From the sequence record PX421306.1: DNA of 64,000 nucleotides, one strand, 5' to 3'. Both the position numbers and the translations under genes were made by a program. This document shows, piece by piece, positions 1 through 64,000 of the stretch. The notes beneath the pieces were generated by a model. The model made no database searches and was not told the origin of the DNA. It saw only the letters and a list, made by a program, of their open reading frames with translations. This DNA comes from a phage. Every line of letters starts with the position of its first letter. Within the stretch, counting starts at the first letter, position 1.

Positions 1-792
1 ATGGCAATTGTAGGTGTTCCTGGCTGGATTGGTGAATCTGCCGTGAATGAAACTGGACAACGTTGGATGGATGCTGCAATGAAAGCAGTTCGTGTTTCAG
101 TTCCTGGTTGGATGAGCTCAATGGCTGGACAATCTAAAGAAGTATATTACAGCATTGGTGCTAGCAATTCTTATAATAAAGATACGCTAATAAATTGGAT
201 AAAAGCCCAAGGAAGTACTCCTGTTGTTATTACTATTACAGGAAATATTGTTTCTCAATCTACTGGTGTTCCATGCTTAGATTTTCCTAGCTCATTAACT
301 AATGCATATGTTACCTTAAATATTAATAGTGGGGTTCATGTATTAGGTCGGGGAGGAAATGGCGGAAGTAACTCTGCTGGTGGAGCAGGAGGAACTGCAA
401 TAAATAACGGAATTGGAACTCGTTTAAGAATAAACAATAATGGTATTATTGGTGGCGGCGGCGGTGGCGGCGCAGGTGCTAGATACAATCCTTTCCCTCA
501 AATGGATATGAAATTTGGTGGCGGCGGAGGTCGTCCATTTGGCGCAGCTGGCGCAGCAGGAGGTGGCGCAGCTGCAGCATCTGCTGGTACAATTTCTGCT
601 CCCGGTAAAGGCACTGTTTCTGGGGTTCACCATGGAGGAGATGGTGGAGATTTAGGAGCTGCTGGCAAATCTTCATATATTCAAGGTGGTACTGGAGGAA
701 CTATTCACTCGGGTGGCGCAGCAGGTAAAGCTGTTACTGGTAATGCTCCAACTTGGACTAAAGTTGGTACAATATATGGTGCAAGAGTATAA
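1..792 (+). CDS. 38: Distal tail-fiber adhesin gp38 (T2/T6-type, glycine-rich motifs)
   Basis: 263-aa ORF starting at nt 1 (MAIVGVPGWIG...); poly-Gly blocks such as GGGGGGGAGA and GGGGGRPFGAAGAAGGG; lies immediately upstream of holin t as in T-even phages. Confidence 0.85.
   Translation: MAIVGVPGWIGESAVNETGQRWMDAAMKAVRVSVPGWMSSMAGQSKEVYYSIGASNSYNKDTLINWIKAQGSTPVVITITGNIVSQSTGVPCLDFPSSLTNAYVTLNINSGVHVLGRGGNGGSNSAGGAGGTAINNGIGTRLRINNNGIIGGGGGGGAGARYNPFPQMDMKFGGGGGRPFGAAGAAGGGAAAASAGTISAPGKGTVSGVHHGGDGGDLGAAGKSSYIQGGTGGTIHSGGAAGKAVTGNAPTWTKVGTIYGARV
451..480 (+). repeat. (GGY)n simple repeat encoding a poly-Gly motif inside gp38
   Basis: ggtggcggcggcggtggcggcgcaggtgct read directly; further GGN runs at 511-570. 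Confidence 0.8.
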
Positions 793-823
793 TTTTGAAT
801 AAATATCCTTAAAAGGAGGGTCT

Positions 824-1480
824 ATGGCAGCACCTAGAATATCATTTTCGCCCTCTGATATTCTGTTGGGTGTTCTAGATCGCTTGTTCAAAGATAACGC
901 TACCGGGAAGGTTCTTGCTTCCCGGGTAGCTGTCGTAATTCTTTTGTTTATAATGGCGATTGTTTGGTATAGGGGAGATAGTTTCTTTGAGTACTATAAG
1001 CAATCAAAGTATGAAACATACAGTGAAATTATTGAAAAGGAAAGAAATGCACGCTTTGAATCTGTCGCCCTGGAACAACTCCAGATAGTTCATATATCAT
1101 CTGAGGCAGACTTTAGTGCGGTGTATTCTTTCCGCCCTAAAAACTTAAACTATTTTGTTGATATTATAGCATATGAAGGAAGATTACCTTCAACAATAAC
1201 CGAAAAATCACTTGGAGGATATCCTGTTGATAAAACTATGGATGAATATACAGTTCATTTAAATGGACGTCATTATTATTCCAACTCAAAATTTGCTTTT
1301 TTACCGACTAAAAAGCCTACTCCCGAAATAAATTACATGTACAGTTGTCCATATTTTAATTTGGATAATATCTATGCTGGAACAATAACCATGTACTGGT
1401 ATAGAAATGATCATATAAGTAATGACCGCCTTGAATCAATATGTTCTCAGGCGGCCAGAATATTAGGAAGGGCTAAATAA
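824..1480 (+). CDS. t: Holin T
   Basis: 218 aa; near-identical to remembered T4 holin (MAAPRISFSPSDIL...RILGRAK); strong SD AAGGAGG upstream. Confidence 0.95.
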   Translation: MAAPRISFSPSDILLGVLDRLFKDNATGKVLASRVAVVILLFIMAIVWYRGDSFFEYYKQSKYETYSEIIEKERNARFESVALEQLQIVHISSEADFSAVYSFRPKNLNYFVDIIAYEGRLPSTITEKSLGGYPVDKTMDEYTVHLNGRHYYSNSKFAFLPTKKPTPEINYMYSCPYFNLDNIYAGTITMYWYRNDHISNDRLESICSQAARILGRAK

Positions 1481-1753
1481 TTATTTGTTTGTATACATCT
1501 CTAGATATCGATATACACCCTCAAAACCCTCGTTGAATTCGTCGATGAGGGTTTTCTTATCTTCTTGGGTTAATTCAGAAACAATTTTACGGAATGAATT
1601 CTGATTCAACTTTCTACCTTCATGCGTTACTCCAATCTCATTCAGAAATGCAATAAAATTAGCACGATTCTCAACAATATCTTCTCTGGAAAATTTAATC
1701 AAAATAGACGCAACAGTAATAATTTCACGAACTGTATCAATGTTTTTATTCAT
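1481..1753 (-). CDS. asiA: Anti-sigma70 factor AsiA
   Basis: 90 aa MNKNIDTVREIITVASILIKF... matches remembered T4 AsiA; ATG confirmed. Confidence 0.95.
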   Translation of the reverse strand: MNKNIDTVREIITVASILIKFSREDIVENRANFIAFLNEIGVTHEGRKLNQNSFRKIVSELTQEDKKTLIDEFNEGFEGVYRYLEMYTNK

Positions 1754-1765
1754 TAACTATACCAC

Positions 1766-1918
1766 TCAATTAGTTGACTTTATTATAATATCATCAGACG
1801 TTTGATTTGTAAACTGGTCTGTGTTATTTTCTTCAAAAATTTTTTCTACGAATTCCTTGAACGACTCACGTTCCTGAGCTACATTATGCTCGATTACCTT
1901 TTCAAGATTATGACTCAT
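1766..1918 (-). CDS. Hypothetical 50-aa protein between arn and asiA
   Basis: Hand-translated MSHNLEKVIEHNVAQERESF...; ATG overlaps arn stop (ATGA); region also carries an early-promoter-like GTTTAC...TATTATAAT, so it may be non-coding. Confidence 0.3.
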   Translation of the reverse strand: MSHNLEKVIEHNVAQERESFKEFVEKIFEENNTDQFTNQTSDDIIIKSTN

Positions 1919-2193
1919 TCGAAATAATCTTCAATTTCATAATCATGGACATAAATCATTATAGTTTTTAATACATCATCAATATTTTTTCCTGGAGCTG
2001 GAATTACGTAAAAATATCCCGCCTTTGAGTTATCTTTATAAGTTCCAACCAAGAAATCATTATTCTCGAGATGCAGTTCTTCAACTAATTCATTGACAAT
2101 TGAGTTGTATAAATTTGGTAGAAACTTATATAGCTTTTCTAAAATATCAATTTTGATTGTATATTGAACCACAGACTGAGAATCAATAATCAT
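1915..2193 (-). CDS. arn: Anti-restriction nuclease Arn (McrBC inhibitor)
   Basis: 92 aa; sequence and position (next to asiA) match T4 Arn. Confidence 0.9.
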   Translation of the reverse strand: MIIDSQSVVQYTIKIDILEKLYKFLPNLYNSIVNELVEELHLENNDFLVGTYKDNSKAGYFYVIPAPGKNIDDVLKTIMIYVHDYEIEDYFE

Positions 2194-2276
2194 AGACCTT
2201 CCCCTTATGTTTCTGTTTGCGATTAGATTCTTTAAACGCTTTCTTCTTATCTTTATGAACAGAAGCTTTATTAAAA

Positions 2277-2495
2277 TTATGTTTTGCGACTAAATTGTTC
2301 ATAGTGCTGAATTACCTCTCTTAAACATTTGCATGTGAATGAAAACTTTTTAGCTACACCACATTCAAATATATGTTCTCTTAAATCACGTGTGTCAGTA
2401 TATCCCATCTCAACGATAAAATGCCGTATTAGATTTTTATCTTTATCATTGAGAGAATTAAAATAATCAGATTTTGAATTAATTTCCCTGGCCAA
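2277..2495 (-). CDS. Hypothetical protein (72 aa, TTG start)
   Basis: ORF track; start codon is TTG preceded by AAGGTGA SD; arn-motA interval. Confidence 0.5.
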   Translation of the reverse strand: MAREINSKSDYFNSLNDKDKNLIRHFIVEMGYTDTRDLREHIFECGVAKKFSFTCKCLREVIQHYEQFSRKT

Positions 2496-2775
2496 ATTGA
2501 ATCACCTTCAGTTGACGTTTTAGCTCTTTTATCATCTCTTCGTTCATCGCAATATAAAGATCGCGTAAAGCAGGCTTTAGCATTCCATTTATTGGGGAAC
2601 TAAATGGACATACATAATCTTTTCCTACGAGCTTTTTAGTGAATTCCATATTACAGAACTGAAATGCCGGTTCATTGGCATAAATTCCCCATTTGGTTGA
2701 CATCATTTTATTGGCATATTCTAATGCCTGGATTTGATTCATAATTCCATCAATTTGAAACTTTTTAATATTCAT
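2479..2775 (-). CDS. Hypothetical protein (98 aa)
   Basis: ORF track; ATG confirmed; arn-motA interval. Confidence 0.7.
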   Translation of the reverse strand: MNIKKFQIDGIMNQIQALEYANKMMSTKWGIYANEPAFQFCNMEFTKKLVGKDYVCPFSSPINGMLKPALRDLYIAMNEEMIKELKRQLKVIQFGQGN

Positions 2776-3236
2776 TAGTAAAGGTCCTCAGAGTAAAGTT
2801 CTTTTTCACTACCACCACGTTCAATACGCACTTGTCCAGCATAAGTTGCAATAATCATTGCTTCTTCACGTGTCCAATAATTACTATATTGGTCAATAAA
2901 CCCTTGGTCATCATCACAAACTTGCTGAGTAACTAATTGGGGTTTAACTACATCTAAAACTGCTGCCATATCTTTAGAATAATGACGAGCACCCGGAATA
3001 ATAAGAGTTCGTCCATCTTTTAATCTAAAACGGTTGGCTGCGCAAACAATCCGTCGTTGGTATTTTTGGTTTTCATCCCAGTATGCAGACTGCCAACAGA
3101 TTTCCGGAACTTCTTTCAGAATATCTTCTTCTGTACATTTATAACCATGTGCTTTAAATTTTTGAACAAGACTTTCTGGAGTTTCACGAGATAAAGGAAC
3201 ATTCAGCATTTTTAAACGATTAATAAATGGATTCAT
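2775..3236 (-). CDS. Hypothetical protein (153 aa)
   Basis: ORF track; ATG confirmed; stop/start overlap with neighbours. Confidence 0.75.
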
Positions 3237-3562
3237 TTAAACCATCCTTTAATACGTTGCCACAAAGATTTCTGTTGAGCTTTGTTAACACCAATTGAAC
3301 GAATAACTGGTTGAGATTCCTGGAATTCTTTATAATCAGCAAGGTAAATTTCGTAAGCTGAATCTGTAAAGGAACTTATCGCTGCCATGAAATTATTGCG
3401 AATACCTACTGGAGCATCTTTACTTTCACGAATAATCATGTATTTACCAGTCTTAATCTTTACAATAGTTCCAAGATAAGCTCCGTGGTACCAGATATCC
3501 CACCCCTCTTGAGTGGGTTCTGCACAACGACGAAGTTCATTGATAATTTCTAACTTGTTCAT
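3233..3562 (-). CDS. Hypothetical protein (109 aa), motA.1 position
   Basis: ORF track; ATG confirmed; immediately downstream of motA. Confidence 0.75.
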
Positions 3563-3572
3563 TATTTATTCC

Positions 3573-4208
3573 TCACAGTTCAGATGCTACGGTGATTACA
3601 GCTTCAATGTTTTCTGCCGAGCGTTTAATGTCAAGATACACATTACCGTTTTTAGCGATTTTACATGACATTCCGATATCAGTAAATTTCTGAATATGAT
3701 GTTCCATCATTTTGTATCCAAAAATTCGCATATTTCCATTGTTGTTAATTTCAAAATTACGAATTCCGTGAGTGCGTTTTTCTAAAATAGCAAGATAGTT
3801 ACTACGATAAGTTTCAACCTTTTTAAGAACAAATCCATTTTCATCTAAAAGTTTTAACATGAAGTCTTTATCTTCTTCCATATCAGAAGTAATCTCGCGA
3901 GCTTTACGAGTTGCTCGTTTTTTCAGCAGTTCAGGAGCGTTTTCCTGCGCGTATAAAGTTGCCGCATTTGAAATAATATCCTGAGCTTCACCTGTAATGA
4001 TTAATCCATCACCAGATTTCTCTACCAGGCCTTTTTTAATCAATACCCCAATATTACTATTAACTACTGCATTACCTAAATCTGGATGCACCTCACGAAC
4101 TTCTGCAGCTGTAATGAAATCTTTCTTAGCAATGGTAATTAAAATCGCAGCAGTTTTTTCATTCAGAACATCGTTAGAAGCTTTGATGATGTAAGTTACT
4201 TTAGACAT
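3573..4208 (-). CDS. motA: Middle-transcription activator MotA
   Basis: 211 aa MSKVTYIIKASNDVLNEKTAAIL... matches remembered T4 MotA. Confidence 0.95.
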   Translation of the reverse strand: MSKVTYIIKASNDVLNEKTAAILITIAKKDFITAAEVREVHPDLGNAVVNSNIGVLIKKGLVEKSGDGLIITGEAQDIISNAATLYAQENAPELLKKRATRKAREITSDMEEDKDFMLKLLDENGFVLKKVETYRSNYLAILEKRTHGIRNFEINNNGNMRIFGYKMMEHHIQKFTDIGMSCKIAKNGNVYLDIKRSAENIEAVITVASEL

Positions 4209-4244
4209 TTTCTAATCTCCGTAATTCTGTATCAGTAGTTGATA

Positions 4245-4285
4245 GTTGTATAGTACCACAGTATGCTTTGGTTGTAAACCGTTTT
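4245..4285 (-). promoter_or_regulatory. Early-type promoter upstream of motA
   Basis: Minus strand GTTTAC (plus 4274-4279), 18-bp spacer, GTGG + TACTAT (plus 4250-4255); conserved leader shared with other copies. Confidence 0.6.
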
Positions 4286-4304
4286 GTGAAAAAAAAAAAT
4301 TTTG

Positions 4305-4334
4305 AAATAAAAAAGGGAGAGCCGAGGCTCTCCC
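4305..4334 (-). terminator. Intrinsic terminator hairpin
   Basis: gggagagccgaggctctccc (4315-4334) preceded on plus by an A-run, giving a U-tract on the minus-strand RNA. Confidence 0.7.
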
Positions 4335-4340
4335 TAAAAT

Positions 4341-4490
4341 TTACTGCATGACTGTGATAACTGTCATGATAACACGTTGAATTCCGAACGCAAGAAGACC
4401 TCCTGCTACGGCTGGAACAACACCTAAACCCGCCAGTAAAATGCTACCGGATACTAATGCAGCGCTTGTAATACCAATGAATGGACTCAT
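4341..4490 (-). CDS. Small hydrophobic membrane protein (49 aa)
   Basis: Hand-translated MSPFIGITSAALVSGSILLAGLGVVPAVAGGLLAFGIQRVIMTVITVMQ; ATG overlaps gene 52 stop (ATGA). Confidence 0.6.
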   Translation of the reverse strand: MSPFIGITSAALVSGSILLAGLGVVPAVAGGLLAFGIQRVIMTVITVMQ

Positions 4491-5815
4491 TTGATTTCCT
4501 CTAAATCTTTAGTGTATTCTGTAACTACATCAGTAGTTTTCCAATATTCGTTTTCTTCTTTTTTAGCTTTAGCTTCTTCAGCAAGTTTCTTTGCTTCGTC
4601 GGAAGTCATATGAAAAATGTTCATTCCGACTAGTTTATCAACATAAGAAGAATACATCTCAATTTTAGAAAGTTCTTCGGTCAGTTCTTTACGAGTTTTA
4701 CCCTGCACAACAATTTCACCTGAAATTACTTTCTTAATGAAATGTGCCTTGGCAAAGGCTAAACGAAATGCTGATTCAGTTTCTTTGATTTTGTTATCAA
4801 TTCGTTTTTGGACATAAGTTTTACGAACTTCAACGAAGTCTTTAATTAAATCAACTACGTTATCGTAAACTTGTAACTTTCCTTTCTCGTTGATGACTGT
4901 AATATTTTGGGAACGACGCTCAATCAACCCGAAGTCTTTCATGATTTTTGCATGGCGTTCTTCTTCGTTATCGCTCAAAGAATATTCTTTGCGGAATTTA
5001 ACTTTAAAGCCAAAACCATGCTCACCGCAAGCATCATCCCACGTAATGAAGCCTTTATCTTCAAGCGGGTCTAAGATTTTACTCACATAAGTTTCACGAT
5101 CATACTTATACGGAATCTCAGTGATATGCATTTGAGTTCGTGAAGTAAACTTGTACGTTCCACGAATTTCATATTGACCGTCAATTTCAACGACTTCACC
5201 ACGAAATTCTGGGAATTCTACCTTCGGTTTAGTTACTTTCTTTCCTTGAAGAGCTTGTAGTACAGCTTTCTTGACAGAAGAAACACTATGAGGAAGAATG
5301 TAAGTTGCATAACCAGTTGCAATACCGGAAACACCATTAAGAAGAACAGTAGGAATAATAGGCAAATAGAAAGCAGGCGGAATGTGTTCTTTATCTTGAT
5401 GTACCGGAGCATATTCAGTATCTTTATATACGCTATAGAAATTTTTACTTACACGAGCAAAAATATAACGACTTGCCGCTGCTTTTTGAACGGTACGAGA
5501 ACCAAAGTTTCCTTGACCATCTAACAAAGGAAAGTTATTATTCCAAGTATTAGCCATCAAAGCCCCCGCGTCTTGCGCAGAGTTTTCACCATGATGATAT
5601 CCAAGGTCAGCTACACCACCTGCAATAGAAGCGAGTTTGTGAAACTTATCTTTATTTCCTCGCGCCAAATCAAGAGCTCGAGCAATAACAAATCGTTGGA
5701 CTGGCTTAAATCCATCAATCATATTTGGAATAGCACGATTTTCAACCGTGTACATAGCATAAGCCAGTGCTTCATTATCAATGATACTTTTTAAATCGCG
5801 ATTATTCAGTTGCAT
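4487..5815 (-). CDS. 52: DNA topoisomerase II medium subunit gp52
   Basis: 442 aa; matches remembered T4 gp52 in sequence and length. Confidence 0.95.
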   Translation of the reverse strand: MQLNNRDLKSIIDNEALAYAMYTVENRAIPNMIDGFKPVQRFVIARALDLARGNKDKFHKLASIAGGVADLGYHHGENSAQDAGALMANTWNNNFPLLDGQGNFGSRTVQKAAASRYIFARVSKNFYSVYKDTEYAPVHQDKEHIPPAFYLPIIPTVLLNGVSGIATGYATYILPHSVSSVKKAVLQALQGKKVTKPKVEFPEFRGEVVEIDGQYEIRGTYKFTSRTQMHITEIPYKYDRETYVSKILDPLEDKGFITWDDACGEHGFGFKVKFRKEYSLSDNEEERHAKIMKDFGLIERRSQNITVINEKGKLQVYDNVVDLIKDFVEVRKTYVQKRIDNKIKETESAFRLAFAKAHFIKKVISGEIVVQGKTRKELTEELSKIEMYSSYVDKLVGMNIFHMTSDEAKKLAEEAKAKKEENEYWKTTDVVTEYTKDLEEIK

Positions 5816-5819
5816 AAAT

Positions 5820-5960
5820 TTACCATACTAGTGAATGTAGTGCCATAATAACATCAGAAATGAAAAGCACGACTTGAATTAATCCGAACATTACTCCATA
5901 ATATAGTGCTATCAATAAAATAGCAAGGGCTAATGAATAGCCCAAGATTTTCTTAATCAT
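5820..5960 (-). CDS. Small hydrophobic protein (46 aa)
   Basis: Hand-translated MIKKILGYSLALAILLIALYYGVMFGLIQVV...; start overlaps upstream stop; in the 52-stp interval where T4 has ac. Confidence 0.55.
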   Translation of the reverse strand: MIKKILGYSLALAILLIALYYGVMFGLIQVVLFISDVIMALHSLVW

Positions 5961-6111
5961 TAGTAGATAACAACACAAATGTTAAATATGCACACATACC
6001 CTGGGCTAAAGCTTGTGAAAACACACTGCTAGCATCGATACAGATAGTTAAAACACATGCTACTATCCAACAAATAAATGAAATAACTCCTAATAATTTT
6101 GCGATATTCAT
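5953..6111 (-). CDS. Small hydrophobic protein (52 aa), ac-like by position
   Basis: Hand-translated MNIAKLLGVISFICWIVACVLTICIDASSVF...; adjacent to stp. Confidence 0.55.
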   Translation of the reverse strand: MNIAKLLGVISFICWIVACVLTICIDASSVFSQALAQGMCAYLTFVLLSTND

Positions 6112-6118
6112 ATTTTCC

Positions 6119-6199
6119 TCACTGGCGTCCGAAGACGCCTTTAGTTTTAAGATTGTTACGATAGAACTGCATCACATGTTCGTTATGGAAATTGCTCAT
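6119..6199 (-). CDS. stp: Stp peptide (suppressor of three-prime phosphatase; anti-restriction, PrrC activator)
   Basis: Hand-translated 26 aa [26 protein letters not shown], matching remembered T4 Stp; start overlaps ndd stop. Confidence 0.85.
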
Positions 6200-6654
6200 T
6201 AATATGCCTGCAAAACAAATTTAAAATTATCAGCCAACATACGGTTCATTTCTTCAAGTGTTTGATACTCAGAATGATGATTACGAGTAAACGCCAAAGC
6301 TAACTGACCCTTTCCAAATCCCGTCGTCAGAGGTTTCATCTTAGAAGCAGGCAAATAAAATACTGTATATGGAACATTGTTATTTGCAATAGTACGCGCA
6401 AGCTGAGATCGACGCTGGCGAATATGACTTAGAACTGCACTGAATCCTTGCTTAGAACGCTGATTACCTACATAAAATCGTGCAGATACACACGGATTAT
6501 CAAATGGACCGCCAAATTTGCTCACTAAAAAGTAAAATCCAGGGTTAGACAAAATGTCTTTATGCGGAGTTCCAAAAACCCATTCACCACCCTTGATTGT
6601 ACCAATAACAGTTGCGCCTGCATTATTCAGATCAGTAACAGTCATGTATTTCAT
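6199..6654 (-). CDS. ndd: Nucleoid disruption protein Ndd
   Basis: 151 aa from internal [21 protein letters not shown]... with SD GAGGAAATTAAT; matches remembered T4 Ndd. Confidence 0.9.
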
Positions 6655-6714
6655 ATTAATTTCCTCTAAATTATTTTCTACTCCAAGGCCGCATGAATAC
6701 ATACGGCCGATAAA

Positions 6715-6930
6715 TTAATCGTCGCAGTCGACGCTCAATTCCCAAAACTCTTCTACAGTATAAGTTTCAGTATCATTTTCAATACAGAAACGTTCATTAC
6801 TGTTATTTGCTAAAGTAGCGTTAACTGTCATTTTCTCGCTAGTACTCTTAAGAGGCGAAATACGAATTAACTGATCACCATTATCTAAACAGAAAATTTC
6901 ACCAACTTTTACATCTTTAAAGATTTTCAT
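6715..6930 (-). CDS. Hypothetical protein (71 aa)
   Basis: ORF track; ATG confirmed. Confidence 0.7.
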   Translation of the reverse strand: MKIFKDVKVGEIFCLDNGDQLIRISPLKSTSEKMTVNATLANNSNERFCIENDTETYTVEEFWELSVDCDD

Positions 6931-6938
6931 AATTCACC

Positions 6939-7049
6939 TCAAGGAGTATAAAATCCAAATGCGGTTGTTGACCATCCCATCCAATATGGGAAATTTGCGC
7001 CAATGTAAAACATGAGAATATAAAACCAACCGCTCAGCAAATTCATCAT
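6939..7049 (-). CDS. Small hydrophobic peptide (36 aa)
   Basis: Hand-translated MMNLLSGWFYILMFYIGANFPYWMGWSTTAFGFYTP; start overlaps upstream stop. Confidence 0.4.
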   Translation of the reverse strand: MMNLLSGWFYILMFYIGANFPYWMGWSTTAFGFYTP

Positions 7050-7243
7050 TTTACACCATTCCAAATTGTTTCAACCACAGATTTCAAACCATTTTGGTGA
7101 ATATCCATTCCGACAACTGCCATCAAATAGATTCCAACTACAACTGAACCTAAGGAGAAAATCAGCATGAAAATGAATAAAGCTGGAAAAATATTATCGA
7201 AAAACCATTCCATAAATGTAAAAGCACTACGTTTACGCTTCAT
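7046..7243 (-). CDS. Small membrane protein (65 aa)
   Basis: ORF track trimmed to ATG with SD GAGGAAAAT; hydrophobic core. Confidence 0.6.
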   Translation of the reverse strand: MKRKRSAFTFMEWFFDNIFPALFIFMLIFSLGSVVVGIYLMAVVGMDIHQNGLKSVVETIWNGVK

Positions 7244-7250
7244 ATTTTCC

Positions 7251-7364
7251 TCACATAAATCCAAAGTAAGCGTTTAATACATCAATCATTAAAACGATTG
7301 GGAATATACTCAAAACTACTAGTATTATAACTACATTCCATATAGCTTTAACAATCTTTTTCAT
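7251..7364 (-). CDS. Small membrane peptide (37 aa)
   Basis: Track ORF trimmed to ATG downstream of the promoter; SD GGAGG; MKKIVKAIWNVVIILVVLSIFPIVLMIDVL... Confidence 0.5.
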   Translation of the reverse strand: MKKIVKAIWNVVIILVVLSIFPIVLMIDVLNAYFGFM

Positions 7365-7386
7365 TTTCTGTTCCTCCGTAGTTGAT

Positions 7387-7427
7387 AGGGTAATAATACC
7401 ACAGAGGAACAGTCTTGTAAACAACTT
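7387..7427 (-). promoter_or_regulatory. Early-type promoter
   Basis: Minus GTTTAC (plus 7417-7422), 18 bp, GTGG + TATTAT (plus 7393-7398). Confidence 0.55.
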
Positions 7428-7606
7428 TTTAAAAATATTCGTAATAAATGTGAATACCAATCACTACTGCCGAAACTTGCGCAACCCACCACGCACAAGC
7501 AATAAGTACAGAATTAAAAATTTTCATAATAACCTCATCACAAAAGTAAATGTTAAACAAATTAATGGAATACTAATTAACCAAACGAAACACCACCATA
7601 ATGAAC

Positions 7607-7870
7607 TCATAGTTCAATCTCAACGATTTTCATTTCATTACTATTAATAGCCGCTTTAAGACTATCTGAAAGAATTACATTCCAGTGGTCATTCATATGA
7701 CCATTGACTAAGCGTGTAATTTCTTCGGGAGTTGAAAAATAAGGCGTATCAGACTCCCAGTGCGATAGTCCCAAGCGAGTATAAATCATACCTTCATCAT
7801 CGCTAGAATATTCAACTGACACAAACTCATCAGTTATTTTATGTTTAGCGTAATAAAATTTAAATTTCAT
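7607..7870 (-). CDS. Hypothetical protein (87 aa)
   Basis: ORF track; ATG confirmed. Confidence 0.7.
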   Translation of the reverse strand: MKFKFYYAKHKITDEFVSVEYSSDDEGMIYTRLGLSHWESDTPYFSTPEEITRLVNGHMNDHWNVILSDSLKAAINSNEMKIVEIEL

Positions 7871-7876
7871 TTTTAC

Positions 7877-8083
7877 TCAATAATCCGCTAAAAGATCGAC
7901 GATTGCATCACGAAGACACTTATTCGCAATACGTTTAAGAGCAATTTCAGTTTCTGGAGCATTTTGAATAATCATTGAATTCAATTCAGCCTCAGCAAAC
8001 TGAAGTTCTTTAACTAATTCAGCTTTATATTTTCCTTGCCCTTTCTTAGCTTTTGCTCGTTTTAATTCAGCTGTAGTAAACAT
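7877..8083 (-). CDS. Hypothetical protein (68 aa)
   Basis: Track ORF trimmed to ATG after conserved leader GGAGAATAAAATG; the N-terminal extension is promoter sequence. Confidence 0.6.
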   Translation of the reverse strand: MFTTAELKRAKAKKGQGKYKAELVKELQFAEAELNSMIIQNAPETEIALKRIANKCLRDAIVDLLADY

Positions 8084-8111
8084 TTTATTCTCCAAATCCG
8101 TATCAGTTGAT

Positions 8112-8152
8112 AGTTGTATAGTACCACAGTCCTTGTGGTATGTAAACCGTTT
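8112..8152 (-). promoter_or_regulatory. Early-type promoter (cassette copy)
   Basis: Minus GTTTAC (plus 8142-8147), 18 bp, GTGG + TACTAT (plus 8118-8123), then conserved leader. Confidence 0.6.
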
Positions 8153-8163
8153 TGTGAAAATTT

Positions 8164-8721
8164 TTAAATGGAAAGATACCATCCGTTGTAGTTGCTTTTT
8201 CTTACAACCTTACGAAGGTCTTCTCTATCACCGATGAACTTCGGAGTGTACTGGATGACACCTGGATGAATTTCTTTAGTGTTGAATATAATTATACAGT
8301 CAGCGACCTGATGATTCAGAATGGGCCCTAGATTTATTCCAGAACCGTATGGATACTCCCCGCTGCATCCGGTTGTTACCGAAATCCAACGTGAGTCAGT
8401 TTGATGTGTTTTGACTTCTACACGAAGCCCACAGTATTTTGGATGCGCCAATACATCCCATGCGTATGTATACGGGTCATTAACATCCTCTTGGCCTTTG
8501 TTAACATACCCGCTTAGCCAATCTGCTACAAAAAACTCTGCGTACACAGCGATACGACATCTTTCAATAACTTCTGCTTTATCCTGGTTCGGGTTTTGTT
8601 TTAGAGAGTATCTTGCTGTATCAGCAATTTTGACCTTCATTTCACTAGTCAAGTCACTGTTCGATAGGGTAAATGTCGGAATCTGAAATAGTCTCTGTAA
8701 ACCTGGATTCGTTTTCTGCAT
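8164..8721 (-). CDS. denB: Endonuclease IV DenB
   Basis: 185 aa; length and position (next to rIIB) match T4 denB. Confidence 0.85.
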   Translation of the reverse strand: MQKTNPGLQRLFQIPTFTLSNSDLTSEMKVKIADTARYSLKQNPNQDKAEVIERCRIAVYAEFFVADWLSGYVNKGQEDVNDPYTYAWDVLAHPKYCGLRVEVKTHQTDSRWISVTTGCSGEYPYGSGINLGPILNHQVADCIIIFNTKEIHPGVIQYTPKFIGDREDLRKVVRKSNYNGWYLSI

Positions 8722-8775
8722 TAAACTTTCCTTTTACGTCGGAATCACTGATATTCATATAATAAATCATAGTTT

Positions 8776-8803
8776 CCCTTAAAACAAAAGGGCCGAAGCC
8801 CTT
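8776..8803 (-). terminator. Terminator hairpin with CGAA/UUCG loop
   Basis: aaagggccgaagcccttt (8786-8803) with flanking plus-strand A-run. Confidence 0.65.
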
Positions 8804-8807
8804 TATT

Positions 8808-9002
8808 TTATTTGAATTGTGCAATTCTTTTCTCTAAACAATCTGCGTAAGATTTCATTGAGATGAATTGTGAAAGCAGTAATTCTTGCTCAACTTCATT
8901 AATCGTTATAAACTTTGTGCTTTCTAAAAATTTGCTCAGCGCATTAATTTTGAGCATTAATTGATCGTATTCTTCTTTTACTCGTGCTTGATAACCTAAC
9001 AT
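8808..9002 (-). CDS. Hypothetical protein (64 aa)
   Basis: ORF track; ATG confirmed; SD AAGGAAAATT. Confidence 0.65.
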   Translation of the reverse strand: MLGYQARVKEEYDQLMLKINALSKFLESTKFITINEVEQELLLSQFISMKSYADCLEKRIAQFK

Positions 9003-9016
9003 AATTTTCCTTAGTT

Positions 9017-9032
9017 AAGGGCCGAAGCCCTT
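9017..9032 (-). other. Stable stem-loop overlapping rIIB stop (no U-tract)
   Basis: aagggccgaagccctt; followed on the minus strand by the SD of the next gene. Confidence 0.5.
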
Positions 9033-9969
9033 ATTTAAATTGTTCAGTAACGTCTTCAACTACTTCGTATTGGCAGGTACGCATTTTAGCATCGTTGTAA
9101 TCAATCGGAATTGATACTACATCGCGAGGATGTACTTTAACTTTTACAACTCGACTGGTTGAACTACCAAAGTGACGAATATAAGATTTAGAACACACAT
9201 GCAGACCACGAGAACAAGTTTGTGTATCATCGTCATTTACACGAGTACGTGGCATTTTAACTACTTTACCAGGACTGTTATCAAATGTATTTGAGTGACA
9301 GTCAAAGTAATTGCTGCGAACTACTTTCCAAGCATAGAAGTAGCCGTCTTCTGTAATTTCAATATCGTTTGCTACCAAGAAATCAAAGAGTCGAGATACC
9401 GCTTTTTGGCTTGGGTTTTCCAGCAGATTTTCCAAGAACGGAAAATAAAATTCAAAGTTTTCGCCTTTTTCCATCGAATCGAGAATACGATCAACTAAAC
9501 CAGACCGCAATTCAATGTTTTGATAGAACAAGCTTCCACCTTCAATTCGAACATCACCGGAAATATATTTTTCAACAGCGCGACGAACGTTAATTTTTTG
9601 TGCTGCTTCTTCCAATTTATCTGCAACAAGCAGGTTAAGAATTTCCTGGAAGTTTGAATGAGTATTAGGAGTTGCGTTATAAGTTACGCCGTCAACAGTA
9701 ATTGAAATGAATTTTTTAGATGCATTCCAAATAATGTCAGATTTAGCAACTGGAGCAATAACTGCATCACTCTTAACTTCAACTGTAATGTCACCGCTAA
9801 TAGTAACTTTGGAGCGTTTAGCTTCTTCAGCATTTTTCAAAACACGACGGATGGTGTCAACCGATACATCTTTCCAATAAGCCAATTCCTGTTGGGTATA
9901 ATTACCGCTTGAATACAGTTTAACAATTTCAGCTTGTTCGTTTTTGGTCAGGCATTTAATATTGTACAT
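9031..9969 (-). CDS. rIIB: rIIB membrane-associated protein
   Basis: 312 aa MYNIKCLTKNEQAEIVKLY...; matches remembered T4 rIIB. Confidence 0.95.
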   Translation of the reverse strand: MYNIKCLTKNEQAEIVKLYSSGNYTQQELAYWKDVSVDTIRRVLKNAEEAKRSKVTISGDITVEVKSDAVIAPVAKSDIIWNASKKFISITVDGVTYNATPNTHSNFQEILNLLVADKLEEAAQKINVRRAVEKYISGDVRIEGGSLFYQNIELRSGLVDRILDSMEKGENFEFYFPFLENLLENPSQKAVSRLFDFLVANDIEITEDGYFYAWKVVRSNYFDCHSNTFDNSPGKVVKMPRTRVNDDDTQTCSRGLHVCSKSYIRHFGSSTSRVVKVKVHPRDVVSIPIDYNDAKMRTCQYEVVEDVTEQFK

Positions 9970-9980
9970 AATTTTCCTTA

Positions 9981-12158
9981 TTAGGCCGCAAGGGCCTTCA
10001 TAGTTTTAGCGATTTGGGAAACTTCATCATCACTTAAAGAATTGCGATAACCGATGAAGTCGGAAACAATACGGAATTTCTTGGTAAACTCAGCAACCAT
10101 TTTATCACTGTTTTTTGAAGCATTACGTGATAATTCATCAAAAAGATTAGTTACTGTCCAGATGTCATGACCGATGGTATCTTTTCCACCGTTGAAATAT
10201 ACACCCTGTAATGAACTAACCATATTAGCGAGTCGTGTATATTCTTCAGAAACTTCATCTACACTGAAGTACTTCATCATAAAATCTAGTTCAGGATACT
10301 TAATAATTTTATCAATATATCGTTTAGCTGAACTTGAATAACCTACATACTTATCATAATCTACATCATCAAAAGCATCTACATATAAATCACGCAGAGT
10401 TTCAAAAATACATTGGCATTGACCAAGTTCTTTTACCTTTTTCTGCAAAAGCGGACGAATAACATAAAATTCATTAATGCCAATAAGATTCGCCATACGA
10501 GTCAAAATACTCGTAGATGGATGACAAAGCGATGTAGTACCATCCATAGAGAAAATATCAGAACGATGCATGTATGCTACATAACCAGTAATTTCATCTG
10601 CTTCTGATGTGAGCGTAAACAATTCCTCTTTTTCCCAGCGCCCGTCTTTAATTTCAAACTTAAATGCAGTAGCAGCTTTAGGACGAGGAGCTGCACTTTT
10701 TACTACCTTTGGAATATAACTTTTAACTAAAGCTTCGATTTCTGACAAATAATGAATGTTAACTTCATCACTTTCAAACATTGCCATAATATCAGGAAGC
10801 AAATCAATCTGTGATTCTACTTCTGGATTAATAAACAGAAGCCGCTCATTGTGATGAATATTTAAGGTGTTATTAAATTCGCTATCATCTAATGCACGTG
10901 CTAATCCACGGACAATATTAACACGATTTTTAGTATTATCAATAACAATATTAATTTTTGTCGTATTAATACCAAACAGACGATAGCTTGACGCAACGGC
11001 TGAAGTTTCATGGCTTTGCTTAATGCGTTTCAGTCGAGGGTCAAGATTTACTTCATACACAACCCCTGCATTGCATAACTTACTGTCAGGTTCAAACATG
11101 CTCTGCATCTTTTTATATGACAGATTTTTAGTCGTGAATTTGACTGAATTGCTAATCATATAATCTCGAGCAGAATATCCCATCTTCATCAATTCACGGT
11201 ATGTATGACGAGGAGATGTAGATTCTTTAAATCGTTTTACATCTTCATTAAATGCCTGCTCACTGAGCTCTTTAACACGCTCAATAATATTTTTACGAGT
11301 ACGATCATCTAATGAAAGAGCCTCACGCGATGGGGCAATATCAAGTGAACCCATTGGAAACTTAATGTAATTCACTTCATTGCGGATGCTTAACCAGTTA
11401 CGGTCTCTAATAACGCCATCGATAGGATAAACAATACCACCATAGATAGCATATAATCCACCGCGATCTGGCCAGTATCTTTCTGGATTTACACCGTAAT
11501 AGTCATCAAAATCCGGAAAATAATCAATTTCGCGGTCAAGACCATTAATGATAGCCAAATCTTTGAATGGTCGCATGATATAAGAAACTTCATAAGCAAA
11601 GTTTCTAAAGTCTTTTTCTTCAACTGGAACTACGATTTCAATACCAGTTTTATCATCTGGACCCATTTCTTTTACGAATGTAGGTTTAATCTGCGGACCA
11701 TCACCATCCATGTAAGCTACATAACCGCGAATTTCACCTTTATGGTACGAAGTAATACTGAACGTATCAGTATAACTAAACGGAGATTTAGAACCTAAAC
11801 CAAATCCACCAATGAAATCGTTAGATTCAGCCTTAGATGAACTAAAGTATGAATTATACAACCCAGGAGAATTATCATCACCCTGAATATCAAAATCGCT
11901 CATACCCGGACCAAAGTCTCGACAAACAAATCGTGGGTCTAATCGTCCTGGAACTTGAATGATAAATTTTTCAGGATTTCCATTGAGAGCATGGGCATCA
12001 ATCATGTTGGTAATCAATTCACGGACTACTGCACGAATCTTGTTTGTATACAAATCAGATGATAGAATTTTAAATACTTTAGGATTTGCTGCGATGCTAA
12101 ATGCTTTTGATTTAGAACCATTACCAAGAATTGTTTCTTTTTCGGTGGTGATAATCAT
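9981..12158 (-). CDS. rIIA: rIIA protein
   Basis: 725 aa; matches remembered T4 rIIA in sequence and length. Confidence 0.95.
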
Positions 12159-12168
12159 AATTTCCTCA

Positions 12169-12372
12169 TTAATTCATATTGCGTTTAATAACTTCAGCAA
12201 CTTCTAGTAGTTCATCTTTAGTTGCGGTGTCGGATTGAATTTTATCTCTAATATCCTTAAAGCGGTTTTTAAACTCTTCAGCTTCTCCCATATCGAAAAA
12301 GCGTTGAATGATTCTATATTCTCGGTGAACTGCTTTATCAAAAAGTTCTAAATTTACTTTATATGATTTCAT
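12169..12372 (-). CDS. Hypothetical protein (67 aa), rIIA.1 position
   Basis: ORF track; ATG confirmed. Confidence 0.7.
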
Positions 12373-12391
12373 TTCAATATCCTCATTTGCC

Positions 12392-12432
12392 CAATTAATT
12401 ATACCACATCCTTGTGGTAAAGTAAACTACTG
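12392..12432 (-). promoter_or_regulatory. Early promoter for the rIIA operon
   Basis: Minus GTTTAC (plus 12422-12427), 18 bp, GTGG + TATAAT (plus 12398-12403). Confidence 0.7.
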
Positions 12433-14244
12433 GCTCATCCATTCTTTACGAAGGTCAGCATTATCTCCCATGAGCATTTCAAAAAGCTCTTTCCAATTCT
12501 CAGGAAGTTTAACAACATCATATACTGGATTTTGAATCATCTCACGATATTCAGATTTTTCCAAAGAGCCAAGTCCCTTAATATAACGGATGCTATGTTT
12601 AGGTAGAGCATCTTTGGCACTCTCATATTCAGCGACTGTATAAAACCATTCTTGTTTTTTACCGACCTGAGCGATGATTACAGGAGTTTTGACAAAGCGA
12701 ATTCTTCCTTGTTCAAACAGTTCTGGCCAATTACTAAAAAATCCGAGCAGAGAAGGATAAATGCTTCCTAGACCATCATGGTCAGCGTCAGTCATAATGG
12801 CAATATTATGATAATTTAAGTTTTCAGCCTTTTCACCAAGAACTAATCCAGTGATTGCGCAAATATCAAACAGTTCTTTATTTTTAAGCATATCAGCATA
12901 TGACATACCCCAACTGTTGAGAACTTTACCACGCAATGGATAACCGCCATGAAGTTCTTTATCACGAACATCAATAAGATATCCGATAGCAGAATCACCC
13001 TCAGTCAAGAAAAGAGTAGTATCAGCATCTTTACCGCAAAGATTCGCTTTAATATGTTTATGAACCTTAGCTTTAGAAGCCTTTTTAGCTGCTTTAGTTT
13101 CTGCTGCTTTTTCTGCCGCCAATTTACGAGCCAAGGCAGCTTCAATGATTGGCATTAAAATTGCTTCATTATTCAAAATAGCACGTGAAATCTTTTTAGC
13201 ATCAAGCTGAATATGACTGCGGATTTCACCGAATGGAGAAGTCAAACGCTCTTTAGTTTGAGAATCAAATCGCATGTTTTTCATATCACGAACAAACATA
13301 ACGATAGTCAAACATTCTTTAACACGTGCTTTAGTTACATCAATTTTGAATTTACGTTTGATTTGTGGAATAAGGTCTTCACAAATATCATCCATAACAC
13401 AGTCAATGTGATGACCACCATTCTTAGTATGAATGTTATTGACGTACGTTAATTGACGAAAACCATCTGGCGAACGACCAACCGCAATAGAACAATTTTC
13501 TTGTTCTTGAACAATAGCATGCTCATCATATTGACGTGCATATTTCTTAAAATTACCCTGAACCTTTTTACCATTAAAGGTAAATTGAATATCAGGATAA
13601 ACTACTGCAAGTGTCTGGAGACGATCCAGTGTAATGTCAAGATAAACTTGAGATAGCTCATTAGTTTCAAATGACATAAAATCAGGAATGAAAGTAACAC
13701 GTGTTCCTTTCCATTTTCCAGGAATAGTTTCCCATGATTTATTTTCCATGCCATTTGAACAACGAACCACAATATTATTTTGACCGTCGCCAGTTTCACC
13801 GACAAACATCACCGAAAAAATGTTAGTTAAACTAGAACCAACACCATTCATACCGCCAGTGACGCGTTCTTTGTCATCACCGAAGTTACCACCTGCTTTT
13901 GGAATAGTCCAGGCAGCAACAGGACCAGGAATTTCTTCACCAGTAGGTGTTTTAACCATCGCTTGTGGAATACCACGACCGTTATCTTCAACTGTTACTT
14001 GATTGTTTTTAATAGTAACATTAATTTTATTCGCGAATTTAAACTTAGTACGAATACCTTCATCTACTGAGTTATCAATAATTTCATCAATAAGCTTAAC
14101 AAGACCAGGTACATACTGAACACTTTCCCATTTACCAAACAGAAAGCGCTCATGCATTTCATTAGCAGAAGAACCAATGTACATGCCGCTACGCTTTTTG
14201 ATATGTTCAATATCGCTCAGAATTTTAATTTCATTCTTAATCAT
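12427..14244 (-). CDS. 39: DNA topoisomerase II large (ATPase) subunit gp39, uninterrupted
   Basis: 605 aa from ATG (track start is an upstream GTG); GyrB-like; covers what T4 splits into gene 39 plus gene 60. Confidence 0.95.
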   Translation of the reverse strand: MIKNEIKILSDIEHIKKRSGMYIGSSANEMHERFLFGKWESVQYVPGLVKLIDEIIDNSVDEGIRTKFKFANKINVTIKNNQVTVEDNGRGIPQAMVKTPTGEEIPGPVAAWTIPKAGGNFGDDKERVTGGMNGVGSSLTNIFSVMFVGETGDGQNNIVVRCSNGMENKSWETIPGKWKGTRVTFIPDFMSFETNELSQVYLDITLDRLQTLAVVYPDIQFTFNGKKVQGNFKKYARQYDEHAIVQEQENCSIAVGRSPDGFRQLTYVNNIHTKNGGHHIDCVMDDICEDLIPQIKRKFKIDVTKARVKECLTIVMFVRDMKNMRFDSQTKERLTSPFGEIRSHIQLDAKKISRAILNNEAILMPIIEAALARKLAAEKAAETKAAKKASKAKVHKHIKANLCGKDADTTLFLTEGDSAIGYLIDVRDKELHGGYPLRGKVLNSWGMSYADMLKNKELFDICAITGLVLGEKAENLNYHNIAIMTDADHDGLGSIYPSLLGFFSNWPELFEQGRIRFVKTPVIIAQVGKKQEWFYTVAEYESAKDALPKHSIRYIKGLGSLEKSEYREMIQNPVYDVVKLPENWKELFEMLMGDNADLRKEWMSQ

Positions 14245-14296
14245 CACTTATCCTCGTTTGGTTTCGGGAATATTATACTCCGGTAATCATAAAGCT

Positions 14297-14314
14297 AAAG
14301 GCCCGAAGGCCTTT
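14297..14314 (-). other. Stem-loop with CGAA/UUCG loop downstream of the lipoprotein gene
   Basis: aaaggcccgaaggccttt; weak U-tract. Confidence 0.5.
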
Positions 14315-14574
14315 TATTTAAAACGGATAGTCGAATCCTTGAAGAATAGACCAGAACATACGGTTCCTTCTACTTTCTGCCCGGTAGGTCCAATAGCACG
14401 AAATCCAGTATGCTGGAAATCATTTTCAGAGCAACCGAACCAATTATATCCAGTGATTTCAATATTAGTAAAACCACTTGAAGACAAAACTTTGGTTGCA
14501 TTATCAGCATCAGTACATCCTACTAAAGATACTGCTAATACTAATGCCGCGATAGAACGATTAACATATTTCAT
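14314..14574 (-). CDS. Putative lipoprotein (86 aa)
   Basis: Track ORF trimmed to ATG; signal peptide with lipobox LVGC. Confidence 0.65.
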   Translation of the reverse strand: MKYVNRSIAALVLAVSLVGCTDADNATKVLSSSGFTNIEITGYNWFGCSENDFQHTGFRAIGPTGQKVEGTVCSGLFFKDSTIRFK

Positions 14575-14578
14575 AATT

Positions 14579-14950
14579 TCACTCAAATTTAATGGCTTGA
14601 AGGAGACTAATAATTCTTAAGCGACTTCTTTCATCTTTAACTGTAAAAGAAAGAGGGTCACCAGATTTCATAGTGATGGTGCATCCAAAATCAAAATCTT
14701 CAGGAACTTCTTCGAAGAAGTCAAATTCTTCATCATAAATTAGAACATTACTCTGAAAACTGTGAAGAATTTTTCCATCATTTCCAGATGCTGTACTAAT
14801 CATTGTAACATTATGGCCTTTCATATCTTCAACGATAAATTCGCTTGTAGATATTACGGCATTAATAGAACCATTCCTATAAATAGAAGAAAGCAGATAT
14901 TTCTTTTCTTCACCTTCGCGAACACGATATTTCTTACCGATTTTAAACAT
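14579..14950 (-). CDS. Hypothetical protein (123 aa)
   Basis: Track ORF trimmed from GTG to ATG (MFKIGKKYRVREG...). Confidence 0.7.
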   Translation of the reverse strand: MFKIGKKYRVREGEEKKYLLSSIYRNGSINAVISTSEFIVEDMKGHNVTMISTASGNDGKILHSFQSNVLIYDEEFDFFEEVPEDFDFGCTITMKSGDPLSFTVKDERSRLRIISLLQAIKFE

Positions 14951-14952
14951 AA

Positions 14953-15129
14953 TCACCCTTTAAGTAAGTCGTAAAATCCACCATTCACATGCTTAGGAGC
15001 AGAAGGCAGACGAGTAGACAAACGATGACATTTAGGGCAAACATCATTTTCTCGTTCAGAAATCTTTTTAATTTTTTCATATTCATGCCCACAATCTTCA
15101 GATTGGCATTTATAATCATACATTGGCAT
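14953..15129 (-). CDS. Zinc-ribbon microprotein (58 aa)
   Basis: Hand-translated MPMYDYKCQSEDCGHEYEKIKKISERENDVCPKCHRLSTRL...; paired Cys clusters (C-x4-C ... C-x2-C); SD AAGGAA. Confidence 0.5.
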   Translation of the reverse strand: MPMYDYKCQSEDCGHEYEKIKKISERENDVCPKCHRLSTRLPSAPKHVNGGFYDLLKG

Positions 15130-15131
15130 AA

Positions 15132-15551
15132 TTATTCCTTAAAGTGTGCTTTCAACATCTGATACAAGGACCATGCCTGTTCATTATTTTCAATAGTAAC
15201 TTTCATGACAGGAAATTCTGTGAAATCTTCTATTTGTTCTTGCTCTTCCTGCTCTTGTTCTTCAGATGCCTGGTATGGATTTTCCACTTCATCAAAAAAC
15301 CCAGCTTCGTTAGTAGAGAGCCAGATAAAGTTTTCGTCAAGGATATCACCATGTGTTGCATATCCAACTGTGCCAGTAGATGTCACAATTTTAGTAGGAC
15401 GACCAAGATGGTCAACATCTAAAATTTTAAAAGGTTCCATACCTAAACGTCGTGCATAGATTCCGTTATCAGTATGGTCTTTAATAAAATTTTCTTGAGC
15501 CTGTTTATTTTTAAATTGATACCATTTATTAACTTCAAATTTAATAGCCAT
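15132..15551 (-). CDS. Hypothetical acidic protein (139 aa), possibly goF by position
   Basis: ORF track; ATG confirmed; acidic [10 protein letters not shown] stretch. Confidence 0.75.
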
Positions 15552-15766
15552 TAATAAATTTCCTTCCAGTAAGTTGTGCCATCTTCAGTAATTTCACGAA
15601 ATACACCGTAAATTGGCTGTTTATCGCCGACTTTCTCATACACATAAACCGAAGTCAAGTGAGTAAACTTAACAGTATGTTCCTTTTGAACTACTACCAA
15701 ATCTGGATCGAATAATACATCTTCAAATTCGTCATTAGTGCAGTTCTGAACAATTTTACGTTTCAT
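15551..15766 (-). CDS. Hypothetical protein (71 aa), possibly cef by size and position
   Basis: Track ORF trimmed from TTG to ATG with SD GAGGAAATT. Confidence 0.6.
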
Positions 15767-15779
15767 TACAATTTCCTCA

Positions 15780-16049
15780 TTAATTGAACAGTGGAGCAAT
15801 GCGTTTCAGAAGAGTAGCAGCACCTTTGGCAAATTTTACATCATGAAAAACAGTTTCTTCTTCCGTTACAACACGAACTTTAATGTTTTCACAATCCCAA
15901 TTTTTGCGAACAATCTTCAAAAGCTGCAGTAAATCTTTACATTCAGCAATATCGATAACACATCCACGAGAATCTTCCATTATCGCACGATAACCATAAG
16001 CCATACCATAATCGTTGAAAGATTGTTCGATGATAATTAAGTTTTCCAT
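15780..16049 (-). CDS. Hypothetical protein (89 aa)
   Basis: Trimmed to ATG after conserved leader TTGGAGAATAAAATG. Confidence 0.7.
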   Translation of the reverse strand: MENLIIIEQSFNDYGMAYGYRAIMEDSRGCVIDIAECKDLLQLLKIVRKNWDCENIKVRVVTEEETVFHDVKFAKGAATLLKRIAPLFN

Positions 16050-16156
16050 TTTATTCTCCAAGTTGTTTTCTGTATCAGTAGTTGATATTGATATAGTACC
16101 ATAATCAACTACTGATGTATATAGTTTTATGAAAAAATTTTAAACTTTATGCAAAT

Positions 16157-16576
16157 TTATGCTAAAGCTGCTTCGCACCATTTTTTAATTTGGAATTCAG
16201 GAACTACCATGAACTGGCCTGCAAAAACAATATTGTAGAGCTTGACGCCATCTTCTACCCAACGGTCCGAAATAAAACCAGCGACTTGATTCGTTGTCCA
16301 TGGAGTTCCATCTGTTGCCGCCGCAATTGTGAATTTATGGTCTTTTACAACTAAAACTGAAGAACAAAGTTTCCATTTAAATGCGCTTTCTTCTGGCTCA
16401 ATGAATTGGCTTGAGACATAACCAATGTTACCATCAGCGTCACGAACTTTAACCTCGTTACGACCAAAAACTGGATCACTTACAGAAAGAACTTCAACCA
16501 GCTTTCCTGCAACTTTAGAACGAGAAGCAACGGATACATATACGTAATCACCAGTAGAGAGATTTACAATATTCAT
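16157..16576 (-). CDS. Hypothetical protein (139 aa), tandem paralog A
   Basis: Shares SRSK.AGKLVE, FKW.LC and GFI.D.W.EDG.KLYNIVF motifs with the neighbouring 159-aa ORF. Confidence 0.8.
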   Translation of the reverse strand: MNIVNLSTGDYVYVSVASRSKVAGKLVEVLSVSDPVFGRNEVKVRDADGNIGYVSSQFIEPEESAFKWKLCSSVLVVKDHKFTIAAATDGTPWTTNQVAGFISDRWVEDGVKLYNIVFAGQFMVVPEFQIKKWCEAALA

Positions 16577-16585
16577 AATAATTCC

Positions 16586-17065
16586 TTAAGCTTTACGAGG
16601 AGAAGCATAACGAGTGATTTCAGATTCTTCAACAACCCGGAAGTCACCTAAAAATACAATATTGTATAGCTTTTTACCGTCTTCAATCCATTGGTCTGTA
16701 ATGAAGCCACACATCCTATCAGTTTTACTTGGACCAGCGAAATCATCAATATAATCAAATTTTTCATCAGTTACAAATTCAACGCCTTTACACAACTGCC
16801 ATTTAAACTGTGCATTAGACTTAGTGGATTCAATTCCTTTAGCAGGAACAGCTTTCAAAAACGCAGATTCAAGAAATTTTGCACGAACATAGCCAAACTG
16901 AGGTTTAGACTTTCCATCTTTAGGAATGATACGCACTTTTACTTCAGAATCTTCATCTTTAACACCGTGTTTAAGCTGAATGCTTACAATTTCAACCAAT
17001 TTTCCTGCTGCTTTAGAACGGGATTTATCAGATACACGAGCAATTTCACCAATATTAATAATCAT
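16586..17065 (-). CDS. Hypothetical protein (159 aa), tandem paralog B (motB position)
   Basis: Paralog of 16157-16576; ATG confirmed. Confidence 0.8.
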   Translation of the reverse strand: MIINIGEIARVSDKSRSKAAGKLVEIVSIQLKHGVKDEDSEVKVRIIPKDGKSKPQFGYVRAKFLESAFLKAVPAKGIESTKSNAQFKWQLCKGVEFVTDEKFDYIDDFAGPSKTDRMCGFITDQWIEDGKKLYNIVFLGDFRVVEESEITRYASPRKA

Positions 17066-17103
17066 AGTTATCTCTCACTTGTTAAAAAGATTTTATACTC
17101 CAC

Positions 17104-17144
17104 AGGACCATTATACTCTGGTCCCAAGAGTTTGTAAACTATTA
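17104..17144 (-). promoter_or_regulatory. Early promoter
   Basis: Minus GTTTAC (plus 17134-17139), 18 bp, TATAAT (plus 17110-17115). Confidence 0.65.
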
Positions 17145-17234
17145 ATTCAAAATAGCTACCACTGCACTACGAGGTACTACGCTAAAATCACCTGCATGAA
17201 CAACGTTCAGAAGTTCAACACGATAAATTTTCAT
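17142..17234 (-). CDS. Small ORF (30 aa) between two promoters
   Basis: Hand-translated MKIYRVELLNVVHAGDFSVVPRSAVVAILN; SD GAGGATAAT. Confidence 0.3.
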   Translation of the reverse strand: MKIYRVELLNVVHAGDFSVVPRSAVVAILN

Positions 17235-17255
17235 TTTATTATCCTCAGTAGCTAT

Positions 17256-17296
17256 GGTGTTATAATACCATAACTAACCGAGGAAGTAAACAACTT
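17256..17296 (-). promoter_or_regulatory. Early promoter
   Basis: Minus GTTTAC (plus 17286-17291), 18 bp, TATTAT (plus 17262-17267). Confidence 0.6.
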
Positions 17297-17297
17297 T

Positions 17298-17981
17298 TTA
17301 TCGTTTTGTTGGAAGGGATAGAGGATCGCAATCTTCCTCTGACGGAGCATCTTCAAGACCCATAGCATATCGCAAAGCATACTTCATCATCAGGATGTCT
17401 TTCGCACAGTCATGAATAGAATCATGTGCAACGAATCCATCTAAAGTTCCCTTTGGAAGAGGACATGTGGTCATATCACGAACAAGCAAAAGTGCTTCAA
17501 TTCTAGTACGAATATCACGTTGATTCCAGAATTTACATGGTTCTAACTTAAATGTATCAAGCTCATTCTCAGAAACGCCATTAAGACGTTGAATATCGCG
17601 AATGAGATCGACTAAAATTGGAAAATCAAACGACATTCCACGGCACCAGCCTTGAGATTTCCAAGGATCGATGTTATGTGCATTGATGTAATCATTAAAT
17701 TTTGCAATACCATCGATAGTGCTTACATCTTCATCTGATGGCGCAATATTTTTTCGAGCTTCAGGAGACTGATTTTTCCACCATTCGATAGTGCTTTTAG
17801 TAAAAAGACGATGTCCTTTTTGGCTTTTTAAATCAAACTTGATTTTAATGCCGCGTGAAACTAATTCATCAAAGGATTCAACTACTTCTGGGTTAGGGTC
17901 AAAGGCAATAACAGCTAAGTCAATAACAGCTGCTTTTTCACCGCTTCCCATTGTTTCAAAATCTATAATAAAATCAAACAT
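17298..17981 (-). CDS. dexA: Exonuclease A DexA (DnaQ-like)
   Basis: 227 aa MFDFIIDFETMGSGEKAAVIDLAV...; length and position match T4 DexA. Confidence 0.9.
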   Translation of the reverse strand: MFDFIIDFETMGSGEKAAVIDLAVIAFDPNPEVVESFDELVSRGIKIKFDLKSQKGHRLFTKSTIEWWKNQSPEARKNIAPSDEDVSTIDGIAKFNDYINAHNIDPWKSQGWCRGMSFDFPILVDLIRDIQRLNGVSENELDTFKLEPCKFWNQRDIRTRIEALLLVRDMTTCPLPKGTLDGFVAHDSIHDCAKDILMMKYALRYAMGLEDAPSEEDCDPLSLPTKR

Positions 17982-18223
17982 TAAATTTTCCTCGCTAAAT
18001 CGCGAATTTGACCTACAGTATAATCTTGGATATAAACTTTATTAATGGGCTCATCAATAAATTTTGCCATAGATTCAATATCTTTTTGTATCTCTTCAAG
18101 ACTGTATACTATCTTTAAAGCTTTTTCGCGAATAGTAACATTATCAGGTCCTGAATTTTCTTGAATGACAGCTTTAACATTTGTCATAAGAGATTTAAAC
18201 TGCTGCAAACTTAATTCAATCAT
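17981..18223 (-). CDS. Hypothetical protein (80 aa)
   Basis: Track ORF trimmed from GTG to ATG; shares LEEI..D....F and DY..G.I..L motifs with the next ORF. Confidence 0.6.
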   Translation of the reverse strand: MIELSLQQFKSLMTNVKAVIQENSGPDNVTIREKALKIVYSLEEIQKDIESMAKFIDEPINKVYIQDYTVGQIRDLARKI

Positions 18224-18461
18224 TAATAACCGCCTTATAAAGATGGCTAATTTCACCTAAAACATAATCACTGATTGTAACAGTTTTCACTTCACCACAA
18301 AAGAATTCTAACGCAATCAAATCTCGTTCAATTTCTTCCAATTGAAGCATTAACTTGCCTGATTCAATTTTCACGTTTTTGCGATTTTTACTATAAGCTA
18401 TTTCATATATTTCGCTCACTTTATCTTGAAGTAGATAAAACTGGTCTTTAGTTATTTCCAC
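18216..18461 (-). CDS. Hypothetical protein (about 81 aa), paralog of the previous ORF
   Basis: Track ORF (TTG) trimmed to a GTG preceded by GAGGAAG; no in-frame ATG near the start. Confidence 0.5.
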   Translation of the reverse strand: MEITKDQFYLLQDKVSEIYEIAYSKNRKNVKIESGKLMLQLEEIERDLIALEFFCGEVKTVTISDYVLGEISHLYKAVIND

Positions 18462-18482
18462 GAATAGCTTCCTCAAATTTAA

Positions 18483-19802
18483 TCATACATAAAACACATC
18501 ATAACGACCACGTGTTACACCAACATAAAGAAGCTGCTGAGCCAATTCAGCATCTGCATAATGGATACAAGGCGTATAGATAAAAGCACGGTCTACAGAC
18601 ATGCCCTGAGCTTTGTGGAATGTTGATGCAGGAAGTGCTTTCACTTTACTAAACTGTGATTTAGCATCCCAAAAATCACTCCATGGAGCTTTTCCACCTT
18701 TATTCCAATTTTTATAAGTTTCTGCCGTTTTACCTAAAAATAAGTTAAACTTATACAGCTCTTCATCAGATGAAATTATTTTAATCTTTTCACGATAATA
18801 TTCATCATCGCCGTAAGTTTCTACTGTTAAATCCCAATGACGAATTAGATATTCTCCAGGAACACCACGAGCTTTAACAAATGTTGATGTATACTCTGCT
18901 TCTATAATACGAACTAATTGTCCGTTATTAAAAATAATTTCTGACACAGGCTTTCCATCAATTTTATATGTTTTAATTAATGGTTCCTGCATTACAATAA
19001 TTTCACCAACGATAAAATCTTTATCAGTTTCAAAAATCTTTTTGCGAATAATGCTATTTAACTTATCAACAGATTTATTCGTAAATGCCATTACACGATT
19101 TTCAAACAAATCATCTAGCGATTTGACGATTGAAAAATAATTTACCATAAAATCGCGTAAAGCGGTATCACCAGTAAATCCACGTACTCCATGTCCGTCA
19201 ACAATTTTATCATAAATCCACTTACCATTACGAACATCAGTAGCTACATCAATAATAGGAGCATTACTGCGTTTAACTTCAGTGAGTTCACACTGATAAA
19301 AATCTTTGTGTGTAAAGAATGGACTGATATAAGCGGTGTTTTCTCCTGGGTCAACAGGTCTAATTTGCTTATTATCGCCTATTCCAATTATAGTACACCA
19401 TGGCGGGATAGTTGAAAGCAAAATTTTAAATAGCTTTCTATCATACATTGACACTTCGTCGCAGATTAATACTCTGCATTTAGCTAAATCCGGTACTTCT
19501 TTTTGCTCAAAAAGAACGTTTTCTTCGTATGTTACTGGGTTAATTTTAAGAATACTGTGAATAGTACTCGCTTCTTTCCCTGACAGTTTTGAAAGAATCT
19601 TTTTAGCTGCATGAGTAGGAGCTGCTAAAATAATGCCAGTTTCGCCCGTAGATATTAAGGCTTCAATGATGAACTTAGTAAGAGTAGTCTTACCAGTACC
19701 AGCAGGTCCATTAATAGTTACATGATGTTTCTTTTCTTTAATAGCCCTCATAACGATGTTAAAGGCATTTTTCTGGCCTTCTGTCAAATCATCAAATGTC
19801 AT
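18483..19802 (-). CDS. dda: Dda DNA helicase (SF1)
   Basis: 439 aa; Walker A GPAGTGKT; length and sequence match T4 Dda. Confidence 0.95.
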   Translation of the reverse strand: MTFDDLTEGQKNAFNIVMRAIKEKKHHVTINGPAGTGKTTLTKFIIEALISTGETGIILAAPTHAAKKILSKLSGKEASTIHSILKINPVTYEENVLFEQKEVPDLAKCRVLICDEVSMYDRKLFKILLSTIPPWCTIIGIGDNKQIRPVDPGENTAYISPFFTHKDFYQCELTEVKRSNAPIIDVATDVRNGKWIYDKIVDGHGVRGFTGDTALRDFMVNYFSIVKSLDDLFENRVMAFTNKSVDKLNSIIRKKIFETDKDFIVGEIIVMQEPLIKTYKIDGKPVSEIIFNNGQLVRIIEAEYTSTFVKARGVPGEYLIRHWDLTVETYGDDEYYREKIKIISSDEELYKFNLFLGKTAETYKNWNKGGKAPWSDFWDAKSQFSKVKALPASTFHKAQGMSVDRAFIYTPCIHYADAELAQQLLYVGVTRGRYDVFYV

Positions 19803-20110
19803 CGTAAATTCCCTGCAATTGGTATACTAACAATACGCCCAGTATCTAAAATTCGCCGATATAATCTTTGTGTGTCTACATCAGGCTTAACATGTTTAAC
19901 TTCTATTTTATTAAACCAAAACTTGCGTGGAGTCTCAACTAATCTCGGAATTCCCATACCTAAAGCTAGTCGATACTGCTCTTTAAGAGTTGTAAAAACT
20001 TTATCGGCAATCTCCCTTTCAAAAAATACAGCAGGACGGTGTTCATCAAGAGGAACAGGCACCGCAAATCCATCTTTATCTCTATACACTATCGCATATA
20101 CATAAAACAT
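19799..20110 (-). CDS. Hypothetical protein (103 aa), dda.1 position
   Basis: ORF track; ATG confirmed; stop overlaps dda start. Confidence 0.75.
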   Translation of the reverse strand: MFYVYAIVYRDKDGFAVPVPLDEHRPAVFFEREIADKVFTTLKEQYRLALGMGIPRLVETPRKFWFNKIEVKHVKPDVDTQRLYRRILDTGRIVSIPIAGNLR

Positions 20111-20111
20111 A

Positions 20112-20858
20112 TTATCCTCGGATAAGTTTAAAAATTGAACAATTTAGCGGGTATCCTCTTTTCAGTTTAAGTTTATCAATAAAAGACAAGTTTTGATACC
20201 GCTCTACACCCTGAATAATTTTATCACACATATCATATTGCATTTCTGCTTCTGACAACTTTTTCACAGTTTTCCAATCAGAGCCTTTAAGAAGAACGTT
20301 CAATTTAACAACTTCAGCGCCTTCTGCTATACGAGAACCATCAATACGAGCTTTGAGTGCTATAATCGTTAGCTTAACGTCAGAAGTTTGTTTTGATTTA
20401 GAAAGCTGAGAAATGTGCTCAATTCGGTTTTCACGTTTTTTCTGTATAGCTTTAATTTGATTATAAGTCTTTTTGATTTTAGCCCATTTCTTTTCATCTA
20501 AATTTAGTTTATGAACTTTTTTCGCAGATGAACGACCAATTCGCAAAGCAAATAAATCACGCTTTTCAATCAACTCTTCTAAAGTATAATCAGAACGAAA
20601 TGTATTGTACTTTTTCTTTACTGCAATAACATTCCCTTTAATGTATCCAACGTTATTATCAAAACGTTCTAATGATAATTTCTCTCCTTCAATACGATTA
20701 TCAAAAGGTTCTCCTGAGTAAGCGCAAACTTTCTGATCTAAAATGTTCTTAATGTAATTGAAGTCTAAGTTAAAATCTTTAGAACGTCTTTTAGCTGATG
20801 CCTGAGTATGCTCTAGACGACGTGTAATTTTACGAATTTGATTTTTAGACAGTTTCAT
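20112..20858 (-). CDS. Basic 248-aa protein at the srd position
   Basis: ORF track; ATG confirmed; Lys/Arg-rich; identity with T4 Srd not verified. Confidence 0.8.
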   Translation of the reverse strand: MKLSKNQIRKITRRLEHTQASAKRRSKDFNLDFNYIKNILDQKVCAYSGEPFDNRIEGEKLSLERFDNNVGYIKGNVIAVKKKYNTFRSDYTLEELIEKRDLFALRIGRSSAKKVHKLNLDEKKWAKIKKTYNQIKAIQKKRENRIEHISQLSKSKQTSDVKLTIIALKARIDGSRIAEGAEVVKLNVLLKGSDWKTVKKLSEAEMQYDMCDKIIQGVERYQNLSFIDKLKLKRGYPLNCSIFKLIRG

Positions 20859-20882
20859 ATTTTTCTCACGGACGGGTTAACT

Positions 20883-20923
20883 ACTTATACTATAACATTT
20901 TTACTTCAGCTTGTAAACAACTT
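20883..20923 (-). promoter_or_regulatory. Early promoter
   Basis: Minus GTTTACAAGCTGA... (plus 20913-20918), 18 bp, TATAGT (plus 20889-20894). Confidence 0.6.
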
Positions 20924-20974
20924 TATGAAAAATGCTTTAAAACTTTCATGGTATAATGAATCTAAGTCCTTCCA

Positions 20975-21577
20975 TTATAGATTAAATCCTTCAAAATCAA
21001 GAGTATAGATAGTATATGTTGAATACTTTTTATACTCGTATCTATCCGCAATTCTAAATACACTTCCAGCTGGTATCATTACTTCTTGTTCATCTGAAAC
21101 TAATTCCATATTACGATAGCGATGACTATCCGGAAACTTAAAACTTGGACTATATTCTTTACAACGTAGAGCTTTTATAGCATACTCCTGAAAATTAAAT
21201 ACCATAGGAGCTTTGAATTCAAAAATAACTTGCGTGTTGTATTCTAATCCAGAAGCAAAATGCAGAGCTATATTTTTATCATATGAAGCTGATACTACTT
21301 TATCGAATGTAATAATATCAATTCCTTGATTTAACACCTGTTTAGTCTCAACTGGAACACCTCTCCAAAGAGGTTTATCGTTTGGAACCAAACGAGATTT
21401 GATTATTTCATTTAACCAAGAATGATCGTCTGGCTTATTAGTAATACAATGAATTAAAAGTTCAATTTCAGATAAATTAAATCCTTCAGAAAGTAATTCT
21501 TCACGAATAGAAGCACGCACCGATGCATCCATTGATTTTATTTTAAAATCTTTTAATTGCATTGCTGAATATTTCAT
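20975..21577 (-). CDS. modA: ADP-ribosyltransferase ModA
   Basis: 200 aa; length and position match T4 ModA. Confidence 0.85.
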   Translation of the reverse strand: MKYSAMQLKDFKIKSMDASVRASIREELLSEGFNLSEIELLIHCITNKPDDHSWLNEIIKSRLVPNDKPLWRGVPVETKQVLNQGIDIITFDKVVSASYDKNIALHFASGLEYNTQVIFEFKAPMVFNFQEYAIKALRCKEYSPSFKFPDSHRYRNMELVSDEQEVMIPAGSVFRIADRYEYKKYSTYTIYTLDFEGFNL

Positions 21578-22209
21578 TCAACTACCTCAATATCATACAC
21601 TTTAAATGTTCCAAACGAATCATGTAATTTTTCTTTTGAAATAGAAGTTATTTTATACTTTCCAATTGGAATCATCCATTCTTGTTCACGTACAATCATC
21701 ATTAAGTTATCAGTACGTTCTGAATCTAATCCATCAGTATCTTCATATGTATACTTAAACTCAGTATTAGGAGAAGAAAGTATAATATCGCTGATATGGT
21801 CAGAGTAATTAAAAGCTTTATCAGTTTTTAAGCGAAGTACTATTTCAGTGAAATATTCAGCATAGGAAAAAGAACACGCTGTATGCAAACTAGTAGTAAA
21901 TGAATCTACTCTGTTCGTTGAAAACACTTCTCCAACTTGTAAATCTTTAATGAGTTCTTTTGTCGATTTTGATATACCACGATATAACTGATAAGGTGAT
22001 TCAGTTAAATGCTTTTTAATGATTTTATTCAACTGCCGATGAAGAGCTTCATTCTTTTTGGCTTCCATACATTGCCAAAGAATTGACTGTTCAAAGTCAG
22101 TAAATTTTTCACAGACCTTTTTATACATATCATATTGAAAATCGACACTTTCAGCTTTTATAGATAACTGTTCAACATCTGCGAGATTAATAATCATGAT
22201 AGCCTCCAT
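21574..22209 (-). CDS. modB: ADP-ribosyltransferase ModB
   Basis: 211 aa paralog directly upstream of modA; stop overlaps modA start. Confidence 0.85.
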   Translation of the reverse strand: MEAIMIINLADVEQLSIKAESVDFQYDMYKKVCEKFTDFEQSILWQCMEAKKNEALHRQLNKIIKKHLTESPYQLYRGISKSTKELIKDLQVGEVFSTNRVDSFTTSLHTACSFSYAEYFTEIVLRLKTDKAFNYSDHISDIILSSPNTEFKYTYEDTDGLDSERTDNLMMIVREQEWMIPIGKYKITSISKEKLHDSFGTFKVYDIEVVE

Positions 22210-22217
22210 ATACTTCA

Positions 22218-22258
22218 GAAGCTATCATATCATTGTTAGGAAGGAAAGTAAACAACTT
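22218..22258 (-). promoter_or_regulatory. Early promoter for modB-modA
   Basis: Minus GTTTAC (plus 22248-22253), 18 bp, TATGAT (plus 22224-22229). Confidence 0.55.
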
Positions 22259-22264
22259 TTTGAA

Positions 22265-22447
22265 TTATTTTGCCCAGGGAGCCCAGGGCGGAGGGTCAAG
22301 ATGGTATGAAGCTAGTTCTTCTAGAAGAGCATCTGGGGCTTCAATTCCATAATTCTGTAATACTATACGGTACTCTTTCTTATAATCACTAGAATCATTC
22401 TGGATATTCGTAGAATGATTATCTTCTAACATCTCAAATAAATCCAT
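22265..22447 (-). CDS. Hypothetical protein (60 aa)
   Basis: ORF track; ATG confirmed. Confidence 0.6.
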   Translation of the reverse strand: MDLFEMLEDNHSTNIQNDSSDYKKEYRIVLQNYGIEAPDALLEELASYHLDPPPWAPWAK

Positions 22448-22455
22448 ATTAATTC

Positions 22456-22926
22456 CTAGCGATAAAAACCAAAATAACGATTAGTTTCAATAATCTTTCT
22501 TTCTTCTTCGGACATTCTCCAGCGTAGTCCAACATCAAAATGAGCCCAGACCATCTTAACAAATGCATTTATATCTTTAATATCTTCAATAATGAATGTT
22601 TTACTTTTAGAAGGTTGACTCGCTAATTTAACTTTATCGTCTTCAAACAGGTCAAAAAGACCATATTCATGAGCTCTTTTATAGCCTTTAATAGTTAAAG
22701 CTTCAGAAGAAGAAAATGGTGAATCAGTATTCTGCAAAATATCTTCAGTATGCTTTATAATTAGAATAACATTTTCTGGATATTTTCTTTCTTTTATATC
22801 TTTAATTAAAAGATCCGGATTTTCTGCTAAAGGAATAATTAATGAGCACTTTTTATCAAGTGTATTTACTGATTTACCTTCTTTGGACATAAATTCTATT
22901 GAATAATGTTTTGCTACTTCAATCAT
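22456..22926 (-). CDS. Hypothetical protein (156 aa)
   Basis: ORF track; ATG confirmed. Confidence 0.75.
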
Positions 22927-23071
22927 GTGATTTCCTCTTGCCTACTAATGGGCCGTCAGGAATTTTGTTTTCCTGGATATATTTCTCATTTTCTTCCATC
23001 ATTTTACTGCCAATTTTAAGAAGCAAATCCAATGCTTCATTTGCTTTAGCCTTGGCCTCTTCTAGCGTCAT
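22919..23071 (-). CDS. Small ORF (50 aa)
   Basis: Hand-translated [36 protein letters not shown]...; stop overlaps downstream ATG. Confidence 0.4.
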
Positions 23072-23079
23072 ATCTCTGT

Positions 23080-23283
23080 TCACGATTTATCCCCATAGAT
23101 GTCTCTCATCAATTTAAGCGCTGAGCGTTCTAATTTCTTTTCTTTCTCAACGCTAATCATTGATTTCATCCATTCTTCTGATTCGTTCTGCATTTCTTTA
23201 TTTGCTTGTTCAACCCAACCATCATCAATGTACATTGAGTTTGGTCTATTGAACCATTCAAACATTTTCTTCAGAACTTTCAT
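23080..23283 (-). CDS. Hypothetical protein (67 aa)
   Basis: ORF track; ATG confirmed. Confidence 0.65.
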
Positions 23284-23743
23284 TTGTTTTACCTAAAACA
23301 ACAGTAGGAGCATCATCAAATTCATGAATTTTTAGCAAATTTGGATGTAAACTATTCCACACAGAAGAAATAAAGTATGATAAAGCATCTTCGTCCACAA
23401 TTATAAATTTATTTCCTTTATCTATTTTCCAACTATATACTGAATCGTACGAATAAAAAGATAAAGGTTCATCATTATATTTTTCTGTGTTAACATTAAT
23501 GTATTCTGATTTAGTAAATGCTTCAATTGCTCTAAATGGAATATTTGGTACAGTTTCAATAATACCAATCTTTTTAAGTTTTATTTCAGCATCTTCTGGA
23601 ACTGGCATTGAAACAAAATTTTCTACGAGATACATTGGGTCACAATAACCCTTATCAATCATTACTGCTACTGTAATTGGAATATCTTTAGCAAACGCCA
23701 TGCTATCACTGCTAATATACATTTCAAACAAAATCGCTTCCAT
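23258..23743 (-). CDS. Hypothetical protein (161 aa)
   Basis: Track ORF trimmed from TTG to ATG with SD GAGGAAAATT. Confidence 0.75.
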
Positions 23744-23751
23744 AATTTTCC

Positions 23752-24084
23752 TCAATCACAAGATGTAGATGAACAACTAGAATCACAAGAACTTCCACAC
23801 GAATCGCCCGTCCATACATGAACAGGAACATTAGTGTCATATGAATCAGAACTAGACTGCGTATTAGATGATGTAGTAGGTGTTGACCAGCGCCAAGGAT
23901 TTTTATAATATTCTTGGGCTTCTTCATAAGTCATAGTAACTGCTTCTACTGTTCCATCTCCCATATAAACATATTCAACTACAGTTAAAGGAAGGTAGTC
24001 ATTTGAAATAGGAACTACACCTTCCCCAGGAGTCGTAGAGAAAAAATCCGTAAAGAAGCTTTTAAACCAATTAAAGATAAACAT
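23752..24084 (-). CDS. Hypothetical protein (110 aa) with Ser/Cys-rich C-terminal tail
   Basis: ORF track; C-terminus ...[18 protein letters not shown] encoded by short TCTTGTGAT-like repeats. Confidence 0.75.
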
Positions 24085-24290
24085 TACAAAAAGCCTCTCT
24101 TGAATTCGACTTGCTTCTCGCCATAATCATATCGAATCTCTGCATTAAATTCGACAGAACCATCTGCGTACATCATAAATGAATGCACAACAACTTCTGT
24201 AGACCATGGCTGTAGTTCATATTTCTTCATTACATGCCGTGAAATGATAATATCTAAATCTTCATTTGGTTTAATCCAGCGATTTAACAT
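24084..24290 (-). CDS. Hypothetical protein (68 aa)
   Basis: ORF track; ATG confirmed. Confidence 0.7.
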   Translation of the reverse strand: MLNRWIKPNEDLDIIISRHVMKKYELQPWSTEVVVHSFMMYADGSVEFNAEIRYDYGEKQVEFKRGFL

Positions 24291-24310
24291 AGTGCTCTCC
24301 TCTATAAGAT

Positions 24311-24351
24311 AATTTTATTATACCATACTCATTTTGGAAAGTAAACCGGTA
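24311..24351 (-). promoter_or_regulatory. Early promoter
   Basis: Minus GTTTAC (plus 24341-24346), 18 bp, TGG + TATAAT (plus 24317-24322). Confidence 0.65.
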
Positions 24352-24380
24352 AAATGAAAAAGGACTCCCGGAGGAGTCCT
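24351..24380 (-). terminator. Intrinsic terminator downstream of soc
   Basis: aggactcc-cgga-ggagtcct, 8-bp stem, preceded on plus by an A-run (U-tract on minus RNA). Confidence 0.7.
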
Positions 24381-24385
24381 TGAAA

Positions 24386-24631
24386 TTATTCACCAGTTAC
24401 TTTCCACAAATCTTCGTTTGCAGTAATCCATTCAGTACGTTGATTTTCTTCATATACTGTAGAATATGCTGCTTTTTCTGAAGGGAATGTCTGGTAATGA
24501 GAGCCAGAAATTTTGTGAACGTCAGAATAAAGAGGGAAAGCTACAGAAATTTCCTTTCCTTCAATTTTCTTATTTCCATCTAATTTTTGCTCAAATGTTT
24601 TGATATTAACATAACCGCGAGTACTAGCCAT
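24386..24631 (-). CDS. soc: Small outer capsid protein Soc
   Basis: 81 aa MASTRGYVNIKTFEQKLDGNKKIEGKEISVAFPLYSD..., matching remembered T4 Soc. Confidence 0.9.
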   Translation of the reverse strand: MASTRGYVNIKTFEQKLDGNKKIEGKEISVAFPLYSDVHKISGSHYQTFPSEKAAYSTVYEENQRTEWITANEDLWKVTGE

Positions 24632-24647
24632 GTAATTCTCCTTTTAT

Positions 24648-24857
24648 TTAAATTACATGACTATTTATAATAAATTCTTGCGGAACGCTAAAATATCCAA
24701 TTTTAGTTAATATAACAACATCACCGTTAATAACTACCGGAGAATAATCGGCTGGAGCATTAAACTTCCAATGAGCTCTAATATTATATCCATCAGAACC
24801 AAATGCTCGACTAGCCGGTCTCCCGGCTTTTTGCCATGCATAAAAATCAAATTTCAT
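24648..24857 (-). CDS. Hypothetical protein (69 aa)
   Basis: ORF track; ATG confirmed. Confidence 0.65.
   Translation of the reverse strand: MKFDFYAWQKAGRPASRAFGSDGYNIRAHWKFNAPADYSPVVINGDVVILTKIGYFSVPQEFIINSHVI
24658..24672 (-). promoter_or_regulatory. Late promoter (TATAAATA) for soc
   Basis: Minus-strand TATAAATA (plus 24662-24669) about 30 nt upstream of the soc ATG. Confidence 0.65.
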
Positions 24858-25054
24858 TTTGAATGCTCTATAATTAATTTTAAGGCTTCTTCATGCACCT
24901 TACCTAATTGTATATGTCCAGTTTTAATTGTGTAAGCTTTGTGGAGCTGATTAGATAAGAGCTCACATACGAGCTCCTTGTCATAATTTTTAAATAGCTG
25001 GTCAATACGTTTCTTGTGGGCTTTCTTAAGCTGGCGTTTATTTAAACGAGCCAT
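24854..25054 (-). CDS. Hypothetical basic protein (66 aa)
   Basis: ORF track; ATG confirmed; K/R-rich. Confidence 0.65.
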   Translation of the reverse strand: MARLNKRQLKKAHKKRIDQLFKNYDKELVCELLSNQLHKAYTIKTGHIQLGKVHEEALKLIIEHSK

Positions 25055-25572
25055 TAATAACCTCGGTCTTGACGAGCGAAGTTTTCAGCATTTTTCAGAT
25101 AATAAAGTTTAAAGATTTCTTCAGCAGTAAGGCCGAGACCTTGGAACATGTTCAGAACGAAATGAAGAATATCAATCATTTCGAATTTAATTTCCAACTG
25201 GTCTTGTGGAGACAAATCAGTAATTAGAGTTTCACGGCGTTCACCATGCTGTGACTTCCAAGGCTTCCATACAGCAGATGCATCTTTTTCACCATTGCTC
25301 ATACCGCCAAGAGATGTCAGAAGTTCACGGAATTCATCATCAATGTAATCTTTCTGATTACGCAGCCAATCAACAACTTCGCCTGCGGTAGCCAAATCAT
25401 CAGGATGACGGTTATATTCAGGTTTATCTTTAGCTAAACGAACCTGCAAAGATTTCTGCATATCAAGCATAACTTGCAGTGGGTCTTTTTCGTCACCGAG
25501 AATATCCCAGTATTCATTTTGAGCTTTATCAGCGCCTTCGATCAGTTGCGAACATTCATTAAAGTAAGCCAT
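25054..25572 (-). CDS. 56: dCTP pyrophosphatase gp56 (MazG-like)
   Basis: 171 aa from internal ATG MAYFNECSQLIEG... with SD GAAAGGAAAAATA; the track N-terminal extension was rejected. Confidence 0.9.
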   Translation of the reverse strand: MAYFNECSQLIEGADKAQNEYWDILGDEKDPLQVMLDMQKSLQVRLAKDKPEYNRHPDDLATAGEVVDWLRNQKDYIDDEFRELLTSLGGMSNGEKDASAVWKPWKSQHGERRETLITDLSPQDQLEIKFEMIDILHFVLNMFQGLGLTAEEIFKLYYLKNAENFARQDRGY

Positions 25573-25599
25573 TATTTTTCCTTTCAATTCATGGGTTAG

Positions 25600-25640
25600 T
25601 AGATTAATTATACAATAAATATATAAAGCAATAAGGAGGA
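25600..25640 (-). promoter_or_regulatory. MotA-dependent middle promoter for gene 56
   Basis: Minus ATTGCTTTA (MotA box; TGCTT = plus 25626-25630), 12 bp, TATAAT (plus 25607-25612). Confidence 0.55.
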
Positions 25641-25643
25641 CAT

Positions 25644-25844
25644 ATGGTACAAAAATTAATGGCACTTGTTAATGCCATAAAAGGTAATAAAAAACGTATA
25701 GCTTTTACTATTTCTGCTATGGTAGGAATTTTACTTTGGAATTTTGTTTTATCACCAATTGCTATTGCTCATGGTGTTAATATTCCAGTAATTACTCTTG
25801 ATACATTCGTAGATTTAGCATTTGCTTTAGTTGGGTTAATTTAA
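25644..25844 (+). CDS. Small hydrophobic protein (66 aa) on the opposite strand
   Basis: ATG with AAGGAGG SD 4 nt upstream; hydrophobic (MVQKLMALVNAIKGNKKRIAFTISAMVGILLWNFVLSPIAIAHG...); converges on gene 61 stop. Confidence 0.5.
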   Translation: MVQKLMALVNAIKGNKKRIAFTISAMVGILLWNFVLSPIAIAHGVNIPVITLDTFVDLAFALVGLI

Positions 25845-26869
25845 ATCTTAGCATATTTAAATAGCCGCATTTTAGCCATCAACCCCTGGGCAATATTATT
25901 TTTCATATATTCCATAATTTGTTCAGGGGTTGCACCTTCCTTTCTAATCATATCATTAACATCTTTTGATTTCCAGGGAGATTTATCCCAAAACATAACC
26001 CTTTCTCCTGCATCAACCAATTTAGTCATTCGTTTAATAGTGTCAGGATGACGAGGTTCATTATCTAAAACCCACACACGTCTATCTTTAAATGGAACAA
26101 TTTCTAGGTCTAATTGACCACCTGTAATAGCTATACCATTTTCAATAAAAAGTGAATCTATAGGTCCTTCTAGAACATATACATCACCATCTTTAACTCG
26201 TTCAACGCCATAGATTTTTGTTGCTTCAGGATAAGCTTTGATGGTGATATATTTTTGAGGAGCATCTTTCTTTAATGCACGTCCTTGAAAAGACTCAGCT
26301 TTTCCATTAGCATTATAAATTGGAATAACAAGACGAGGCTCAGGTATTTCCTTTTTGTATGTTCCTGGTGCTATGCTATTAACTAATTTAGGCCATTCGG
26401 TTGTAAACCAAAGATATTTCCATTTATCCTTTGGAATACAGCGAGCTTTTACATATTTTATAATTGGATGGTCTTCCGCCAATTTATCTAATCTAATGCA
26501 TGACGGAAGAGATTTAATTATTTTCTTCTCAGGTTGTTTAGGAAGTTCTTTAGGTTTTTCTACTGGACGACTTTTACCTTTTTCTTTTCTTATTTCAAAG
26601 ATATACTCACGATATAAATCGGGTTCAAACTCCTTTAAATATATTCCGATTGGTGCATGATAGTTGCAGTTATAACAATGAATATTTCCTTCATTATTAT
26701 CGCCATAATACCATCCACGGGCTTTATTTTGGTCGGTTTTTGAATCTCCACAAACAGGGCATCTAAACCGCAATTTAAAAGTTGAACTATTATTTACTTG
26801 TGTGAATTTAGGTAAATGAGCTAATGCACGATATGCAAACTCATTATCAATCCAAGGTATTGATGACAT
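25841..26869 (-). CDS. 61: DNA primase gp61
   Basis: 342 aa; zinc-ribbon CPVCGD...CYNC; length and position match T4 gp61. Confidence 0.95.
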   Translation of the reverse strand: MSSIPWIDNEFAYRALAHLPKFTQVNNSSTFKLRFRCPVCGDSKTDQNKARGWYYGDNNEGNIHCYNCNYHAPIGIYLKEFEPDLYREYIFEIRKEKGKSRPVEKPKELPKQPEKKIIKSLPSCIRLDKLAEDHPIIKYVKARCIPKDKWKYLWFTTEWPKLVNSIAPGTYKKEIPEPRLVIPIYNANGKAESFQGRALKKDAPQKYITIKAYPEATKIYGVERVKDGDVYVLEGPIDSLFIENGIAITGGQLDLEIVPFKDRRVWVLDNEPRHPDTIKRMTKLVDAGERVMFWDKSPWKSKDVNDMIRKEGATPEQIMEYMKNNIAQGLMAKMRLFKYAKI

Positions 26870-26871
26870 TT

Positions 26872-27036
26872 TTACTCTTCTTTTTCTTTAGATTCCTCTT
26901 TTTTCTTTTTAGGAATCTGTTCAGGACCTTTATTTACTACAGCGCCTGATGTTGTTCCAGTGGAGATATTTTCAGGATTACCACCTGAATCTCCAGCTAC
27001 CATATCTTCTTTGATAAATTCTTTATATGTTTTCAT
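26872..27036 (-). CDS. Small acidic/basic protein (54 aa), 61.1 position
   Basis: Hand-translated MKTYKEFIKEDMVAGDSGGNPENISTGTTSGAVVNKGPEQIPKKKKEESKEKEE. Confidence 0.55.
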   Translation of the reverse strand: MKTYKEFIKEDMVAGDSGGNPENISTGTTSGAVVNKGPEQIPKKKKEESKEKEE

Positions 27037-27037
27037 A

Positions 27038-27664
27038 TTAACCTCTATTCATAAAAGCATTAAAAATTTGGTCATCAATAGAAACATTCACTTTAGACTG
27101 TTTTTCTGATGGTAATTCATATCCACATATTACAATTTTGTGATCAATATCAAAATACACAGAAGCAATATGATTAATGATGTTTTCAGTAAAGTCTAAA
27201 TCAACATCAATATCTTTTTGACCACAGCCCAAAGGATAAATAATGCGAGTAATTCGATTATCTTTAACAAAGATTCCACCGACATACTCTGTGCTGCGTT
27301 TAAAGTCTACACGCCGACGAAATGAAAAATATTCAGGCTCTTTATGAGCTCTGCTCATAGGACATAACGAGTAACTAGAATAAGAGATGTCAAATCCTAC
27401 GCCTTCAATATGAGCCAAATTATCATGATTAAACCAATTATAATCGTACGCCAAGTCCATTAGATTATAATATGTAAAAGGCACCGGATTAACGTCATTA
27501 GTCACAAGCATGTAATTAGCAACTGCTATAATTTCATTGTTTTTAACGAATACAAACCGTGATTGATGCGAATGACCTGGACCCGCGTTTTCACGATTAA
27601 TGATATAACACTGGGCACCTTTATATTTGTATGTATCTTTGCACTTGTGCATTTGGTAAAGCAT
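27038..27664 (-). CDS. Hypothetical protein (208 aa), 61.2 position
   Basis: ORF track; ATG confirmed. Confidence 0.8.
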   Translation of the reverse strand: MLYQMHKCKDTYKYKGAQCYIINRENAGPGHSHQSRFVFVKNNEIIAVANYMLVTNDVNPVPFTYYNLMDLAYDYNWFNHDNLAHIEGVGFDISYSSYSLCPMSRAHKEPEYFSFRRRVDFKRSTEYVGGIFVKDNRITRIIYPLGCGQKDIDVDLDFTENIINHIASVYFDIDHKIVICGYELPSEKQSKVNVSIDDQIFNAFMNRG

Positions 27665-27957
27665 TATTCACCTACCACTTCAGCGACGATATTTTTATTA
27701 TTAAAGTTTTTATCGCAATATAGAACATAATTATACTGCATTACACCACCAGACTTAAGCTGTTTTTGCACTTCAGCTTTCATTTCAGGACGATCACGCT
27801 CAACGATATTCATAATATCTGCTTCAATTTGAGTTTCAACTTCAGTCTGATCTGCAGTCATAGACCATTCACACAAGTCTTTATCATAACCTGCCATAGC
27901 AGGCTGAGCAGCGCAAGAAGATAAAGCAAAAATTGCAGCAAAGATAAATTTTTTCAT
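27664..27957 (-). CDS. sp: Spackle periplasmic protein (superinfection exclusion, gp5 lysozyme inhibitor)
   Basis: 97 aa with signal peptide MKKFIFAAIFALSSCAAQPAMA; matches remembered T4 Sp. Confidence 0.9.
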   Translation of the reverse strand: MKKFIFAAIFALSSCAAQPAMAGYDKDLCEWSMTADQTEVETQIEADIMNIVERDRPEMKAEVQKQLKSGGVMQYNYVLYCDKNFNNKNIVAEVVGE

Positions 27958-28060
27958 GATAATCTCCTCAGTAGTTTATGTTTATAGTATCTCAATTTTC
28001 AACAAAAGTAAACACTAGTAGAAGCAAACAGACAAATTGCAATAATTGGTGATTTCAGTT

Positions 28061-28243
28061 TCATTCTTCTCCTCCTTCATGTTGATGAACATATTCTTTT
28101 TCAAGTCTAGAGCACAAGTTTTCATATTCAACTAATAAAAATGAATCAAGTGCGTTATTTCTATGCTGACACCGTTCTTGTAAAGAATCCATCTCTGAGC
28201 GTTGTTCTTGTGTTAATAATTGATAACCTGATACTTTAGACAT
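28061..28243 (-). CDS. Hypothetical protein (60 aa), 61.4 position
   Basis: Track ORF trimmed to second ATG with SD GGAGAACAAA. Confidence 0.6.
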   Translation of the reverse strand: MSKVSGYQLLTQEQRSEMDSLQERCQHRNNALDSFLLVEYENLCSRLEKEYVHQHEGGEE

Positions 28244-28273
28244 TTTGTTCTCCATTTACTCGTTTGTTTTGAT

Positions 28274-28314
28274 AGGTCTATAATAACATGTTTAAAACAA
28301 AAGTAAACTATTTT
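28274..28314 (-). promoter_or_regulatory. Early promoter
   Basis: Minus GTTTAC (plus 28303-28308), 17 bp, TATTAT (plus 28280-28285). Confidence 0.55.
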
Positions 28315-28353
28315 ATTTCCTCAAGTTCGTTAATCAATAAAAGTTCTCTGACG

Positions 28354-28563
28354 CTAAAAACAAAAAAAAAATGTGTTCCCATCAACAAGAGCATGACCGC
28401 TAATAGAACACCCTCTGCGGAATTTAGAAACTTCACAATCTAGAACTGTAAAGGGTTTTAATCCTATGACTTTAGCTGTGCGTCTATTCAGTTCACAACC
28501 ACTCGCGAATTTTTCCAAATCTTCTTCTGATTTAAACTGATATTCTCTATTAACTAGCATCAT
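28354..28563 (-). CDS. Hypothetical protein (69 aa)
   Basis: ORF track; ATG confirmed. Confidence 0.65.
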   Translation of the reverse strand: MMLVNREYQFKSEEDLEKFASGCELNRRTAKVIGLKPFTVLDCEVSKFRRGCSISGHALVDGNTFFFCF

Positions 28564-28588
28564 TTTCTTTTCTCCGCGATTAGCTGAT

Positions 28589-28629
28589 AGAATTACTATA
28601 ACACAACTCTATCAGCTTGTAAACTACTA
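28589..28629 (-). promoter_or_regulatory. Early promoter
   Basis: Minus GTTTACAAGCTGA (plus 28619-28624), 18 bp, TATAGT (plus 28595-28600). Confidence 0.6.
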
Positions 28630-28884
28630 TTTTAAAACTTCTGTATAATCACATGTTACAAACTGTTTCTCTAACTTGACGATTTTACGAAAGTATCTTT
28701 TGCATTGGCGAATCTGCCGCTTTGTAGGGCGCACAGCAAATTTAATAAATTCCACTCGACCAAATGGAGGACTTTCTTCTGCTGGAATATCTAACACCAA
28801 TTCCCACGTATCTGCAACAAGTGCTTTGAATTGAGTATTTTTCCTGACATTATACGGAGTAGGTTTAAATAAAACAATATGCAT
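28627..28884 (-). CDS. Hypothetical protein (85 aa)
   Basis: Track ORF trimmed to ATG with SD GAGGATAAT; avoids overlap with the upstream gene (TAATATG junction). Confidence 0.6.
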   Translation of the reverse strand: MHIVLFKPTPYNVRKNTQFKALVADTWELVLDIPAEESPPFGRVEFIKFAVRPTKRQIRQCKRYFRKIVKLEKQFVTCDYTEVLK

Positions 28885-28885
28885 A

Positions 28886-29068
28886 TTATCCTCGGCAATC
28901 CACTTCACATACTTTCTTGTCATCAATGAAAGCTTTAACTAATGCTTTATTAACTTCAGCATATTGAGTAGTAGCCCATTGAACGTCATCTTTCATCATT
29001 GTGATTTCTTTAGTAAACATGCTTTCATTCTTAAACCACCCCATAAAAACTACTTTTACCAATTCCAT
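28886..29068 (-). CDS. dmd: Dmd-like antitoxin (discriminator of mRNA degradation), 60 aa
   Basis: MELVKVVFMGWFKNESMFTKEITMMKDDVQW...; 60 aa immediately downstream of gene 41 as in T4; SD GGAG; identity from memory. Confidence 0.6.
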   Translation of the reverse strand: MELVKVVFMGWFKNESMFTKEITMMKDDVQWATTQYAEVNKALVKAFIDDKKVCEVDCRG

Positions 29069-29091
29069 AAAAATCTCCTCATTTAACCAAC

Positions 29092-29132
29092 AAGACTACT
29101 ATACCATAGTCTTGTCAGCTTGTAAACTAAAA
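29092..29132 (-). promoter_or_regulatory. Early promoter
   Basis: Minus GTTTACAAGCTGA (plus 29122-29127), 18 bp, TGG + TATAGT (plus 29098-29103). Confidence 0.6.
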
Positions 29133-30554
29133 TTTTAATTCATTTGCCAAAGCATCTAACTGAGCTCGAGCCGATTCATTTCTTTGATAGCGGTTCTGTT
29201 CAGCCTGAATCTGCTGTGAACCTGCTACTTCGTTCACTTCAGTTGGAGTAGAATCTTGTTCAATTTCTACCCATTTCTGATTTCCTTTTTGAACGCCCAT
29301 CAAAAACTTATTCCATTTATTCTTATCACCGTATCGTGATTTGATTTGCTTAATGAGTTGTTGTTCAGCAGCTGCTAACTCCTCGGTTTCAATGACCGCA
29401 AGCATAAAATCGGCTGTTGCTGGAAGACCGGCAGATTCTGCAATATCGCTCATGTTAACATCAGAAGAATCCCAAGCTTGCTTACCAACCTGTGCTGCAG
29501 TCCAAAGAACAGTTTCGGTTTCAACAGCCAGAGCACGCAATTCTTCTGCGATGGCTTTAACAGTTGTGTAACTATTTTCTGAATAAACTCTAATGCGGCA
29601 AGATTTACAAATACCCAGATAGTCAACAATAATGATTGTTGGAACAAAATTCTTCTTGAGCTTTAATTCATTTAAAAGCGATCGAAATGTATTAGCGTCT
29701 GCTCCACCAGTAGGATACTGTTTAACGATTAAACGTCCAAGAGTAGATTTCTCACGCCATTTTTCCATTTTTCCTTTATATTCAGCGTAAGAAATATGCC
29801 CATCATCAATGTCATCAAGAGAAACATCGAGCATGTTAGCGTCAATACGCTTAGCACAGACTTCTTCTGCCATTTCCATGGAAATGTAAAGAACATTGTG
29901 TCCGAGCTGCAAATAATCTGCTGCCAATGAACACAGACCTAATGACTTACCGACGTTAACACCAGCCATTAAAACGTTCAGTGTTCCAGTCTCAGCTCCG
30001 CCTTTAGTAATTTTATTTAGAATTTTGAGTTTAAATGGAACCTTACGAGCTTTATTCATATAAGATAGCCAACGTGCTTCGTAGTCATCCATCCAATCAT
30101 GACCAACGTAGCTATCAAATGAAATTGATAATGCTTGGCGCATGATGTCAGGAATAGCACCTACATCTGGCATTTTCTTATTTCGTTTTTCCGGAGGAAG
30201 CTCAGCATTAGTTTGAATTTCAATTATTTTAGACGTGGCATTAAACATTGCCCTTTGCTGAACATATTTTTCTGTTTCTTTTACTAACCAGCTGTGGTCT
30301 TCTGGGGAATCAGCTAGTTTTGAAATAAGTGTTTTTACACCAGAATATTCTGTTTCAGTAAATGAACTATTTTCTAACGCAACATTTAACGCATTAATAG
30401 ATGGAACGCTATGATACTCGTTAACATGAGATTTAATTAATTTGAATGTATTTTTAGCTGGACCACTTTCAAAATATTCTGAATCCATATATGGCCAAAC
30501 TTTTGAAAAATAAGCTTGATCAAATATGAGATGAGAAAGAATAATTTCTACCAC
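29127..30554 (-). CDS. 41: Replicative DNA helicase gp41 (DnaB-like)
   Basis: 475 aa; GTG start preceded by AAGGAG; matches remembered T4 gp41. Confidence 0.95.
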   Translation of the reverse strand: MVEIILSHLIFDQAYFSKVWPYMDSEYFESGPAKNTFKLIKSHVNEYHSVPSINALNVALENSSFTETEYSGVKTLISKLADSPEDHSWLVKETEKYVQQRAMFNATSKIIEIQTNAELPPEKRNKKMPDVGAIPDIMRQALSISFDSYVGHDWMDDYEARWLSYMNKARKVPFKLKILNKITKGGAETGTLNVLMAGVNVGKSLGLCSLAADYLQLGHNVLYISMEMAEEVCAKRIDANMLDVSLDDIDDGHISYAEYKGKMEKWREKSTLGRLIVKQYPTGGADANTFRSLLNELKLKKNFVPTIIIVDYLGICKSCRIRVYSENSYTTVKAIAEELRALAVETETVLWTAAQVGKQAWDSSDVNMSDIAESAGLPATADFMLAVIETEELAAAEQQLIKQIKSRYGDKNKWNKFLMGVQKGNQKWVEIEQDSTPTEVNEVAGSQQIQAEQNRYQRNESARAQLDALANELKF

Positions 30555-30563
30555 ACTTACTCC

Positions 30564-30908
30564 TTAAAAGAATTTAAATTTTTTCTTTGACCTTTTATTA
30601 AATGCATCTTGTAGTTGCATTGTAATACATTTTTCTACATGAGGAGCTAACTCAGCTTTTCTTTCTTGGTCAAGAACAGCAAAGTCCATTACGACTTTTC
30701 CATCAACCCAATCTAATTTTGTCACATACACAATGTGTGTAGAACCGTCTTCTAGTTTAATGACAATCTCCTGGATAACATTTTCCATGGCAGATTTAAT
30801 TATCTTAAGAGATTCATTAAAAAGACGTTCTTTTCTTTCTTCTTCCCCCTCCGAAGAGGGGGATTCATCGATAATTTCTAGATCTAAATCTAAATCATCT
30901 TTATTCAT
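30564..30908 (-). CDS. 40: gp40 (head vertex assembly protein)
   Basis: Track ORF trimmed from GTG to an ATG that overlaps the uvsX stop; start site uncertain. Confidence 0.7.
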   Translation of the reverse strand: MNKDDLDLDLEIIDESPSSEGEEERKERLFNESLKIIKSAMENVIQEIVIKLEDGSTHIVYVTKLDWVDGKVVMDFAVLDQERKAELAPHVEKCITMQLQDAFNKRSKKKFKFF

Positions 30909-32082
30909 TAAATTCTTCCATATCACTTAACTGATCTAGGTCAGTTTCTAAATCAGCTGCTGATTTACTTTTACTTTCTGGAGATTTAAATTTTTCAACC
31001 TTTGAGTTAATCAATTCATCAACTTCAGCTTCAACAATTTCATTACTATCAATAGCACCTAACTGATAAGCGCGTTTAATAGCATCTCGGAATGGTTGAT
31101 GCTTAAATAAAGGACCCCAGAATGTAGTGCAATTGGTATCTTTTGCACGCCAAGATTTTTCTTCGCGAATCATCTCGCCGGTTTCTTCATCAAGAAATTC
31201 ACGAGCATACCAACCATTTTTAGGTTTTACTACAAATCCTAATTCAAGAGCCATATCTAACAATCCGGAATAAGGATCGATGCCACCGTCAAATTTAACA
31301 TCAATAAAGAATTTACTTTTTTCTTTAACGGTACGAGATTTTTCTACATTTAGAACAAATTGATACCCCTGAAGATCAGAACCATCTTTAATCTGGCGCT
31401 TACCGATAATGAATACAGTATCAGCCGAATACATTACGCCTGTACCACCTGTCATCACGGTTTTACTAAACATTTCAATTGTTTCAATTGTATGGTTAAC
31501 CGCAACGCACGGAATGTTTTTAATACTAAAATAAGGAGTAACAATACGGAATAATGACTTCAGTGATTTAGCACGAGTCATATCTGCCACGGATTTTTCA
31601 TTCAAGGCATCTTCCGTTTCTTTCTTAGAAGCCATATTACCGATTGAGTCGATGAATACAATAACTTTTTCACCACGCTCAATAGCTTCAAGCTGATTCA
31701 CCATATCAATTTTCAGCTGTTCAACTGACTGAATTGGCGTATGAATTACTCGTTCCGGGTCAACTCCCATGGATCGCAAATAAGCTGGAGTAATACCAAA
31801 TTCGCTATCATAGAATAAACAAACCGCATCAGGATATTTGTTCAAATACGCCGCAACCATAGTCAAAGACATATTTGATTTAAAGTGTTTAGAAGGACCT
31901 GCAAAAATAGTTAAACCAGACTGCATACCACCATCAATCGCGCCGGAAATAGCGATATTGAGCATTGGAATTTTTGTACGGATTACATCCTTTTCATTAA
32001 AGAATTTAGATGTAGTCAGTTCAGCAGTCATTTTAGAAGTGGAAGCTTTAATCAAACGGGATTTTAAATCTGCAATAGACAT
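30901..32082 (-). CDS. uvsX: UvsX recombinase (RecA-like)
   Basis: 393 aa; matches remembered T4 UvsX across its length. Confidence 0.95.
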   Translation of the reverse strand: MSIADLKSRLIKASTSKMTAELTTSKFFNEKDVIRTKIPMLNIAISGAIDGGMQSGLTIFAGPSKHFKSNMSLTMVAAYLNKYPDAVCLFYDSEFGITPAYLRSMGVDPERVIHTPIQSVEQLKIDMVNQLEAIERGEKVIVFIDSIGNMASKKETEDALNEKSVADMTRAKSLKSLFRIVTPYFSIKNIPCVAVNHTIETIEMFSKTVMTGGTGVMYSADTVFIIGKRQIKDGSDLQGYQFVLNVEKSRTVKEKSKFFIDVKFDGGIDPYSGLLDMALELGFVVKPKNGWYAREFLDEETGEMIREEKSWRAKDTNCTTFWGPLFKHQPFRDAIKRAYQLGAIDSNEIVEAEVDELINSKVEKFKSPESKSKSAADLETDLDQLSDMEEFNE

Positions 32083-32159
32083 TCATTTTTTCCATAGGCA
32101 TCATCATATTTTCCTCACTGGTTAAAGATAGAGTAATTATAACACAATAAATTTAGGCA

Positions 32160-33002
32160 TTAATCAACTGCTATTGGATGAATAGCATTAAACTTATGAA
32201 ACGCTTCTGATTTTTCTTTGCGCGAAACACACATGCGAAGAACCTTTAATGGCTCGTCTTCTTCACCCAACGATTTTCGTTTTTCAATATTAGAAGTTTT
32301 CCAACGAGCTTGCTCTGGAAACTCTTTATTGATTTGCTCAAGAGCTCTATTATGTTTTGAATTACTACGAATTGAACTACATCCGCCTGGAGCTTGTGCT
32401 TTTCCAGACACAACCAGATATTTGAACAAAGCCAAATGCGGATAACCTTGGTTAATTAAATTGAGAAATGCATACATATCTTCACATAAATCAATTTTTC
32501 CATACCCAATTTGTTCTGTAGTAAGTTTTCCGAGGTCATACCATGTATTCGTGAATCCATATGAATTTTCACGATAATTACCCCAAGATGAAGTAATTTT
32601 AAAAATAGGTAGACGAGCATGACCGTGATAATACCCGCAATCCATGGCATCTTCCACGTATTGAATCAATTCATAGAACTGTTCACGAGTTAACTGATTA
32701 ATTTTATCTACGCAGCGACGATCATCTTTCTTTCGCATTGAACTCATACGAATAGTAGTATCATCATCAATCATCCAAATTCGTTGACCTGCATACATAT
32801 CAGTAATTGCTTTACGAGTTCCAGCAATTCCATTAACATCATCAGGAATAGTTATAATTTTAGCTCTAGACCCGTAAGCGTCATAATAAGCTTTTTCTTC
32901 GTGTTCACGTACTACAATATGAGGTTCATAATCAGTCGGAAACATATCAAGGGCAGAAACTGTCCCTACGCGTTGATAGCTTGGAATTACGAATTGAATC
33001 AT
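32160..33002 (-). CDS. Putative DNA glycosyltransferase (GT-A-like, DDD motif) at the beta-gt locus
   Basis: 280 aa from ATG (track start is an upstream GTG); N-terminal FVIPSYQR and IWMIDDD motif; ATG overlaps gene 42 stop; T4 has a 351-aa beta-gt here. Confidence 0.8.
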   Translation of the reverse strand: MIQFVIPSYQRVGTVSALDMFPTDYEPHIVVREHEEKAYYDAYGSRAKIITIPDDVNGIAGTRKAITDMYAGQRIWMIDDDTTIRMSSMRKKDDRRCVDKINQLTREQFYELIQYVEDAMDCGYYHGHARLPIFKITSSWGNYRENSYGFTNTWYDLGKLTTEQIGYGKIDLCEDMYAFLNLINQGYPHLALFKYLVVSGKAQAPGGCSSIRSNSKHNRALEQINKEFPEQARWKTSNIEKRKSLGEEDEPLKVLRMCVSRKEKSEAFHKFNAIHPIAVD

Positions 33003-33739
33003 TTCCACTCACCGTTATAATCTTTTTTCGCAATATGAGTTTCGCCAGTTTTCCACCAATGGTCAACCAAATAAAAATGACGGGAATACACATGAAGGCT
33101 TCCGACATTCCATATAATGGAACCTGCTTTATACTGACGAGTTGAATCACCTGCATTCAAATCAGATACTAATTTATCTAGTACGTATTTTTGCCATGCA
33201 TAATCATTACGGAATCCGAAGACCACGTCATTTGAACGCATGTTAACCACTGCATTAATTTTCTTATCACGAATCAGATACTGTACTGTATTCGTACACA
33301 TGAAATCTGACATGCCATCTTTATTGTAGTCAAACTGCATGGATGGACGAGTATAAATCATGATACCACGTCGAGAATCAGGATTTTGACCAAGTTCAGC
33401 TAAACACATATCATATTGGGCATAGTTATCTTCTGACCAGATGGCCCAACCATAATTCGAGTTAATTTCGCCTTTAGAAGATGCTACCTGCTGCCAAATC
33501 TTTGGTGTTTCACCTGGAATATCTTTAACAAACAGACTTTGAGACTTATACCATTCAAGTTCACGCTGAATGTATTCATCATTAAGAGCGCCAAAAATAA
33601 AAGGTTCATCTGCTACAAATGATGCACCAATAATTTCAATAGTTTTAACCCCGGTTTTATCAATTACGAAATCTTTTTCCTTTAATGCAAGACCCAAATC
33701 AAGACGGATTTCTTCAACTGTCATATAATCGTTAATCAT
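32999..33739 (-). CDS. 42: dCMP hydroxymethylase gp42
   Basis: 246 aa; thymidylate-synthase-like; length and position match T4 gp42. Confidence 0.95.
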   Translation of the reverse strand: MINDYMTVEEIRLDLGLALKEKDFVIDKTGVKTIEIIGASFVADEPFIFGALNDEYIQRELEWYKSQSLFVKDIPGETPKIWQQVASSKGEINSNYGWAIWSEDNYAQYDMCLAELGQNPDSRRGIMIYTRPSMQFDYNKDGMSDFMCTNTVQYLIRDKKINAVVNMRSNDVVFGFRNDYAWQKYVLDKLVSDLNAGDSTRQYKAGSIIWNVGSLHVYSRHFYLVDHWWKTGETHIAKKDYNGEWK

Positions 33740-33746
33740 TTAAACC

Positions 33747-33896
33747 TCAATTGATGCATTCATATTTAATTTGTAACAGTAATAAACTCCAACCTATAAT
33801 AAGTGGCGGAATCATAAGAGGAACTGTTACGCTATAGTATATACTTATTATAATCATCAAGATTAAAAGCAATACTGCTAAAATTTTGCTTTTCAT
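33747..33896 (-). CDS. Small hydrophobic peptide (49 aa)
   Basis: Hand-translated MKSKILAVLLLILMIIISIYYSVTVPLMIPPLIIGWSLLLL...; ATG overlaps the upstream stop. Confidence 0.5.
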   Translation of the reverse strand: MKSKILAVLLLILMIIISIYYSVTVPLMIPPLIIGWSLLLLQIKYECIN

Positions 33897-34144
33897 TCCT
33901 TCTCTCTGATGATAATTACTTGATTTTGCTGTACAGATTTTTTAGTTTCACCTGCAATTGACCAAATAAATGTAATAAACCAACCAATGATTGACCAGTT
34001 AAACAGTAAAGATGTGAAAAAGATTCCTACTGTCGATTTTGACCCACGCATCAAGGCGATGAACCACGGAAGCATGTATATAATAATAGCCAACACGCCT
34101 GAAACTAAAACCATAAAAATTGAACCTGCTACTAAAGTTTCCAT
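33893..34144 (-). CDS. imm: Superinfection immunity membrane protein Imm
   Basis: 83 aa with two hydrophobic segments; between genes 42 and 43 as in T4. Confidence 0.75.
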   Translation of the reverse strand: METLVAGSIFMVLVSGVLAIIIYMLPWFIALMRGSKSTVGIFFTSLLFNWSIIGWFITFIWSIAGETKKSVQQNQVIIIREKE

Positions 34145-34151
34145 ATTTTCC

Positions 34152-34532
34152 TCACTTAGTCAAATTTTTTACACATGAATTATAAGAATTTACTACATAC
34201 TCCATCGGAGCATTTTTACCAGTACGCCATTGGTAATTATTAGCCCAATTTGCCCAAAGTTCAGCACAGTAGTTTTCAATTTTTTCTTCACGCGTAATCA
34301 CATCTGAATTACGATATGCTTGTGCAGATTCATCTGGACGAATAGCTTCGTCAAAATTCGCCTGCATTTGTTCTACTGTCTGTTTTGGAGCCTCTTTATA
34401 ACACTTGACGTTAGGATTATAAAATTTGCTTGAACAGTTTACAATTTTTCCTACATCAGACTGATTTACTACTGGTCCTTGAGCTACACATCCAGTAAGA
34501 CCCAATGCAATAACCAAAATAGCGATTTTCAT
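34152..34532 (-). CDS. Putative lipoprotein (126 aa)
   Basis: Signal peptide MKIAILVIALGLTGC (lipobox). Confidence 0.75.
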   Translation of the reverse strand: MKIAILVIALGLTGCVAQGPVVNQSDVGKIVNCSSKFYNPNVKCYKEAPKQTVEQMQANFDEAIRPDESAQAYRNSDVITREEKIENYCAELWANWANNYQWRTGKNAPMEYVVNSYNSCVKNLTK

Positions 34533-34542
34533 AATAATTTCC

Positions 34543-34779
34543 TCAAATACAAGTAGTAATTACTCCAGTAGTGCTTACACAGGTATTACCTAATTGAACA
34601 CCCAGCGTTCCATTAGTATTCATATGAAGATTATCATCAATTTTTGTTGATACTTTACCATTCATGTGAATAATAGTATTAGATTCAATCACATTCTGAG
34701 TGTCATTTTCAATATCAATAAATGGAACAGTTGCTAATGCAACTAAACACACTGCTAAACAACCATAAACAATTTTCAT
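34543..34779 (-). CDS. Secreted/membrane protein (78 aa)
   Basis: Track ORF trimmed to ATG after conserved leader GGAGAATAAAATG; hydrophobic N-terminus. Confidence 0.65.
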   Translation of the reverse strand: MKIVYGCLAVCLVALATVPFIDIENDTQNVIESNTIIHMNGKVSTKIDDNLHMNTNGTLGVQLGNTCVSTTGVITTCI

Positions 34780-34807
34780 TTTATTCTCCAAATCCGTATC
34801 AGTTGAT

Positions 34808-34848
34808 AGTTGTATAGTATCATGGAAGAACGGGAATGTAAACAGTTT
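34808..34848 (-). promoter_or_regulatory. Early promoter (cassette copy)
   Basis: Minus GTTTAC (plus 34838-34843), 18 bp, TACTAT (plus 34814-34819). Confidence 0.55.
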
Positions 34849-34925
34849 TGTGAAAAAAATTTTTAATGAATTTACAGGACCTAGAATCATCTATTTTTCC
34901 TAAGTATAGATTTATATTACTTGTA

Positions 34926-34948
34926 TGAAAAAGGGACCCGGAGGTCCC
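34926..34948 (-). terminator. Intrinsic terminator downstream of gene 43
   Basis: gggacc-cgga-ggtccc with a plus-strand A-run on the 5' side. Confidence 0.7.
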
Positions 34949-34961
34949 TAGATTTATTCTA

Positions 34962-37658
34962 TCAGCCAAACAGGAAGTCTAACGAAGCTTTTTCTTCATA
35001 GTCCATACCCGCCGATTCACACATACCCGCAAGCGGTTTAACAAACGATTTTTGGAACAAAGTTGAGTAGTCAATCCAAGATAGTACGTCAGAGCGAATT
35101 TCTTTTGGAAGTTCCGTACCCGACGGCCAAGCAATACACTTGTCACCAAATGGATTTCCCTCACGTAATGGAAGAACCATTACCTTATTTCCATCCAAAA
35201 TTGGAGCTACACCTAAACCACTAACAGCTCGACGATAAGTTAGTACACCACGAATATGGAACGGGCATTTAAACCCTGGCCAACCTTTATCGTCATATTT
35301 CGCTATATCGTTCGCGGTTTTTACTTCAGCAATAACTTTATAGTCAAGTTGACGGTATTCTTTCTCAAAGTTCTTATAGTATTCTTGGACAGACTCTTCG
35401 CCTTCCTGAAGAATACGACGAATACTTTCTTCGAGAGCTTCTTGTACTGCTTTTGGTGTTGAACTCTGCTGAGTTTCCATACCCATGATTTTTAGATGCG
35501 GTTCAGCAAATCGCTTATCTTCCATATCATAAACGTTCAGAGCATAACGTTTTTTCGCTTTCCAAAATCCACCAACACCCTTTGAACCAAGTGGAGGGCA
35601 AGAAATAGCTTCACGGTCCATATGCATCAGATGCTCGCGGTTATTCATATAATCACATAACTCACGATATGCAACATCAATCATAGGTTCCATCTTTTTC
35701 TTACCAAACTGATTCATGAATTCAACTAAATCATTTTGTTCTTTAAAGCGATCAAGACCTACTTTTTCAATTACTTTATCTACACAAACATATACCGAAT
35801 CAGTATCACCCGCGGCGATGAAATCTTCACCATCAGTTCCACATACTTTATTCAGATATTCATTAATTTTGCGAGCAATCCACTGAATACCGACTTGACC
35901 GAAAATTGTGATAGCAGTAGCATTTCGCAAATCATAGTAACGGAAATGAATATTACCAAGAGCACCATAAAGACTGTTGATAAGAATTTTACGGTTCAGC
36001 TGATTTGTGTTAGCAAGTGTAGCTGCTTTTTCACATTCTTCGATCAGACTATTAAGAACAGATTCGGTGTAATTCGATAATTCGTTTAAGAAATCATCAC
36101 TGAACTTAACATATCGTTCAACTTCTGGTTTAGTTGAGCAAGACCCTGCACCTTTCATAATAATCTTTTTAATAGCTTCGGCATTCATTTCTTCAGCGAA
36201 CATTTTCTTTTTCCAATCTTTACGCTGGAAAAATACTTTAGCGATTTCCTTTGGAATGATACCTTCTTGGTGCTTATCATACATCCATCCATTCGGAGAG
36301 CAAGAATATTCATCACTTGGCTTAGGAGCTGTTCCTGCGATATATTCATGAATTGGATGAACTTTAAACTGTCCACGAATAGTCTCAGGACTAATGTTAA
36401 CCTGACGAATAATGCTAGGATACAGAGACGTCAAGTCAAAACTCATAATGTATCGACGAGCAATCGGTTTAGGTTCAAACACAAATGCACCTGGAAAACT
36501 CTGTTTAACGTGCGAACCTTGTTGAGGAATAACCTTATGTTCACCTTTCAATGAGTTAAAAATAATAGCATCCCAAGTTTTAATAGGACTCATTACACCA
36601 GAAAAAGGCATTTTAGCATAATAAGACATACTTAAAACTAGATCGATAAACCCACGAATTTTATCAATTGCTTGAACTGATTCTACGTCAATAATGTTAT
36701 AACTAATGTATCGTTGATGATTAGTCTCACGAAGTTTATTAATAGGACCATCGTACGGCAATTTACCTTTTTTGGTTTCATGTTGAGCAACTGATTCCAA
36801 AGAGAACGATGGCAAATTAGTAAATGCGAATTTTTTGTACAAATCTAAATAATCAAGAATAGATACGCCATCAATAGAATAAATTTCTTTGCTACCGTAC
36901 ATATTTTGAATTAGTTTAGATTTTACTCGACCGATTGGAGAGAAGCGTTTCATACTGCGTTCGCCCAGAACCATTTTAACGCGATTCATGATATACGGAA
37001 CGTCAAATCCCTCAATATTCCAACCGGTAAAAATAGCAGGTCGTTTCTGTTCCCAGAGATTAATATATTCCATGAGCATATCACGCTCATTATCGAATGG
37101 CATATAAATTACTCGGTCAAGAATTTCTTGAGGAACTTCATCACCACCTTCACAGTCAAGCTTAGCAGCTAACTTTGCATCCCATTTTGATACTGAACCG
37201 TACATTGAATTCAACAAATCAAAGACGTAAAAACGGTCGTCAATTGAATCGTAATGAGTGATAGCATCAATTTCATATTCTGCTTTCATTGGGTCAGGAA
37301 ATTTATCACCAGTAACCTCAATGTCACAGTTAGCTACACGAACAAATTTTCGGTCATAAACAATTTCTGAACCATATGTATCACTGATATAAGCGAGTTT
37401 AAAATCGTTCATACCGAGAGCTTCGAGACCGATGTCTTCCATTCGTTTCATCCAATCTCGTGCATCTTTCATTGATGGAAATTTTTGAGGAGCACAGTTT
37501 TTACCATAAATGTCTTTGTATTTTGACTCTTCCTTACAATGCCTAAACATAGTCGGAAGATATTCTACTTCACGAGTACGTTCCTTTCCGTTTTCATCAA
37601 TATAACGCTCAACAATATTATTTCCGACTGTTTCGATAGAGATATAAAATTCTTTCAT
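34962..37658 (-). CDS. 43: DNA polymerase gp43 (family B)
   Basis: 898 aa MKEFYISIETVGNNIVERYIDENG...; matches remembered T4 gp43. Confidence 0.97.
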   Translation of the reverse strand: MKEFYISIETVGNNIVERYIDENGKERTREVEYLPTMFRHCKEESKYKDIYGKNCAPQKFPSMKDARDWMKRMEDIGLEALGMNDFKLAYISDTYGSEIVYDRKFVRVANCDIEVTGDKFPDPMKAEYEIDAITHYDSIDDRFYVFDLLNSMYGSVSKWDAKLAAKLDCEGGDEVPQEILDRVIYMPFDNERDMLMEYINLWEQKRPAIFTGWNIEGFDVPYIMNRVKMVLGERSMKRFSPIGRVKSKLIQNMYGSKEIYSIDGVSILDYLDLYKKFAFTNLPSFSLESVAQHETKKGKLPYDGPINKLRETNHQRYISYNIIDVESVQAIDKIRGFIDLVLSMSYYAKMPFSGVMSPIKTWDAIIFNSLKGEHKVIPQQGSHVKQSFPGAFVFEPKPIARRYIMSFDLTSLYPSIIRQVNISPETIRGQFKVHPIHEYIAGTAPKPSDEYSCSPNGWMYDKHQEGIIPKEIAKVFFQRKDWKKKMFAEEMNAEAIKKIIMKGAGSCSTKPEVERYVKFSDDFLNELSNYTESVLNSLIEECEKAATLANTNQLNRKILINSLYGALGNIHFRYYDLRNATAITIFGQVGIQWIARKINEYLNKVCGTDGEDFIAAGDTDSVYVCVDKVIEKVGLDRFKEQNDLVEFMNQFGKKKMEPMIDVAYRELCDYMNNREHLMHMDREAISCPPLGSKGVGGFWKAKKRYALNVYDMEDKRFAEPHLKIMGMETQQSSTPKAVQEALEESIRRILQEGEESVQEYYKNFEKEYRQLDYKVIAEVKTANDIAKYDDKGWPGFKCPFHIRGVLTYRRAVSGLGVAPILDGNKVMVLPLREGNPFGDKCIAWPSGTELPKEIRSDVLSWIDYSTLFQKSFVKPLAGMCESAGMDYEEKASLDFLFG

Positions 37659-37700
37659 AGATATTCCTTAGTTTATAGCCCGAGTTATTAGGCTCTTGAT
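37659..37700 (-). promoter_or_regulatory. Gene 43 translational operator (autoregulatory hairpin plus SD)
   Basis: Minus-strand leader AAGAGCCUAAUAACUCGGGCUAUAAACUAAGGAAUAUCUAUG: short stem with 8-nt loop next to the SD, as described for T4 gene 43. Confidence 0.65.
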
Positions 37701-37710
37701 ATATTATACT

Positions 37711-37734
37711 CCAAATAAGGGGCCGAAGCCCCTT
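37711..37734 (-). terminator. Terminator hairpin with CGAA/UUCG loop upstream of the gene 43 leader
   Basis: aaggggc-cgaa-gcccctt. Confidence 0.6.
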
Positions 37735-37736
37735 GC

Positions 37737-37958
37737 TTAAATTAATACCGTTTGTCGGTGAAAAATTGTCAATCCATCTGCATTAATTGACTTAACCACT
37801 GCGGTAAAGTGTTTTTGTTCTGGGTGAACTAATTTTTGAAATTCTACCTGAAATTTTAGTTGGAGATTTTCTGGTAAATCAAAAAGTGTTTCTGTTGCAG
37901 AAAGATTATATTTTTCTTTAAGAGACGCCATGTATTCTTGCGGGGTTATAGCAGTCAT
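37737..37958 (-). CDS. Hypothetical protein (73 aa) between regA and gene 43
   Basis: Track ORF (TTG start) trimmed to ATG; followed by a terminator. Confidence 0.45.
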   Translation of the reverse strand: MTAITPQEYMASLKEKYNLSATETLFDLPENLQLKFQVEFQKLVHPEQKHFTAVVKSINADGLTIFHRQTVLI

Positions 37959-37959
37959 A

Positions 37960-38328
37960 TTAATTACCAATCGTATATTTAGGAACGAGTTTCCATTCGT
38001 GTTTTTGTTTAAAAGAAATAACTCGGAAGTTATTGGTTAAATCTTTCATAAAAGTTCTTTGACCAGGAACGATTTCAATCAGTCCCCAATCTTCTAACAG
38101 CCATGCAATCGAATCACGACGAACTTCATCTTCTTCTGTCATTTCAACCTGACGGCCATCCATACGAAGCATTTCTTTAAAATGAACGATATAGTATAGT
38201 CCTTTTTTCTGAAGAATGTGGCAGGACTGATACAGAACTTTATCTTTATTATTAGCAATTCCCATGCGAGTCAAAGTTTCTTTTACTTTCAGAAAATCTT
38301 CAGGTTTTTTAAGAGTAATTTCAATCAT
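37960..38328 (-). CDS. regA: Translational repressor RegA
   Basis: 122 aa MIEITLKKPEDFLKVKETLTRMG...; matches remembered T4 RegA. Confidence 0.95.
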   Translation of the reverse strand: MIEITLKKPEDFLKVKETLTRMGIANNKDKVLYQSCHILQKKGLYYIVHFKEMLRMDGRQVEMTEEDEVRRDSIAWLLEDWGLIEIVPGQRTFMKDLTNNFRVISFKQKHEWKLVPKYTIGN

Positions 38329-38329
38329 T

Positions 38330-38893
38330 TTACCATTCCAATGCTAGTTTTTTGAGTTGTTTCTGTTCTTTTACGTTCTTAGTCACTTCTTTCAAAAAAT
38401 CATCCGTGACTAAACCTTTTAGTTCTTTTAATACTAAAGGAAGTTTTCCATTTTTAGTAAGAATTGATTTATAGTTAATTGCATCATTTGTATTAACTTG
38501 ATACCGCTTAGCAAGTAACTTAATAATCAATACTTCAGTAGAATCTTCGACCAGTTTTGCCCATTTACCATATCTTTTACCCCGAGGAACAGCAGCCATC
38601 AGATAATTAAAATGGGCTTCATCGCTTAAACCTGATCCAATTAAATTCATAGCATATACAGCTGGCATGCATTCAGGAAATTGTGATAATGCATTCTCAA
38701 CCATGTATTTTGAATAATCTTTTTGAGCAATAGAGCATTTAGTTTTATTATTAATAGCTCCAATTATTTCAAAAAACTCATTTTCAGCTTTTTCTTTAAA
38801 AGAATCAGCAGCAGATTGGACAGCTGTCCAATCTTTTGAATACCAAGCAACTTGATGCTCGTTTAATTGAATATCATCTTCAAATAAGCTCAT
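38330..38893 (-). CDS. 62: Clamp-loader subunit gp62
   Basis: 187 aa; length and position match T4 gp62. Confidence 0.95.
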
Positions 38894-38894
38894 A

Positions 38895-39854
38895 TCACTT
38901 CCACTGCATTTCGCATGCCAATTGAATGAAAAGATATGCTAAATGTAATTCCGTATTAGCCGCAATTCCGTGATACTGGTTATTTTCACCAACAATTTCA
39001 TACATACGAATAATACTTTGTGGAGTTACGCGTGTATAGATTTCTTCGGCAAGTTTACCTACGAACCACGAATAATCAGCTGCATATTTTGGTGCTAAAG
39101 CTCTGAGCTGTTTAACATCTTTATTTTTGAGAGACTCAAGAACATCATCAATAGCACCACGATCGTTAGTAACCAGTGATAAAATACCAGCATCCAAAAC
39201 ACCTTTAGACGAATAACTATCGAGCTCACCAATAGTTTTACGAAAATCAGGAAAATTCTTTTTAACCAAAGCTGCTACAACTTTCATATCAGCTATAGCA
39301 ATTCCTTCATGCTTACAGATTTCAGTCAATCGACGAATCATCTGCTTCATCATTTCAATTTTATCTTCATCGGTCGGTTGACCGAACGTAATAACTCGGC
39401 AGCGTGACTGAAGCGGTTTAATAATACCATCAATATTGTTAGCAGTAATAATAATACTGCAGTTTGAACTATAAGCTTCCATAAAGGAACGAAGATGTCG
39501 CTGAGACTCTGCTAGCCCTGAGCGGTCAAATTCATCAATAACAATTACTTTTTGACGACCATCAAATGAAGCTGCACTAGCAAAATTAGTCAAAGGACCA
39601 CGAACGAAATCAATTTTACAATCTGACCCATTCACAAACATCATATCAGCATTTACATCATGACACAATGCTTTCGCTACGGTTGTTTTACCTGTTCCCG
39701 GAGAAGGAGAATGAAGAATAATATGTGGAATCTTACCTTTACTTGTAATAGATTTAAAGGTTTCTTTATCAAAGGCGGGAAGAATACATTCATCGATAGT
39801 AGATGGACGATATTTCTGTTCAAGAATGTGTTCTTTTTCATTTACAGTAATCAT
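38895..39854 (-). CDS. 44: Clamp-loader ATPase gp44
   Basis: 319 aa from ATG (track start is an upstream TTG); Walker A SPGTGKTT. Confidence 0.95.
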
Positions 39855-39888
39855 AATTTCCTCATTCAAGTTTTAGTGTAAATTATAA

Positions 39889-39902
39889 AGGGCCGAAGCC
39901 CT
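39889..39902 (-). other. Intercistronic stem-loop between genes 45 and 44 (CGAA/UUCG loop)
   Basis: agggc-cgaa-gccct. Confidence 0.5.
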
Positions 39903-39905
39903 CTA

Positions 39906-40592
39906 TTAAAAATCGTGGGTAGAATCAGCTTCAAGAGCTACTACATAATTCGCATGTTCACCTTCAAATTTAGCAGCGCCTTGTTTACCTTTTGCCCAGA
40001 GAAGAAGTTTATAATTTCCTGGTTGCATTTTCATATTTGCCATATTGATAATGAAATTAAATGTATTTTCACCATCATAATCACCAAGAGTCAAAGAATA
40101 TTTAACACGGGTCAAAGCAGAATCTTCTACTTTGTTAAAACCGTTAATTACAATTTTACCTTCTTTTACTGTGATAGCAATTGTATCAATCTGCAGACCG
40201 CGAGATACACGCAACAGCTGTTGAAGGTCTTCAGCTTTAATTTCAGTAACAACAGATGCTACCGGGAATGGAATTGGTTTATTAGGAGCAACTACTGTAC
40301 TCGGATCAGCTGCTGGCCAAAAAATTGTTGAACGGGCATCAGCAATTTTAATATTTCCATCTTCTGACTGGGAAATTTCTGCATCGTCATTAACTAGAGA
40401 CAGAATACCTAGAAAACCGTTCAAATCGTAAATTGCTACATCAAAATCAATAGTGTCAGAAATATTTGCTTCTGCATAAGTTGTACCATTAACCGCGCGA
40501 GTCATAATAAATTGACCGGATTTAAGCATAATACCGGAGTTAATAGTAGCGAAATTTTTAAGCAGAGCAGTAGTATCTTTAGACAGTTTCAT
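39906..40592 (-). CDS. 45: Sliding clamp gp45
   Basis: 228 aa; length and position match T4 gp45. Confidence 0.95.
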   Translation of the reverse strand: MKLSKDTTALLKNFATINSGIMLKSGQFIMTRAVNGTTYAEANISDTIDFDVAIYDLNGFLGILSLVNDDAEISQSEDGNIKIADARSTIFWPAADPSTVVAPNKPIPFPVASVVTEIKAEDLQQLLRVSRGLQIDTIAITVKEGKIVINGFNKVEDSALTRVKYSLTLGDYDGENTFNFIINMANMKMQPGNYKLLLWAKGKQGAAKFEGEHANYVVALEADSTHDF

Positions 40593-40619
40593 GTAATTTC
40601 CTTCAATTCAAATGAGATT

Positions 40620-40650
40620 TAATTTTATAACTAATTTAATAAAGCAATTA
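40620..40650 (-). promoter_or_regulatory. MotA-dependent middle promoter for gene 45
   Basis: Minus AATTGCTTTA (TGCTT = plus 40642-40646), 12 bp, TATAAA (plus 40624-40629). Confidence 0.5.
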
Positions 40651-41037
40651 ACGATTAAAATCAGCAGCAATTGTTTCCGCAACAATTTGAGCAGCGACAA
40701 TTAGGCGTTCATCTGCATTACCGCAATAATCATCTTCAAGGCGTTCACCGCATGAAGTCATAATAAATTTAGCACCAGCATTTAGAGATTCTGTCGTATG
40801 TTTGCGCATTAGTTCAATCCATTTATCACTCACTTCACGATCGATAGCTTCATAATACGCATGACGAGCAGGTGCAGATTTAATTTTATTCTGAATAACT
40901 TCCATCGCGTTATCAGAAAGAGACAAAACCCATGCTCGACGAATTTTATTTTGGTTTTGCGGATTTGATTCAGAACGCACGTGTTTTGGCTGAATATCTT
41001 TTACATCAACAGTATAATTCACAGTAATTTTAGTCAT
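40648..41037 (-). CDS. rpbA: RNA polymerase-binding protein RpbA
   Basis: 129 aa between genes 46 and 45, as T4 rpbA. Confidence 0.8.
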
Positions 41038-41046
41038 AATACACCT

Positions 41047-41235
41047 TTAGTCATAATAATCAGTAACAGTCCAAGCTTCATTCCTGTTGGACATTATTTT
41101 CGTATATTCTGATTTAAATGCATTCTTAAGCATAGATTCAGTAACTATATGCTCTTCATTAGAAAAATTATTTCTCAGAATATATCGTTTTATTTCAGGA
41201 ATAGTTAATAGATGCTGTCCAGTTGAATATTCCAT
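41047..41235 (-). CDS. Hypothetical protein (62 aa)
   Basis: ORF track; ATG confirmed. Confidence 0.65.
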   Translation of the reverse strand: MEYSTGQHLLTIPEIKRYILRNNFSNEEHIVTESMLKNAFKSEYTKIMSNRNEAWTVTDYYD

Positions 41236-41290
41236 GTTTTTCCTCCATAGAGATTATACTCTAATAAATTAAAGCATAATCTCTTATAAA

Positions 41291-42973
41291 TTAAACCATT
41301 ACAGTAAACCGACCAACTTTCTTCATTTGAAGATGCTGACCATATGCTTGTGGGTCATGGTCTCTATGCGAAATAACAAAAACGTTAGTATTTTTTAAAC
41401 TATCTAAAATAGTTGAAATAGCTTTTACACCTTCAACATCGGTCGCTGAATCAAAAACTTCATCAAGAATTAATGTGTTTATTTTAACACCTGAAACTTT
41501 TTCAGCAATATCACGCCAAGTAAATAAAAGAGCAATATCAATTCGTGCTTTTTCACCTTGACTAAATGAAGCATAACTAAAATCTTCACGACCACGGGAT
41601 TTAATTGTCTCATTAAATTCTTCATCTAATGTAAACACATAATCCGCTTCCATTATTTTAAGATAATGGTTAATCTGCTTATTAAATAATGGAATGTACT
41701 TTTTAATAATAGCACCTTTAATACCAGAATCTTTGAGCATATCAGTCAAAATTCCTCTGTGGTATTTTTCCATTACTAAATTAGTTTTTGTCTTAACAAT
41801 TTTATCAAGTTCTTCTTGAAGCAGTGCTATTTCATCAGCATGGTCAATAAACTCAGATGATGCTTTTTCTATAGCTGCTTTAACTTTTTTAGCTTTATCT
41901 ACAGTCGTGATTAGAGATTGCTTTTTATTGCGAATATCATTTGCCAACGTCTGCTGGGTTTTAATATTATCTCGGTATTCATCAACAAGAACTTTTAAAT
42001 TATCACGATGTGTTGAAAGCTGTTCAAATGAATGCGTGCATTCAGAAACTTTATCTTTAATTTTAGAAACAACTTTATCACCGGAACTTAATTGTGACAA
42101 ACAGGTTGGACATAATCCACCTTCGTGATACATATTAATAACTTTATTATACGAGTCAATTTTTGATTTAATTAAAAATGCTTCTTGACCGATTTTATTA
42201 AATGCATCAGTCGGGTCTTCATCCAAAACAATATTAACTAATCTTTCATTAGCTTCTTCTATTTCCGATTTTAACGTTCTAGCTTCTTTTGCTAAATCAT
42301 CATACATATTCTGCAGACGAGTAAGATTATCACTAGTTAATTTTTTCTGGCGTTCAACGTTATCATTATATATTTTAATTTGTTGGATAATACTATCTTT
42401 TTTAACATCAAGCACTTGGTTTTGTGAATTTAATTCACGTATTAGTGCTTTATTAAGCTTATCCATTTCAGCTAATGTTCCTACCTCAAGCAGGTCTTCC
42501 ACAAGCTTTCTTCGCGCAGGGGTCGACAAACCCATGAAAGGGGTATACCCTGCTGTACCAAGGACAACAATCTGCTTGAAACTGGCATATGACATTCCGA
42601 TAAGCTGTTCAAATTCTGCTTGGAAATCTTTACTGCTGGCAGATTCATTAAGACGTGTACCGTTAACGGTGATTTCGAAAACGTTTGGTTTTTGTCCTCT
42701 TTTGATATAGTACTTTTTCTCATCATATTCCATCCACAGTTCAACTAAAAGTTCTTTCTTATTTGTGCTGTTTATTAATTGACCTTTCTTTACATCACGA
42801 AATGGCTTGCCAAAAAGCCCAAATGTGATGGCTTCTAACATAGTAGACTTACCACCGCCATTTCGTCCAGTAATAAGAGTTTTTTGAACCTTATCTAGTT
42901 GAATGTCAATAGGATTTCCACCTACTGACATTATATTTTGATACCTAACTCGGTTTAGTTTAAAATTCTTCAC
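41291..42973 (-). CDS. 46: Recombination nuclease subunit gp46 (Rad50/SbcC-like ATPase)
   Basis: 560 aa; Walker A GRNGGGKST; GTG start; length matches T4 gp46. Confidence 0.95.
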   Translation of the reverse strand: MKNFKLNRVRYQNIMSVGGNPIDIQLDKVQKTLITGRNGGGKSTMLEAITFGLFGKPFRDVKKGQLINSTNKKELLVELWMEYDEKKYYIKRGQKPNVFEITVNGTRLNESASSKDFQAEFEQLIGMSYASFKQIVVLGTAGYTPFMGLSTPARRKLVEDLLEVGTLAEMDKLNKALIRELNSQNQVLDVKKDSIIQQIKIYNDNVERQKKLTSDNLTRLQNMYDDLAKEARTLKSEIEEANERLVNIVLDEDPTDAFNKIGQEAFLIKSKIDSYNKVINMYHEGGLCPTCLSQLSSGDKVVSKIKDKVSECTHSFEQLSTHRDNLKVLVDEYRDNIKTQQTLANDIRNKKQSLITTVDKAKKVKAAIEKASSEFIDHADEIALLQEELDKIVKTKTNLVMEKYHRGILTDMLKDSGIKGAIIKKYIPLFNKQINHYLKIMEADYVFTLDEEFNETIKSRGREDFSYASFSQGEKARIDIALLFTWRDIAEKVSGVKINTLILDEVFDSATDVEGVKAISTILDSLKNTNVFVISHRDHDPQAYGQHLQMKKVGRFTVMV

Positions 42974-43233
42974 AAAAGATTCCTTTTAATGTATCTTTTA
43001 GACCATTCTATCATATCATCATAATCTAAAAAGTATTCATCAAATTCAGCCATGCAAACAACACCTTGTGCTGCTTTTGATGTGATATAAATTATTCCAA
43101 CATATCTAGAATCTTCTTCGGTGTAATCAATATTTGCTATGAATTCATCGTTAATGTCAAATGTCGAAAACTTCACAGTATGCATCCTTAATACAAGATA
43201 CAGCCATATCTTGTAATGATTTAGGTGTGTCAT
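42970..43233 (-). CDS. Hypothetical protein (87 aa)
   Basis: ORF track; overlaps the upstream ORF by 77 nt, so the true start may be internal. Confidence 0.55.
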   Translation of the reverse strand: MTHLNHYKIWLYLVLRMHTVKFSTFDINDEFIANIDYTEEDSRYVGIIYITSKAAQGVVCMAEFDEYFLDYDDMIEWSKRYIKRNLL

Positions 43234-43420
43234 TATCTAAAATGTTGAAGTTAAAAGATACAGCCCAGTCAGTGCAGACCGTAACCTTTTTAATACAATT
43301 ATCTTCAACCTCTAACGGTTCAAACCAATATTCAATAATTTCTTTATGACCAATATCATCTTTTACTTCGCATTCAAAATGCTGGCTCATCATAACATTT
43401 TTAAATTCATCAAAAGTCAT
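43157..43420 (-). CDS. Hypothetical protein (87 aa)
   Basis: ORF track; ATG overlaps gene 47 stop. Confidence 0.65.
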   Translation of the reverse strand: MTFDEFKNVMMSQHFECEVKDDIGHKEIIEYWFEPLEVEDNCIKKVTVCTDWAVSFNFNILDNDTPKSLQDMAVSCIKDAYCEVFDI

Positions 43421-44436
43421 TGTGTTGCCTCTACATATAACTGATTTGCATATTGAATAAGTGCTTCGCGATCAGAATCAGTGATGTCTGGAATTGCATT
43501 AATGTATTCTTCCATCAGCGTCTGAAGAGATTGAACTTCAACTTCTTCACTATCATCTGACTCGACAGAGTTATCAATCTTTGACACAACTCGTAATGAA
43601 TGCACAACTTTTTCTAGTTCAGATTCGAACTTCGTTAGATTTTTGTCTACCTCAGTTACTATAACACGTACTGATAGATTTGTAAAATCTTTATAGTCAA
43701 TTTTTCCCTTAAATGGATATTGAATTCGACGATGCCAGGTAGTGTTGTTTGGAATAAATTCCATTCGTTCTGTTTCTGTATCAAACACCCAGAACCCACG
43801 AGGGTCATTCTCGTCACCTGCAGTTAGTGTCCATGGTGTCCCAATATATCTGACGTTAGCAGCCTCAGAGATAGTATGGAAGTGACCAGACCACACTTCT
43901 TTATAAGTCTTAAGGAAATCAGGTTCAAGACCGTGAGATTTCATTCCTTTATAAAAATAAAATCCATTCAGCTCCCAGTGACCGACACAAAAAGAAGCAG
44001 ATGAAGTTTTGATGTGTTCAAGAATTTCACCAGTATTTTCTTCGCACATCCAAGGAATTAAATCAATCAAACATCCGTCAAAATCTACTGTAGTAGGCTT
44101 ATCATATACTTTAACATTAGGATATTTAGCCAAAAGCTCAGTAGAAGCATTTGGAGTTAAAGTATTTTTAAAGTGCATATCATGGTTTCCTACAACAGTA
44201 TGCAGGGTAATACCAGCATCATCAAGCATTTGAACTATTTCACGAGCGAACTCCATAGTTTTATGCGTGATTGCTTTTCGCACATCAAAAATATCGCCGT
44301 ATTGAATCCATGTAGTAATTCCATTTTTCTTAGAATATTCTATCGCCTGCTTAATTCCATCCAACTGGATTGATTGAACCCACTCATCATCGGCTTTAAC
44401 ACCTAAATGCCAATCACCTAAATTTAAAATTTTCAT
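43417..44436 (-). CDS. 47: Recombination nuclease subunit gp47 (Mre11/SbcD-like)
   Basis: 339 aa; phosphoesterase motifs (GDWHLG, GNHD); matches T4 gp47. Confidence 0.95.
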   Translation of the reverse strand: MKILNLGDWHLGVKADDEWVQSIQLDGIKQAIEYSKKNGITTWIQYGDIFDVRKAITHKTMEFAREIVQMLDDAGITLHTVVGNHDMHFKNTLTPNASTELLAKYPNVKVYDKPTTVDFDGCLIDLIPWMCEENTGEILEHIKTSSASFCVGHWELNGFYFYKGMKSHGLEPDFLKTYKEVWSGHFHTISEAANVRYIGTPWTLTAGDENDPRGFWVFDTETERMEFIPNNTTWHRRIQYPFKGKIDYKDFTNLSVRVIVTEVDKNLTKFESELEKVVHSLRVVSKIDNSVESDDSEEVEVQSLQTLMEEYINAIPDITDSDREALIQYANQLYVEATQ

Positions 44437-44573
44437 ATATCAAGAACCGTCATTGAAATGCAAAATAAAATTATTGAAATAAATCCATCTGGAGTGCTAA
44501 AGAACCCAATCCAACATGCTTTAGTGAACAAATAAAACGCTAGAAAAAGTATCACATATCCAAGAAATATCAT
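44433..44573 (-). CDS. Small hydrophobic peptide (46 aa)
   Basis: Hand-translated MIFLGYVILFLAFYLFTKACWIGFFSTPDGFISIILFCISMTVLDI; stop overlaps gene 47 ATG. Confidence 0.45.
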   Translation of the reverse strand: MIFLGYVILFLAFYLFTKACWIGFFSTPDGFISIILFCISMTVLDI

Positions 44574-44596
44574 TATATCAAACTCCGTATAAAGCT

Positions 44597-44614
44597 AAAG
44601 GGCCGAAGCCCTTT
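44597..44614 (-). terminator. Terminator hairpin (CGAA/UUCG loop) overlapping the a-gt stop
   Basis: aaagggc-cgaa-gcccttt. Confidence 0.65.
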
Positions 44615-45815
44615 ATTTTGTAATAATGTCAAACTGTTCTTTAAAGCAGAAGCTTGAATCTTGATGCTGATACAAAAATTCATAAGCTTTTTCACGTTCA
44701 CGGTCATAAAGAGCTCGGTCAGATGACAGTTCTTTAATACGTTCAAATGTTGATTCCATGTCATTTTCATCAAACCAAACGATACCGCTATCATGAGAAA
44801 TTAACGGAGTATTATCAACACGGAATTTTAAATTTTCGCCAGTAGATTTCCAAAATACTGGAATTGTTCCACATGCACCAAGCTCGAGATGAGTGTATTC
44901 TAAAGAACGCTGTAGATATTTTTTATCTAATTTACTCAGCTGATAACCAAATCCGGATTTACTCATGCGTTCAAGCATTTCGCTATTTACATAACGGTCG
45001 AGAATTTGCGTTGGCAAATTAGGAGCAATTTTAATTTGGTCTACTTGATGAAGACGATAATACTCGTATGGAATTCCTTTTTCTTTAATAGGAATGAATG
45101 CTGGAGAACGTTCCAGACCTTCCATAACAGTACTTAGTCCTGCGGGTTTAAGATGTTTTTCGTGAAAATCAAACATCTGATAAAAACCTTTCCATGTAGT
45201 AGTACGACCAATCCAACGGTTGATATTCATGTTAATTTCAGAAACATCTTTCCAGTAAGTTGATCGAACCTTCGCAATATCCATAGGAGGCTGAAAGTTA
45301 TATACGGTCGGTGCTTCTTCAATATCATCAAACAGAGAAACAGTTTCCGGATACCATTCTTTCATTAAAACTTTATTAAAATCACCATTATCAGAATGGC
45401 TAAAAATAACATCAGCTTGACGAACAGTTTCTTCTAATCCCAAATTTCGGCGCAAAGAAAGAGAAGAATGGTCATGTTGATAAACTACAACACGAACCGA
45501 AGGTTTAATGTTATCAATAATTTTTTTATAGTTATTAATTGTGTCTTCTTCAACTGAAGTAGCAGGAACTGAATTGATAATTAGAATATCACAATCATTT
45601 ACCAGTTTAAGTGTTTTATCGTATTCTTTTGCCAATAAAACCGGAATTGAAAATGATTTATAATCATGCGCGCAATTACGGGTAAATGATTTATCTTTAG
45701 CATAAACCAAAGTTACTTCATGACCATTTTTAATAAACCAATCACGCTGCTCAAGAGAAAATTTAGTTACGCCACAACCTTCAAGACCTCGAGCCATAAA
45801 AATGCATACTTTCAT
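44613..45815 (-). CDS. a-gt: DNA alpha-glucosyltransferase
   Basis: 400 aa; length and position match T4 alpha-gt. Confidence 0.95.
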   Translation of the reverse strand: MKVCIFMARGLEGCGVTKFSLEQRDWFIKNGHEVTLVYAKDKSFTRNCAHDYKSFSIPVLLAKEYDKTLKLVNDCDILIINSVPATSVEEDTINNYKKIIDNIKPSVRVVVYQHDHSSLSLRRNLGLEETVRQADVIFSHSDNGDFNKVLMKEWYPETVSLFDDIEEAPTVYNFQPPMDIAKVRSTYWKDVSEINMNINRWIGRTTTWKGFYQMFDFHEKHLKPAGLSTVMEGLERSPAFIPIKEKGIPYEYYRLHQVDQIKIAPNLPTQILDRYVNSEMLERMSKSGFGYQLSKLDKKYLQRSLEYTHLELGACGTIPVFWKSTGENLKFRVDNTPLISHDSGIVWFDENDMESTFERIKELSSDRALYDREREKAYEFLYQHQDSSFCFKEQFDIITK

Positions 45816-45866
45816 TTAATATCCTCATTGTTTTGGTTTATTTTACCAAAAATTTGTAAAGCAATA

Positions 45867-45884
45867 TAGGAGCCGAAGCTCCTA
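45867..45884 (-). terminator. Terminator-like hairpin (CGAA/UUCG loop)
   Basis: taggagc-cgaa-gctccta. Confidence 0.5.
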
Positions 45885-46055
45885 TCCGCATAATACACCG
45901 TACAGAGGCTCATTAGAGCTTCTAAATTTTATACGCTTATATGTTATAGTTCCTTCTGCTTTAGCTTTATCATGAGACTCTTTAAAGCGCCTCATCATTT
46001 CTACTTTAGAGGAACGAATTTTATTATAATCTATTTCAGAAGTCTGGGTGTTCAT
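45882..46055 (-). CDS. Small ORF (57 aa)
   Basis: Hand-translated MNTQTSEIDYNKIRSSKVEMMRRFKESHDKAKAEG...; weak SD. Confidence 0.3.
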   Translation of the reverse strand: MNTQTSEIDYNKIRSSKVEMMRRFKESHDKAKAEGTITYKRIKFRSSNEPLYGVLCG

Positions 46056-46058
46056 CTT

Positions 46059-46262
46059 TCACAGTTGCCACCATTTTTTGACTTGATAGGAATCAACCCA
46101 CACTTTCATATTAGGGTCTGCTCTTACAATAGGAGGATTAACTTCTTTAATTGAACTATCATGGTATTCTTTTTCAGAAATTTTCACGCAAAGATGACCA
46201 TTCAAAGATTCAGTAAATCCTGCATTAATTTTAAGACGCTTGAATTTTACGTGTGTAAGCAT
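46059..46262 (-). CDS. Hypothetical protein (67 aa)
   Basis: Track ORF trimmed from TTG to the adjacent ATG. Confidence 0.55.
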   Translation of the reverse strand: MLTHVKFKRLKINAGFTESLNGHLCVKISEKEYHDSSIKEVNPPIVRADPNMKVWVDSYQVKKWWQL

Positions 46263-46548
46263 CAATCATATCCTCAATCTGCGATCTAGTAGTCTTCCAA
46301 AGAATACTAATAAGTTCATCGTTATATGGCTGTTTTAGAATATCCCGACTTTTCTTGATAGCATATTCGTATTGAGCAAAATTATTGTTTTCAGCTGCAA
46401 TCTGAGCGTGCTTGTAAAGACGGTTCAGTTCGCGTTTGTTTTTAGACAATAACTTATTTGCTTTTCTTTCTGCTTCAAGACGGTTCTTTTCTTCAATAGA
46501 AGAAATAAGCTTTTCCACTTCATCATTAATTTCGGGTTTATCAGTCAT
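46231..46548 (-). CDS. Hypothetical protein (105 aa)
   Basis: ORF track; ATG confirmed. Confidence 0.7.
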   Translation of the reverse strand: MTDKPEINDEVEKLISSIEEKNRLEAERKANKLLSKNKRELNRLYKHAQIAAENNNFAQYEYAIKKSRDILKQPYNDELISILWKTTRSQIEDMIDAYTRKIQAS

Positions 46549-46549
46549 A

Positions 46550-46768
46550 TTATTTCTCTAATATAAAATAAAAATCATCATCTGTTAAATGATACCGATA
46601 GTTTAATTCTACACCATTAGATTTAAAAGCGGTATCATACGGATTTTCTGGATCAATATCAATGTCAAGAGCTAAAACTTCCCTGAGATACATTTTAAGT
46701 AAATAGGGAATAGCTTCAACTTCAGGTATTTCTTCCAAGAATCCGGAGAGGTTAATCGTTAGCCTCAT
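46550..46768 (-). CDS. Hypothetical protein (72 aa)
   Basis: ORF track; ATG confirmed. Confidence 0.65.
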
Positions 46769-47309
46769 ATAAAAAATCCAAACTAGGAGAATCGTCTACA
46801 ACACTTTTCTTTTCAGCCCCCGGTGTTCTATAGGTTGATTCTTCGTAATGCGTCATTTTATCGTAGATGTCTTGAATAAAAGTTTCATCTACTAACGCAA
46901 CCATATCGTCGTCACGACTGTCATAGACATTGTGAACGAAGTAACTATATTTCTTTGCAACTTCCTTACGTTCTTTTTTAATACGTTGGACGAATGCATT
47001 AAAACAAGCTTGAGTTATATATGCATGTGGGTTTTTATATTTCGTTTCATCAAAATTATGAAGCCCCTTAATAGAAGCTTCTATACCATCTGCAATCATT
47101 TCTTGTTTCCAGGATTGGGTGTATCCTGAAAAGTTGAAACGTTTAGATAAGCCTTCTGCAATAAGCATAATGGCCAATCCGATAGTATCATTCTGACGAA
47201 CTACTTTATTTGGGTCTTTATTATTTGCTAATTCTGTTTTCCAATCAATAATAGCTTGTAAAAGCTCTTTATTGTTTACGTAATTATATTTAGGCTTAGT
47301 TTCTGACAT
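46752..47309 (-). CDS. 55: Late sigma factor gp55
   Basis: 185 aa from [27 protein letters not shown] with SD GAGGTGA (track start is an upstream GTG); matches T4 gp55. Confidence 0.95.
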
Positions 47310-47387
47310 TTTCACCTCTTAGCTCAATTCATAGATCTATTATATCATAATATTTGAAGATCTATCTTAAAGCATAGAGGGTATCAG

Positions 47388-47657
47388 TTATCTAAGTAAG
47401 CAGTATGCTTGGAACACTTTCTCCATCATCTTTTTAAATTCGTGAATATCTATATAATGACTAGTTAAATCAGCATGATATAAAAAGTCTAAAAACTTTT
47501 CATGTGTGCTAGCATATTCACTTTCATTTAATTCAGAAACATGGCTTTCCCAATATCCAACACCAGTCTTATTTGGGAAAAATGAAATTTTCATATATTG
47601 GTCAACATAGAAAATGCCATAATTTTCAATAGTAATAGAAATATTAATAAATTTCAT
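47388..47657 (-). CDS. Hypothetical protein (89 aa)
   Basis: ORF track; ATG confirmed. Confidence 0.7.
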   Translation of the reverse strand: MKFINISITIENYGIFYVDQYMKISFFPNKTGVGYWESHVSELNESEYASTHEKFLDFLYHADLTSHYIDIHEFKKMMEKVFQAYCLLR

Positions 47658-47875
47658 ACATTCATCAACTTAGCCGCTTCAAGAGCTGCATCTAGTGAAT
47701 CAAATTGGTCAACGTATTCAATCAATTCGCCATAATTAGCGTATAACCACCATTGGCTAAATTCATACTCAAGGATGAATCCATTTCCTTCAATTTGAGT
47801 TAAACCAATGCCATTTGTATTTACTTCATATCCGGCAAGACGTAAATCGTTAATAAGAGCTTCGTTCATATTCAT
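47654..47875 (-). CDS. Hypothetical protein (73 aa)
   Basis: ORF track; ATG confirmed. Confidence 0.7.
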   Translation of the reverse strand: MNMNEALINDLRLAGYEVNTNGIGLTQIEGNGFILEYEFSQWWLYANYGELIEYVDQFDSLDAALEAAKLMNV

Positions 47876-48198
47876 ACCTTAGCAATTTTCAGGTCAGCAA
47901 ATTTTTTCTTGCGTTGATTTTTCATACGACGAATAGTTTTATCGGAAATTTCATGTTTTTGATAAGCTTTAGATTCTACGCCAAAAGCTTTAACATCAAA
48001 TTCTGACAAGATATATTGAACCAACAATTCACGAACAGTATTTCGTCCAATCTTCTGATCATTCTGTTTCATCGTCTGATGAAGCTCTTTTTCCCATTTA
48101 TCCAAAATTTGAGGATTTACAATATCGCCTTTTTCTAACAAAGAAACTACTTTATCATATGCATAAGAATTGATGGCGTTTTTAATTTGAATAGTCAT
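47872..48198 (-). CDS. Hypothetical protein (108 aa)
   Basis: ORF track; ATG confirmed; SD GAGGATAATG. Confidence 0.7.
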   Translation of the reverse strand: MTIQIKNAINSYAYDKVVSLLEKGDIVNPQILDKWEKELHQTMKQNDQKIGRNTVRELLVQYILSEFDVKAFGVESKAYQKHEISDKTIRRMKNQRKKKFADLKIAKV

Positions 48199-48226
48199 AC
48201 ATTATCCTCAATTGCGTTAAAATTTT

Positions 48227-48252
48227 ATTATCCAAAAAGGGCCGAAGCCCTT
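48227..48252 (-). terminator. Intrinsic terminator (CGAA/UUCG loop)
   Basis: aagggc-cgaa-gccctt overlapping the upstream stop; U-rich tract follows on the minus RNA. Confidence 0.7.
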
Positions 48253-48451
48253 AGCTAAACTGTTTGGCACCCTTCCAGCCTTCGTACATCATTGCAGCTG
48301 ATATTAATATTGCTCCTGCGCATTTTGAATATTTGTGATTCCAAAACCAGTTCAGAAAAACTTCGTCATCAATACCTTGGGCTATCATATTTTCAAAGAA
48401 CTGACGACGAGCTTCAGCAATTCGTTGTGATAATTTAGATTCAGGATTCAT
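48251..48451 (-). CDS. Hypothetical protein (66 aa)
   Basis: ORF track; ATG confirmed. Confidence 0.65.
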   Translation of the reverse strand: MNPESKLSQRIAEARRQFFENMIAQGIDDEVFLNWFWNHKYSKCAGAILISAAMMYEGWKGAKQFS

Positions 48452-48583
48452 TTAAATTTTCCAGTTACCGTTTTCATCAATGAATTTAATCCAGTCATTT
48501 ACTGACCACTTGGTCGTATCGCCTTTTGGAGCAATATTTAAAGTGTATAATCCTTGTTTAAAAAGCATGCGTTTGATATTCAT
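48452..48583 (-). CDS. Small protein (43 aa)
   Basis: Track ORF trimmed to ATG with SD GAGGAAAAT, avoiding overlap with the upstream ORF. Confidence 0.45.
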   Translation of the reverse strand: MNIKRMLFKQGLYTLNIAPKGDTTKWSVNDWIKFIDENGNWKI

Positions 48584-48590
48584 ATTTTCC

Positions 48591-48884
48591 TCAGCTGTAA
48601 CGATAGCACTCGTTTGATTTACGCTTAGCAACTCGTTGAGAAGTATTGTAATCAAAATCATCGTCAATGTAAACTGATTTTTTCAACTTTCTTACTTCAC
48701 CACGTAATTGACGATTTAACTCATCTTTAACTTCTGAATCAATGCCTTTCATTCTACGCCATTTATCTGAGCGAAAAATGTTTTCAACCATATCTTTATG
48801 ACTTACACCATCAGGAGCTTTACGCTTTCCGAAATAGTCATAATCACGTACTTTTAAATCTTTACGACGATACGTTTTACCCAT
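48591..48884 (-). CDS. Basic protein (97 aa)
   Basis: Track ORF (GTG) trimmed to first ATG; Lys/Arg-rich; start uncertain. Confidence 0.55.
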   Translation of the reverse strand: MGKTYRRKDLKVRDYDYFGKRKAPDGVSHKDMVENIFRSDKWRRMKGIDSEVKDELNRQLRGEVRKLKKSVYIDDDFDYNTSQRVAKRKSNECYRYS

Positions 48885-49059
48885 GGAGTTTAATTTCCTT
48901 AGCAACTGAACTAAATACAGCACGATCACAAATCATCTGTTTATGTAACTTGAGTATAAGATAATAAACTTCAAAACCGTTTACATAAGTAACACGAACA
49001 ACATTACCATTAATAAAATAATATTGTCCCTTTTTAATTTCTTTATCAACCACAATCAT
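48877..49059 (-). CDS. Hypothetical protein (60 aa)
   Basis: ORF track; ATG with SD GAGGATTTGAT. Confidence 0.5.
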   Translation of the reverse strand: MIVVDKEIKKGQYYFINGNVVRVTYVNGFEVYYLILKLHKQMICDRAVFSSVAKEIKLHG

Positions 49060-49083
49060 ATCAAATCCTCAAAGGCAATTCAT

Positions 49084-49124
49084 ATGTTAATAATACCACA
49101 GTTTGAACTTCTTGTAAACAACTT
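49084..49124 (-). promoter_or_regulatory. Early promoter
   Basis: Minus GTTTAC (plus 49114-49119), 18 bp, GTGG + TATTAT (plus 49090-49095). Confidence 0.6.
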
Positions 49125-49189
49125 TGTGAAATTATTTTAGGGAATGATAAGAAGGGAACGATAGCTTAGAATGGTAATATACAGAATGT

Positions 49190-49213
49190 GTGAAAGAAAG
49201 GCCCAGAGGGCCC
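49190..49213 (-). terminator. Intrinsic terminator downstream of nrdH
   Basis: ggccc-agag-gggcc followed by a UUUCUUUC tract on the minus RNA. Confidence 0.6.
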
Positions 49214-49216
49214 GTC

Positions 49217-49525
49217 TTAGTCTTCTATGATATCTCTATCATATCCAAGTGAAATGAGAGTTTCTTTGAAGTGTTTAATGTTCTTTTGTCTAGAATCATT
49301 GATGAAAATGACTGGATAACGAATGTTAAGAGATGTGAATCCAGCGCGTTTAGCAAGAGATACAATCAGTGGACGATCATACTCAATCTTACCATTATTT
49401 GTAAGAACTTTATAGAAAGTAAAAGGAGCATTGAGCTCCTTTAGAAGTTTTGTAACTGATTGACATCCAGGACAACGACCTACTTCATCTGGAATTCCAT
49501 AGACTTCAATCTTGTTTTGTTTCAC
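49217..49525 (-). CDS. nrdH: Glutaredoxin-like protein NrdH
   Basis: 102 aa with CPGC redox motif; GTG start with SD AAGGAA; adjacent to nrdG. Confidence 0.8.
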   Translation of the reverse strand: MKQNKIEVYGIPDEVGRCPGCQSVTKLLKELNAPFTFYKVLTNNGKIEYDRPLIVSLAKRAGFTSLNIRYPVIFINDSRQKNIKHFKETLISLGYDRDIIED

Positions 49526-49527
49526 AA

Positions 49528-49764
49528 CTATTCCTTACTAAGAGCAGCATTCAGCTTATTAGTAATTTTATCCAGACGCTCATTGAACTCACTAGAAGAT
49601 AGTCCTTTTTCTGGAGAAATCAAACTAATCACGAAAAATATAGCAATAAAAGGAATAAGGAAAATAGCTCCAACTGCCATAAACAAAAAGAATGTTACGG
49701 TTGTAAGAAAATCAGCTAAACCTTTACGAAATTTATACGTATTTACCCTTAATTGATTAACCAA
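49528..49764 (-). CDS. Putative small membrane protein
   Basis: ORF track (TTG start); hydrophobic core; true start unresolved. Confidence 0.4.
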   Translation of the reverse strand: MVNQLRVNTYKFRKGLADFLTTVTFFLFMAVGAIFLIPFIAIFFVISLISPEKGLSSSEFNERLDKITNKLNAALSKE

Positions 49765-49854
49765 GCATTGATAAGCACTAAACTATATTGCGAATAAAAT
49801 TCTGGACCAAAATGAAAAATCATATCATTTATAGTGTCCATAATATAATTCAAT

Positions 49855-50325
49855 TTAATCATGTTTCCACACCCCATCGGTATTTGACCAAAGTCGCTGA
49901 TTATCTGAACCTCGCCACAGCTTTTTGGTCGGAAGATTTTTCTCATACTTCCCATCAATAATAACATCAACATATTTAAGCATTTCTAGTTGTTTAATAT
50001 CTTCAAACTTATATCCTGTCCACAACCAAATGCTTTTATTCGGATAAAGATTTTTTACTGTTTGAACAATGCAATGAACAACATCTCGGTTATCTGGATA
50101 GAGAGGGTCTCCTCCAGTTATAGTTAATCCTTCTATATAATCATTATTCAAACATTTAATTAATTGTTCTAGTGTTTCACCAGTGAATGGAACGCCATTT
50201 CTAGCATTCCATGTTGATTTATTATAACACCCTTCACATTTATGCAAACAACCTGTAACGAAAAGAACGACCCTGCATCCAGGGCCATTCACAAAATCAC
50301 AGGGATAAAATCTATCGTAATTCAT
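49855..50325 (-). CDS. nrdG: Anaerobic ribonucleotide reductase activase NrdG (radical SAM)
   Basis: 156 aa with Cys cluster CLHKCEGC. Confidence 0.95.
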   Translation of the reverse strand: MNYDRFYPCDFVNGPGCRVVLFVTGCLHKCEGCYNKSTWNARNGVPFTGETLEQLIKCLNNDYIEGLTITGGDPLYPDNRDVVHCIVQTVKNLYPNKSIWLWTGYKFEDIKQLEMLKYVDVIIDGKYEKNLPTKKLWRGSDNQRLWSNTDGVWKHD

Positions 50326-52139
50326 TGGTGTTTAACCCTATGCATGATTTCTTTATTTTTGCCGAGATTAAATCCGCGTTCATTCGGATTTCCCAAATAA
50401 CCACAAGTTCTTCTTATTGTGTTCATCTTTTTAGGATCAGTTTCTCCACAAATAGAACAAACAAATCCGTTTTCAGTAGGAGTCATTTCATGGGTACTTC
50501 CACACGTAAAACATTTATCTACTGGCATGTTAACACCAAAATAATCTAAATGTTGTGCAGCATAATCCCATACAGCCTCAAGACCTTTTAGGTTATTTTT
50601 CATATCAGGAAGTTCAACATAAGAAATGTGACCGCCTGTCGCAATGAAATGATATGGGGCTTCGCGAGAAATCTTTTCAAACGGAGTAATATTTTCTTCT
50701 ACTGAAACGTGGAAACTATTAGTGTACCAACCTTTATCAGTAACATCTTTTACGCTTCCATATTTTTCGGTATCAAGTTTACAGAAGCGATAGCACAGGT
50801 TTTCAGCAGGTGTAGAATACAAACTAAAAGCAAAACCAGTTCTTTCAGTCCACTGCTTAAGACGAGCATTCATTTTAGTTAAAATTTCCTGTCCAATATC
50901 ACGACCGACAAGAATATTCAATTCGTGAATACCAATGTATCCTAAGGACACTGAACTTCTACCGTTTTTAAATAACTCAATTATATCGTCATCAGGTTTA
51001 AGACGAACCCCGAATGCACCTTCTTGGTAAAGAATAGGAGCAACAGTCGCTTTAACTCCTTTTAAGGAACTAATTCTACACATCAAAGCTTCAAAACACA
51101 AATCCATTCGTTCATTGAACAATTCGGCAAATTTCTGTTCATTGAATTGTGTTCCAATATAAGAATCTAACGCAATGCGAGGAAGATTCAGTGTTACAAC
51201 GCCAAGATTATTACGTCCATCAAGAATTTCATTACCAGTCGAATCTTTCCATACGCTCAAGAAACTACGGCAACCCATTGGAGAAACAGGAATAGATGAA
51301 CCGGTGATAGCTTTATTGTTCTTAGCCGAAATGATGTCAGGATACATTCTTTTACTTGCACACTCTAGAGCAAGCTGCTTAATATCATAGTTCGGATCGT
51401 CTTTATAAAGATTAACACCTTCTTCAACGAACATAACAAGTTTAGGGAAAATAGGAGTTATCCCATCACGACCAAGGCCTTTAATACGATTTTTCAGAAT
51501 TGCTTTCTGAATCATTCGTTCAGTCCAGTCAGTTCCCGTACCAAATGTAATTGTTACAAAAGGCGTTTGTCCGTTTGAACTAAAGAGAGTATTTACTTCG
51601 TATTCATAAGCTTGGAACGCATCGTATACGTCTTTTTCTGTTTTAGATTGGGCATAATTCAACGCATCAGCGATTTGCCATTTTTCTGCATCCTCAATAT
51701 GTTTTGCATAGGTGCGTTTAACATAAGGAGAAAGGACTTTATCTACATTCGCAAAAGTCGTTCCACCATATTGATGGGAAGCAACCTGTGCAGTAATTTG
51801 TGCCATAATTGCAGTAGCAACACCGATTGATTTAGGAGTTTCAATCTGTGCATTACCGAGCTTAAATCCGTTCTCAAGCATTCCTTTTAAATCTACTAAA
51901 CAGCAATTAGTAAATGGAAGAGCAGGGGAATAATCAATATCATGGAAATGAATAATTCCGCTTTCATGCGCTTTCATAATAAAAGACGGGACCATATTTT
52001 TGGCAATGTGTTTAGACACAATACCAGCCATAAGGTCCCGTTGAGTTGGAAAAACACGAGAATCTTTATTAGCATTCTCGTTTAAAAGGTCTTTATTAGT
52101 TTTATGAATCAATCCTTCAATTTCTTTTTCAATTGTCAT
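50322..52139 (-). CDS. nrdD: Anaerobic ribonucleoside-triphosphate reductase NrdD (intronless)
   Basis: 605-aa continuous ORF with C-terminal glycyl-radical motif RTCGYLG. Confidence 0.95.
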   Translation of the reverse strand: MTIEKEIEGLIHKTNKDLLNENANKDSRVFPTQRDLMAGIVSKHIAKNMVPSFIMKAHESGIIHFHDIDYSPALPFTNCCLVDLKGMLENGFKLGNAQIETPKSIGVATAIMAQITAQVASHQYGGTTFANVDKVLSPYVKRTYAKHIEDAEKWQIADALNYAQSKTEKDVYDAFQAYEYEVNTLFSSNGQTPFVTITFGTGTDWTERMIQKAILKNRIKGLGRDGITPIFPKLVMFVEEGVNLYKDDPNYDIKQLALECASKRMYPDIISAKNNKAITGSSIPVSPMGCRSFLSVWKDSTGNEILDGRNNLGVVTLNLPRIALDSYIGTQFNEQKFAELFNERMDLCFEALMCRISSLKGVKATVAPILYQEGAFGVRLKPDDDIIELFKNGRSSVSLGYIGIHELNILVGRDIGQEILTKMNARLKQWTERTGFAFSLYSTPAENLCYRFCKLDTEKYGSVKDVTDKGWYTNSFHVSVEENITPFEKISREAPYHFIATGGHISYVELPDMKNNLKGLEAVWDYAAQHLDYFGVNMPVDKCFTCGSTHEMTPTENGFVCSICGETDPKKMNTIRRTCGYLGNPNERGFNLGKNKEIMHRVKHQ

Positions 52140-52609
52140 TTTAAACTCTTTCTAAGCTGCTTCTTAAATGAAGCTATTAATTGTGTTTTAGTGTCAGATT
52201 CATTATATTCAAATCCTCTTTGAAGCATCTCAGCCATCATTTCCTCTTTTCCTAAACGAGAAAATTCCTTTGATTTATCTCCAACGAAGTTAGGGTGAAT
52301 ATTATTTTGGGTGTAATCGGATTTTAAATAAGTAAGTAAATTTTCTAGCCATTCAAGATAATCAACACCTTGTCCCTTTAAGCCAGAACGATTGAATTTA
52401 TGCTTCATTTGACCTTCTGCAGCATTACAGAGATTACATAGCAACCCACGTACCTTTCCTGCTTTTGGTCCATTTAATTCATGGTCATGGTCAAGGTGAT
52501 TAGCTTGAACATCAGGATTTAGTTCTCGTTGGCAAATTAAGCATTTACCGTTTTGTGCATCATAAAATTTTTGTTTTTCTTCTTTGTATAATTTGCCAGT
52601 CAATAACAT
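52136..52609 (-). CDS. 49: Endonuclease VII gp49 (Holliday junction resolvase)
   Basis: 157 aa with zinc-binding Cys motif; matches T4 gp49. Confidence 0.95.
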   Translation of the reverse strand: MLLTGKLYKEEKQKFYDAQNGKCLICQRELNPDVQANHLDHDHELNGPKAGKVRGLLCNLCNAAEGQMKHKFNRSGLKGQGVDYLEWLENLLTYLKSDYTQNNIHPNFVGDKSKEFSRLGKEEMMAEMLQRGFEYNESDTKTQLIASFKKQLRKSLK

Positions 52610-52659
52610 AATAAATACCCTTACCTTGAATAGATAAGGGTATTTATTATTTTCAAGTA

Positions 52660-53106
52660 TTAAAACGCTCGGTCAGAAAAAGAAATTTGAGTTTCAAGCC
52701 ATTCAATATATTCTGCCGCAGCTTGCATCAAATTTCCTTCGTAATCATCAATTTCTTTTTTCAACGCCGATTTAGATAATGCATATGAAATGCGTTCACC
52801 TTGAAAAGCGGCTTTAGGTTTATGAATAGCTTGATCAACTCGTTCTACAACTTCTTCAATTTCGCCATTTTCTACTGATTCAGTATTCCATAAGCACCAA
52901 TACGTAATTGGCTTATCGTAGATGTTAATAATCTTTCCATCAGAAAGTTCAATTTCAATAATTCCAGTATCAGGTTCTATATCATCTTCGCATTCTTTTG
53001 CGAGTTCACGAACTTTAAAGACAGTACCTGCACTAAGTTCCGGCCAATAATTACACAACCCTGTATCAGCACGATTAATTCTAAACCACTTATCTACTGT
53101 AATCAT
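52660..53106 (-). CDS. Hypothetical protein (148 aa), pin-like by position
   Basis: Track ORF trimmed from TTG to ATG with SD GGAG; immediately downstream of gene 49. Confidence 0.75.
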   Translation of the reverse strand: MITVDKWFRINRADTGLCNYWPELSAGTVFKVRELAKECEDDIEPDTGIIEIELSDGKIINIYDKPITYWCLWNTESVENGEIEEVVERVDQAIHKPKAAFQGERISYALSKSALKKEIDDYEGNLMQAAAEYIEWLETQISFSDRAF

Positions 53107-53229
53107 GTCCCATCTCCATATCAATTAAGTCATTTATCGTAGGTTCATTATATACTGTTTCTTCATCAGTGTAAACCGGTTCTTCCGGCTCTGGCTCTAC
53201 AGTTTCCCATCTAGCCGCCCACCAAGGTT

Positions 53230-53550
53230 TTATAGCGTAATCCATTCTCGTATTGTCTGAGTTACTACGCGTTCACGAGGCTCGACTAGTTCAACAGTTG
53301 GAACTGCATAATACCAGTCAGAATGGTAAGAACCTGAGCGAGATTCATTTACGGAAACATGTACATTATGTTTCGGACTAAAATAAACGCACTGCCGATA
53401 TTGGCATTTGCCATCTTGTACCCAATCTTCTATTTCGACAGGTTTAAGATAATCCGAAAAATCGAAATCATAATTTTCTGAAAATGCATCATGGTCTTCG
53501 ATGATTTCACTCAGAACTGCATCAACATCTAATTTATTTTCAATATTCAT
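53230..53550 (-). CDS. Hypothetical protein (106 aa)
   Basis: ORF track; ATG confirmed. Confidence 0.75.
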   Translation of the reverse strand: MNIENKLDVDAVLSEIIEDHDAFSENYDFDFSDYLKPVEIEDWVQDGKCQYRQCVYFSPKHNVHVSVNESRSGSYHSDWYYAVPTVELVEPRERVVTQTIREWITL

Positions 53551-53561
53551 TTTTCACCACT

Positions 53562-53771
53562 TTAATTTCGCAATTTATTAAGTTCTTCATAATCAATCCA
53601 GGATTCTAATCCTGATGGCAAATCAGATTCAATTTCCCAAAGAAGCTCTTCAATTTTCTGAAGACGATCTAATTCTTCAGCAGGAATAGTAACCATTGAC
53701 GGAGTTCTTGATACACTAATATCGTAAATCATATTTACCCCAGTTTGACCATGCAATCGCCGTATTTCCAT
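53562..53771 (-). CDS. Hypothetical protein (69 aa)
   Basis: ORF track; ATG confirmed. Confidence 0.65.
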   Translation of the reverse strand: MEIRRLHGQTGVNMIYDISVSRTPSMVTIPAEELDRLQKIEELLWEIESDLPSGLESWIDYEELNKLRN

Positions 53772-53950
53772 TTAGAAATAGACTTTTCACCGTTAGAATA
53801 ATAAACTTCGAGTTTAGCACGATTATTTTTAATTTGAATAACCTTTGCTGTCATCAAAGTTCCATACCCGTAATAAACTGCAACCTCATCACCTACATAT
53901 ACCGCGCTTCCGCGGTAGTCATGGATATAATCAGTTCCTTCGAGCATCAT
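53735..53950 (-). CDS. Hypothetical protein (71 aa)
   Basis: ORF track; ATG overlaps nrdC stop. Confidence 0.65.
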   Translation of the reverse strand: MMLEGTDYIHDYRGSAVYVGDEVAVYYGYGTLMTAKVIQIKNNRAKLEVYYSNGEKSISKWKYGDCMVKLG

Positions 53951-54210
53951 TTAAAGTATTCCCGCAATTGGTCAAATCCACCAATATGACTTCCATCAGG
54001 AGCAAATACTTGTGGCATTGTCAAACCAATTTGAGTATCACGACCCAGTTTAGTTAGAAGCTCAGCGATTTTCTCATCATCAAAAACACCTTTTTCCGGC
54101 ATAATGTTGATAAATTCAAACGGCTGTTTCTTCACAGTCAAAAGACGTTTTGCATTATCGCAATACACACATTTATGGATGCTGCTATCATAACCATATA
54201 CTTTAAACAT
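53947..54210 (-). CDS. nrdC: Thioredoxin/glutaredoxin NrdC
   Basis: 87 aa with CVYC active site; matches T4 NrdC. Confidence 0.9.
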   Translation of the reverse strand: MFKVYGYDSSIHKCVYCDNAKRLLTVKKQPFEFINIMPEKGVFDDEKIAELLTKLGRDTQIGLTMPQVFAPDGSHIGGFDQLREYFK

Positions 54211-54211
54211 A

Positions 54212-54454
54212 TTATTCCTTAATTCCTAGTACTTGTTTAAAAGTCTCGTCGTAATCAAGACTTTGACCTGTTTGTTCTTTATGTTTGTATATAATATCAC
54301 TTACTTCTGATAGCATATTTTTATATGAACGAGTTAAAGCAGATTTAAGCACGCTGTATCTATCAGGAAATTTACCATGTTCATTATAATACGCTATTGC
54401 TAATTCACGGACTGCCTTTTCAGCAATCTCCATATATTCTTTACGCTTTGTCAT
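54212..54454 (-). CDS. Hypothetical protein (80 aa)
   Basis: Track ORF trimmed to internal ATG to avoid a long overlap with the upstream gene. Confidence 0.6.
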
Positions 54455-54455
54455 T

Positions 54456-54845
54456 TTAATCCAAAATATTATTAGGCATTGGTTGAACACTCGCAAGTTC
54501 TTTAAAGAACTCAGTAGAGTCAGGTAATTTAACCATTTCCGGAGCATGCTTACTAAATTTATGTTTGCAATGACGGCATTTATATTCAAGTTCCGGTTTA
54601 CGCCAGTTAATCAATTGAACCTGTTCAGTACCGCATTCAGGACAATTAGGAACGTTTTTAGAAGCCCTTTCGCGGCGTTCAACCATAACCATAATGGCAT
54701 CCCAGGCTGGAGGTTTAAAATCTAAATCATCACAACCATGAATCTTTCCACGCATTTCTAAATCGTCTTCTTCACCAGCCATAATAATTTTAATTAGACT
54801 GGAATTACTTGAAGCTGCAATATCTTCTAATAGACGCTTTTTCAT
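54456..54845 (-). CDS. Zinc-finger protein (129 aa)
   Basis: ORF track; Cys pairs CPEC...CRHC. Confidence 0.75.
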
Positions 54846-55771
54846 TTCAGTACCTCAATAGCATTACGTAAACCATTTGCTTTTGCATTAAGAGCTTTTA
54901 ACAATTTAGTGTGTTCGGCAATTTGGGCTTCAACTTCAATCAAACGAGCATTGAGATATTCGCGTTCTTCGCTCAAGCTATCAACCTTTTCTACTTTAGG
55001 TTCTTTTACAACTGGCTTATATGTATTAGGGTTCTTCAGTTTAATTAGAATACGTGAACTGTATAACATTGAACCATTATTTTCGATTTCGTCATACATT
55101 TCTACTACGTCCATGATTTTTAACATCATGCGGAGTTTATAAGATAACGAACGAATAGTTTTGTTGTGCTTATTAATTTCTCTAGCTGTCATGGTGCCGA
55201 GATTACGTGAGTAATAATAAGGAACCTGGATATTAATTAATACTGATGAACCACCTGGCTTGTGTGTTACTTCATCAGCAATAACCCAGTCCTTAACATG
55301 AACTGTATTTGTACGGTCATCGCCCGCGGTAAATAGTTTACGAGCATGCTTAAAAAGCATATTCACTTGGTCATTGAATTGACAAGCAAATTTATCAGCA
55401 AATTTAGTTTCAGGAATGGTAGATAACCAATCAGCCAAATGGGTCTTTTTAACATCGTTAACAATAGTAAATTCAACCAAATCAGTTATAGATGTCTCAG
55501 ATTTAATAAAGCTCGGCTTCATAAAGTTTTTAATGTTATCGCGAGCTACAGTAGAAGATAACATACGAGAACGTTTAAACCATTGAAGCAAATTGCCCAA
55601 CGAATGAGAATAAGCGTTCTGTGTATCTTTACAGATATGATTTTCCTGGCCAACATACTGAAGGAAATCACGAAGAATATTATTGATTACTGCTCTGTGT
55701 CCGATCTGATAATTACGGTGTTTAGTAATAAGACTGTCAAAATAATCAATATAATGTTTACGAGTTTTCAT
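54842..55771 (-). CDS. Coiled-coil family protein 1 (309 aa)
   Basis: N-terminus MKTRKHYIDYF; C-terminal heptad-like E/K/L/A-rich tail; member of a four-gene tandem family. Confidence 0.8.
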   Translation of the reverse strand: MKTRKHYIDYFDSLITKHRNYQIGHRAVINNILRDFLQYVGQENHICKDTQNAYSHSLGNLLQWFKRSRMLSSTVARDNIKNFMKPSFIKSETSITDLVEFTIVNDVKKTHLADWLSTIPETKFADKFACQFNDQVNMLFKHARKLFTAGDDRTNTVHVKDWVIADEVTHKPGGSSVLINIQVPYYYSRNLGTMTAREINKHNKTIRSLSYKLRMMLKIMDVVEMYDEIENNGSMLYSSRILIKLKNPNTYKPVVKEPKVEKVDSLSEEREYLNARLIEVEAQIAEHTKLLKALNAKANGLRNAIEVLK

Positions 55772-55823
55772 GTTCTTCTCACTTGGTTAATGATTTATAC
55801 TCCGAGCCATCCTTGGCTTTAAA

Positions 55824-56825
55824 TTACTTAATTAACTGTAAAGCTTGTTCAAGACGATCCAGGCGATTAACAGATTCTTCCCAAATCCTTTTAGCCTGCT
55901 CATATTCTTTCTGCGCTTTATTAGAAATTTCTAGAACTTCTTTATAAGCCTTTTCTAGTGCAATAACTTCTGGACGAATTTCTACAGGTTCAGACGAATC
56001 ATCAAGATTATCCATTAGTTCCTCAAGTGTAATTTCTTCTTTAGGAGTATTCACAATTTCATCACATTTTTGTTGGTAAATTTCTTTATCAGTCGGTGAG
56101 TACGCACATTTCACTTCACGAAGACTAACTACAATTTTATATCCTTCCCAACCGCATATATTCTTAAAAGGATACGTATGAATATTTTCTACTGTTTCCA
56201 TACAAAGTAATGCGGTTTCTAATTGACGAGTTATAGTGCTAGCAATTGAGAAAAATTTATTAATGTTCTTTTGGTTAGTTTCTGGTGTAAAAAATCCATA
56301 ATTCACAAAAATAGATACTTTATTTTTATCAAGTTCATATTCTTTTATGATAATCATATCAGAAGCCAAAGGATGAATTTGACGATAATCGCCATAACAT
56401 AATTTAGAAGCTGATTTTAGAATCTGTCCTTTGAAAAGTCTGAAATTACTAATCCAACGACGAGTAAAAATATTCTCAGGGTCTTCTTTATTATTAAGAT
56501 GATAAGAATTAACATCACCGAACCAATTATATCCTACTACATCTTTGGTTCGTTTAATTTCTTTCCCAAAATTACCAAGAATATCCCGATTAACCAAATA
56601 TGAAAGAAGACGAGACTCTTTAAAGGTTTTCTTGATAAGATCTTTATCTACACGGCTAGAAATTTTACGAATTTCATGAATAAATTTAGTAGAAGAAACA
56701 ATACCTGCATCAACACTATTGAGCCATTGATTGATAATAGAAAGAACGCTATTTTGGCCAAACATCGGTATAGCTTTATCATCAATAACGCTATTGAATG
56801 ATTTGATATATTCGTTACGAGTCAT
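55824..56825 (-). CDS. Coiled-coil family protein 2 (333 aa)
   Basis: Track ORF trimmed to ATG MTRNEYIKSF with SD GAGGAG; motif R.W...FR..K.IL.SASKL; C-terminal coiled-coil tail. Confidence 0.8.
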   Translation of the reverse strand: MTRNEYIKSFNSVIDDKAIPMFGQNSVLSIINQWLNSVDAGIVSSTKFIHEIRKISSRVDKDLIKKTFKESRLLSYLVNRDILGNFGKEIKRTKDVVGYNWFGDVNSYHLNNKEDPENIFTRRWISNFRLFKGQILKSASKLCYGDYRQIHPLASDMIIIKEYELDKNKVSIFVNYGFFTPETNQKNINKFFSIASTITRQLETALLCMETVENIHTYPFKNICGWEGYKIVVSLREVKCAYSPTDKEIYQQKCDEIVNTPKEEITLEELMDNLDDSSEPVEIRPEVIALEKAYKEVLEISNKAQKEYEQAKRIWEESVNRLDRLEQALQLIK

Positions 56826-56847
56826 ATTAATCTCCTCAGTAGAAAGT

Positions 56848-56888
56848 AAGAACATTATACCACATCCTTGTGGCAAAGTAAACTAGTT
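56848..56888 (-). promoter_or_regulatory. Early promoter (near-duplicate of the rIIA promoter)
   Basis: Minus GTTTACTTTGCCACAAGGATGTGGTATAAT (plus 56854-56883), almost identical to 12398-12427. Confidence 0.65.
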
Positions 56889-57911
56889 TAGTGCATTTAG
56901 TGCGTTGTTCAGTTTAGAACGTTGCTTCGTAAGATTTTTGACTTTTTCTTGAGCTTTTTCTAGCATCTTTTCAGCTTCTAGCACTTCATTAGTTGCTTTA
57001 ACGAGTTCATCATCTACTGCCTTGATAGACTTCTCAATCGCATCGGCATGCCATTTTTCAACAGGTTTAAGACTCGGATTTTCAACAGGAAGAAAATTCA
57101 CTTTATTGAATTTCCATGAATCCTTATTACCTGAACTATACATCCAAAATTTAGGATCGTTTGATGAGTAATTAGATAAATTTAAATTTAAGTTATCTTG
57201 CACTTCTTGCTTTTTCTCTTGCGTGACTTCGTCCTTTCTCAAAAAATCGTATTTAAATGAAACGATCATATCAAGTTCATATGTTGTTGTTTCTAATTTA
57301 AATCGTTCGAAATGTTGTGAAATCTTAGACTGAACAGCGGCAACAACATCCATATACTTAAATGCTTCTGTCAACTGCGATTTAAGGCATTCGCAAATTG
57401 AAAGAGAATTTTTTGTATTAGGTTTAAAGCTAATTCGTGCAGTTCTGTTATTTTCTTTTAATGGTCTTACTTCCATCTGAAGAGTATAACCATCAAATTT
57501 CAGGTTCTTTAAGTTAATATCAGAACCTTTTAATCGACTCGCAGTTGATAAAATTTGCTTTAATTGTCTACGGAACAGAGCAATAAATCTCCATTCAATA
57601 CGATAATGATTTGGATTGAAAAATCCAGATGATAAATCGACCTTACTTTGACCAACGCCTTGAACAAATAAAGGATTTTTATAATCAATAGTTTTACAGA
57701 AATCGGTGAGTTGCTCACGAGCAGTCATTTGTGTAATATAACCCGCTTTACTAAAATTACGCACCCATTCACTGCTATTCGTATACTTAAAGTGATGAAT
57801 AACACGATTAACTTTATCAGGGTCTAAATTATTTTCACACAAAAATGTCATAACATCACGAGTATAGCTGGCGTTACGAACCATATCTTCAATTTGAGAA
57901 CGAGTTTTCAT
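56883..57911 (-). CDS. Coiled-coil family protein 3 (342 aa)
   Basis: N-terminus MKTRSQIEDMV; motif RIEWRFIALFRRQLKQILSTASRL; C-terminal coiled-coil tail. Confidence 0.8.
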   Translation of the reverse strand: MKTRSQIEDMVRNASYTRDVMTFLCENNLDPDKVNRVIHHFKYTNSSEWVRNFSKAGYITQMTAREQLTDFCKTIDYKNPLFVQGVGQSKVDLSSGFFNPNHYRIEWRFIALFRRQLKQILSTASRLKGSDINLKNLKFDGYTLQMEVRPLKENNRTARISFKPNTKNSLSICECLKSQLTEAFKYMDVVAAVQSKISQHFERFKLETTTYELDMIVSFKYDFLRKDEVTQEKKQEVQDNLNLNLSNYSSNDPKFWMYSSGNKDSWKFNKVNFLPVENPSLKPVEKWHADAIEKSIKAVDDELVKATNEVLEAEKMLEKAQEKVKNLTKQRSKLNNALNALN

Positions 57912-57919
57912 GGTGTTCC

Positions 57920-58807
57920 TTAAGATTTAAGTAAATCAACAATTTTAATTAACTTTTCACGCTCAGATTTAGCTTTACTACTCAATCCAGATAGTCTGAA
58001 AATTTCATCGTCATATTGTTGAATAGAAATATTCAGCTCTTCAATCTGCTTATTAAAATAATCAATTTGTTCAGAATGTTTTTCATTACTACGAACTGGT
58101 ACAGGTTTTGCAGGCAATGTAGTTGAACTGGATTCATTCGGGCGATAAATTAAAATACAACTTGAACCAATAGGGCATTTTGCACCAGATGAATATTCTA
58201 ATGTTCCAGCTTCTTTTAAAACTTCAAAAGCTAAACAGAGATGATGCCCCATATTAACATAATCTGTAGAGTGAGCTCTGATGTAATAATCATCTCCACG
58301 AATACTAAATTTAAAGCATTTAAGGTCTTCTGTATTATTGGTCTTAAAAATCATTTGTTTATCTAGACCTTTAGCTAATCGAGCGCCCAATGCTAATAAT
58401 CGTCGTTGATTTTCCCACAAATCTGCAATCATTTGGTCAAATGATAACTTCGGCATTAGTCGACCATAAAGGTCATATCCTTTATTATAATTACGAAGGA
58501 TTTCACTCGCGTTAATACGAGACAATGCTCCAATTTTATTAAGGGCTTTCATAATACGATTAGATAAACCCATTCCAGACCCGTTTGTTCGCTGTAAATG
58601 TTTTTCTAATCCAAATCCAATATCAACTTTAAACTTATCTAAAATTTCGGCGTGAACATCTCTGTCGATAACATTCAAATCCAAAGTTGGGTTAAATCTA
58701 TGAAAAAATTTATCTGACTCTCCACGACGAAGTACAGTCCATTCATTCAATTTTTTATTAACTAAAGATTTAATTACTGCATTGACATTATTAATTACTA
58801 CTGACAT
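57920..58807 (-). CDS. Coiled-coil family protein 4 (295 aa)
   Basis: Track ORF trimmed from TTG to ATG with SD GAGGAAAAT; motif LWENQRRLLALGARLAKGL; C-terminal coiled-coil tail. Confidence 0.8.
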   Translation of the reverse strand: MSVVINNVNAVIKSLVNKKLNEWTVLRRGESDKFFHRFNPTLDLNVIDRDVHAEILDKFKVDIGFGLEKHLQRTNGSGMGLSNRIMKALNKIGALSRINASEILRNYNKGYDLYGRLMPKLSFDQMIADLWENQRRLLALGARLAKGLDKQMIFKTNNTEDLKCFKFSIRGDDYYIRAHSTDYVNMGHHLCLAFEVLKEAGTLEYSSGAKCPIGSSCILIYRPNESSSTTLPAKPVPVRSNEKHSEQIDYFNKQIEELNISIQQYDDEIFRLSGLSSKAKSEREKLIKIVDLLKS

Positions 58808-58814
58808 ATTTTCC

Positions 58815-59216
58815 TCACTCAATTTTACTGATTATGCGGAATAAGATTGAACAGACTATATAAGTACCACATATAGACTGAACTAATGCCATTCCAAAGA
58901 ACCAAACAATATTATCAAACCATGTCTGTTTTACGTCGAAAGGACGTAAACTTACAGTAATATTATCACCTTTTTCTATTGAAGAATACATCTCTGGGGA
59001 AATATATTCACTAAATCTATAACCGTCTTTGAGTTCATATACGGCAATAAACGATAAACTAGACCCTTTTCCTTGTGTTCCTGTAATGGTATTAACTACA
59101 GTAACATCATAATCTTTATAATGCATATAATCATTAATTGCGTAATAACCGTATGCAACTACTACACATAAACAACATATCAATAAATTCAATCTTTTAA
59201 TTATCAACTGTTTCAT
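58815..59216 (-). CDS. Membrane protein (133 aa)
   Basis: ORF track; hydrophobic N- and C-terminal segments. Confidence 0.75.
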   Translation of the reverse strand: MKQLIIKRLNLLICCLCVVVAYGYYAINDYMHYKDYDVTVVNTITGTQGKGSSLSFIAVYELKDGYRFSEYISPEMYSSIEKGDNITVSLRPFDVKQTWFDNIVWFFGMALVQSICGTYIVCSILFRIISKIE

Positions 59217-59271
59217 AATAATCTCAATTAAAAGGGCTTAGAACCATTATACCATCCTTGGTATAAAGCGG

Positions 59272-59799
59272 TTATGCGAGTACCGTCTTTAACCGTTCTT
59301 CAAACTTCCGAAGAGTATTTTGGCGTTCAGCTCTTTGCTTTTTGTAAGTTTCAATACGCTCTGAAATGAGAGTGTATCGTTCATTTACTGATTCTTTCAT
59401 AAAATCAGGAATTTCACGAGAAGCTTTAATCTCGTCAAATTTATCAATAACAGCTTGCTCTTCAGCAATTAAGTTATCATACATTAAAATATCTTTCTTG
59501 ATGAACTCAATATCTTCTTGAGTTACACGAGATAATTTAGATGCTTTATCCTTTTTGTACTGTTCGTTAGTATCACGAGACCAGTGTAATGTACGATTTT
59601 TATTCGTATTTTTGTAAATTTCTACAATACCGATCTCATCAATAATAACGATCCAATTCCAACGCGATTTGTAAATTTGTCCTCCATCAACAGTGATTTC
59701 ACCTCCGATTGAGATGTCATTAAAGAACTTGCTTTGTGCTTCAGATTTAAATTTACCATCGTTGTAATTTACCAAGTTGAAAATATCTTTAGCGTTCAT
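59272..59799 (-). CDS. Hypothetical protein (175 aa)
   Basis: ORF track; ATG after conserved leader ...GGAGGAACAGAAAATG. Confidence 0.8.
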   Translation of the reverse strand: MNAKDIFNLVNYNDGKFKSEAQSKFFNDISIGGEITVDGGQIYKSRWNWIVIIDEIGIVEIYKNTNKNRTLHWSRDTNEQYKKDKASKLSRVTQEDIEFIKKDILMYDNLIAEEQAVIDKFDEIKASREIPDFMKESVNERYTLISERIETYKKQRAERQNTLRKFEERLKTVLA

Positions 59800-59821
59800 T
59801 TTCTGTTCCTCCGTAGTTGAT

Positions 59822-59862
59822 AGTTGTATAGTACCACAGAGAAACAGTCTTGTAAACCACTA
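59822..59862 (-). promoter_or_regulatory. Early promoter (cassette copy)
   Basis: Minus GTTTAC (plus 59852-59857), 18 bp, GTGG + TACTAT (plus 59828-59833). Confidence 0.6.
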
Positions 59863-60165
59863 AAAGAAACTTCTTTCACAATTTTTTCCACTGAACCATG
59901 CGCTCACTGCTTTCTTAGTCTCAGGAGCAGTGTTATCCATAAACCATTCAAAGGCAGCCTTTTTATGATTCTGGAGGGCTTCTCGGGCTTTAATCTGCTC
60001 ACGGTCTATTAACACTAACATATGAGCCTTTCTTGTCACCATGGGCTTCTTATGATTTTTTGAATACTCCCAGTCATTTGTCCATCGCATTGTCGTTGCG
60101 AACTGAAATACTGCTTCTTTAATTTTAGTTTCGTAAATTTCACGAGCCTTTGAGTATAACATCAT
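59860..60165 (-). CDS. Hypothetical protein (101 aa)
   Basis: Track ORF trimmed to ATG with SD GGAGGTAATG. Confidence 0.7.
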   Translation of the reverse strand: MMLYSKAREIYETKIKEAVFQFATTMRWTNDWEYSKNHKKPMVTRKAHMLVLIDREQIKAREALQNHKKAAFEWFMDNTAPETKKAVSAWFSGKNCERSFF

Positions 60166-60263
60166 TACCTCCATTCACCAGTTTAATTCTAGTCATCTTT
60201 TTAATGGCAGTCCATATAATCTATTTCTGAACTGCCTTTTTGTCATAGAAGTCCTCTTATGAA

Positions 60264-61232
60264 TTATTTCAGAAGAGTAACCTCAGCAATTTCTTCCCAA
60301 CCGTTTTTGTCGGTCATAATAAAGTCAGCAAGATAAAGAGCAGTACGCAGTGAAACATTGCGTAAACGGTTAACATTAACTTTCATCCATGATAATGCTT
60401 TATAAGTTTCTTCATCAGAAAGACCACGCTTTTGCATCATGTCAGTTGAAAGAATAACATCTTCAACCCTGACCATAATTTCTTCATTAGTGTGAACACC
60501 CAAATCCAAATAAACCGAGCGGGACACTAATGCTTGTAAATGTGGAGCAAGTTTAGTACCACGGTCTAATTCGCGGTCAATGTCAACGTTTGTGATAAAA
60601 ACAATCGTTCCTTTAAATTCAAACTCACGGTCAATGCCTTTTTCTTCTAAGTAAGAAGACGCAGTGCTCCAGCAGACTTTACGGGTCTCTCCAGTGTCCA
60701 GAGCAGCTTTTAGAAGATTAAGAATGTCCATATCAGAGAAAACATCCACATCATCAATTAAAAGGACAGAATTCTCTTCACGATTATTCCAAAGCTGCTC
60801 ATAAAGACCAATACCAGAGATTTTACCATTAATGCTTTTATATTCAATGTATCCAATATCATTTGCTTTATTTAAAGCTTTATCTAAAGAATACGTTTTA
60901 CCAATACCTGCTGCGCCAGAGATAATTAATGAACGAATATTTCCATTAATAATACCGTTCGTCATCATTCCCATAACATTAAATCTTTTATTAATGCGGG
61001 TTTTCATATCTTCATATGATTCTTTAACTTCTTCAACTTTTACACCATCATATGAAATATCTGATTTGTAAACCCAAACACCGCGACGTTTACCGTCAAT
61101 TTCAACAAAAACTTTACCATCTCCTTGTGCATCTACCGGAGCATTATCTGGGAACCATTCGCCTAAGAGCTCAAAAGTTCCAGAGATTTCTTTACCGAAG
61201 TAGATACCCTTATTGATAGTTACAGTTTTCAT
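60264..61232 (-). CDS. P-loop AAA-type ATPase (322 aa)
   Basis: Trimmed to ATG after leader GGAGAATAAAATG; Walker A GAAGIGKT, Walker B VLLIDDVD, sensor-like TIVFITN. Confidence 0.85.
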   Translation of the reverse strand: MKTVTINKGIYFGKEISGTFELLGEWFPDNAPVDAQGDGKVFVEIDGKRRGVWVYKSDISYDGVKVEEVKESYEDMKTRINKRFNVMGMMTNGIINGNIRSLIISGAAGIGKTYSLDKALNKANDIGYIEYKSINGKISGIGLYEQLWNNREENSVLLIDDVDVFSDMDILNLLKAALDTGETRKVCWSTASSYLEEKGIDREFEFKGTIVFITNVDIDRELDRGTKLAPHLQALVSRSVYLDLGVHTNEEIMVRVEDVILSTDMMQKRGLSDEETYKALSWMKVNVNRLRNVSLRTALYLADFIMTDKNGWEEIAEVTLLK

Positions 61233-61270
61233 TTTATTCTCCAAATCCGTATCAGTTGATAGTTGTATAG

Positions 61271-61311
61271 TACCATAAAGCTTTATGCTTGTAAACAGTT
61301 TTGTGAAAAAA
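61271..61311 (-). promoter_or_regulatory. Early promoter (cassette copy) for the ATPase gene
   Basis: Minus GTTTAC (plus 61301-61306), 18 bp, TACTAT (plus 61277-61282). Confidence 0.6.
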
Positions 61312-61321
61312 TTTTTGAAAT

Positions 61322-61346
61322 AAAAAAAGGGAGCCCGAAGGCTCCC
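61322..61346 (-). terminator. Intrinsic terminator downstream of the nucleotidyltransferase gene
   Basis: gggagcc-cgaa-ggctccc preceded on plus by a 7-nt A-run. Confidence 0.75.
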
Positions 61347-61348
61347 TA

Positions 61349-62362
61349 TCATTTATAATAACTTCGATGGTTTTCAAGATAAACCCTCTCAAGGAAGTCA
61401 TCCCAGAAACCCATGTCTACTTTTTGCTGCATACCGTTCTTAGAAGCTTCAATAGATGCTGCTTCTACTTGATCGACCACATCTTCCAAAAACTCTTGAA
61501 CAGTTTTAAATGGGTGTTTACCCAGCTTCACGTCGAGAATAAATGGAGCGTCTTGAAGTGGATAGACTAAGTCACCAGTTTTGTAAATTTCCAATAGTTG
61601 GAGTCCACCACGACAAGCATGACTCAGAGCTTTCCAGTCAATACCTTCATTAGCTTCAGCCTTACGAGCGCGCTCGCCATATTCAGCATCAAGTTTATTC
61701 AGGGATTGCTTGAGCTCTGTAATTGATAACGTTGTTTGGTACTTACGTCCGAGAACAGTATAGAACGTTTGTGGACCTGTTTTCTCATGGTTATGGAATA
61801 CCCATTCACAGAATTCGTTTTCTGGAAGACGGTGTTTAATATCTGCAATTTTAGTACGACGTTGTCCTTGTGTTCCATCTTCTCGGTAATCAATCCACTG
61901 CTCAGGGATTTGATTAACTACTTTCAATACATCACGTAATGCAGCCAAACGAGAACCTTTGACACCGTATTTAGAAGCTTGCTTGCGGACATATCCTAAA
62001 TATGATTTCATGTTAGTTGTATAAAAACGAGAACGGTTGTCTTGAATAAACTTCCACACATCAGGTAAATCAGATTTAACCACTAGTTCAGGTGGAGTGT
62101 GAAGCATATCTAATGCTACGGTTTCACCATCTGCTGCTAATTTAAAGAAATATTTAAGACTGTATAGTTCATGGTCAATATCATCTTTAGTGTTTTTAGA
62201 TGATGTGTTGTTAGTGTTTTTACTCATATGCTCTTTAACATTTCCGATAAGAATATCACGAGCAGGAGGAACAAAGATTTCTTTAAAATCTACATCAGAT
62301 TCTGGAGTAGAAGTTCCATAAAGATGACTACCAAAATAGCTTTTCATTACTGTTTTCATCAT
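61349..62362 (-). CDS. Pol-beta superfamily nucleotidyltransferase-like protein (337 aa)
   Basis: N-terminal motif YFGSHLYGTSTPESDVDF, fitting the GS-x(10)-DxD nucleotidyltransferase signature. Confidence 0.8.
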   Translation of the reverse strand: MMKTVMKSYFGSHLYGTSTPESDVDFKEIFVPPARDILIGNVKEHMSKNTNNTSSKNTKDDIDHELYSLKYFFKLAADGETVALDMLHTPPELVVKSDLPDVWKFIQDNRSRFYTTNMKSYLGYVRKQASKYGVKGSRLAALRDVLKVVNQIPEQWIDYREDGTQGQRRTKIADIKHRLPENEFCEWVFHNHEKTGPQTFYTVLGRKYQTTLSITELKQSLNKLDAEYGERARKAEANEGIDWKALSHACRGGLQLLEIYKTGDLVYPLQDAPFILDVKLGKHPFKTVQEFLEDVVDQVEAASIEASKNGMQQKVDMGFWDDFLERVYLENHRSYYK

Positions 62363-62820
62363 TCAGCCTTATATTCAATAACAGGACATACTTTAGCTTT
62401 ACGCGCTTTTAAAAATTCGACGATAATAGATTTCTTTGGTTGAATAGGAGGTAAACCTTTATACGCCCTATCAATATTTTCTACATGTAAAGCATAATCC
62501 TTTTTCCATTTATAATCTTTATATTTTTCATGCAGTTGTGCAGGAATAACAAATGAACCAATAATAAGTAAAACAAGCAAAATAGCAAGTATAAATGCTG
62601 ATGGAATAAGAGTCCATAAACTACCAAAAATAAGCCATTTCTGCATGATTTCTGCGCAGATGATAGTTAGACCTGCGAGTATAGTACATCCGAAAAAAGA
62701 AACGAAAAATGTAGGGATAACAATAGACCAAAAATATGCACACAGTGTCTTAGGTCGTTTCCATTCGTCGTTAAACATTTTGAATAATTTATAGTGCCAA
62801 GAGCTTTCATTAATAATCAT
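62359..62820 (-). CDS. Membrane protein (153 aa, multi-pass)
   Basis: ORF track; several hydrophobic segments; stop overlaps the nucleotidyltransferase start. Confidence 0.8.
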   Translation of the reverse strand: MIINESSWHYKLFKMFNDEWKRPKTLCAYFWSIVIPTFFVSFFGCTILAGLTIICAEIMQKWLIFGSLWTLIPSAFILAILLVLLIIGSFVIPAQLHEKYKDYKWKKDYALHVENIDRAYKGLPPIQPKKSIIVEFLKARKAKVCPVIEYKAE

Positions 62821-62822
62821 AA

Positions 62823-63344
62823 TTATCCTTTCATTGAAGGTGTAACAGTTGTTAAATACTTAATCATAGCTTCAGCTTCTGATTTTGATAATGAAATTTC
62901 TCCATTGTTTTGACGAATAGAAATAAAATCCGGATGACGGTCACCACCAGCTTTTAAAATACACATATAAGTATCAGTTTCATCTTCAATATCTGAAATG
63001 ATTGAAGCAGTTCCGCATGAATGTGGTTTTTGATAAATCAATGCAGCTTTTCTTCCACCGTTTGACTGTTCATAAACTTTTAACACATCAAACAAATCAC
63101 TTCTTTTATCAATAGCTAAGATGTTGTTTTCATCTTCAATGTTAAATCCTTCGGATACTTCATAAAGTGTCACCCATAAATCGCCAATATCAATGACAGC
63201 ATTCACCTTTCCATGATTTTCAAGAGCATTACAAATTTTCTTAATTTCATCATAACTCATTTTAATAATATCATCTCCTTGAATAAGGAAGATGTCATTT
63301 TTAAATTCAACACGAATTAAACTGCTTTCACTTGAAATAAACAT
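62823..63344 (-). CDS. Hypothetical protein (173 aa), tandem paralog
   Basis: Shares GFNIE and K.YL..V.P(S/T)M motifs with the adjacent 176-aa ORF. Confidence 0.8.
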   Translation of the reverse strand: MFISSESSLIRVEFKNDIFLIQGDDIIKMSYDEIKKICNALENHGKVNAVIDIGDLWVTLYEVSEGFNIEDENNILAIDKRSDLFDVLKVYEQSNGGRKAALIYQKPHSCGTASIISDIEDETDTYMCILKAGGDRHPDFISIRQNNGEISLSKSEAEAMIKYLTTVTPSMKG

Positions 63345-63350
63345 ATTTCC

Positions 63351-63881
63351 TCACTTTGAAATCATAGTTGGAATGACAGAATCAAGATAAGTCTTTAATA
63401 AAACAGCTTCTTCTTTGTTTAATACAACAACATTAACATCATTTACCGATTGACGAATAGTTAAGACATCTCCTTCTTCGTAACACTTTGATACATTTAA
63501 AACAGTTTCATAATTTTGATTACAAGCGTTAGTAATAATAGCATTGCAATTTTTAAACCATTTTAAACCATGTTTTCTTTCGTTAGAATAATAAAAATAT
63601 TTAATTTTAGTTATAAAATTATCCCAATTATTAATTGATAAGCATATTGACTCGCTTTCAATGTTAAATCCTGGGCATAAAGAATAGAAATGAATTTTAT
63701 GCTCATCATTAATGCTTACAATTTTATCAGTATAAGGTTTTTCAATTTGGGTTAAATGAATAATTTCACTAGGTGTAAAATACAGCATATCGTCTTCTTG
63801 CGTCAAACGATACATATTATTTACTTTTTCTATAGCCAATTCACCAAAAAGTGAACTAACTTCTAGTACTAATCGTTTCAT
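63351..63881 (-). CDS. Hypothetical protein (176 aa), tandem paralog
   Basis: Track ORF trimmed to ATG MKRLVLEV with SD AAGGA; paralog of 62823-63344. Confidence 0.75.
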   Translation of the reverse strand: MKRLVLEVSSLFGELAIEKVNNMYRLTQEDDMLYFTPSEIIHLTQIEKPYTDKIVSINDEHKIHFYSLCPGFNIESESICLSINNWDNFITKIKYFYYSNERKHGLKWFKNCNAIITNACNQNYETVLNVSKCYEEGDVLTIRQSVNDVNVVVLNKEEAVLLKTYLDSVIPTMISK

Positions 63882-63882
63882 A

Positions 63883-64000
63883 TTAATCCTTTTTATTGGC
63901 ATGAATTTTTTCTAAAATTTTAGAGTATTCCTTTGTATCAGATTTACGCACAATCGATACACTATAAGGCATACTATCAGTGTCTTTTATAAAGCGTTCC
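63883..64000 (-). CDS. Partial CDS (C-terminal 38 codons; gene continues beyond the window)
   Basis: Open frame to the window edge, ending ...EKIHANKKD*; stop sits in a TAATATG junction with the downstream ATG. Confidence 0.4.
   Translation of the reverse strand, partial: ERFIKDTDSMPYSVSIVRKSDTKEYSKILEKIHANKKD

Follow-up and report, generated by a model that had tools for sequence, protein, structure and literature searches.

The closest described counterparts of the repeats analysed here are the promoter-early-stem-loop (PeSL) elements of phages T4 and PST. According to Comeau, Arbiol & Krisch 2014 (PMC4122927), these follow the consensus TTTACW-N17-TAYWAT, carry a Shine-Dalgarno (SD) sequence and an ATG at their 3' end and have variable stem-loops; Figure 6A of that paper contains a T4/PST exchange of ndd.4 and ndd.5, adjoining the denB-site copy treated below. 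For the PeSLs of RB49 and phi1, Arbiol et al. 2010 (PMC2839356) report mini-circles that were sequenced and had crossed over in the zone from the -10 to the SD or ATG, and a G/C-rich stem-loop that often lies within the promoter; the authors left a targeted recombinase or helper protein possible. The same paper summarises Repoila et al. 1994, in which similar motifs were described at T-even internal-protein loci. More generally, T4 early promoters are regarded as "uber" promoters combining UP, -35, TGn and -10 elements in an extended consensus (PMC2988021), and the mechanism of their shut-off has been described as not understood (PMC3014915). For the RegB nuclease acting with ribosomal protein S1, efficient cleavage in T4 requires the 11-nt GGAGAAUAAAA (Durand et al. 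2006, PMC1702504); the consensus is GG*AGRAYARAA, and T4 nrdC.8 was reported as "moderately cleaved" (PMC1702504, PMC3014915).

The cassette class, its occurrence in Tequatrovirus and its proposed role are already published, and the window (the whole stretch of 64,000 nt that was analysed) is a clean worked example of the published principle, not a new phenomenon. We find in it seven copies that are very probably immediate-early expression cassettes, paralogous to one another, whose elements serve as joints for the exchange of small open reading frames (ORFs).

The phage and comparison with described systems

The window belongs to a Tequatrovirus, a T4-like phage. Positions 7000-9500 matched 641 phage records, mostly Tequatrovirus; Escherichia phage vB_EcoM_G50 (G50) is 98.5% identical over this interval, and four short segments of 90-604 nt, compared with Shigella phage SH-1, are 99.7-100% identical to it. 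The T4 gene order is kept (gp38, t, asiA, motA, 52, ndd, denB, rIIB, rIIA, 39 ... nrdC.11). Early genes and every repeat copy are on the minus strand, with the copies in direct orientation. Promoter annotation was looked for in the T4 RefSeq and GenBank records, and none was found in them.

With the T4/PST PeSLs the copies share the genus, the promoter consensus, an A/T-rich upstream tract, the SD and ATG, and a location in hyperplastic early regions linked to indels. The original prediction of portable promoter and ribosome-binding-site cassettes of the PeSL kind is borne out by the match to this published consensus and by joints that lie at cassette elements. Two features differ: only two to three of the seven copies have a clear upstream stem-loop, and most joints use repeats of 8-13 nt rather than whole cassettes. 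The accessible text of the T4/PST paper (PMC4122927) makes no mention of the family leader ACAACTATCAACT... The RB49/phi1 cassettes likewise combine promoter, SD and ATG and flank small ORFans, and their crossover zone corresponds to the SD-ATG joints found here; they come from a different genus, however, with near-perfect sigma-70 promoters (TTGACA/TATAAT) and non-homologous sequences.

Among the T4 early promoters (e.g., PmotA), those of motA, ndd.4, nrdC.8 and nrdC.10 are orthologous to copies in the window, with 0-2 differences in the 18-nt spacer, but the leader accompanies only about half of early-type promoters, so that the family is a paralogous sub-family and not the whole class. The T-even ipI-III motifs also consist of early-promoter elements flanking variable small genes, for which shuffling has been proposed, but those loci lie outside the window. 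Like integron cassettes and lambdoid "morons", small accessory ORFs here move with or beside their own expression signals; unlike in integrons, no integrase was noticed in the T4 and G50 annotations of the region, there is neither attC nor a fixed crossover point, and exchange seems to proceed by general phage recombination on short repeats. The promoters of the family are not covered by the DksA paper.

Anatomy of the cassette family

Blocks of 75-90 nt, running from an A/T-rich upstream element to the start codon, precede the seven minus-strand starts at 4208, 7364, 8083, 16049, 34779, 59799 and 61232 of the 64 kb (Table 1). These are the starts for which a near-identical block had been predicted, and all seven carry it, far above chance: TTTAC-N16-19-TACTAT has six matches in the window against 0.21 expected, and the PeSL consensus TTTACW-N17-TAYWAT has 16 against 0.36 expected, all 16 on the minus strand. 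The latter is matched exactly by six of the seven copies, the exception being the one at 16049. The -10 is preceded by TGG or TGA, and the upstream 30 nt are 72-84% A+T in the seven copies. A distance of 24-37 nt separates the promoters from the downstream ATGs of motA, ndd.4, nrdC.8, nrdC.10 and the small ORFs. Read on the minus strand, the denB-site cassette is TTTAAAAATTTTCACAAAACG-GTTTAC-ATACCACAAGGACTGTGG-TACTAT-ACAACTATCAACTGATACGGATTTGGAGAATAAAATG.

Directly after the -10 follows the 13-mer ACAACTATCAACT, exact in five of the seven copies. The start-site block contains TATCA-N(2/5)-TGATA, an imperfect palindrome. As anticipated, two leader variants recur: GGATTTGGAGAATAAAATG is exact in three copies, with a further copy showing three mismatches, and CGGAGGAACAGAAAATG is exact in two. 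Pairwise identity between copies, from upstream block to ATG, is 57-88%; those at 8083, 34779 and 61232 are identical at 43/43 nt from TACTAT to ATG. The uniform block originally described does not extend to the copies at 7364 and 59799, an 84% identical pair with a common spacer and leader that is without TTTTCACAAAAC, and the 16049 copy has TATACA instead of TTTACA. The 7364 copy has leader variant 2, ...CTATCAACTACGGAGGAACAGAAAATG, while the 16049 leader is 6-9 nt longer and terminates in GGAGAATAAAATG. The leaders at 34779 and 61232 are the same as that at 8083, and the 34779 cassette drives imm.1 itself in T4.

Table 1. Positions of the cassettes, their elements and associated ORFs in the window.
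Feature	Position	Strand	Remarks
denB-site cassette	8081-8170	(-)	entire denB-ORF68 intergenic gap; denB stop 8164-8166
A/T tract and TTTTCACAAAAC block of denB-site cassette	8149-8160	(-)	
-35 GTTTAC of denB-site cassette	8142-8147	(-)	
Extended -10 TGG of denB-site cassette	8124-8126	(-)	
-10 TACTAT of denB-site cassette	8118-8123	(-)	
Start-site block ACAACTATCAACT of denB-site cassette	8105-8117	(-)	probable +1 = A at 8111
Leader segment GATACGGATTT of denB-site cassette	8094-8104	(-)	
SD and RegB/S1 consensus GGAGAATAAAA of denB-site cassette	8083-8093	(-)	
ATG of ORF68	8081-8083	(-)	
ORF68 (68 aa)	7877-8083	(-)	phrog_4535; behind 8083 cassette
ORF87 (87 aa)	7607-7870	(-)	phrog_2390; downstream of ORF68
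motA cassette	4206-4335	(-)	TTTTCACAAAAC 4281-4292; -35 4274-4279; -10 4250-4255
motA cassette leader		(-)	ACAACTATCAACTACTGATACAGAATTACGGAGATTAGAAAATG
motA cassette terminator hairpin	4314-4335	(-)	T-run, then A/T-rich upstream tract
Cassette of ndd.4-like 37-aa membrane ORF (start 7364)	7362-7438	(-)	-35 7417-7422; -10 TATTAT 7393-7398
motB/cef cassette (start 16049)	16042-16153	(-)	-35 TATACA 16117-16122; -10 16093-16098
89-aa ORF	15780-16049	(-)	phrog_3720; behind 16049 cassette
sp site: related early promoter, other leader family	27955-28618	(-)	
sp-site nested promoter-bounded ORF modules (n = 2)	28015-28618	(-)	missing from T4
Cassette of 78-aa ORF (start 34779)	34777-34870	(-)	-35 34838-34843; -10 34814-34819
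Hairpin upstream of 34779 copy	34932-34949	(-)	~75 nt upstream of -35
78-aa ORF	34543-34779	(-)	phrog_4189; between cassette and imm.1
nrdC.8 cassette (start 59799)	59797-59871	(-)	-35 59852-59857; -10 59828-59833; leader variant 2
nrdC.10 cassette (start 61232)	61230-61346	(-)	TTTTCACAAAAC 61298-61309; -35 61291-61296; -10 61267-61272
nrdC.10 cassette terminator hairpin	61329-61346	(-)	T-run follows

The sharing reaches well beyond the -35 and -10 hexamers, the only common elements had the copies been ordinary early promoters. Counting the window and T4 together, the long leader is present in 17 family members and absent from 16 other early-type promoters, whose common feature is no more than a weak Y-A-T at and beside the probable +1. 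Leader conservation is therefore specific to the family and not part of a generic early-promoter consensus. The cassette occurs in 545 phage records at 2773 places, or about five per genome.

Strong hairpins followed by a T-run are located directly upstream of two of the seven copies, those of motA and nrdC.10, and a third lies further above the 34779 copy; no convincing hairpin was found upstream of the copies at 7364, 8083, 16049 and 59799. The proposed stem-loop is thus retained as an upstream element in only two to three of the seven copies, and is not found in the leaders, which are unstructured (see below).

Relationship between the copies

T4 carries family cassettes at motA, ndd.4, ndd.6, imm.1, nrdC.8, nrdC.10, the motB/cef gap and e.8. 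Incomplete versions (CTATCAACT, with TACC or AGAC replacing ACAA) are present at ~73.6 kb, upstream of trna.4, and at ~65.4 kb, between ipII and denV. To compare mosaic structure, four parts of each cassette were treated separately: the upstream block, the spacer, the start-site block and the leader. The spacer AAGACTGTTC..TGG is common to ndd.4, nrdC.8 and T4 imm.1, whose upstream blocks and leaders differ, and at least four spacers unrelated to one another are found next to the upstream block TTTTCACAAAAC. Spacers of paralogues are alike at 17-18 of 18 positions, in mosaic combinations. To our knowledge, promoter spacers are under no sequence requirement, and their mosaic likeness is therefore attributed to common descent and exchange between copies. 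Judged from these sequences, the likeness points to the seven copies being paralogues rather than convergent look-alikes. Spacers of the window and their T4 orthologues show 0-2 differences over the 18 positions, except at the imm.1 site (5 of 18).

It is very unlikely that strong early promoters and ribosome sites merely converged under functional constraint, with neither common descent nor a role in recombination. Convergence would fit the extended consensus known for T4 early promoters (PMC2988021), the coincidence of the SD part with a functional RegB/S1 site (PMC1702504) and the divergence of orthologous spacers at about the genome-wide rate. It is largely refuted, however, by the 17-18 of 18 identical spacer positions in mosaic combinations among paralogues, while the 16 other early-type promoters work without the family leader, and indel joints fall exactly on cassette elements, the denB site showing all four ORF combinations. 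The presence or absence of one ACT in the leader was considered as a sign of gene conversion between paralogues and found uninformative, since (ACT)2 to (ACT)1 is an easy slippage.

Leader RNA and the predicted RegB/S1 site

Nine versions of the leader were folded, and minimum free energies (MFE) and z-scores calculated. The leader alone has an MFE of 0 to −0.6 kcal/mol, and over the nine versions folded the values are 0 to −4.7 kcal/mol; with z-scores of 0.01 to 1.38, the folds are no more stable than those of shuffled sequence. A TATCA..TGATA hairpin, the candidate for a structured leader RNA, was rejected: it reaches only −0.6 kcal/mol and is lost without ACT and in leader variant 2. An Rfam scan of the whole window gave no match at gathering thresholds. 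The leaders are thus predicted to be unstructured, and the RegB/S1 motif in them would hence be single-stranded.

This motif is the last part of the cassette. The segment GGAGAATAAAA matches the RegB/S1 consensus at 11/11 positions in the copies at 8083, 16049, 34779 and 61232, its last base being the A of the start codon. The motA copy, with GGAGATTAGAA, matches at 10/11 positions, and leader variant 2 (7364 and 59799) at 8/11 only; its T4 orthologue, nrdC.8, is the gene with the moderate cleavage cited above. GGAGRAYARAA has five matches in the window against 0.42 expected, and all five are at minus-strand translation starts. As in the known RegB/S1 targets, the site lies where early genes initiate translation, in a stretch without stable structure; it takes up no more than the terminal 11-13 nt of the cassette. 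The regB gene itself is outside the window; 502 phage records contain it at ≥95% nucleotide identity, and their spread of hosts is that of the cassette. The consensus match is not mentioned in the accessible text of the PeSL papers (PMC4122927, PMC2839356). The original prediction noted the conserved ribosome-binding site, and its RegB/S1 match is an addition to it.

A structured cis-regulatory RNA in the leader, or a site there for a regulator such as an early-promoter shut-off factor, is highly improbable. The RNA version is countered by the lack of a stable fold (0 to −0.6 kcal/mol, z ≥ 0) and of an Rfam match in the window. A regulator site would explain why ACAACTATCAACT, present in five of the seven window copies, shows no change among the eight orthologues of the denB-site copy that were sampled (8/8), and why the nrdC.10 cassette keeps 94% identity over 102 nt in another genus, in Citrobacter phage CF1 (a phage grouping with Moon), with flanking genes at 68-74%; the palindrome, and the description of early-promoter shut-off as not understood (PMC3014915), would also suit it. 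Yet one palindrome arm is missing from leader variant 2, the spacing shifts by 3 nt between orthologues, and half of the early-type promoters do without the block.

Because the block is invariant in the sampled orthologues and 94% conserved across genera with ~70% flanks, we considered whether ACAACT/ATCAACT(AC)TGATAC might be the recognition site of a phage factor, beyond its promoter context, and regard this as very unlikely. If it were true, candidates for the factor would come from the early-promoter shut-off mechanism, or would include a helper protein targeting recombination to the cassettes. The segment ACAACTATCAACT(AC)TGATAC is the only place in the cassettes where something new might hide.

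Recombination joints

The window was compared with T4 and G50 by BLASTN, and junctions were further inspected in 20 other phage loci. The alignment to T4 has 16 internal homology gaps, of which five edges abut cassettes: 8077-8081 (at the ATG), 16042 (ATG+5), 16153 (upstream edge), 34772 (ATG+5) and 28014, which is the -35 of the sp promoter. The breakpoints that the comparison of flanking ORFs with other T-even genomes was expected to reveal thus fall on cassette elements at these five edges. The 16049 cassette forms a 112-nt island of 98% identity to T4, with non-homologous DNA on either side. In T4, G50 and the 20 other loci, indel and replacement joints are located at cassette elements, either the SD-ATG stretch or the -35 GTTTAC.

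Short direct repeats are found at the joints: AATAAAATG / AATGAAATG, GAGTAAAAATG, ATGAAAAT / ATGAAAAT, GGAAAA / GTAAAA and, at the sp site, GTTTACTTTTGTT / GTTTACTTTTGTT. At the four junctions examined in detail, the repeat is 8-13 nt long in three and ~5 nt in one. Efficient homologous recombination in T4 is usually quoted to need ~50 bp. As the repeats are far shorter, the events may be microhomology deletions beside a promoter retained by selection, and not exchanges from cassette to cassette.

The denB site illustrates the independence of the ORFs. Its states were determined in 16 phage loci, including eight sampled genomes inspected directly; counts from BLAST of junction 70-mers (~500 genomes) were not used, as pieces up to ~535 nt apart are joined in them and insertion states merged. 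All four combinations of ORF68 and ORF87 occur across the 16 loci, with every joint at SD-ATG. Both ORFs are present in this window, G50 and slur13; ORF87 only in Elenatom, HP3, Shfl2, KMB22 and four IMG/VR loci; ORF68 only in Sa45lw, Kelasse and N2; and neither in T4, where an 8-codon remnant of ORF87 is kept. The presence of one ORF is independent of that of the other.

Other sites vary in the same manner. The sp site holds no module in T4, one in Shfl2 and two in this window, with joints at the -35 hexamer GTTTAC; the downstream module is flanked by the 13-nt repeats GTTTACTTTTGTT (28001-28013 and 28296-28308). Depending on the genome, the cassette at the imm.1 site is followed by imm.1 itself or by the 78-aa ORF, and that at the nrdC.10 site by nrdC.10 itself or by an extra 59-aa ORF. 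In IMG/VR, cassettes with a closely related long leader, which probably represent the e.8 site, are followed by an 87-aa ORF or by a 13-codon stub, and differing ORFs stand downstream of the same cassette in IMG/VR genomes. In STML-198, the crossover is within the spacer.

Finding at least two breakpoint edges in the 12-nt ATG zone has P = 6e-4 against randomly placed cassettes; a third edge is 11 nt from its ATG. Against random gene starts, the fairer null, the probability is ~0.06, a binomial estimate (3/16 upstream edges on 7/~125 cassette genes) that is marginal. More weight than these breakpoint statistics is carried by independent events that recur, in many genomes, at the same joints.

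The general recombination of T4 is very active, which speaks against a dedicated integron-like site-specific system capturing ORFs, in our view an extremely improbable explanation: two short motifs, SD-ATG and GTTTAC, do appear again and again at the joints, and the targeted recombinase or helper protein left possible for RB49/phi1 would fit, but the crossover varies (-35, the spacer in STML-198, SD-ATG, internal A-rich runs), the repeats amount to no more than imperfect microhomology, and a non-systematic look at the T4 and G50 annotations of the homologous region noticed no integrase-like gene.

Proposed function of the cassettes

The repeat family, its mosaic structure, the unstructured leader, the agreement with the RegB consensus and the places where the joints lie are direct observations; for promoter activity, the position of +1, the pathway of recombination and cleavage by RegB in this phage, we extrapolate from the T4 literature. 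Transposing it to the cassettes, each would be a very strong sigma-70 early promoter, with an A/T-rich UP-like tract, a -35 GTTTACA, a 17-bp spacer, TGn and a -10 TACTAT. Transcription would probably start at the A of ATCAACT, a position suggested by the spacing and by the A at position 7 after the -10, giving an unstructured 5'UTR of 24-37 nt. At its 3' end, a GGAG Shine-Dalgarno sits within the sequence recognised by RegB/S1, which four copies have as GGAGAAUAAAA. The ORF behind the cassette would be transcribed immediately by the unmodified host RNA polymerase and translated efficiently, and its mRNA inactivated within minutes when RegB, aided by S1, cuts between GG and AG. Small ORF modules would be inserted, deleted or swapped at the conserved elements by the general recombination machinery of the phage, chiefly at two joints: the A-rich stretch of the SD-ATG, and the -35 GTTTAC together with adjacent bases.

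Arranged in this way, the cassettes would provide a newly acquired small gene with a programme in one step: immediate-early transcription, efficient translation and a shut-off timed by RegB. They may explain the high variability of accessory early regions between phages that are otherwise 95% identical. For annotation, they flag immediate-early accessory genes, often candidates for host takeover or anti-defence functions, and likely recombination joints.

Genes behind the cassettes

The ORFs behind the cassettes had been considered the likeliest recent acquisitions. This fits the 68- and 87-aa, 89-aa and 78-aa ORFs, which vary among close relatives, but not motA, ndd.4, nrdC.8 and nrdC.10; these four genes are behind the same cassettes in T4 and are therefore not recent acquisitions. 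The cassette marks where acquisition can occur, not that the downstream gene is recent. The motA product is the essential activator of middle transcription. The gene downstream of the 61232 copy, nrdC.10, is a P-loop NTPase-like ORF with AAA/P-loop matches that are all sub-threshold.

The small variable ORFs belong to PHROG families without an assigned function; 118 phage records contain ORF68 and 319 contain ORF78. In T4 and G50, 200 nt of the 89-aa ORF have been lost directly after ATGGAAAA, leaving a frameshifted remnant. The 78-aa ORF has a hydrophobic, signal-like N-terminus; it is missing from T4 and G50, with the joints in the 8-nt repeat ATGAAAAT. The site of this ORF, that of imm.1, where an ORF has been gained or lost, is also the one with the divergent spacer.

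Families of promoter-leader repeats

Downstream of early promoters other than those of the main cassette family (the repeated T4-type early promoter, leader and SD-ATG), a second recurrent leader, ...CTACTGAGGA(G/T)A(T)TAA.. ATG, was found. The promoter-leader repeats thus belong to more than one family. Three early promoters of the window also have in common a palindromic spacer, CCACAAGGA(C/T)TGTGG, between the -35 and -10 elements, and their T4 orthologues contain the same palindromic spacers.

Coordinates of the features discussed
Feature	Location	Strand	Content or context
Early promoters with palindromic spacer	window 8118-8146, 12398-12426, 56854-56882	(-)	
Second leader family, sp, nrdC.5 and dexA-region sites	window 27955-28013, 56825-56882, 17233-17290	(-)	
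Two nested promoter-bounded modules	window 28015-28618	(-)	between 61.4 and sp; 69-aa goF-like ORF; 60-aa ORF
T4 remnant 1, 8-codon ORF	T4 166993-167019 (L003 8494-8520)		MKIAEIEL, the ORF87 tail
T4 remnant 2, frameshifted stub of 89-aa ORF	T4, L029 about 6496-6560		between motB and cef
Extra 139-aa ORF	window 16157-16576	(-)	within non-homologous stretch 16154-16828
Topoisomerase II large subunit, one 606-aa ORF	window 12427-14247	(-)	

Modules and remnants behind the promoters

Neither of the nested modules at the sp site is present in T4, and only the first, containing the goF-like ORF, is present in Shfl2. The complete 604-nt stretch occurs in only 17 phage records; whole or partial matches occur in 87, most of which apparently contain just the first 323 nt. 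Inspection of the junction sequences revealed unannotated ORF remnants behind two of the cassettes in T4, one derived from ORF87, one of the two small variable ORFs at the denB site, and the other a frameshifted stub that G50 also has. Upstream of the 16049 cassette, which precedes the 89-aa ORF, window segment 16154-16828 (-) is non-homologous to T4 and G50, and the divergent 3' part of motB lies inside it.

In the Citrobacter phage CF1, which belongs to a different genus, the nrdC.10 cassette (L005 5867-5968; the 61232 copy in the window) is 94% identical, the flanking genes being 68-74% identical, and an additional 59-aa ORF comes after the cassette. In the Salmonella phage STML-198, the cassette is reduced to its 3' half, from the spacer to the ATG, without GTTTAC (L010 1067-1085).

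Gene 39 and segments without T4 homology

In the homology comparison with T4, nothing in the window corresponds to T4 segment 2794-3910. In T4 this segment covers the upstream portion of gene 60, including the translational-bypass gap, as well as gene 60.1, mobA and the gene 39 3' end. As this segment is missing and the topoisomerase large subunit is encoded by a single ORF, gene 39 is unsplit in this phage. Two further window segments lack T4 homology: 32071-33016, in the beta-gt/segA region, matches G50, in which a beta-glucosyl-HMC-alpha-glucosyltransferase is annotated at that place, and 62364-63325 stands in place of mobD.

Follow-up and report, generated by a model that had tools for sequence, protein, structure and literature searches.

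Genes 56 and 61 both lie on the minus strand of the window, by which we mean the whole 64,000-nucleotide stretch of phage DNA analyzed, and are separated by 25573..25840, an interval of 268 bp that agrees with the roughly 270 bp given in the first-pass annotation of the locus. Upstream of gene 61, we found genes 61.1, 61.2, sp, and dmd in the T4-like order. The surrounding segment (25400..26100) shares 99.6% identity with Shigella phage SH-1 and Escherichia phage KFS-EC3 and matches 551 phage records, nearly all of them Tequatrovirus. The interval is the T6-type 56–61 junction of a Tequatrovirus, without the DNA adenine methyltransferase gene dam, and it comprises 71 bp of divergent control DNA and a single genuine gene, a 66-aa ORF on the plus strand (Table 1). 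The locus is ordinary and largely annotated already. An assembly artefact that a corrected assembly would undo by placing dam at this position was considered and rejected, the same contiguous layout being present in 323 independent phage records. An Rfam scan of 25300..26100 returned no RNA family.

Table 1. Features of the gene 56–61 locus, with positions numbered along the window
Feature	Position	Strand	Basis and details
Gene 56 (dCTPase/dUTPase), 172 aa	25054..25572	−	phrog_173, E = 1.5e-46; Pfam dUTPase_2; aligns with T4 gp56
Gene 56 ribosome-binding site AAGGA, 6 nt before ATG	25579..25583	−	Read from sequence; position as the Shine–Dalgarno annotated in T4 X01416
Gene 56 MotA-dependent middle promoter	25607..25633	−	TATTGCTTTA (25633→25624), 11-nt spacer, −10 TATAAT (25612→25607)
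Late-promoter-like element AATAAATA	25614..25621	+	7/8 match to TATAAATA; 22 nt before ORF ATG
AAGGAGG ribosome-binding site of the 66-aa ORF, 4 nt before ATG	25633..25639	+	Sequence; first base overlaps the opposite-strand MotA box
66-aa gene for a predicted small membrane protein (phrog_2024; "RB32ORF030w")	25644..25844	+	phrog_2024, E = 5.4e-31
Terminator-like hairpin, 8 bp (25678→25659), then UAAUUUUUGU	25649..25678	−	Pattern scan; MFE −10 kcal/mol, z = −2.05
Gene 61 (DNA primase), 342 aa	25841..26869	−	phrog_47, E = 4.7e-105; nearly identical to T4 gp61

The middle promoter that the first-pass annotation had assigned to gene 56 is a homolog of T4 P(M)16.53, whose mot-box and −10 element are annotated in X01416. 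As a MotA promoter, we counted the sequence (a/t)(a/t)(a/t)TGCTT(t/c)A centered near −30 and 11–13 bp from a sigma-70 −10 element, and the gene 56 site shows the box TATTGCTTTA followed after 11 nt by TATAAT. The pattern TGCTTYA-N10-13-TAWAAT occurs eight times in the window against 0.26 expected from shuffling, with seven of the eight on the minus strand and the gene 56 site among them. In the T4 annotation, the transcript from the gene 56 middle promoter is the oriA primer.

On the other strand, the hydrophobic 66-aa ORF and its AAGGAGG signal were found as first described, as was its convergent arrangement with gene 61: the two stop codons overlap within TTAA. The description of the ORF as the sole plus-strand gene candidate in the early block also holds. 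Between 1481 and 63902, it is the only credible plus-strand ORF that starts with ATG and has at least 50 aa, and a second plus-strand ORF, 14177..14620, is antisense to a 605-aa gene.

Absence and Distribution of dam

As originally noted, no dam gene lies between genes 56 and 61, and none was found across the rest of the window: a tblastn search of the 64 kb with T4 Dam gave a best E value of 0.44, and no plausible long ORF contains a DPPY-type motif ([DNS]PP[YFW]). Taking homology to T4 Dam together with a DPPY motif as the mark of Dam/MethyltransfD12 membership, we found no member in the window. The window spans no more than 64 kb of the genome, and Dam homologs occur at other coordinates in more distant T4-like phages; a Dam-like methyltransferase that had changed only its position would be compatible with both. 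We consider this very improbable: besides the window, the remaining ~104 kb of KFS-EC3, the closest complete genome and 99.6% identical over the 56–61 locus, contains no match (best tblastn E = 1.0). Without a phage Dam, GATC sites are predicted to be methylated by the host enzyme only.

Among the 551 related records, 323 have the dam-less contiguous 56–ORF–61 layout, T6 included, while T4 dam DNA was found in 184 phage records and Dam protein at ≥90% identity in 182. The dam-less state is the majority, covering about two thirds of the relatives. The gene dam is an optional cassette of T-even phages, and its presence or absence is a common and already noted polymorphism; a 2026 paper (PMC13390438) describes a Dam-like gene as common to T4 and only some Tequatroviruses. 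Other cassettes occupy the same junctions elsewhere: Klebsiella phage Marfa has LprI-like and MazG-like genes, and Yersinia phage P8 has an HNH endonuclease cassette between the ORF and gene 61.

The alignment with T4 and T6 gave a divided answer to the proposal that dam had been lost here or replaced by the small ORF. T6 (NC_054907) has the same dam-less layout and junction sequence as the window, differing in that ATT stands for the ATG of the ORF and the annotated start is Met6. The T4 56–dam–61 region (NC_000866 16270..18963; X01416, Macdonald and Mosig) is colinear and ≥90% identical in gene 56, the MotA promoter, the ORF, and gene 61 but is longer by 878 bp, which are located between the MotA box and the ribosome-binding site of the ORF. 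In the alignment, this T4-specific insert is flanked directly by AAGCAAT, which complements the MotA box, and by AAGGAGG; it contains dam, the early promoter region of dam, and T4's own copy of ATAAATA. In NC_000866, dam is at 16846..17625 and the reverse coding of gene 61 ends the gap at 17935, leaving 309 bp unannotated between the two. That gap holds an ORF, 17738..17938 (+), with 62 of 66 residues the same as in the window (94%), four conservative differences, an identical AAGGAGG, and a matching overlap with the stop of gene 61.

The coexistence of dam and the ORF in T4 shows that the small ORF is no replacement for dam. The idea of an ancestral dam that was lost and supplanted by a new small opposite-strand membrane ORF draws on the absence of dam here and its presence at the corresponding site in T4 and T2; we give it next to no weight, as the dam-carrying genomes L020 and L021 likewise keep the ORF, and the ORF has the same position in dam-less outgroups, down to ~41–52% identity.

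In all outgroups examined, dam is missing at this locus: HX01 (Mosigvirus), VR26 (Gaprivervirus), Yersinia phage P8, and the metagenomic contigs L003, L006, and L027. Judging from these distant relatives, the dam-less state is more likely to be ancestral at this site, and a loss of dam in the window lineage is not supported. In T4 and T2, dam has the MotA box of the gene 56 promoter on one side and the upstream signals of the small ORF on the other; its placement in T4, with the MotA box and ATAAATA as neighbors, looks like an insertion. A derivation of the window junction from the T4 type by a single deletion fails, ATAAATA and the MotA box being in the opposite order, and within Tequatrovirus dam may have been either gained or lost.

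Conservation of the 66-aa ORF

The ORF matches phrog_2024 over its full length (residues 2–66 against profile positions 1–65 of 65). The proteins AEK12294.1 of ime09 and YP_010065403.1 of PhiZZ6, which are identical to it or at least 90% so, have 66 aa and the same position and orientation, and represent the same gene. The ORF has already been deposited hundreds of times as a hypothetical protein; the exact protein of the window is among these deposits (e.g., AEK12294.1) and was seen on 100 contigs, one record labeling it RB32ORF030w. Stray records carry the labels "holin," "putative head morphogenesis protein," and "putative membrane protein," which we set aside as automatic and without visible support. 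The ORF is missing from the curated T4 records NC_000866, MT984581, X01416, and K03113, and was called as phrog 2024 in an automatic annotation of a T4 mutant. Our search of the literature on T4 ribosome profiling, small ORFs, RB32ORF names, and T6/Dam found nothing on the 66-aa ORF.

A viral-contig scan yielded only eight loci, and population counts were therefore taken from INPHARED searches. Using a 52%-identical metagenomic homolog as the tblastn query, we found homologs in 693 phage records; among the matches listed, the ORF is adjacent or close to the primase gene and on the strand opposite to it. Position and strand are the same at 68%, 52%, and ~41–49% identity, and the ORF is tail-to-tail with gene 61 in T4, T6, HX01, Marfa, and the metagenomic L003, L006, and L027. 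In VR26, a tandem paralog separates the ORF from gene 61; in Yersinia phage P8, a small ORF and the HNH endonuclease gene do. Whether dam is there or not, the ORF is found in Tequatrovirus, Mosigvirus, Gaprivervirus, and T4-like phages that are more distant. On this comparative evidence, we regard it as a resident gene beside gene 61 that is independent of dam and older than the dam polymorphism.

The substitution pattern is that of a coding sequence under constraint. Between genera, pairwise Nei–Gojobori estimates gave pS of 0.7–0.8 (saturated) versus pN of 0.25–0.35, and dN/dS was 0.17–0.3 (about 0.2) wherever dS was computable. Orthologs have 65–67 aa throughout, and (A)AGGAG(G) is kept in all those examined. 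Two subfamilies can be told apart, the second of which (MGTLFYQIWKL...) occurs alone in Klebsiella phages and as the tandem second copy in VR26; M1, W32, N33, P38, G44, and P48 are invariant across both. A profile search run exhaustively against 1.84 billion representative proteins returned 17 proteins of 33–82 aa. The 11 distant members that we inspected (57–82 aa) share the core [WY]N[FYW]xxxPxAxxxGxxLPxxxx[ED], and one of them, P0111, lies again between genes 56 and 61 on a contig of a more distant T4-like phage. Judged by its sequence conservation, the 66-aa ORF is a conserved protein-coding gene throughout the T-even group, T4 included. This gene, which is clearly subject to purifying selection and is preceded by a conserved late-promoter motif, is absent from the curated T4 reference annotations (NC_000866 and MT984581). 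Truncated or frameshifted alleles (P0026 and P0027), together with the ATT start of T6, suggest that the gene is dispensable rather than essential.

The stretch could instead be conserved for its DNA or RNA, as the 3′ UTR or terminator of gene 61 and as promoter DNA for gene 56 or dam, with the ORF left untranslated. The curated T4 annotations treat the gap as noncoding, and a minus-strand terminator-like hairpin with a U-run lies inside the ORF. The hairpin stem has 8 bp with three GC pairs, is located downstream of gene 61, ~160 nt past its stop, and is embedded in codons 2–12 of the ORF; it is identical in T4 and T6, and "terminator" features are annotated at the site in fPS-65, fPS-2, and SA20RB. 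It is, however, not conserved beyond Tequatrovirus and contig L003: the latter has a hairpin of different sequence followed by U5, and other genera show a weak one or none. An untranslated ORF is hardly credible to us given that synonymous sites are saturated while amino acid change is restrained, that the frame, the length of 65–67 aa, the strong Shine–Dalgarno, and six invariant residues persist in both subfamilies, and that non-T4 phages without an adjacent gene 61 keep the ORF. If the hairpin works, the 3′ end of the gene 61 transcript would be a complete antisense of the ORF. A pattern scan for a plus-strand terminator after the ORF found none.

A Late-Promoter-Like Element Upstream of the ORF

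As the criterion for a late (gp55) promoter, we used TATAAATA located closely upstream of a gene, at about −13 to −6. The element upstream of the ORF, AATAAATA, matches in seven of eight positions, and its ATAAATA core (25615..25621) sits inside the spacer of the opposite-strand middle promoter. The single mismatch is an A at −13, where T is poorly conserved and either A or T is found in T4-like phages (Nolan et al. 2006, PMC1524935).

The match exceeds what chance would give and is conserved. On both strands of the window, ATAAATA occurs 9 times versus 39 ± 6 in shuffles, a four-fold depletion, and four of the nine sites lie 18–31 nt upstream of an ATG: those of the holin gene t, soc, gene 49, and the 66-aa ORF. 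The first three genes have known late promoters, and the t and gene 49 sites in the window likewise read AATAAATA. In two comparisons, 7 of 8 and 15 of 16 first-copy orthologs of the ORF have ATAAATA 14–22 nt upstream of the ATG. The ortholog on contig L006 is without ATAAATA, and in T6, where the first ATG is now ATT, the distance from ATAAATA to the next ATG is 37 nt.

The strongest argument that ATAAATA serves the ORF is that its distance is kept through rearrangements. The DNA upstream of ATAAATA is nonhomologous between lineages, and the motif is found at the right distance in the T4 type, the window type, Mosigvirus, Gaprivervirus, L003, L027, and Marfa, the Marfa copy being a perfect TATAAATA. 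The outgroups are arranged as gene 56 −10, spacer, MotA box, ATAAATA, and Shine–Dalgarno; in the window type, ATAAATA is within the middle-promoter spacer, and in T4, dam separates the MotA box from ATAAATA. The late element has been retained at the proper spacing from the ORF through several such rearrangements, and judged by this motif, the ORF is probably expressed late.

Alternatively, the ORF could be a real gene under an early or middle sigma-70-type promoter that encodes a membrane protein of superinfection exclusion or immunity comparable to Imm and Sp, T4 small membrane proteins that act in exclusion. The ORF lies in the early region, only a few genes from sp. We nevertheless regard this as unlikely. 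The early and middle transcription of the block is on the other strand, and the conserved upstream element is ATAAATA rather than a −35/−10 pair or a MotA box. Near the ORF, we found no plus-strand sigma-70-like promoter, the sole match of a scan for one lying ~225 nt upstream, inside gene 56.

With late expression of the ORF, the locus would work as follows. The gp55-RNA polymerase would transcribe the ORF late from AATAAATA, and the late and MotA promoters, occupying the same DNA, would be used at different times. The late ORF transcript would run antisense into gene 61, and transcripts of gene 61 would cross the whole ORF in antisense, up to the terminator-like hairpin near the 5′ end of the ORF. 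The 71-bp region would then combine, in the same DNA, a MotA middle promoter on one strand and a putative late promoter on the other.

Predicted Product and Possible Function

The product has two hydrophobic segments, residues 19–42 and 47–66, with a mean Kyte–Doolittle value of ~2.0, and a basic, amphipathic N terminus (K4, K13, K16, K17, and R18). An AlphaFold2 model built from a 14-sequence alignment (pLDDT 80.5) has helices at 2–12, 16–42, and 52–63. The modeled C-terminal helix has 12 residues, and both a one-TM and a hairpin topology fit. These models predict a small protein of the inner membrane. Our overall reading, in which we have considerable confidence, is of a dam-less T6-type junction with a conserved, probably late gene for a predicted membrane protein that is not a replacement for dam.

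The product would insert in the inner membrane with its basic N terminus (K13, K16, K17, and R18) in the cytoplasm, an orientation that follows from the positive-inside rule. One long TM helix (~16–42) would bear the invariant W32–N33 and P38, to be followed by G44, P48, the acidic D53, which is conserved in most of the family, and a short amphipathic C-terminal helix. The Trp–Asn pair in the long helix, the Pro/Gly/Pro landmarks, and acidic residue 53 hint at helices that pack specifically and do more than anchor the protein. A reasonable conjecture, for and against which we see about equal weight, is that the protein is a small membrane modulator acting via helix–helix contacts through its in-membrane Asn, and that it oligomerizes or binds a larger phage or host membrane protein. 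That it serves to control lysis or envelope events as infection ends is a tentative suggestion and rather less probable.

The holins and antiholins (class II/pinholin S21; T4 T/RI) share with the ORF product the small size, the membrane helices, and the probable late expression. They differ in having a charged C terminus, whereas here the charge is N-terminal (K13–R18) and the C terminus reads ...AFALVGLI. No holin family profile or fold was found in Pfam, NCBIfam, or BFVD, and the neighbors of the ORF in T4-like phages are genes 56 and 61; it is nowhere near e, t, rI, or the spanins. With no profile match, a hydrophobic C terminus, and no lysis-gene neighbors in T4-like phages, the protein lacks the holin features examined. 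Scans of the ORF and its distant relatives against Pfam, NCBIfam, and PADLOC gave nothing usable, and a BFVD fold search with the AlphaFold2 model returned the protein's own family only.

The family reaches beyond the T4-like phages. Three distant members, P0115, P0117, and P0119, come from outside this group and have no gene 61 next door; P0119 matches phrog_2024 with an E value of 1.3e-9, and in a tblastn search against the phage collection, it gave no match. All three adjoin a conserved pair of uncharacterized proteins, a basic one of ~180 aa and another of ~105 aa. This module follows the tail genes, in a region that also encodes proteins having a coiled coil and an N-terminal TM segment, as well as a T4-type lysozyme; P0119 is three genes upstream of the lysozyme gene. 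By analogy with these few distant relatives, the lysozyme neighborhood is compatible with an envelope role late in infection. A more speculative proposal, which we consider doubtful as a whole, is that the conserved late inner-membrane protein may be an unrecognized T-even player in lysis, lysis inhibition, or envelope control and that the locus may act as a temporal switch, since the promoter of the ORF and the oriA/gene 56 middle promoter are interleaved and the ORF mRNA would be fully complementary to the primase transcript at its 3′ end. The module near lysozyme genes offers a starting point for finding the function, and the 180-aa neighbor of P0119 matches one unannotated phage gene.

Subfamilies and Insertions Around the 66-aa ORF

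The family of the 66-aa ORF splits into two subfamilies, both of which are present, as a tandem pair, in the Gaprivervirus VR26. Klebsiella T4-like phages such as Marfa carry the second subfamily only, and a perfect TATAAATA precedes the ORF by 19 nt. The junctions flanking the ORF are a hot spot for insertions: in T4 and T2 the neighboring junction is occupied by dam, in Marfa the junction with gene 56 holds two genes, and in Yersinia phage P8 the junction with gene 61 holds an HNH endonuclease. In T6 (NC_054907), ATT takes the place of the ATG that begins the ORF in all other Tequatroviruses examined. The RefSeq start of the T6 ORF is Met6, which lacks a ribosome-binding site, and the ATT may be a down-mutation that arose naturally, or may itself serve as an AUU start codon.

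Coordinates of features in the window and in the compared loci
Feature	Sequence	Position
Tandem pair, both subfamilies	L009 (VR26)	2501..2698 and 2707..2907
Second-subfamily ORF alone	L025 (Marfa)	4001..4201
LprI-like (252 aa) and MazG-like (93 aa) genes, gene 56/ORF junction	L025 (Marfa)	2871..3972
HNH endonuclease, ORF/gene 61 junction	L010 (P8)	2786..3553
ATT at the ORF start	L011 (T6)	2492..2494
ATAAATA sites	Window	400, 799, 3569, 14879, 24668, 25615, 27236, 52611, 52647
TGCTTTA-N12-TATAAT	Window	20933..20957 (+)
Two soc.2-like ORFs (69 and 66 aa)	Window	24648..25054 (-)
Three ORFs (64, 69, 98 aa)	Window	28061..28923 (-)
Distant-relative module	L030	5001..6610
Distant-relative module	L034	5001..6082
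Distant-relative module	L033	3980..5213
P0118 and RelA/SpoT-domain gene	L035 (2-kb contig)	129..1383

Promoter Motifs in the Window

The late-promoter heptamer ATAAATA is depleted four-fold in the window (9 copies vs. 39 ± 6 expected), and four of the nine copies stand before t, soc, gene 49, and the 66-aa ORF. The heptamer can therefore be used as a marker of late genes in this phage genome. Separately, a perfect MotA-type middle-promoter pattern lies on the plus strand of the intergenic gap 20859..20974, inside a block that otherwise runs entirely on the minus strand; all seven of the remaining matches in the window are minus-strand.

Distant Relatives Outside T4-Like Phages

In non-T4 phages and prophages, distant members of the family occur in a conserved module together with two further proteins: one is basic and ~180 aa long, the other is ~105 aa long and has the C-terminal end ...KGYRMKGYFFQ. 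Near the module lie a T4-type lysozyme and a coiled-coil protein whose N-terminus carries a TM segment. For one distant homologue, P0118 (59 aa), the next gene downstream encodes a 352-aa RelA/SpoT-domain protein.

Differences from KFS-EC3 and T4

The final 400 bases (63601..64000) of the window had no match at E < 1e-20 in the portions of KFS-EC3, the closest complete genome, that were compared, so this phage and KFS-EC3 differ near this end of the window. The interval between soc and gene 56, which in T4 contains the homing endonuclease gene segF, is occupied in this phage by two small soc.2-like ORFs; between sp and dmd, this phage has three small ORFs, whereas only 61.4 is annotated there in T4.

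Follow-up and report, generated by a model that had tools for sequence, protein, structure and literature searches.

In the 64-kb window that we analysed (the whole stretch of 64,000 nucleotides, from a ~167-kb genome), the ORF list and its translation place on the minus strand at 32160–33002 an open reading frame of 280 codons that ends in a TAA stop codon at 32160–32162. Its predicted product begins with MIQFVIPSYQR. An earlier note on this DNA had described a 280-aa ORF between uvsX and gene 42 with an N-terminal FVIPSYQR and a DDD motif, and all of these are present in the sequence. The genes and features that frame this locus, together with the one further modification gene in our argument, are as follows.

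32160–33002, minus strand: ba-gt (ggt, TAGT), probable beta-glucosyl-HMC-alpha-glucosyltransferase coding sequence, 280 aa plus TAA (ORF, Pfam PF20691, PHROG 842, T2 identity, GT-A model).
32999–33739, minus strand: gene 42, dCMP hydroxymethylase (Pfam Thymidylat_synt, 3.9e-16; relatives annotate deoxycytidylate 5-hydroxymethyltransferase).
32999–33002, minus strand: ATGA, in which the stop of gene 42 and the start of ba-gt overlap (sequence GGAAATGATT; SA21RB and T2 are annotated likewise).
30901–32082, minus strand: uvsX, a downstream landmark outside the modification pathway (Pfam T4_UVSX_C, 4.7e-39; RecA, 2.4e-11).
44613–45815, minus strand: a-gt, DNA alpha-glucosyltransferase (Pfam PF11440 AGT, 5.3e-236, profile positions 1–355 of 355).

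The ba-gt ATG (33002–33000) overlaps the TGA of gene 42 (33001–32999) within GGAAATGATT. The earlier note had called the start translationally coupled to the gene 42 stop; this ATGA overlap by itself suggests that translation of the two genes would be coupled. The mechanical ORF list begins the frame at GTG 33008, a start that we dropped because alignments of homologues and the annotations of related records favor ATG 33002. At its other end the gene stops 77 nt from uvsX. A scan of 31900–34200 for promoters and terminators returned 10 sites, against 10.4 expected in shuffled sequence, and none was a terminator; in one relative, the record places a sigma-70-like promoter over the stop codon of ba-gt.

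Two smaller ORFs lie upstream on the same strand. The first (33747–33896, minus strand) would encode 49 very hydrophobic residues (MKSKILAVLLLILMIIISIYYSV...) in what looks like an intergenic space between gene 42 and imm, whose stop codon overlaps the ATG of the ORF in another ATGA. This frame is open and of equal length in T4, T2, T6, and SA21RB and is annotated in none of the four records. It matches PHROG 3610 (unknown function, 1.9e-24), differs between lineages by 3–5 synonymous and 6–7 non-synonymous codons, and in SA21RB contains an annotated T4-type middle promoter. The second (34543–34890, minus strand; 115 aa) lies between imm.1 and gene 43, where T4 and T6 have no annotated counterpart; SA21RB lists it as a hypothetical protein and T2 annotates a shorter ORF of 252 nt in the interval. 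Because its match to PHROG 4189 (also of unknown function) is confined to residues 38–115, the true start of this second ORF may be Met38.

Homology searches identify the 280-aa protein as a close relative of the T2 and T6 enzymes. It aligns without gaps to the protein of phage T2 (AP018813; 274/280 identical, 97.9%) and to the T6 reading frame (MH550421; 272/280, 97.1%), and it is nearest to a Tequatrovirus group comprising ime09, PP01, and SA21RB (278/280 identical to SA21RB). The surrounding 24 kb are 97–99% identical to the group of ime09, PP01, KFS-EC3, and SH-1. At the nucleotide level, we found ba-gt in 479 phage records, mainly Tequatrovirus phages of Escherichia, Shigella, Yersinia, Salmonella, and Citrobacter, with a best match of at least 90% identity in all but four and a top identity of 98.9%; where the matching gene is annotated, the usual name is beta-glucosyl-HMC-alpha-glucosyl-transferase or glucosyl transferase. 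The protein also matches PHROG 842 (beta-glucosyl-HMC-alpha-glucosyltransferase, 6e-89) and the Pfam family PF20691, TAGT (39.7 bits against a gathering cut-off of 27.5), over profile positions 2–205 of 205, and extends ~70 residues C-terminally beyond that domain. A Pfam RNA_binding hit to residues 216–271 (E = 0.15) fell below the cut-off and was taken as noise. A word-indexed protein search recovered 11 relatives and an exhaustive profile search 2,172 cluster representatives at E ≤ 0.001. Near-identical homologues number in the hundreds and the family exceeds 2,000 cluster representatives; as judged from these sequences, the ORF is not a chance frame.

The T2 and T6 genes share the context as well as the sequence. 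Both likewise encode 280 aa between gene 42 and uvsX with alpha-gt as partner, and T2 also has the ATGA overlap. The suggestion of the earlier note that this is a second glucosylation enzyme of T2/T6 type held up in comparisons of sequence and locus, and the protein is unrelated to the beta-gt of T4. We assign 32160–33002, with a probability of roughly 0.93, to the T2/T6-type beta-glucosyl-HMC-alpha-glucosyltransferase (ba-gt or ggt, of the TAGT family) with alpha-gentiobiosyl-hydroxymethylcytosine (gentiobiosyl-hmC) as its product. The analysis itself shows what the gene is and where it lies, which fold and conserved residues its product has, and that an alpha-gt accompanies it. The gene itself is already known, was sequenced decades ago, and is ordinary in T2/T6-like coliphages; published work includes T6 deletion mutants (PMC11078745, PMC13160076), mass spectrometry of similar phages (PMC13390438), and a GT-A assignment by AlphaFold3 (PMC13216743).

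In the T6 record MH550421, codon 10 of ba-gt reads TAG (3951–3953 of the compared stretch), where this phage has CAA, and the gene is annotated from Met20 as 261 aa, so that strand 1 and the invariant R11 would be lost. The T2 record AP018813 names ba-gt a "hypothetical protein," the gp41 helicase a "major capsid protein," and gp40 a "baseplate hub subunit."

The same interval in T4 is occupied by a different enzyme. Between uvsX and gene 42, T4 carries the 351-aa beta-gt together with segA, and the position of TAGT genes has been described as syntenic with T4 beta-gt (PMC13390438). Both enzymes transfer glucose from UDP-glucose to modified phage DNA through a beta-glucosidic bond (PMC13216743), but T4 beta-gt (PF09198) is a GT-B protein of 351 aa whose acceptor is bare hmC, whereas ba-gt is a GT-A protein of 280 aa whose acceptor is alpha-glucosyl-hmC. 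We considered whether the ORF could be a diverged T4 beta-gt. BLASTP of the protein against T4 beta-gt gave a best E of 3.3, a tblastn search with T4 beta-gt found nothing below E = 0.8 in the 64-kb window, and a Pfam scan of the protein did not report PF09198, a profile against which T4 beta-gt itself scores 9.4e-98. We rejected this origin for lack of similarity in the BLASTP and tblastn searches. Similarly, segA, a GIY-YIG homing endonuclease gene that separates uvsX from beta-gt in T4 (4571–5236 of the compared stretch), has no homologue in the 64-kb window by tblastn; here, as in T2 and T6, only the 77-nt spacer at 32083–32159 lies in its place. Across the phage collection, ba-gt is the common state of the locus (479 records) and T4 beta-gt is rare (29 records). 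Two records, KM607002 (RB55) and KM607003 (RB59), attach the label "beta-glucosyl-HMC-alpha-glucosyl-transferase" to genes that match T4 beta-gt at 100% identity, which confuses two unrelated enzymes that share the locus.

Structure prediction places the protein among GT-A glycosyltransferases. A single-sequence AlphaFold model had low confidence (pLDDT 39.4) and was discarded in favor of one built from an alignment of 121 sequences (pLDDT 95.2, pTM 0.92). The latter shows one Rossmann-like alpha/beta/alpha domain, and its top matches among solved structures are all GT-A glycosyltransferases, including Staphylococcus aureus TarP and TarS, WrtF, the Escherichia coli K4 chondroitin polymerase (K4CP), GlfT2, and BcsA. 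The majority of these are inverting enzymes. On this model, the fold independently reproduces the published assignment for the T6 TAGT, whose AlphaFold3 model shows a GT-A fold that is sister to GT2 (PMC13216743). The model also bears on the reading that the ORF is not a glycosyltransferase at all and that its DDD and its location are coincidental. We found no support for it: a sequence search of solved structures gave chance-level matches only (E ≥ 0.95), with no structure of a family member detectable by sequence, and the fold and family matches refute it, leaving it a negligible probability. The GT-A-like enzyme proposed in the earlier note was therefore recovered, and no non-glycosyltransferase fold appeared among the top matches of the model.

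Conservation across the family singles out two motifs, with coordinates as follows.

32760–32768, minus strand: DDD motif, D79-D80-D81, codons GAT GAT GAT (D80 invariant, D79 and D81 conserved in ≥90% of 121 homologues).
32478–32483, minus strand: E174-D175, codons GAA GAT, candidate catalytic-base "ED" motif (D175 invariant in 121 homologues).

The conservation alignment comprised 121 of the 2,172 homologues, down to ~17% identity. Five residues are invariant among them (R11, D80, D175, G186, and G207) and a further eight are at least 90% conserved (I6, P7, R63, D79, D81, L180, G206, and R212); the ba-gt protein keeps every one of both sets. Its sole DDD, at residues 79–81, directly follows strand 74–78 in the model, the usual GT-A place for a DxD (after the fourth strand), and the invariance of D80 and near-invariance of its neighbors agree with the DxD-like character ascribed to it in the earlier note. 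By its role in this fold family, the DDD would be expected to hold a divalent metal and the UDP-sugar. E174-D175 opens helix 174–184 in the model, and by analogy with GT2-type enzymes D175 probably serves as catalytic base in an inverting reaction. Because the known product is beta-linked and the fold matches are of GT2 type, we infer that the enzyme would use an inverting mechanism and depend on a divalent metal.

GT2-type GT-A enzymes (TarP, TarS, WrtF, K4CP, GlfT2, and BcsA) share only 8–16% sequence identity with the ba-gt protein and act on polysaccharide, teichoic acid, or lipid-linked sugar, whereas ba-gt has as its acceptor a base of double-stranded DNA that already bears glucose. The TAGT (TET-associated glycosyltransferase) family has the IPSYxR, DDD, ED, and GGCSxxR motifs in common with the protein, and many of its members are no more than ~35% identical to it. 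Some occur without either an alpha-GT or a beta-GT and presumably use other acceptors (PMC13216743); the acceptor of ba-gt, by analogy with its characterized relatives, would instead be a sugar already on DNA.

Literature on near-identical enzymes, from which both the chemistry and the biological effect are taken, suggests a pathway of three steps. Gene 42 would supply hydroxymethyl-dCMP for incorporation into the phage DNA. The alpha-gt, a GT-B enzyme, would then add an alpha-linked glucose to hmC in the DNA, and the resulting alpha-glucosyl-hmC would serve as the acceptor of ba-gt. Finally, the 280-aa GT-A enzyme would add a second glucose, derived from UDP-glucose and beta-1,6-linked to the first, to yield alpha-gentiobiosyl-hydroxymethylcytosine. 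This last reaction is the one described for the ba-gt of T2 and T6, in which a beta-1,6-linked second glucose gives gentiobiosyl-hmC (PMC6024577, PMC13216743). The canonical alpha-gt that the earlier note had placed at 44613–45815 is indeed there, covering its full Pfam profile. From the alpha-gt plus ba-gt pathway, the DNA of this phage should therefore be of T2/T6 type by analogy, with alpha-glucosyl-hmC, gentiobiosyl-hmC, some bare hmC, and no beta-monoglucosyl-hmC. Tequatrovirus phages with an alpha-GT and a TAGT and without a beta-GT do contain hmC, alpha-glucosyl-hmC, and alpha-gentiobiosyl-hmC and no beta-glucosyl-hmC by HPLC/MS (PMC13390438), in agreement with the earlier note's expectation of a sugar pattern different from that of T4.

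These data also weigh on a different role for the protein, in which it glucosylates bare hmC directly and replaces T4 beta-gt, giving beta-monoglucosyl-hmC, as is thought for TET/JBP-linked TAGT members. Its gene lies exactly where T4 has beta-gt, its Pfam family is named after the TET-associated glycosyltransferases, and the solitary TAGT of many phages implies that some members must use another acceptor (PMC13216743). However, the protein is 97–98% identical to the T2/T6 enzyme, whose deletion from T6 leaves only alpha-glucosyl-hmC (PMC11078745, PMC13160076), beta-glucosyl-hmC is not detectable in the similar alpha-GT plus TAGT phages (PMC13390438), and alpha-gt is present here as a maker of the acceptor. 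We regard direct glucosylation of bare hmC as very improbable and retain the T2/T6-type assignment, with alpha-glucosyl-hmC as the acceptor.

How much gentiobiosyl-hmC the enzyme would make is a separate question. The proportion is ~5% in T2 and 72% in T6 (PMC6024577, PMC13160076), a difference that the literature examined leaves without a stated explanation, and the two enzymes are ~98% identical. The protein of this phage differs from that of T2 by six substitutions (R11, T14, K92, I101, K226, and P251 here) and from T6 at 7 residues plus the stop codon of the T6 record; R11 and P251 are as in T6, while Y40, D55, and R106 are as in T2. Because T2 and T6 are so alike and yet so far apart in gentiobiosylation, and because the residues here are mixed, the level of second glucosylation is not predictable from sequence. 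The mixture of T6-type and T2-type residues is the ground for reading the gene as a natural recombinant that might, through its level of gentiobiosylation, point to the few residues or the expression signals behind the T6 (~72%) versus T2 (~5%) difference, with a further version in which the acceptor or the sugar is another one; we consider this a long shot.

A low output has more to recommend it. The enzyme could be functionally minor or inactive, at the T2 level (~5% gentiobiosyl) or lower, so that the DNA would be essentially alpha-monoglucosylated. The T2 gene is 97.9% identical and gives only ~5% gentiobiosyl-hmC (PMC6024577), and Y40, D55, and R106 follow T2 and not T6. Among the Durham phages, which have the same gene content, a ratio of hmC to alpha-glucosyl-hmC to gentiobiosyl-hmC of ~1:2:2 is quoted for one group only (EL, BGP, and Geo), and a second Tequatrovirus group clusters apart by modification (PMC13390438). 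On the other hand, R11 and P251 follow T6 and not T2, and with an uninterrupted ORF that retains every invariant residue, an inactive gene appears unlikely as judged from the reading frame. Taken as a whole, we hold the minor-or-inactive reading to be doubtful but worth keeping in view; low, T2-like activity is possible and is a matter of degree, not of enzyme identity, and the T2/T6-type assignment is the one we carry forward.

The consequences for host defense are mixed. Gentiobiosyl-hmC withstands the glycosylase Brig1 in vitro, and it also withstands the glucose-removing BapA; T6 without ba-gt is more sensitive to Brig1 and has DNA that is a substrate of BapA (PMC11078745, PMC13160076). 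The earlier note had linked the sugar pattern to evasion of glucose-dependent restriction; this is documented with respect to Brig1 and BapA and does not extend to GmrSD, which still targets gentiobiosyl-hmC (PMC13216743).

In T-even phages, ba-gt decides between mono- and di-glucosylated hmC and thereby alters sensitivity to host defenses that are specific for the sugar. For this phage, the value of the assignment lies in annotation: it marks the DNA modification as probably of T2/T6 type and not of T4 type, which may help to predict host range and the behavior of restriction enzymes on its DNA.
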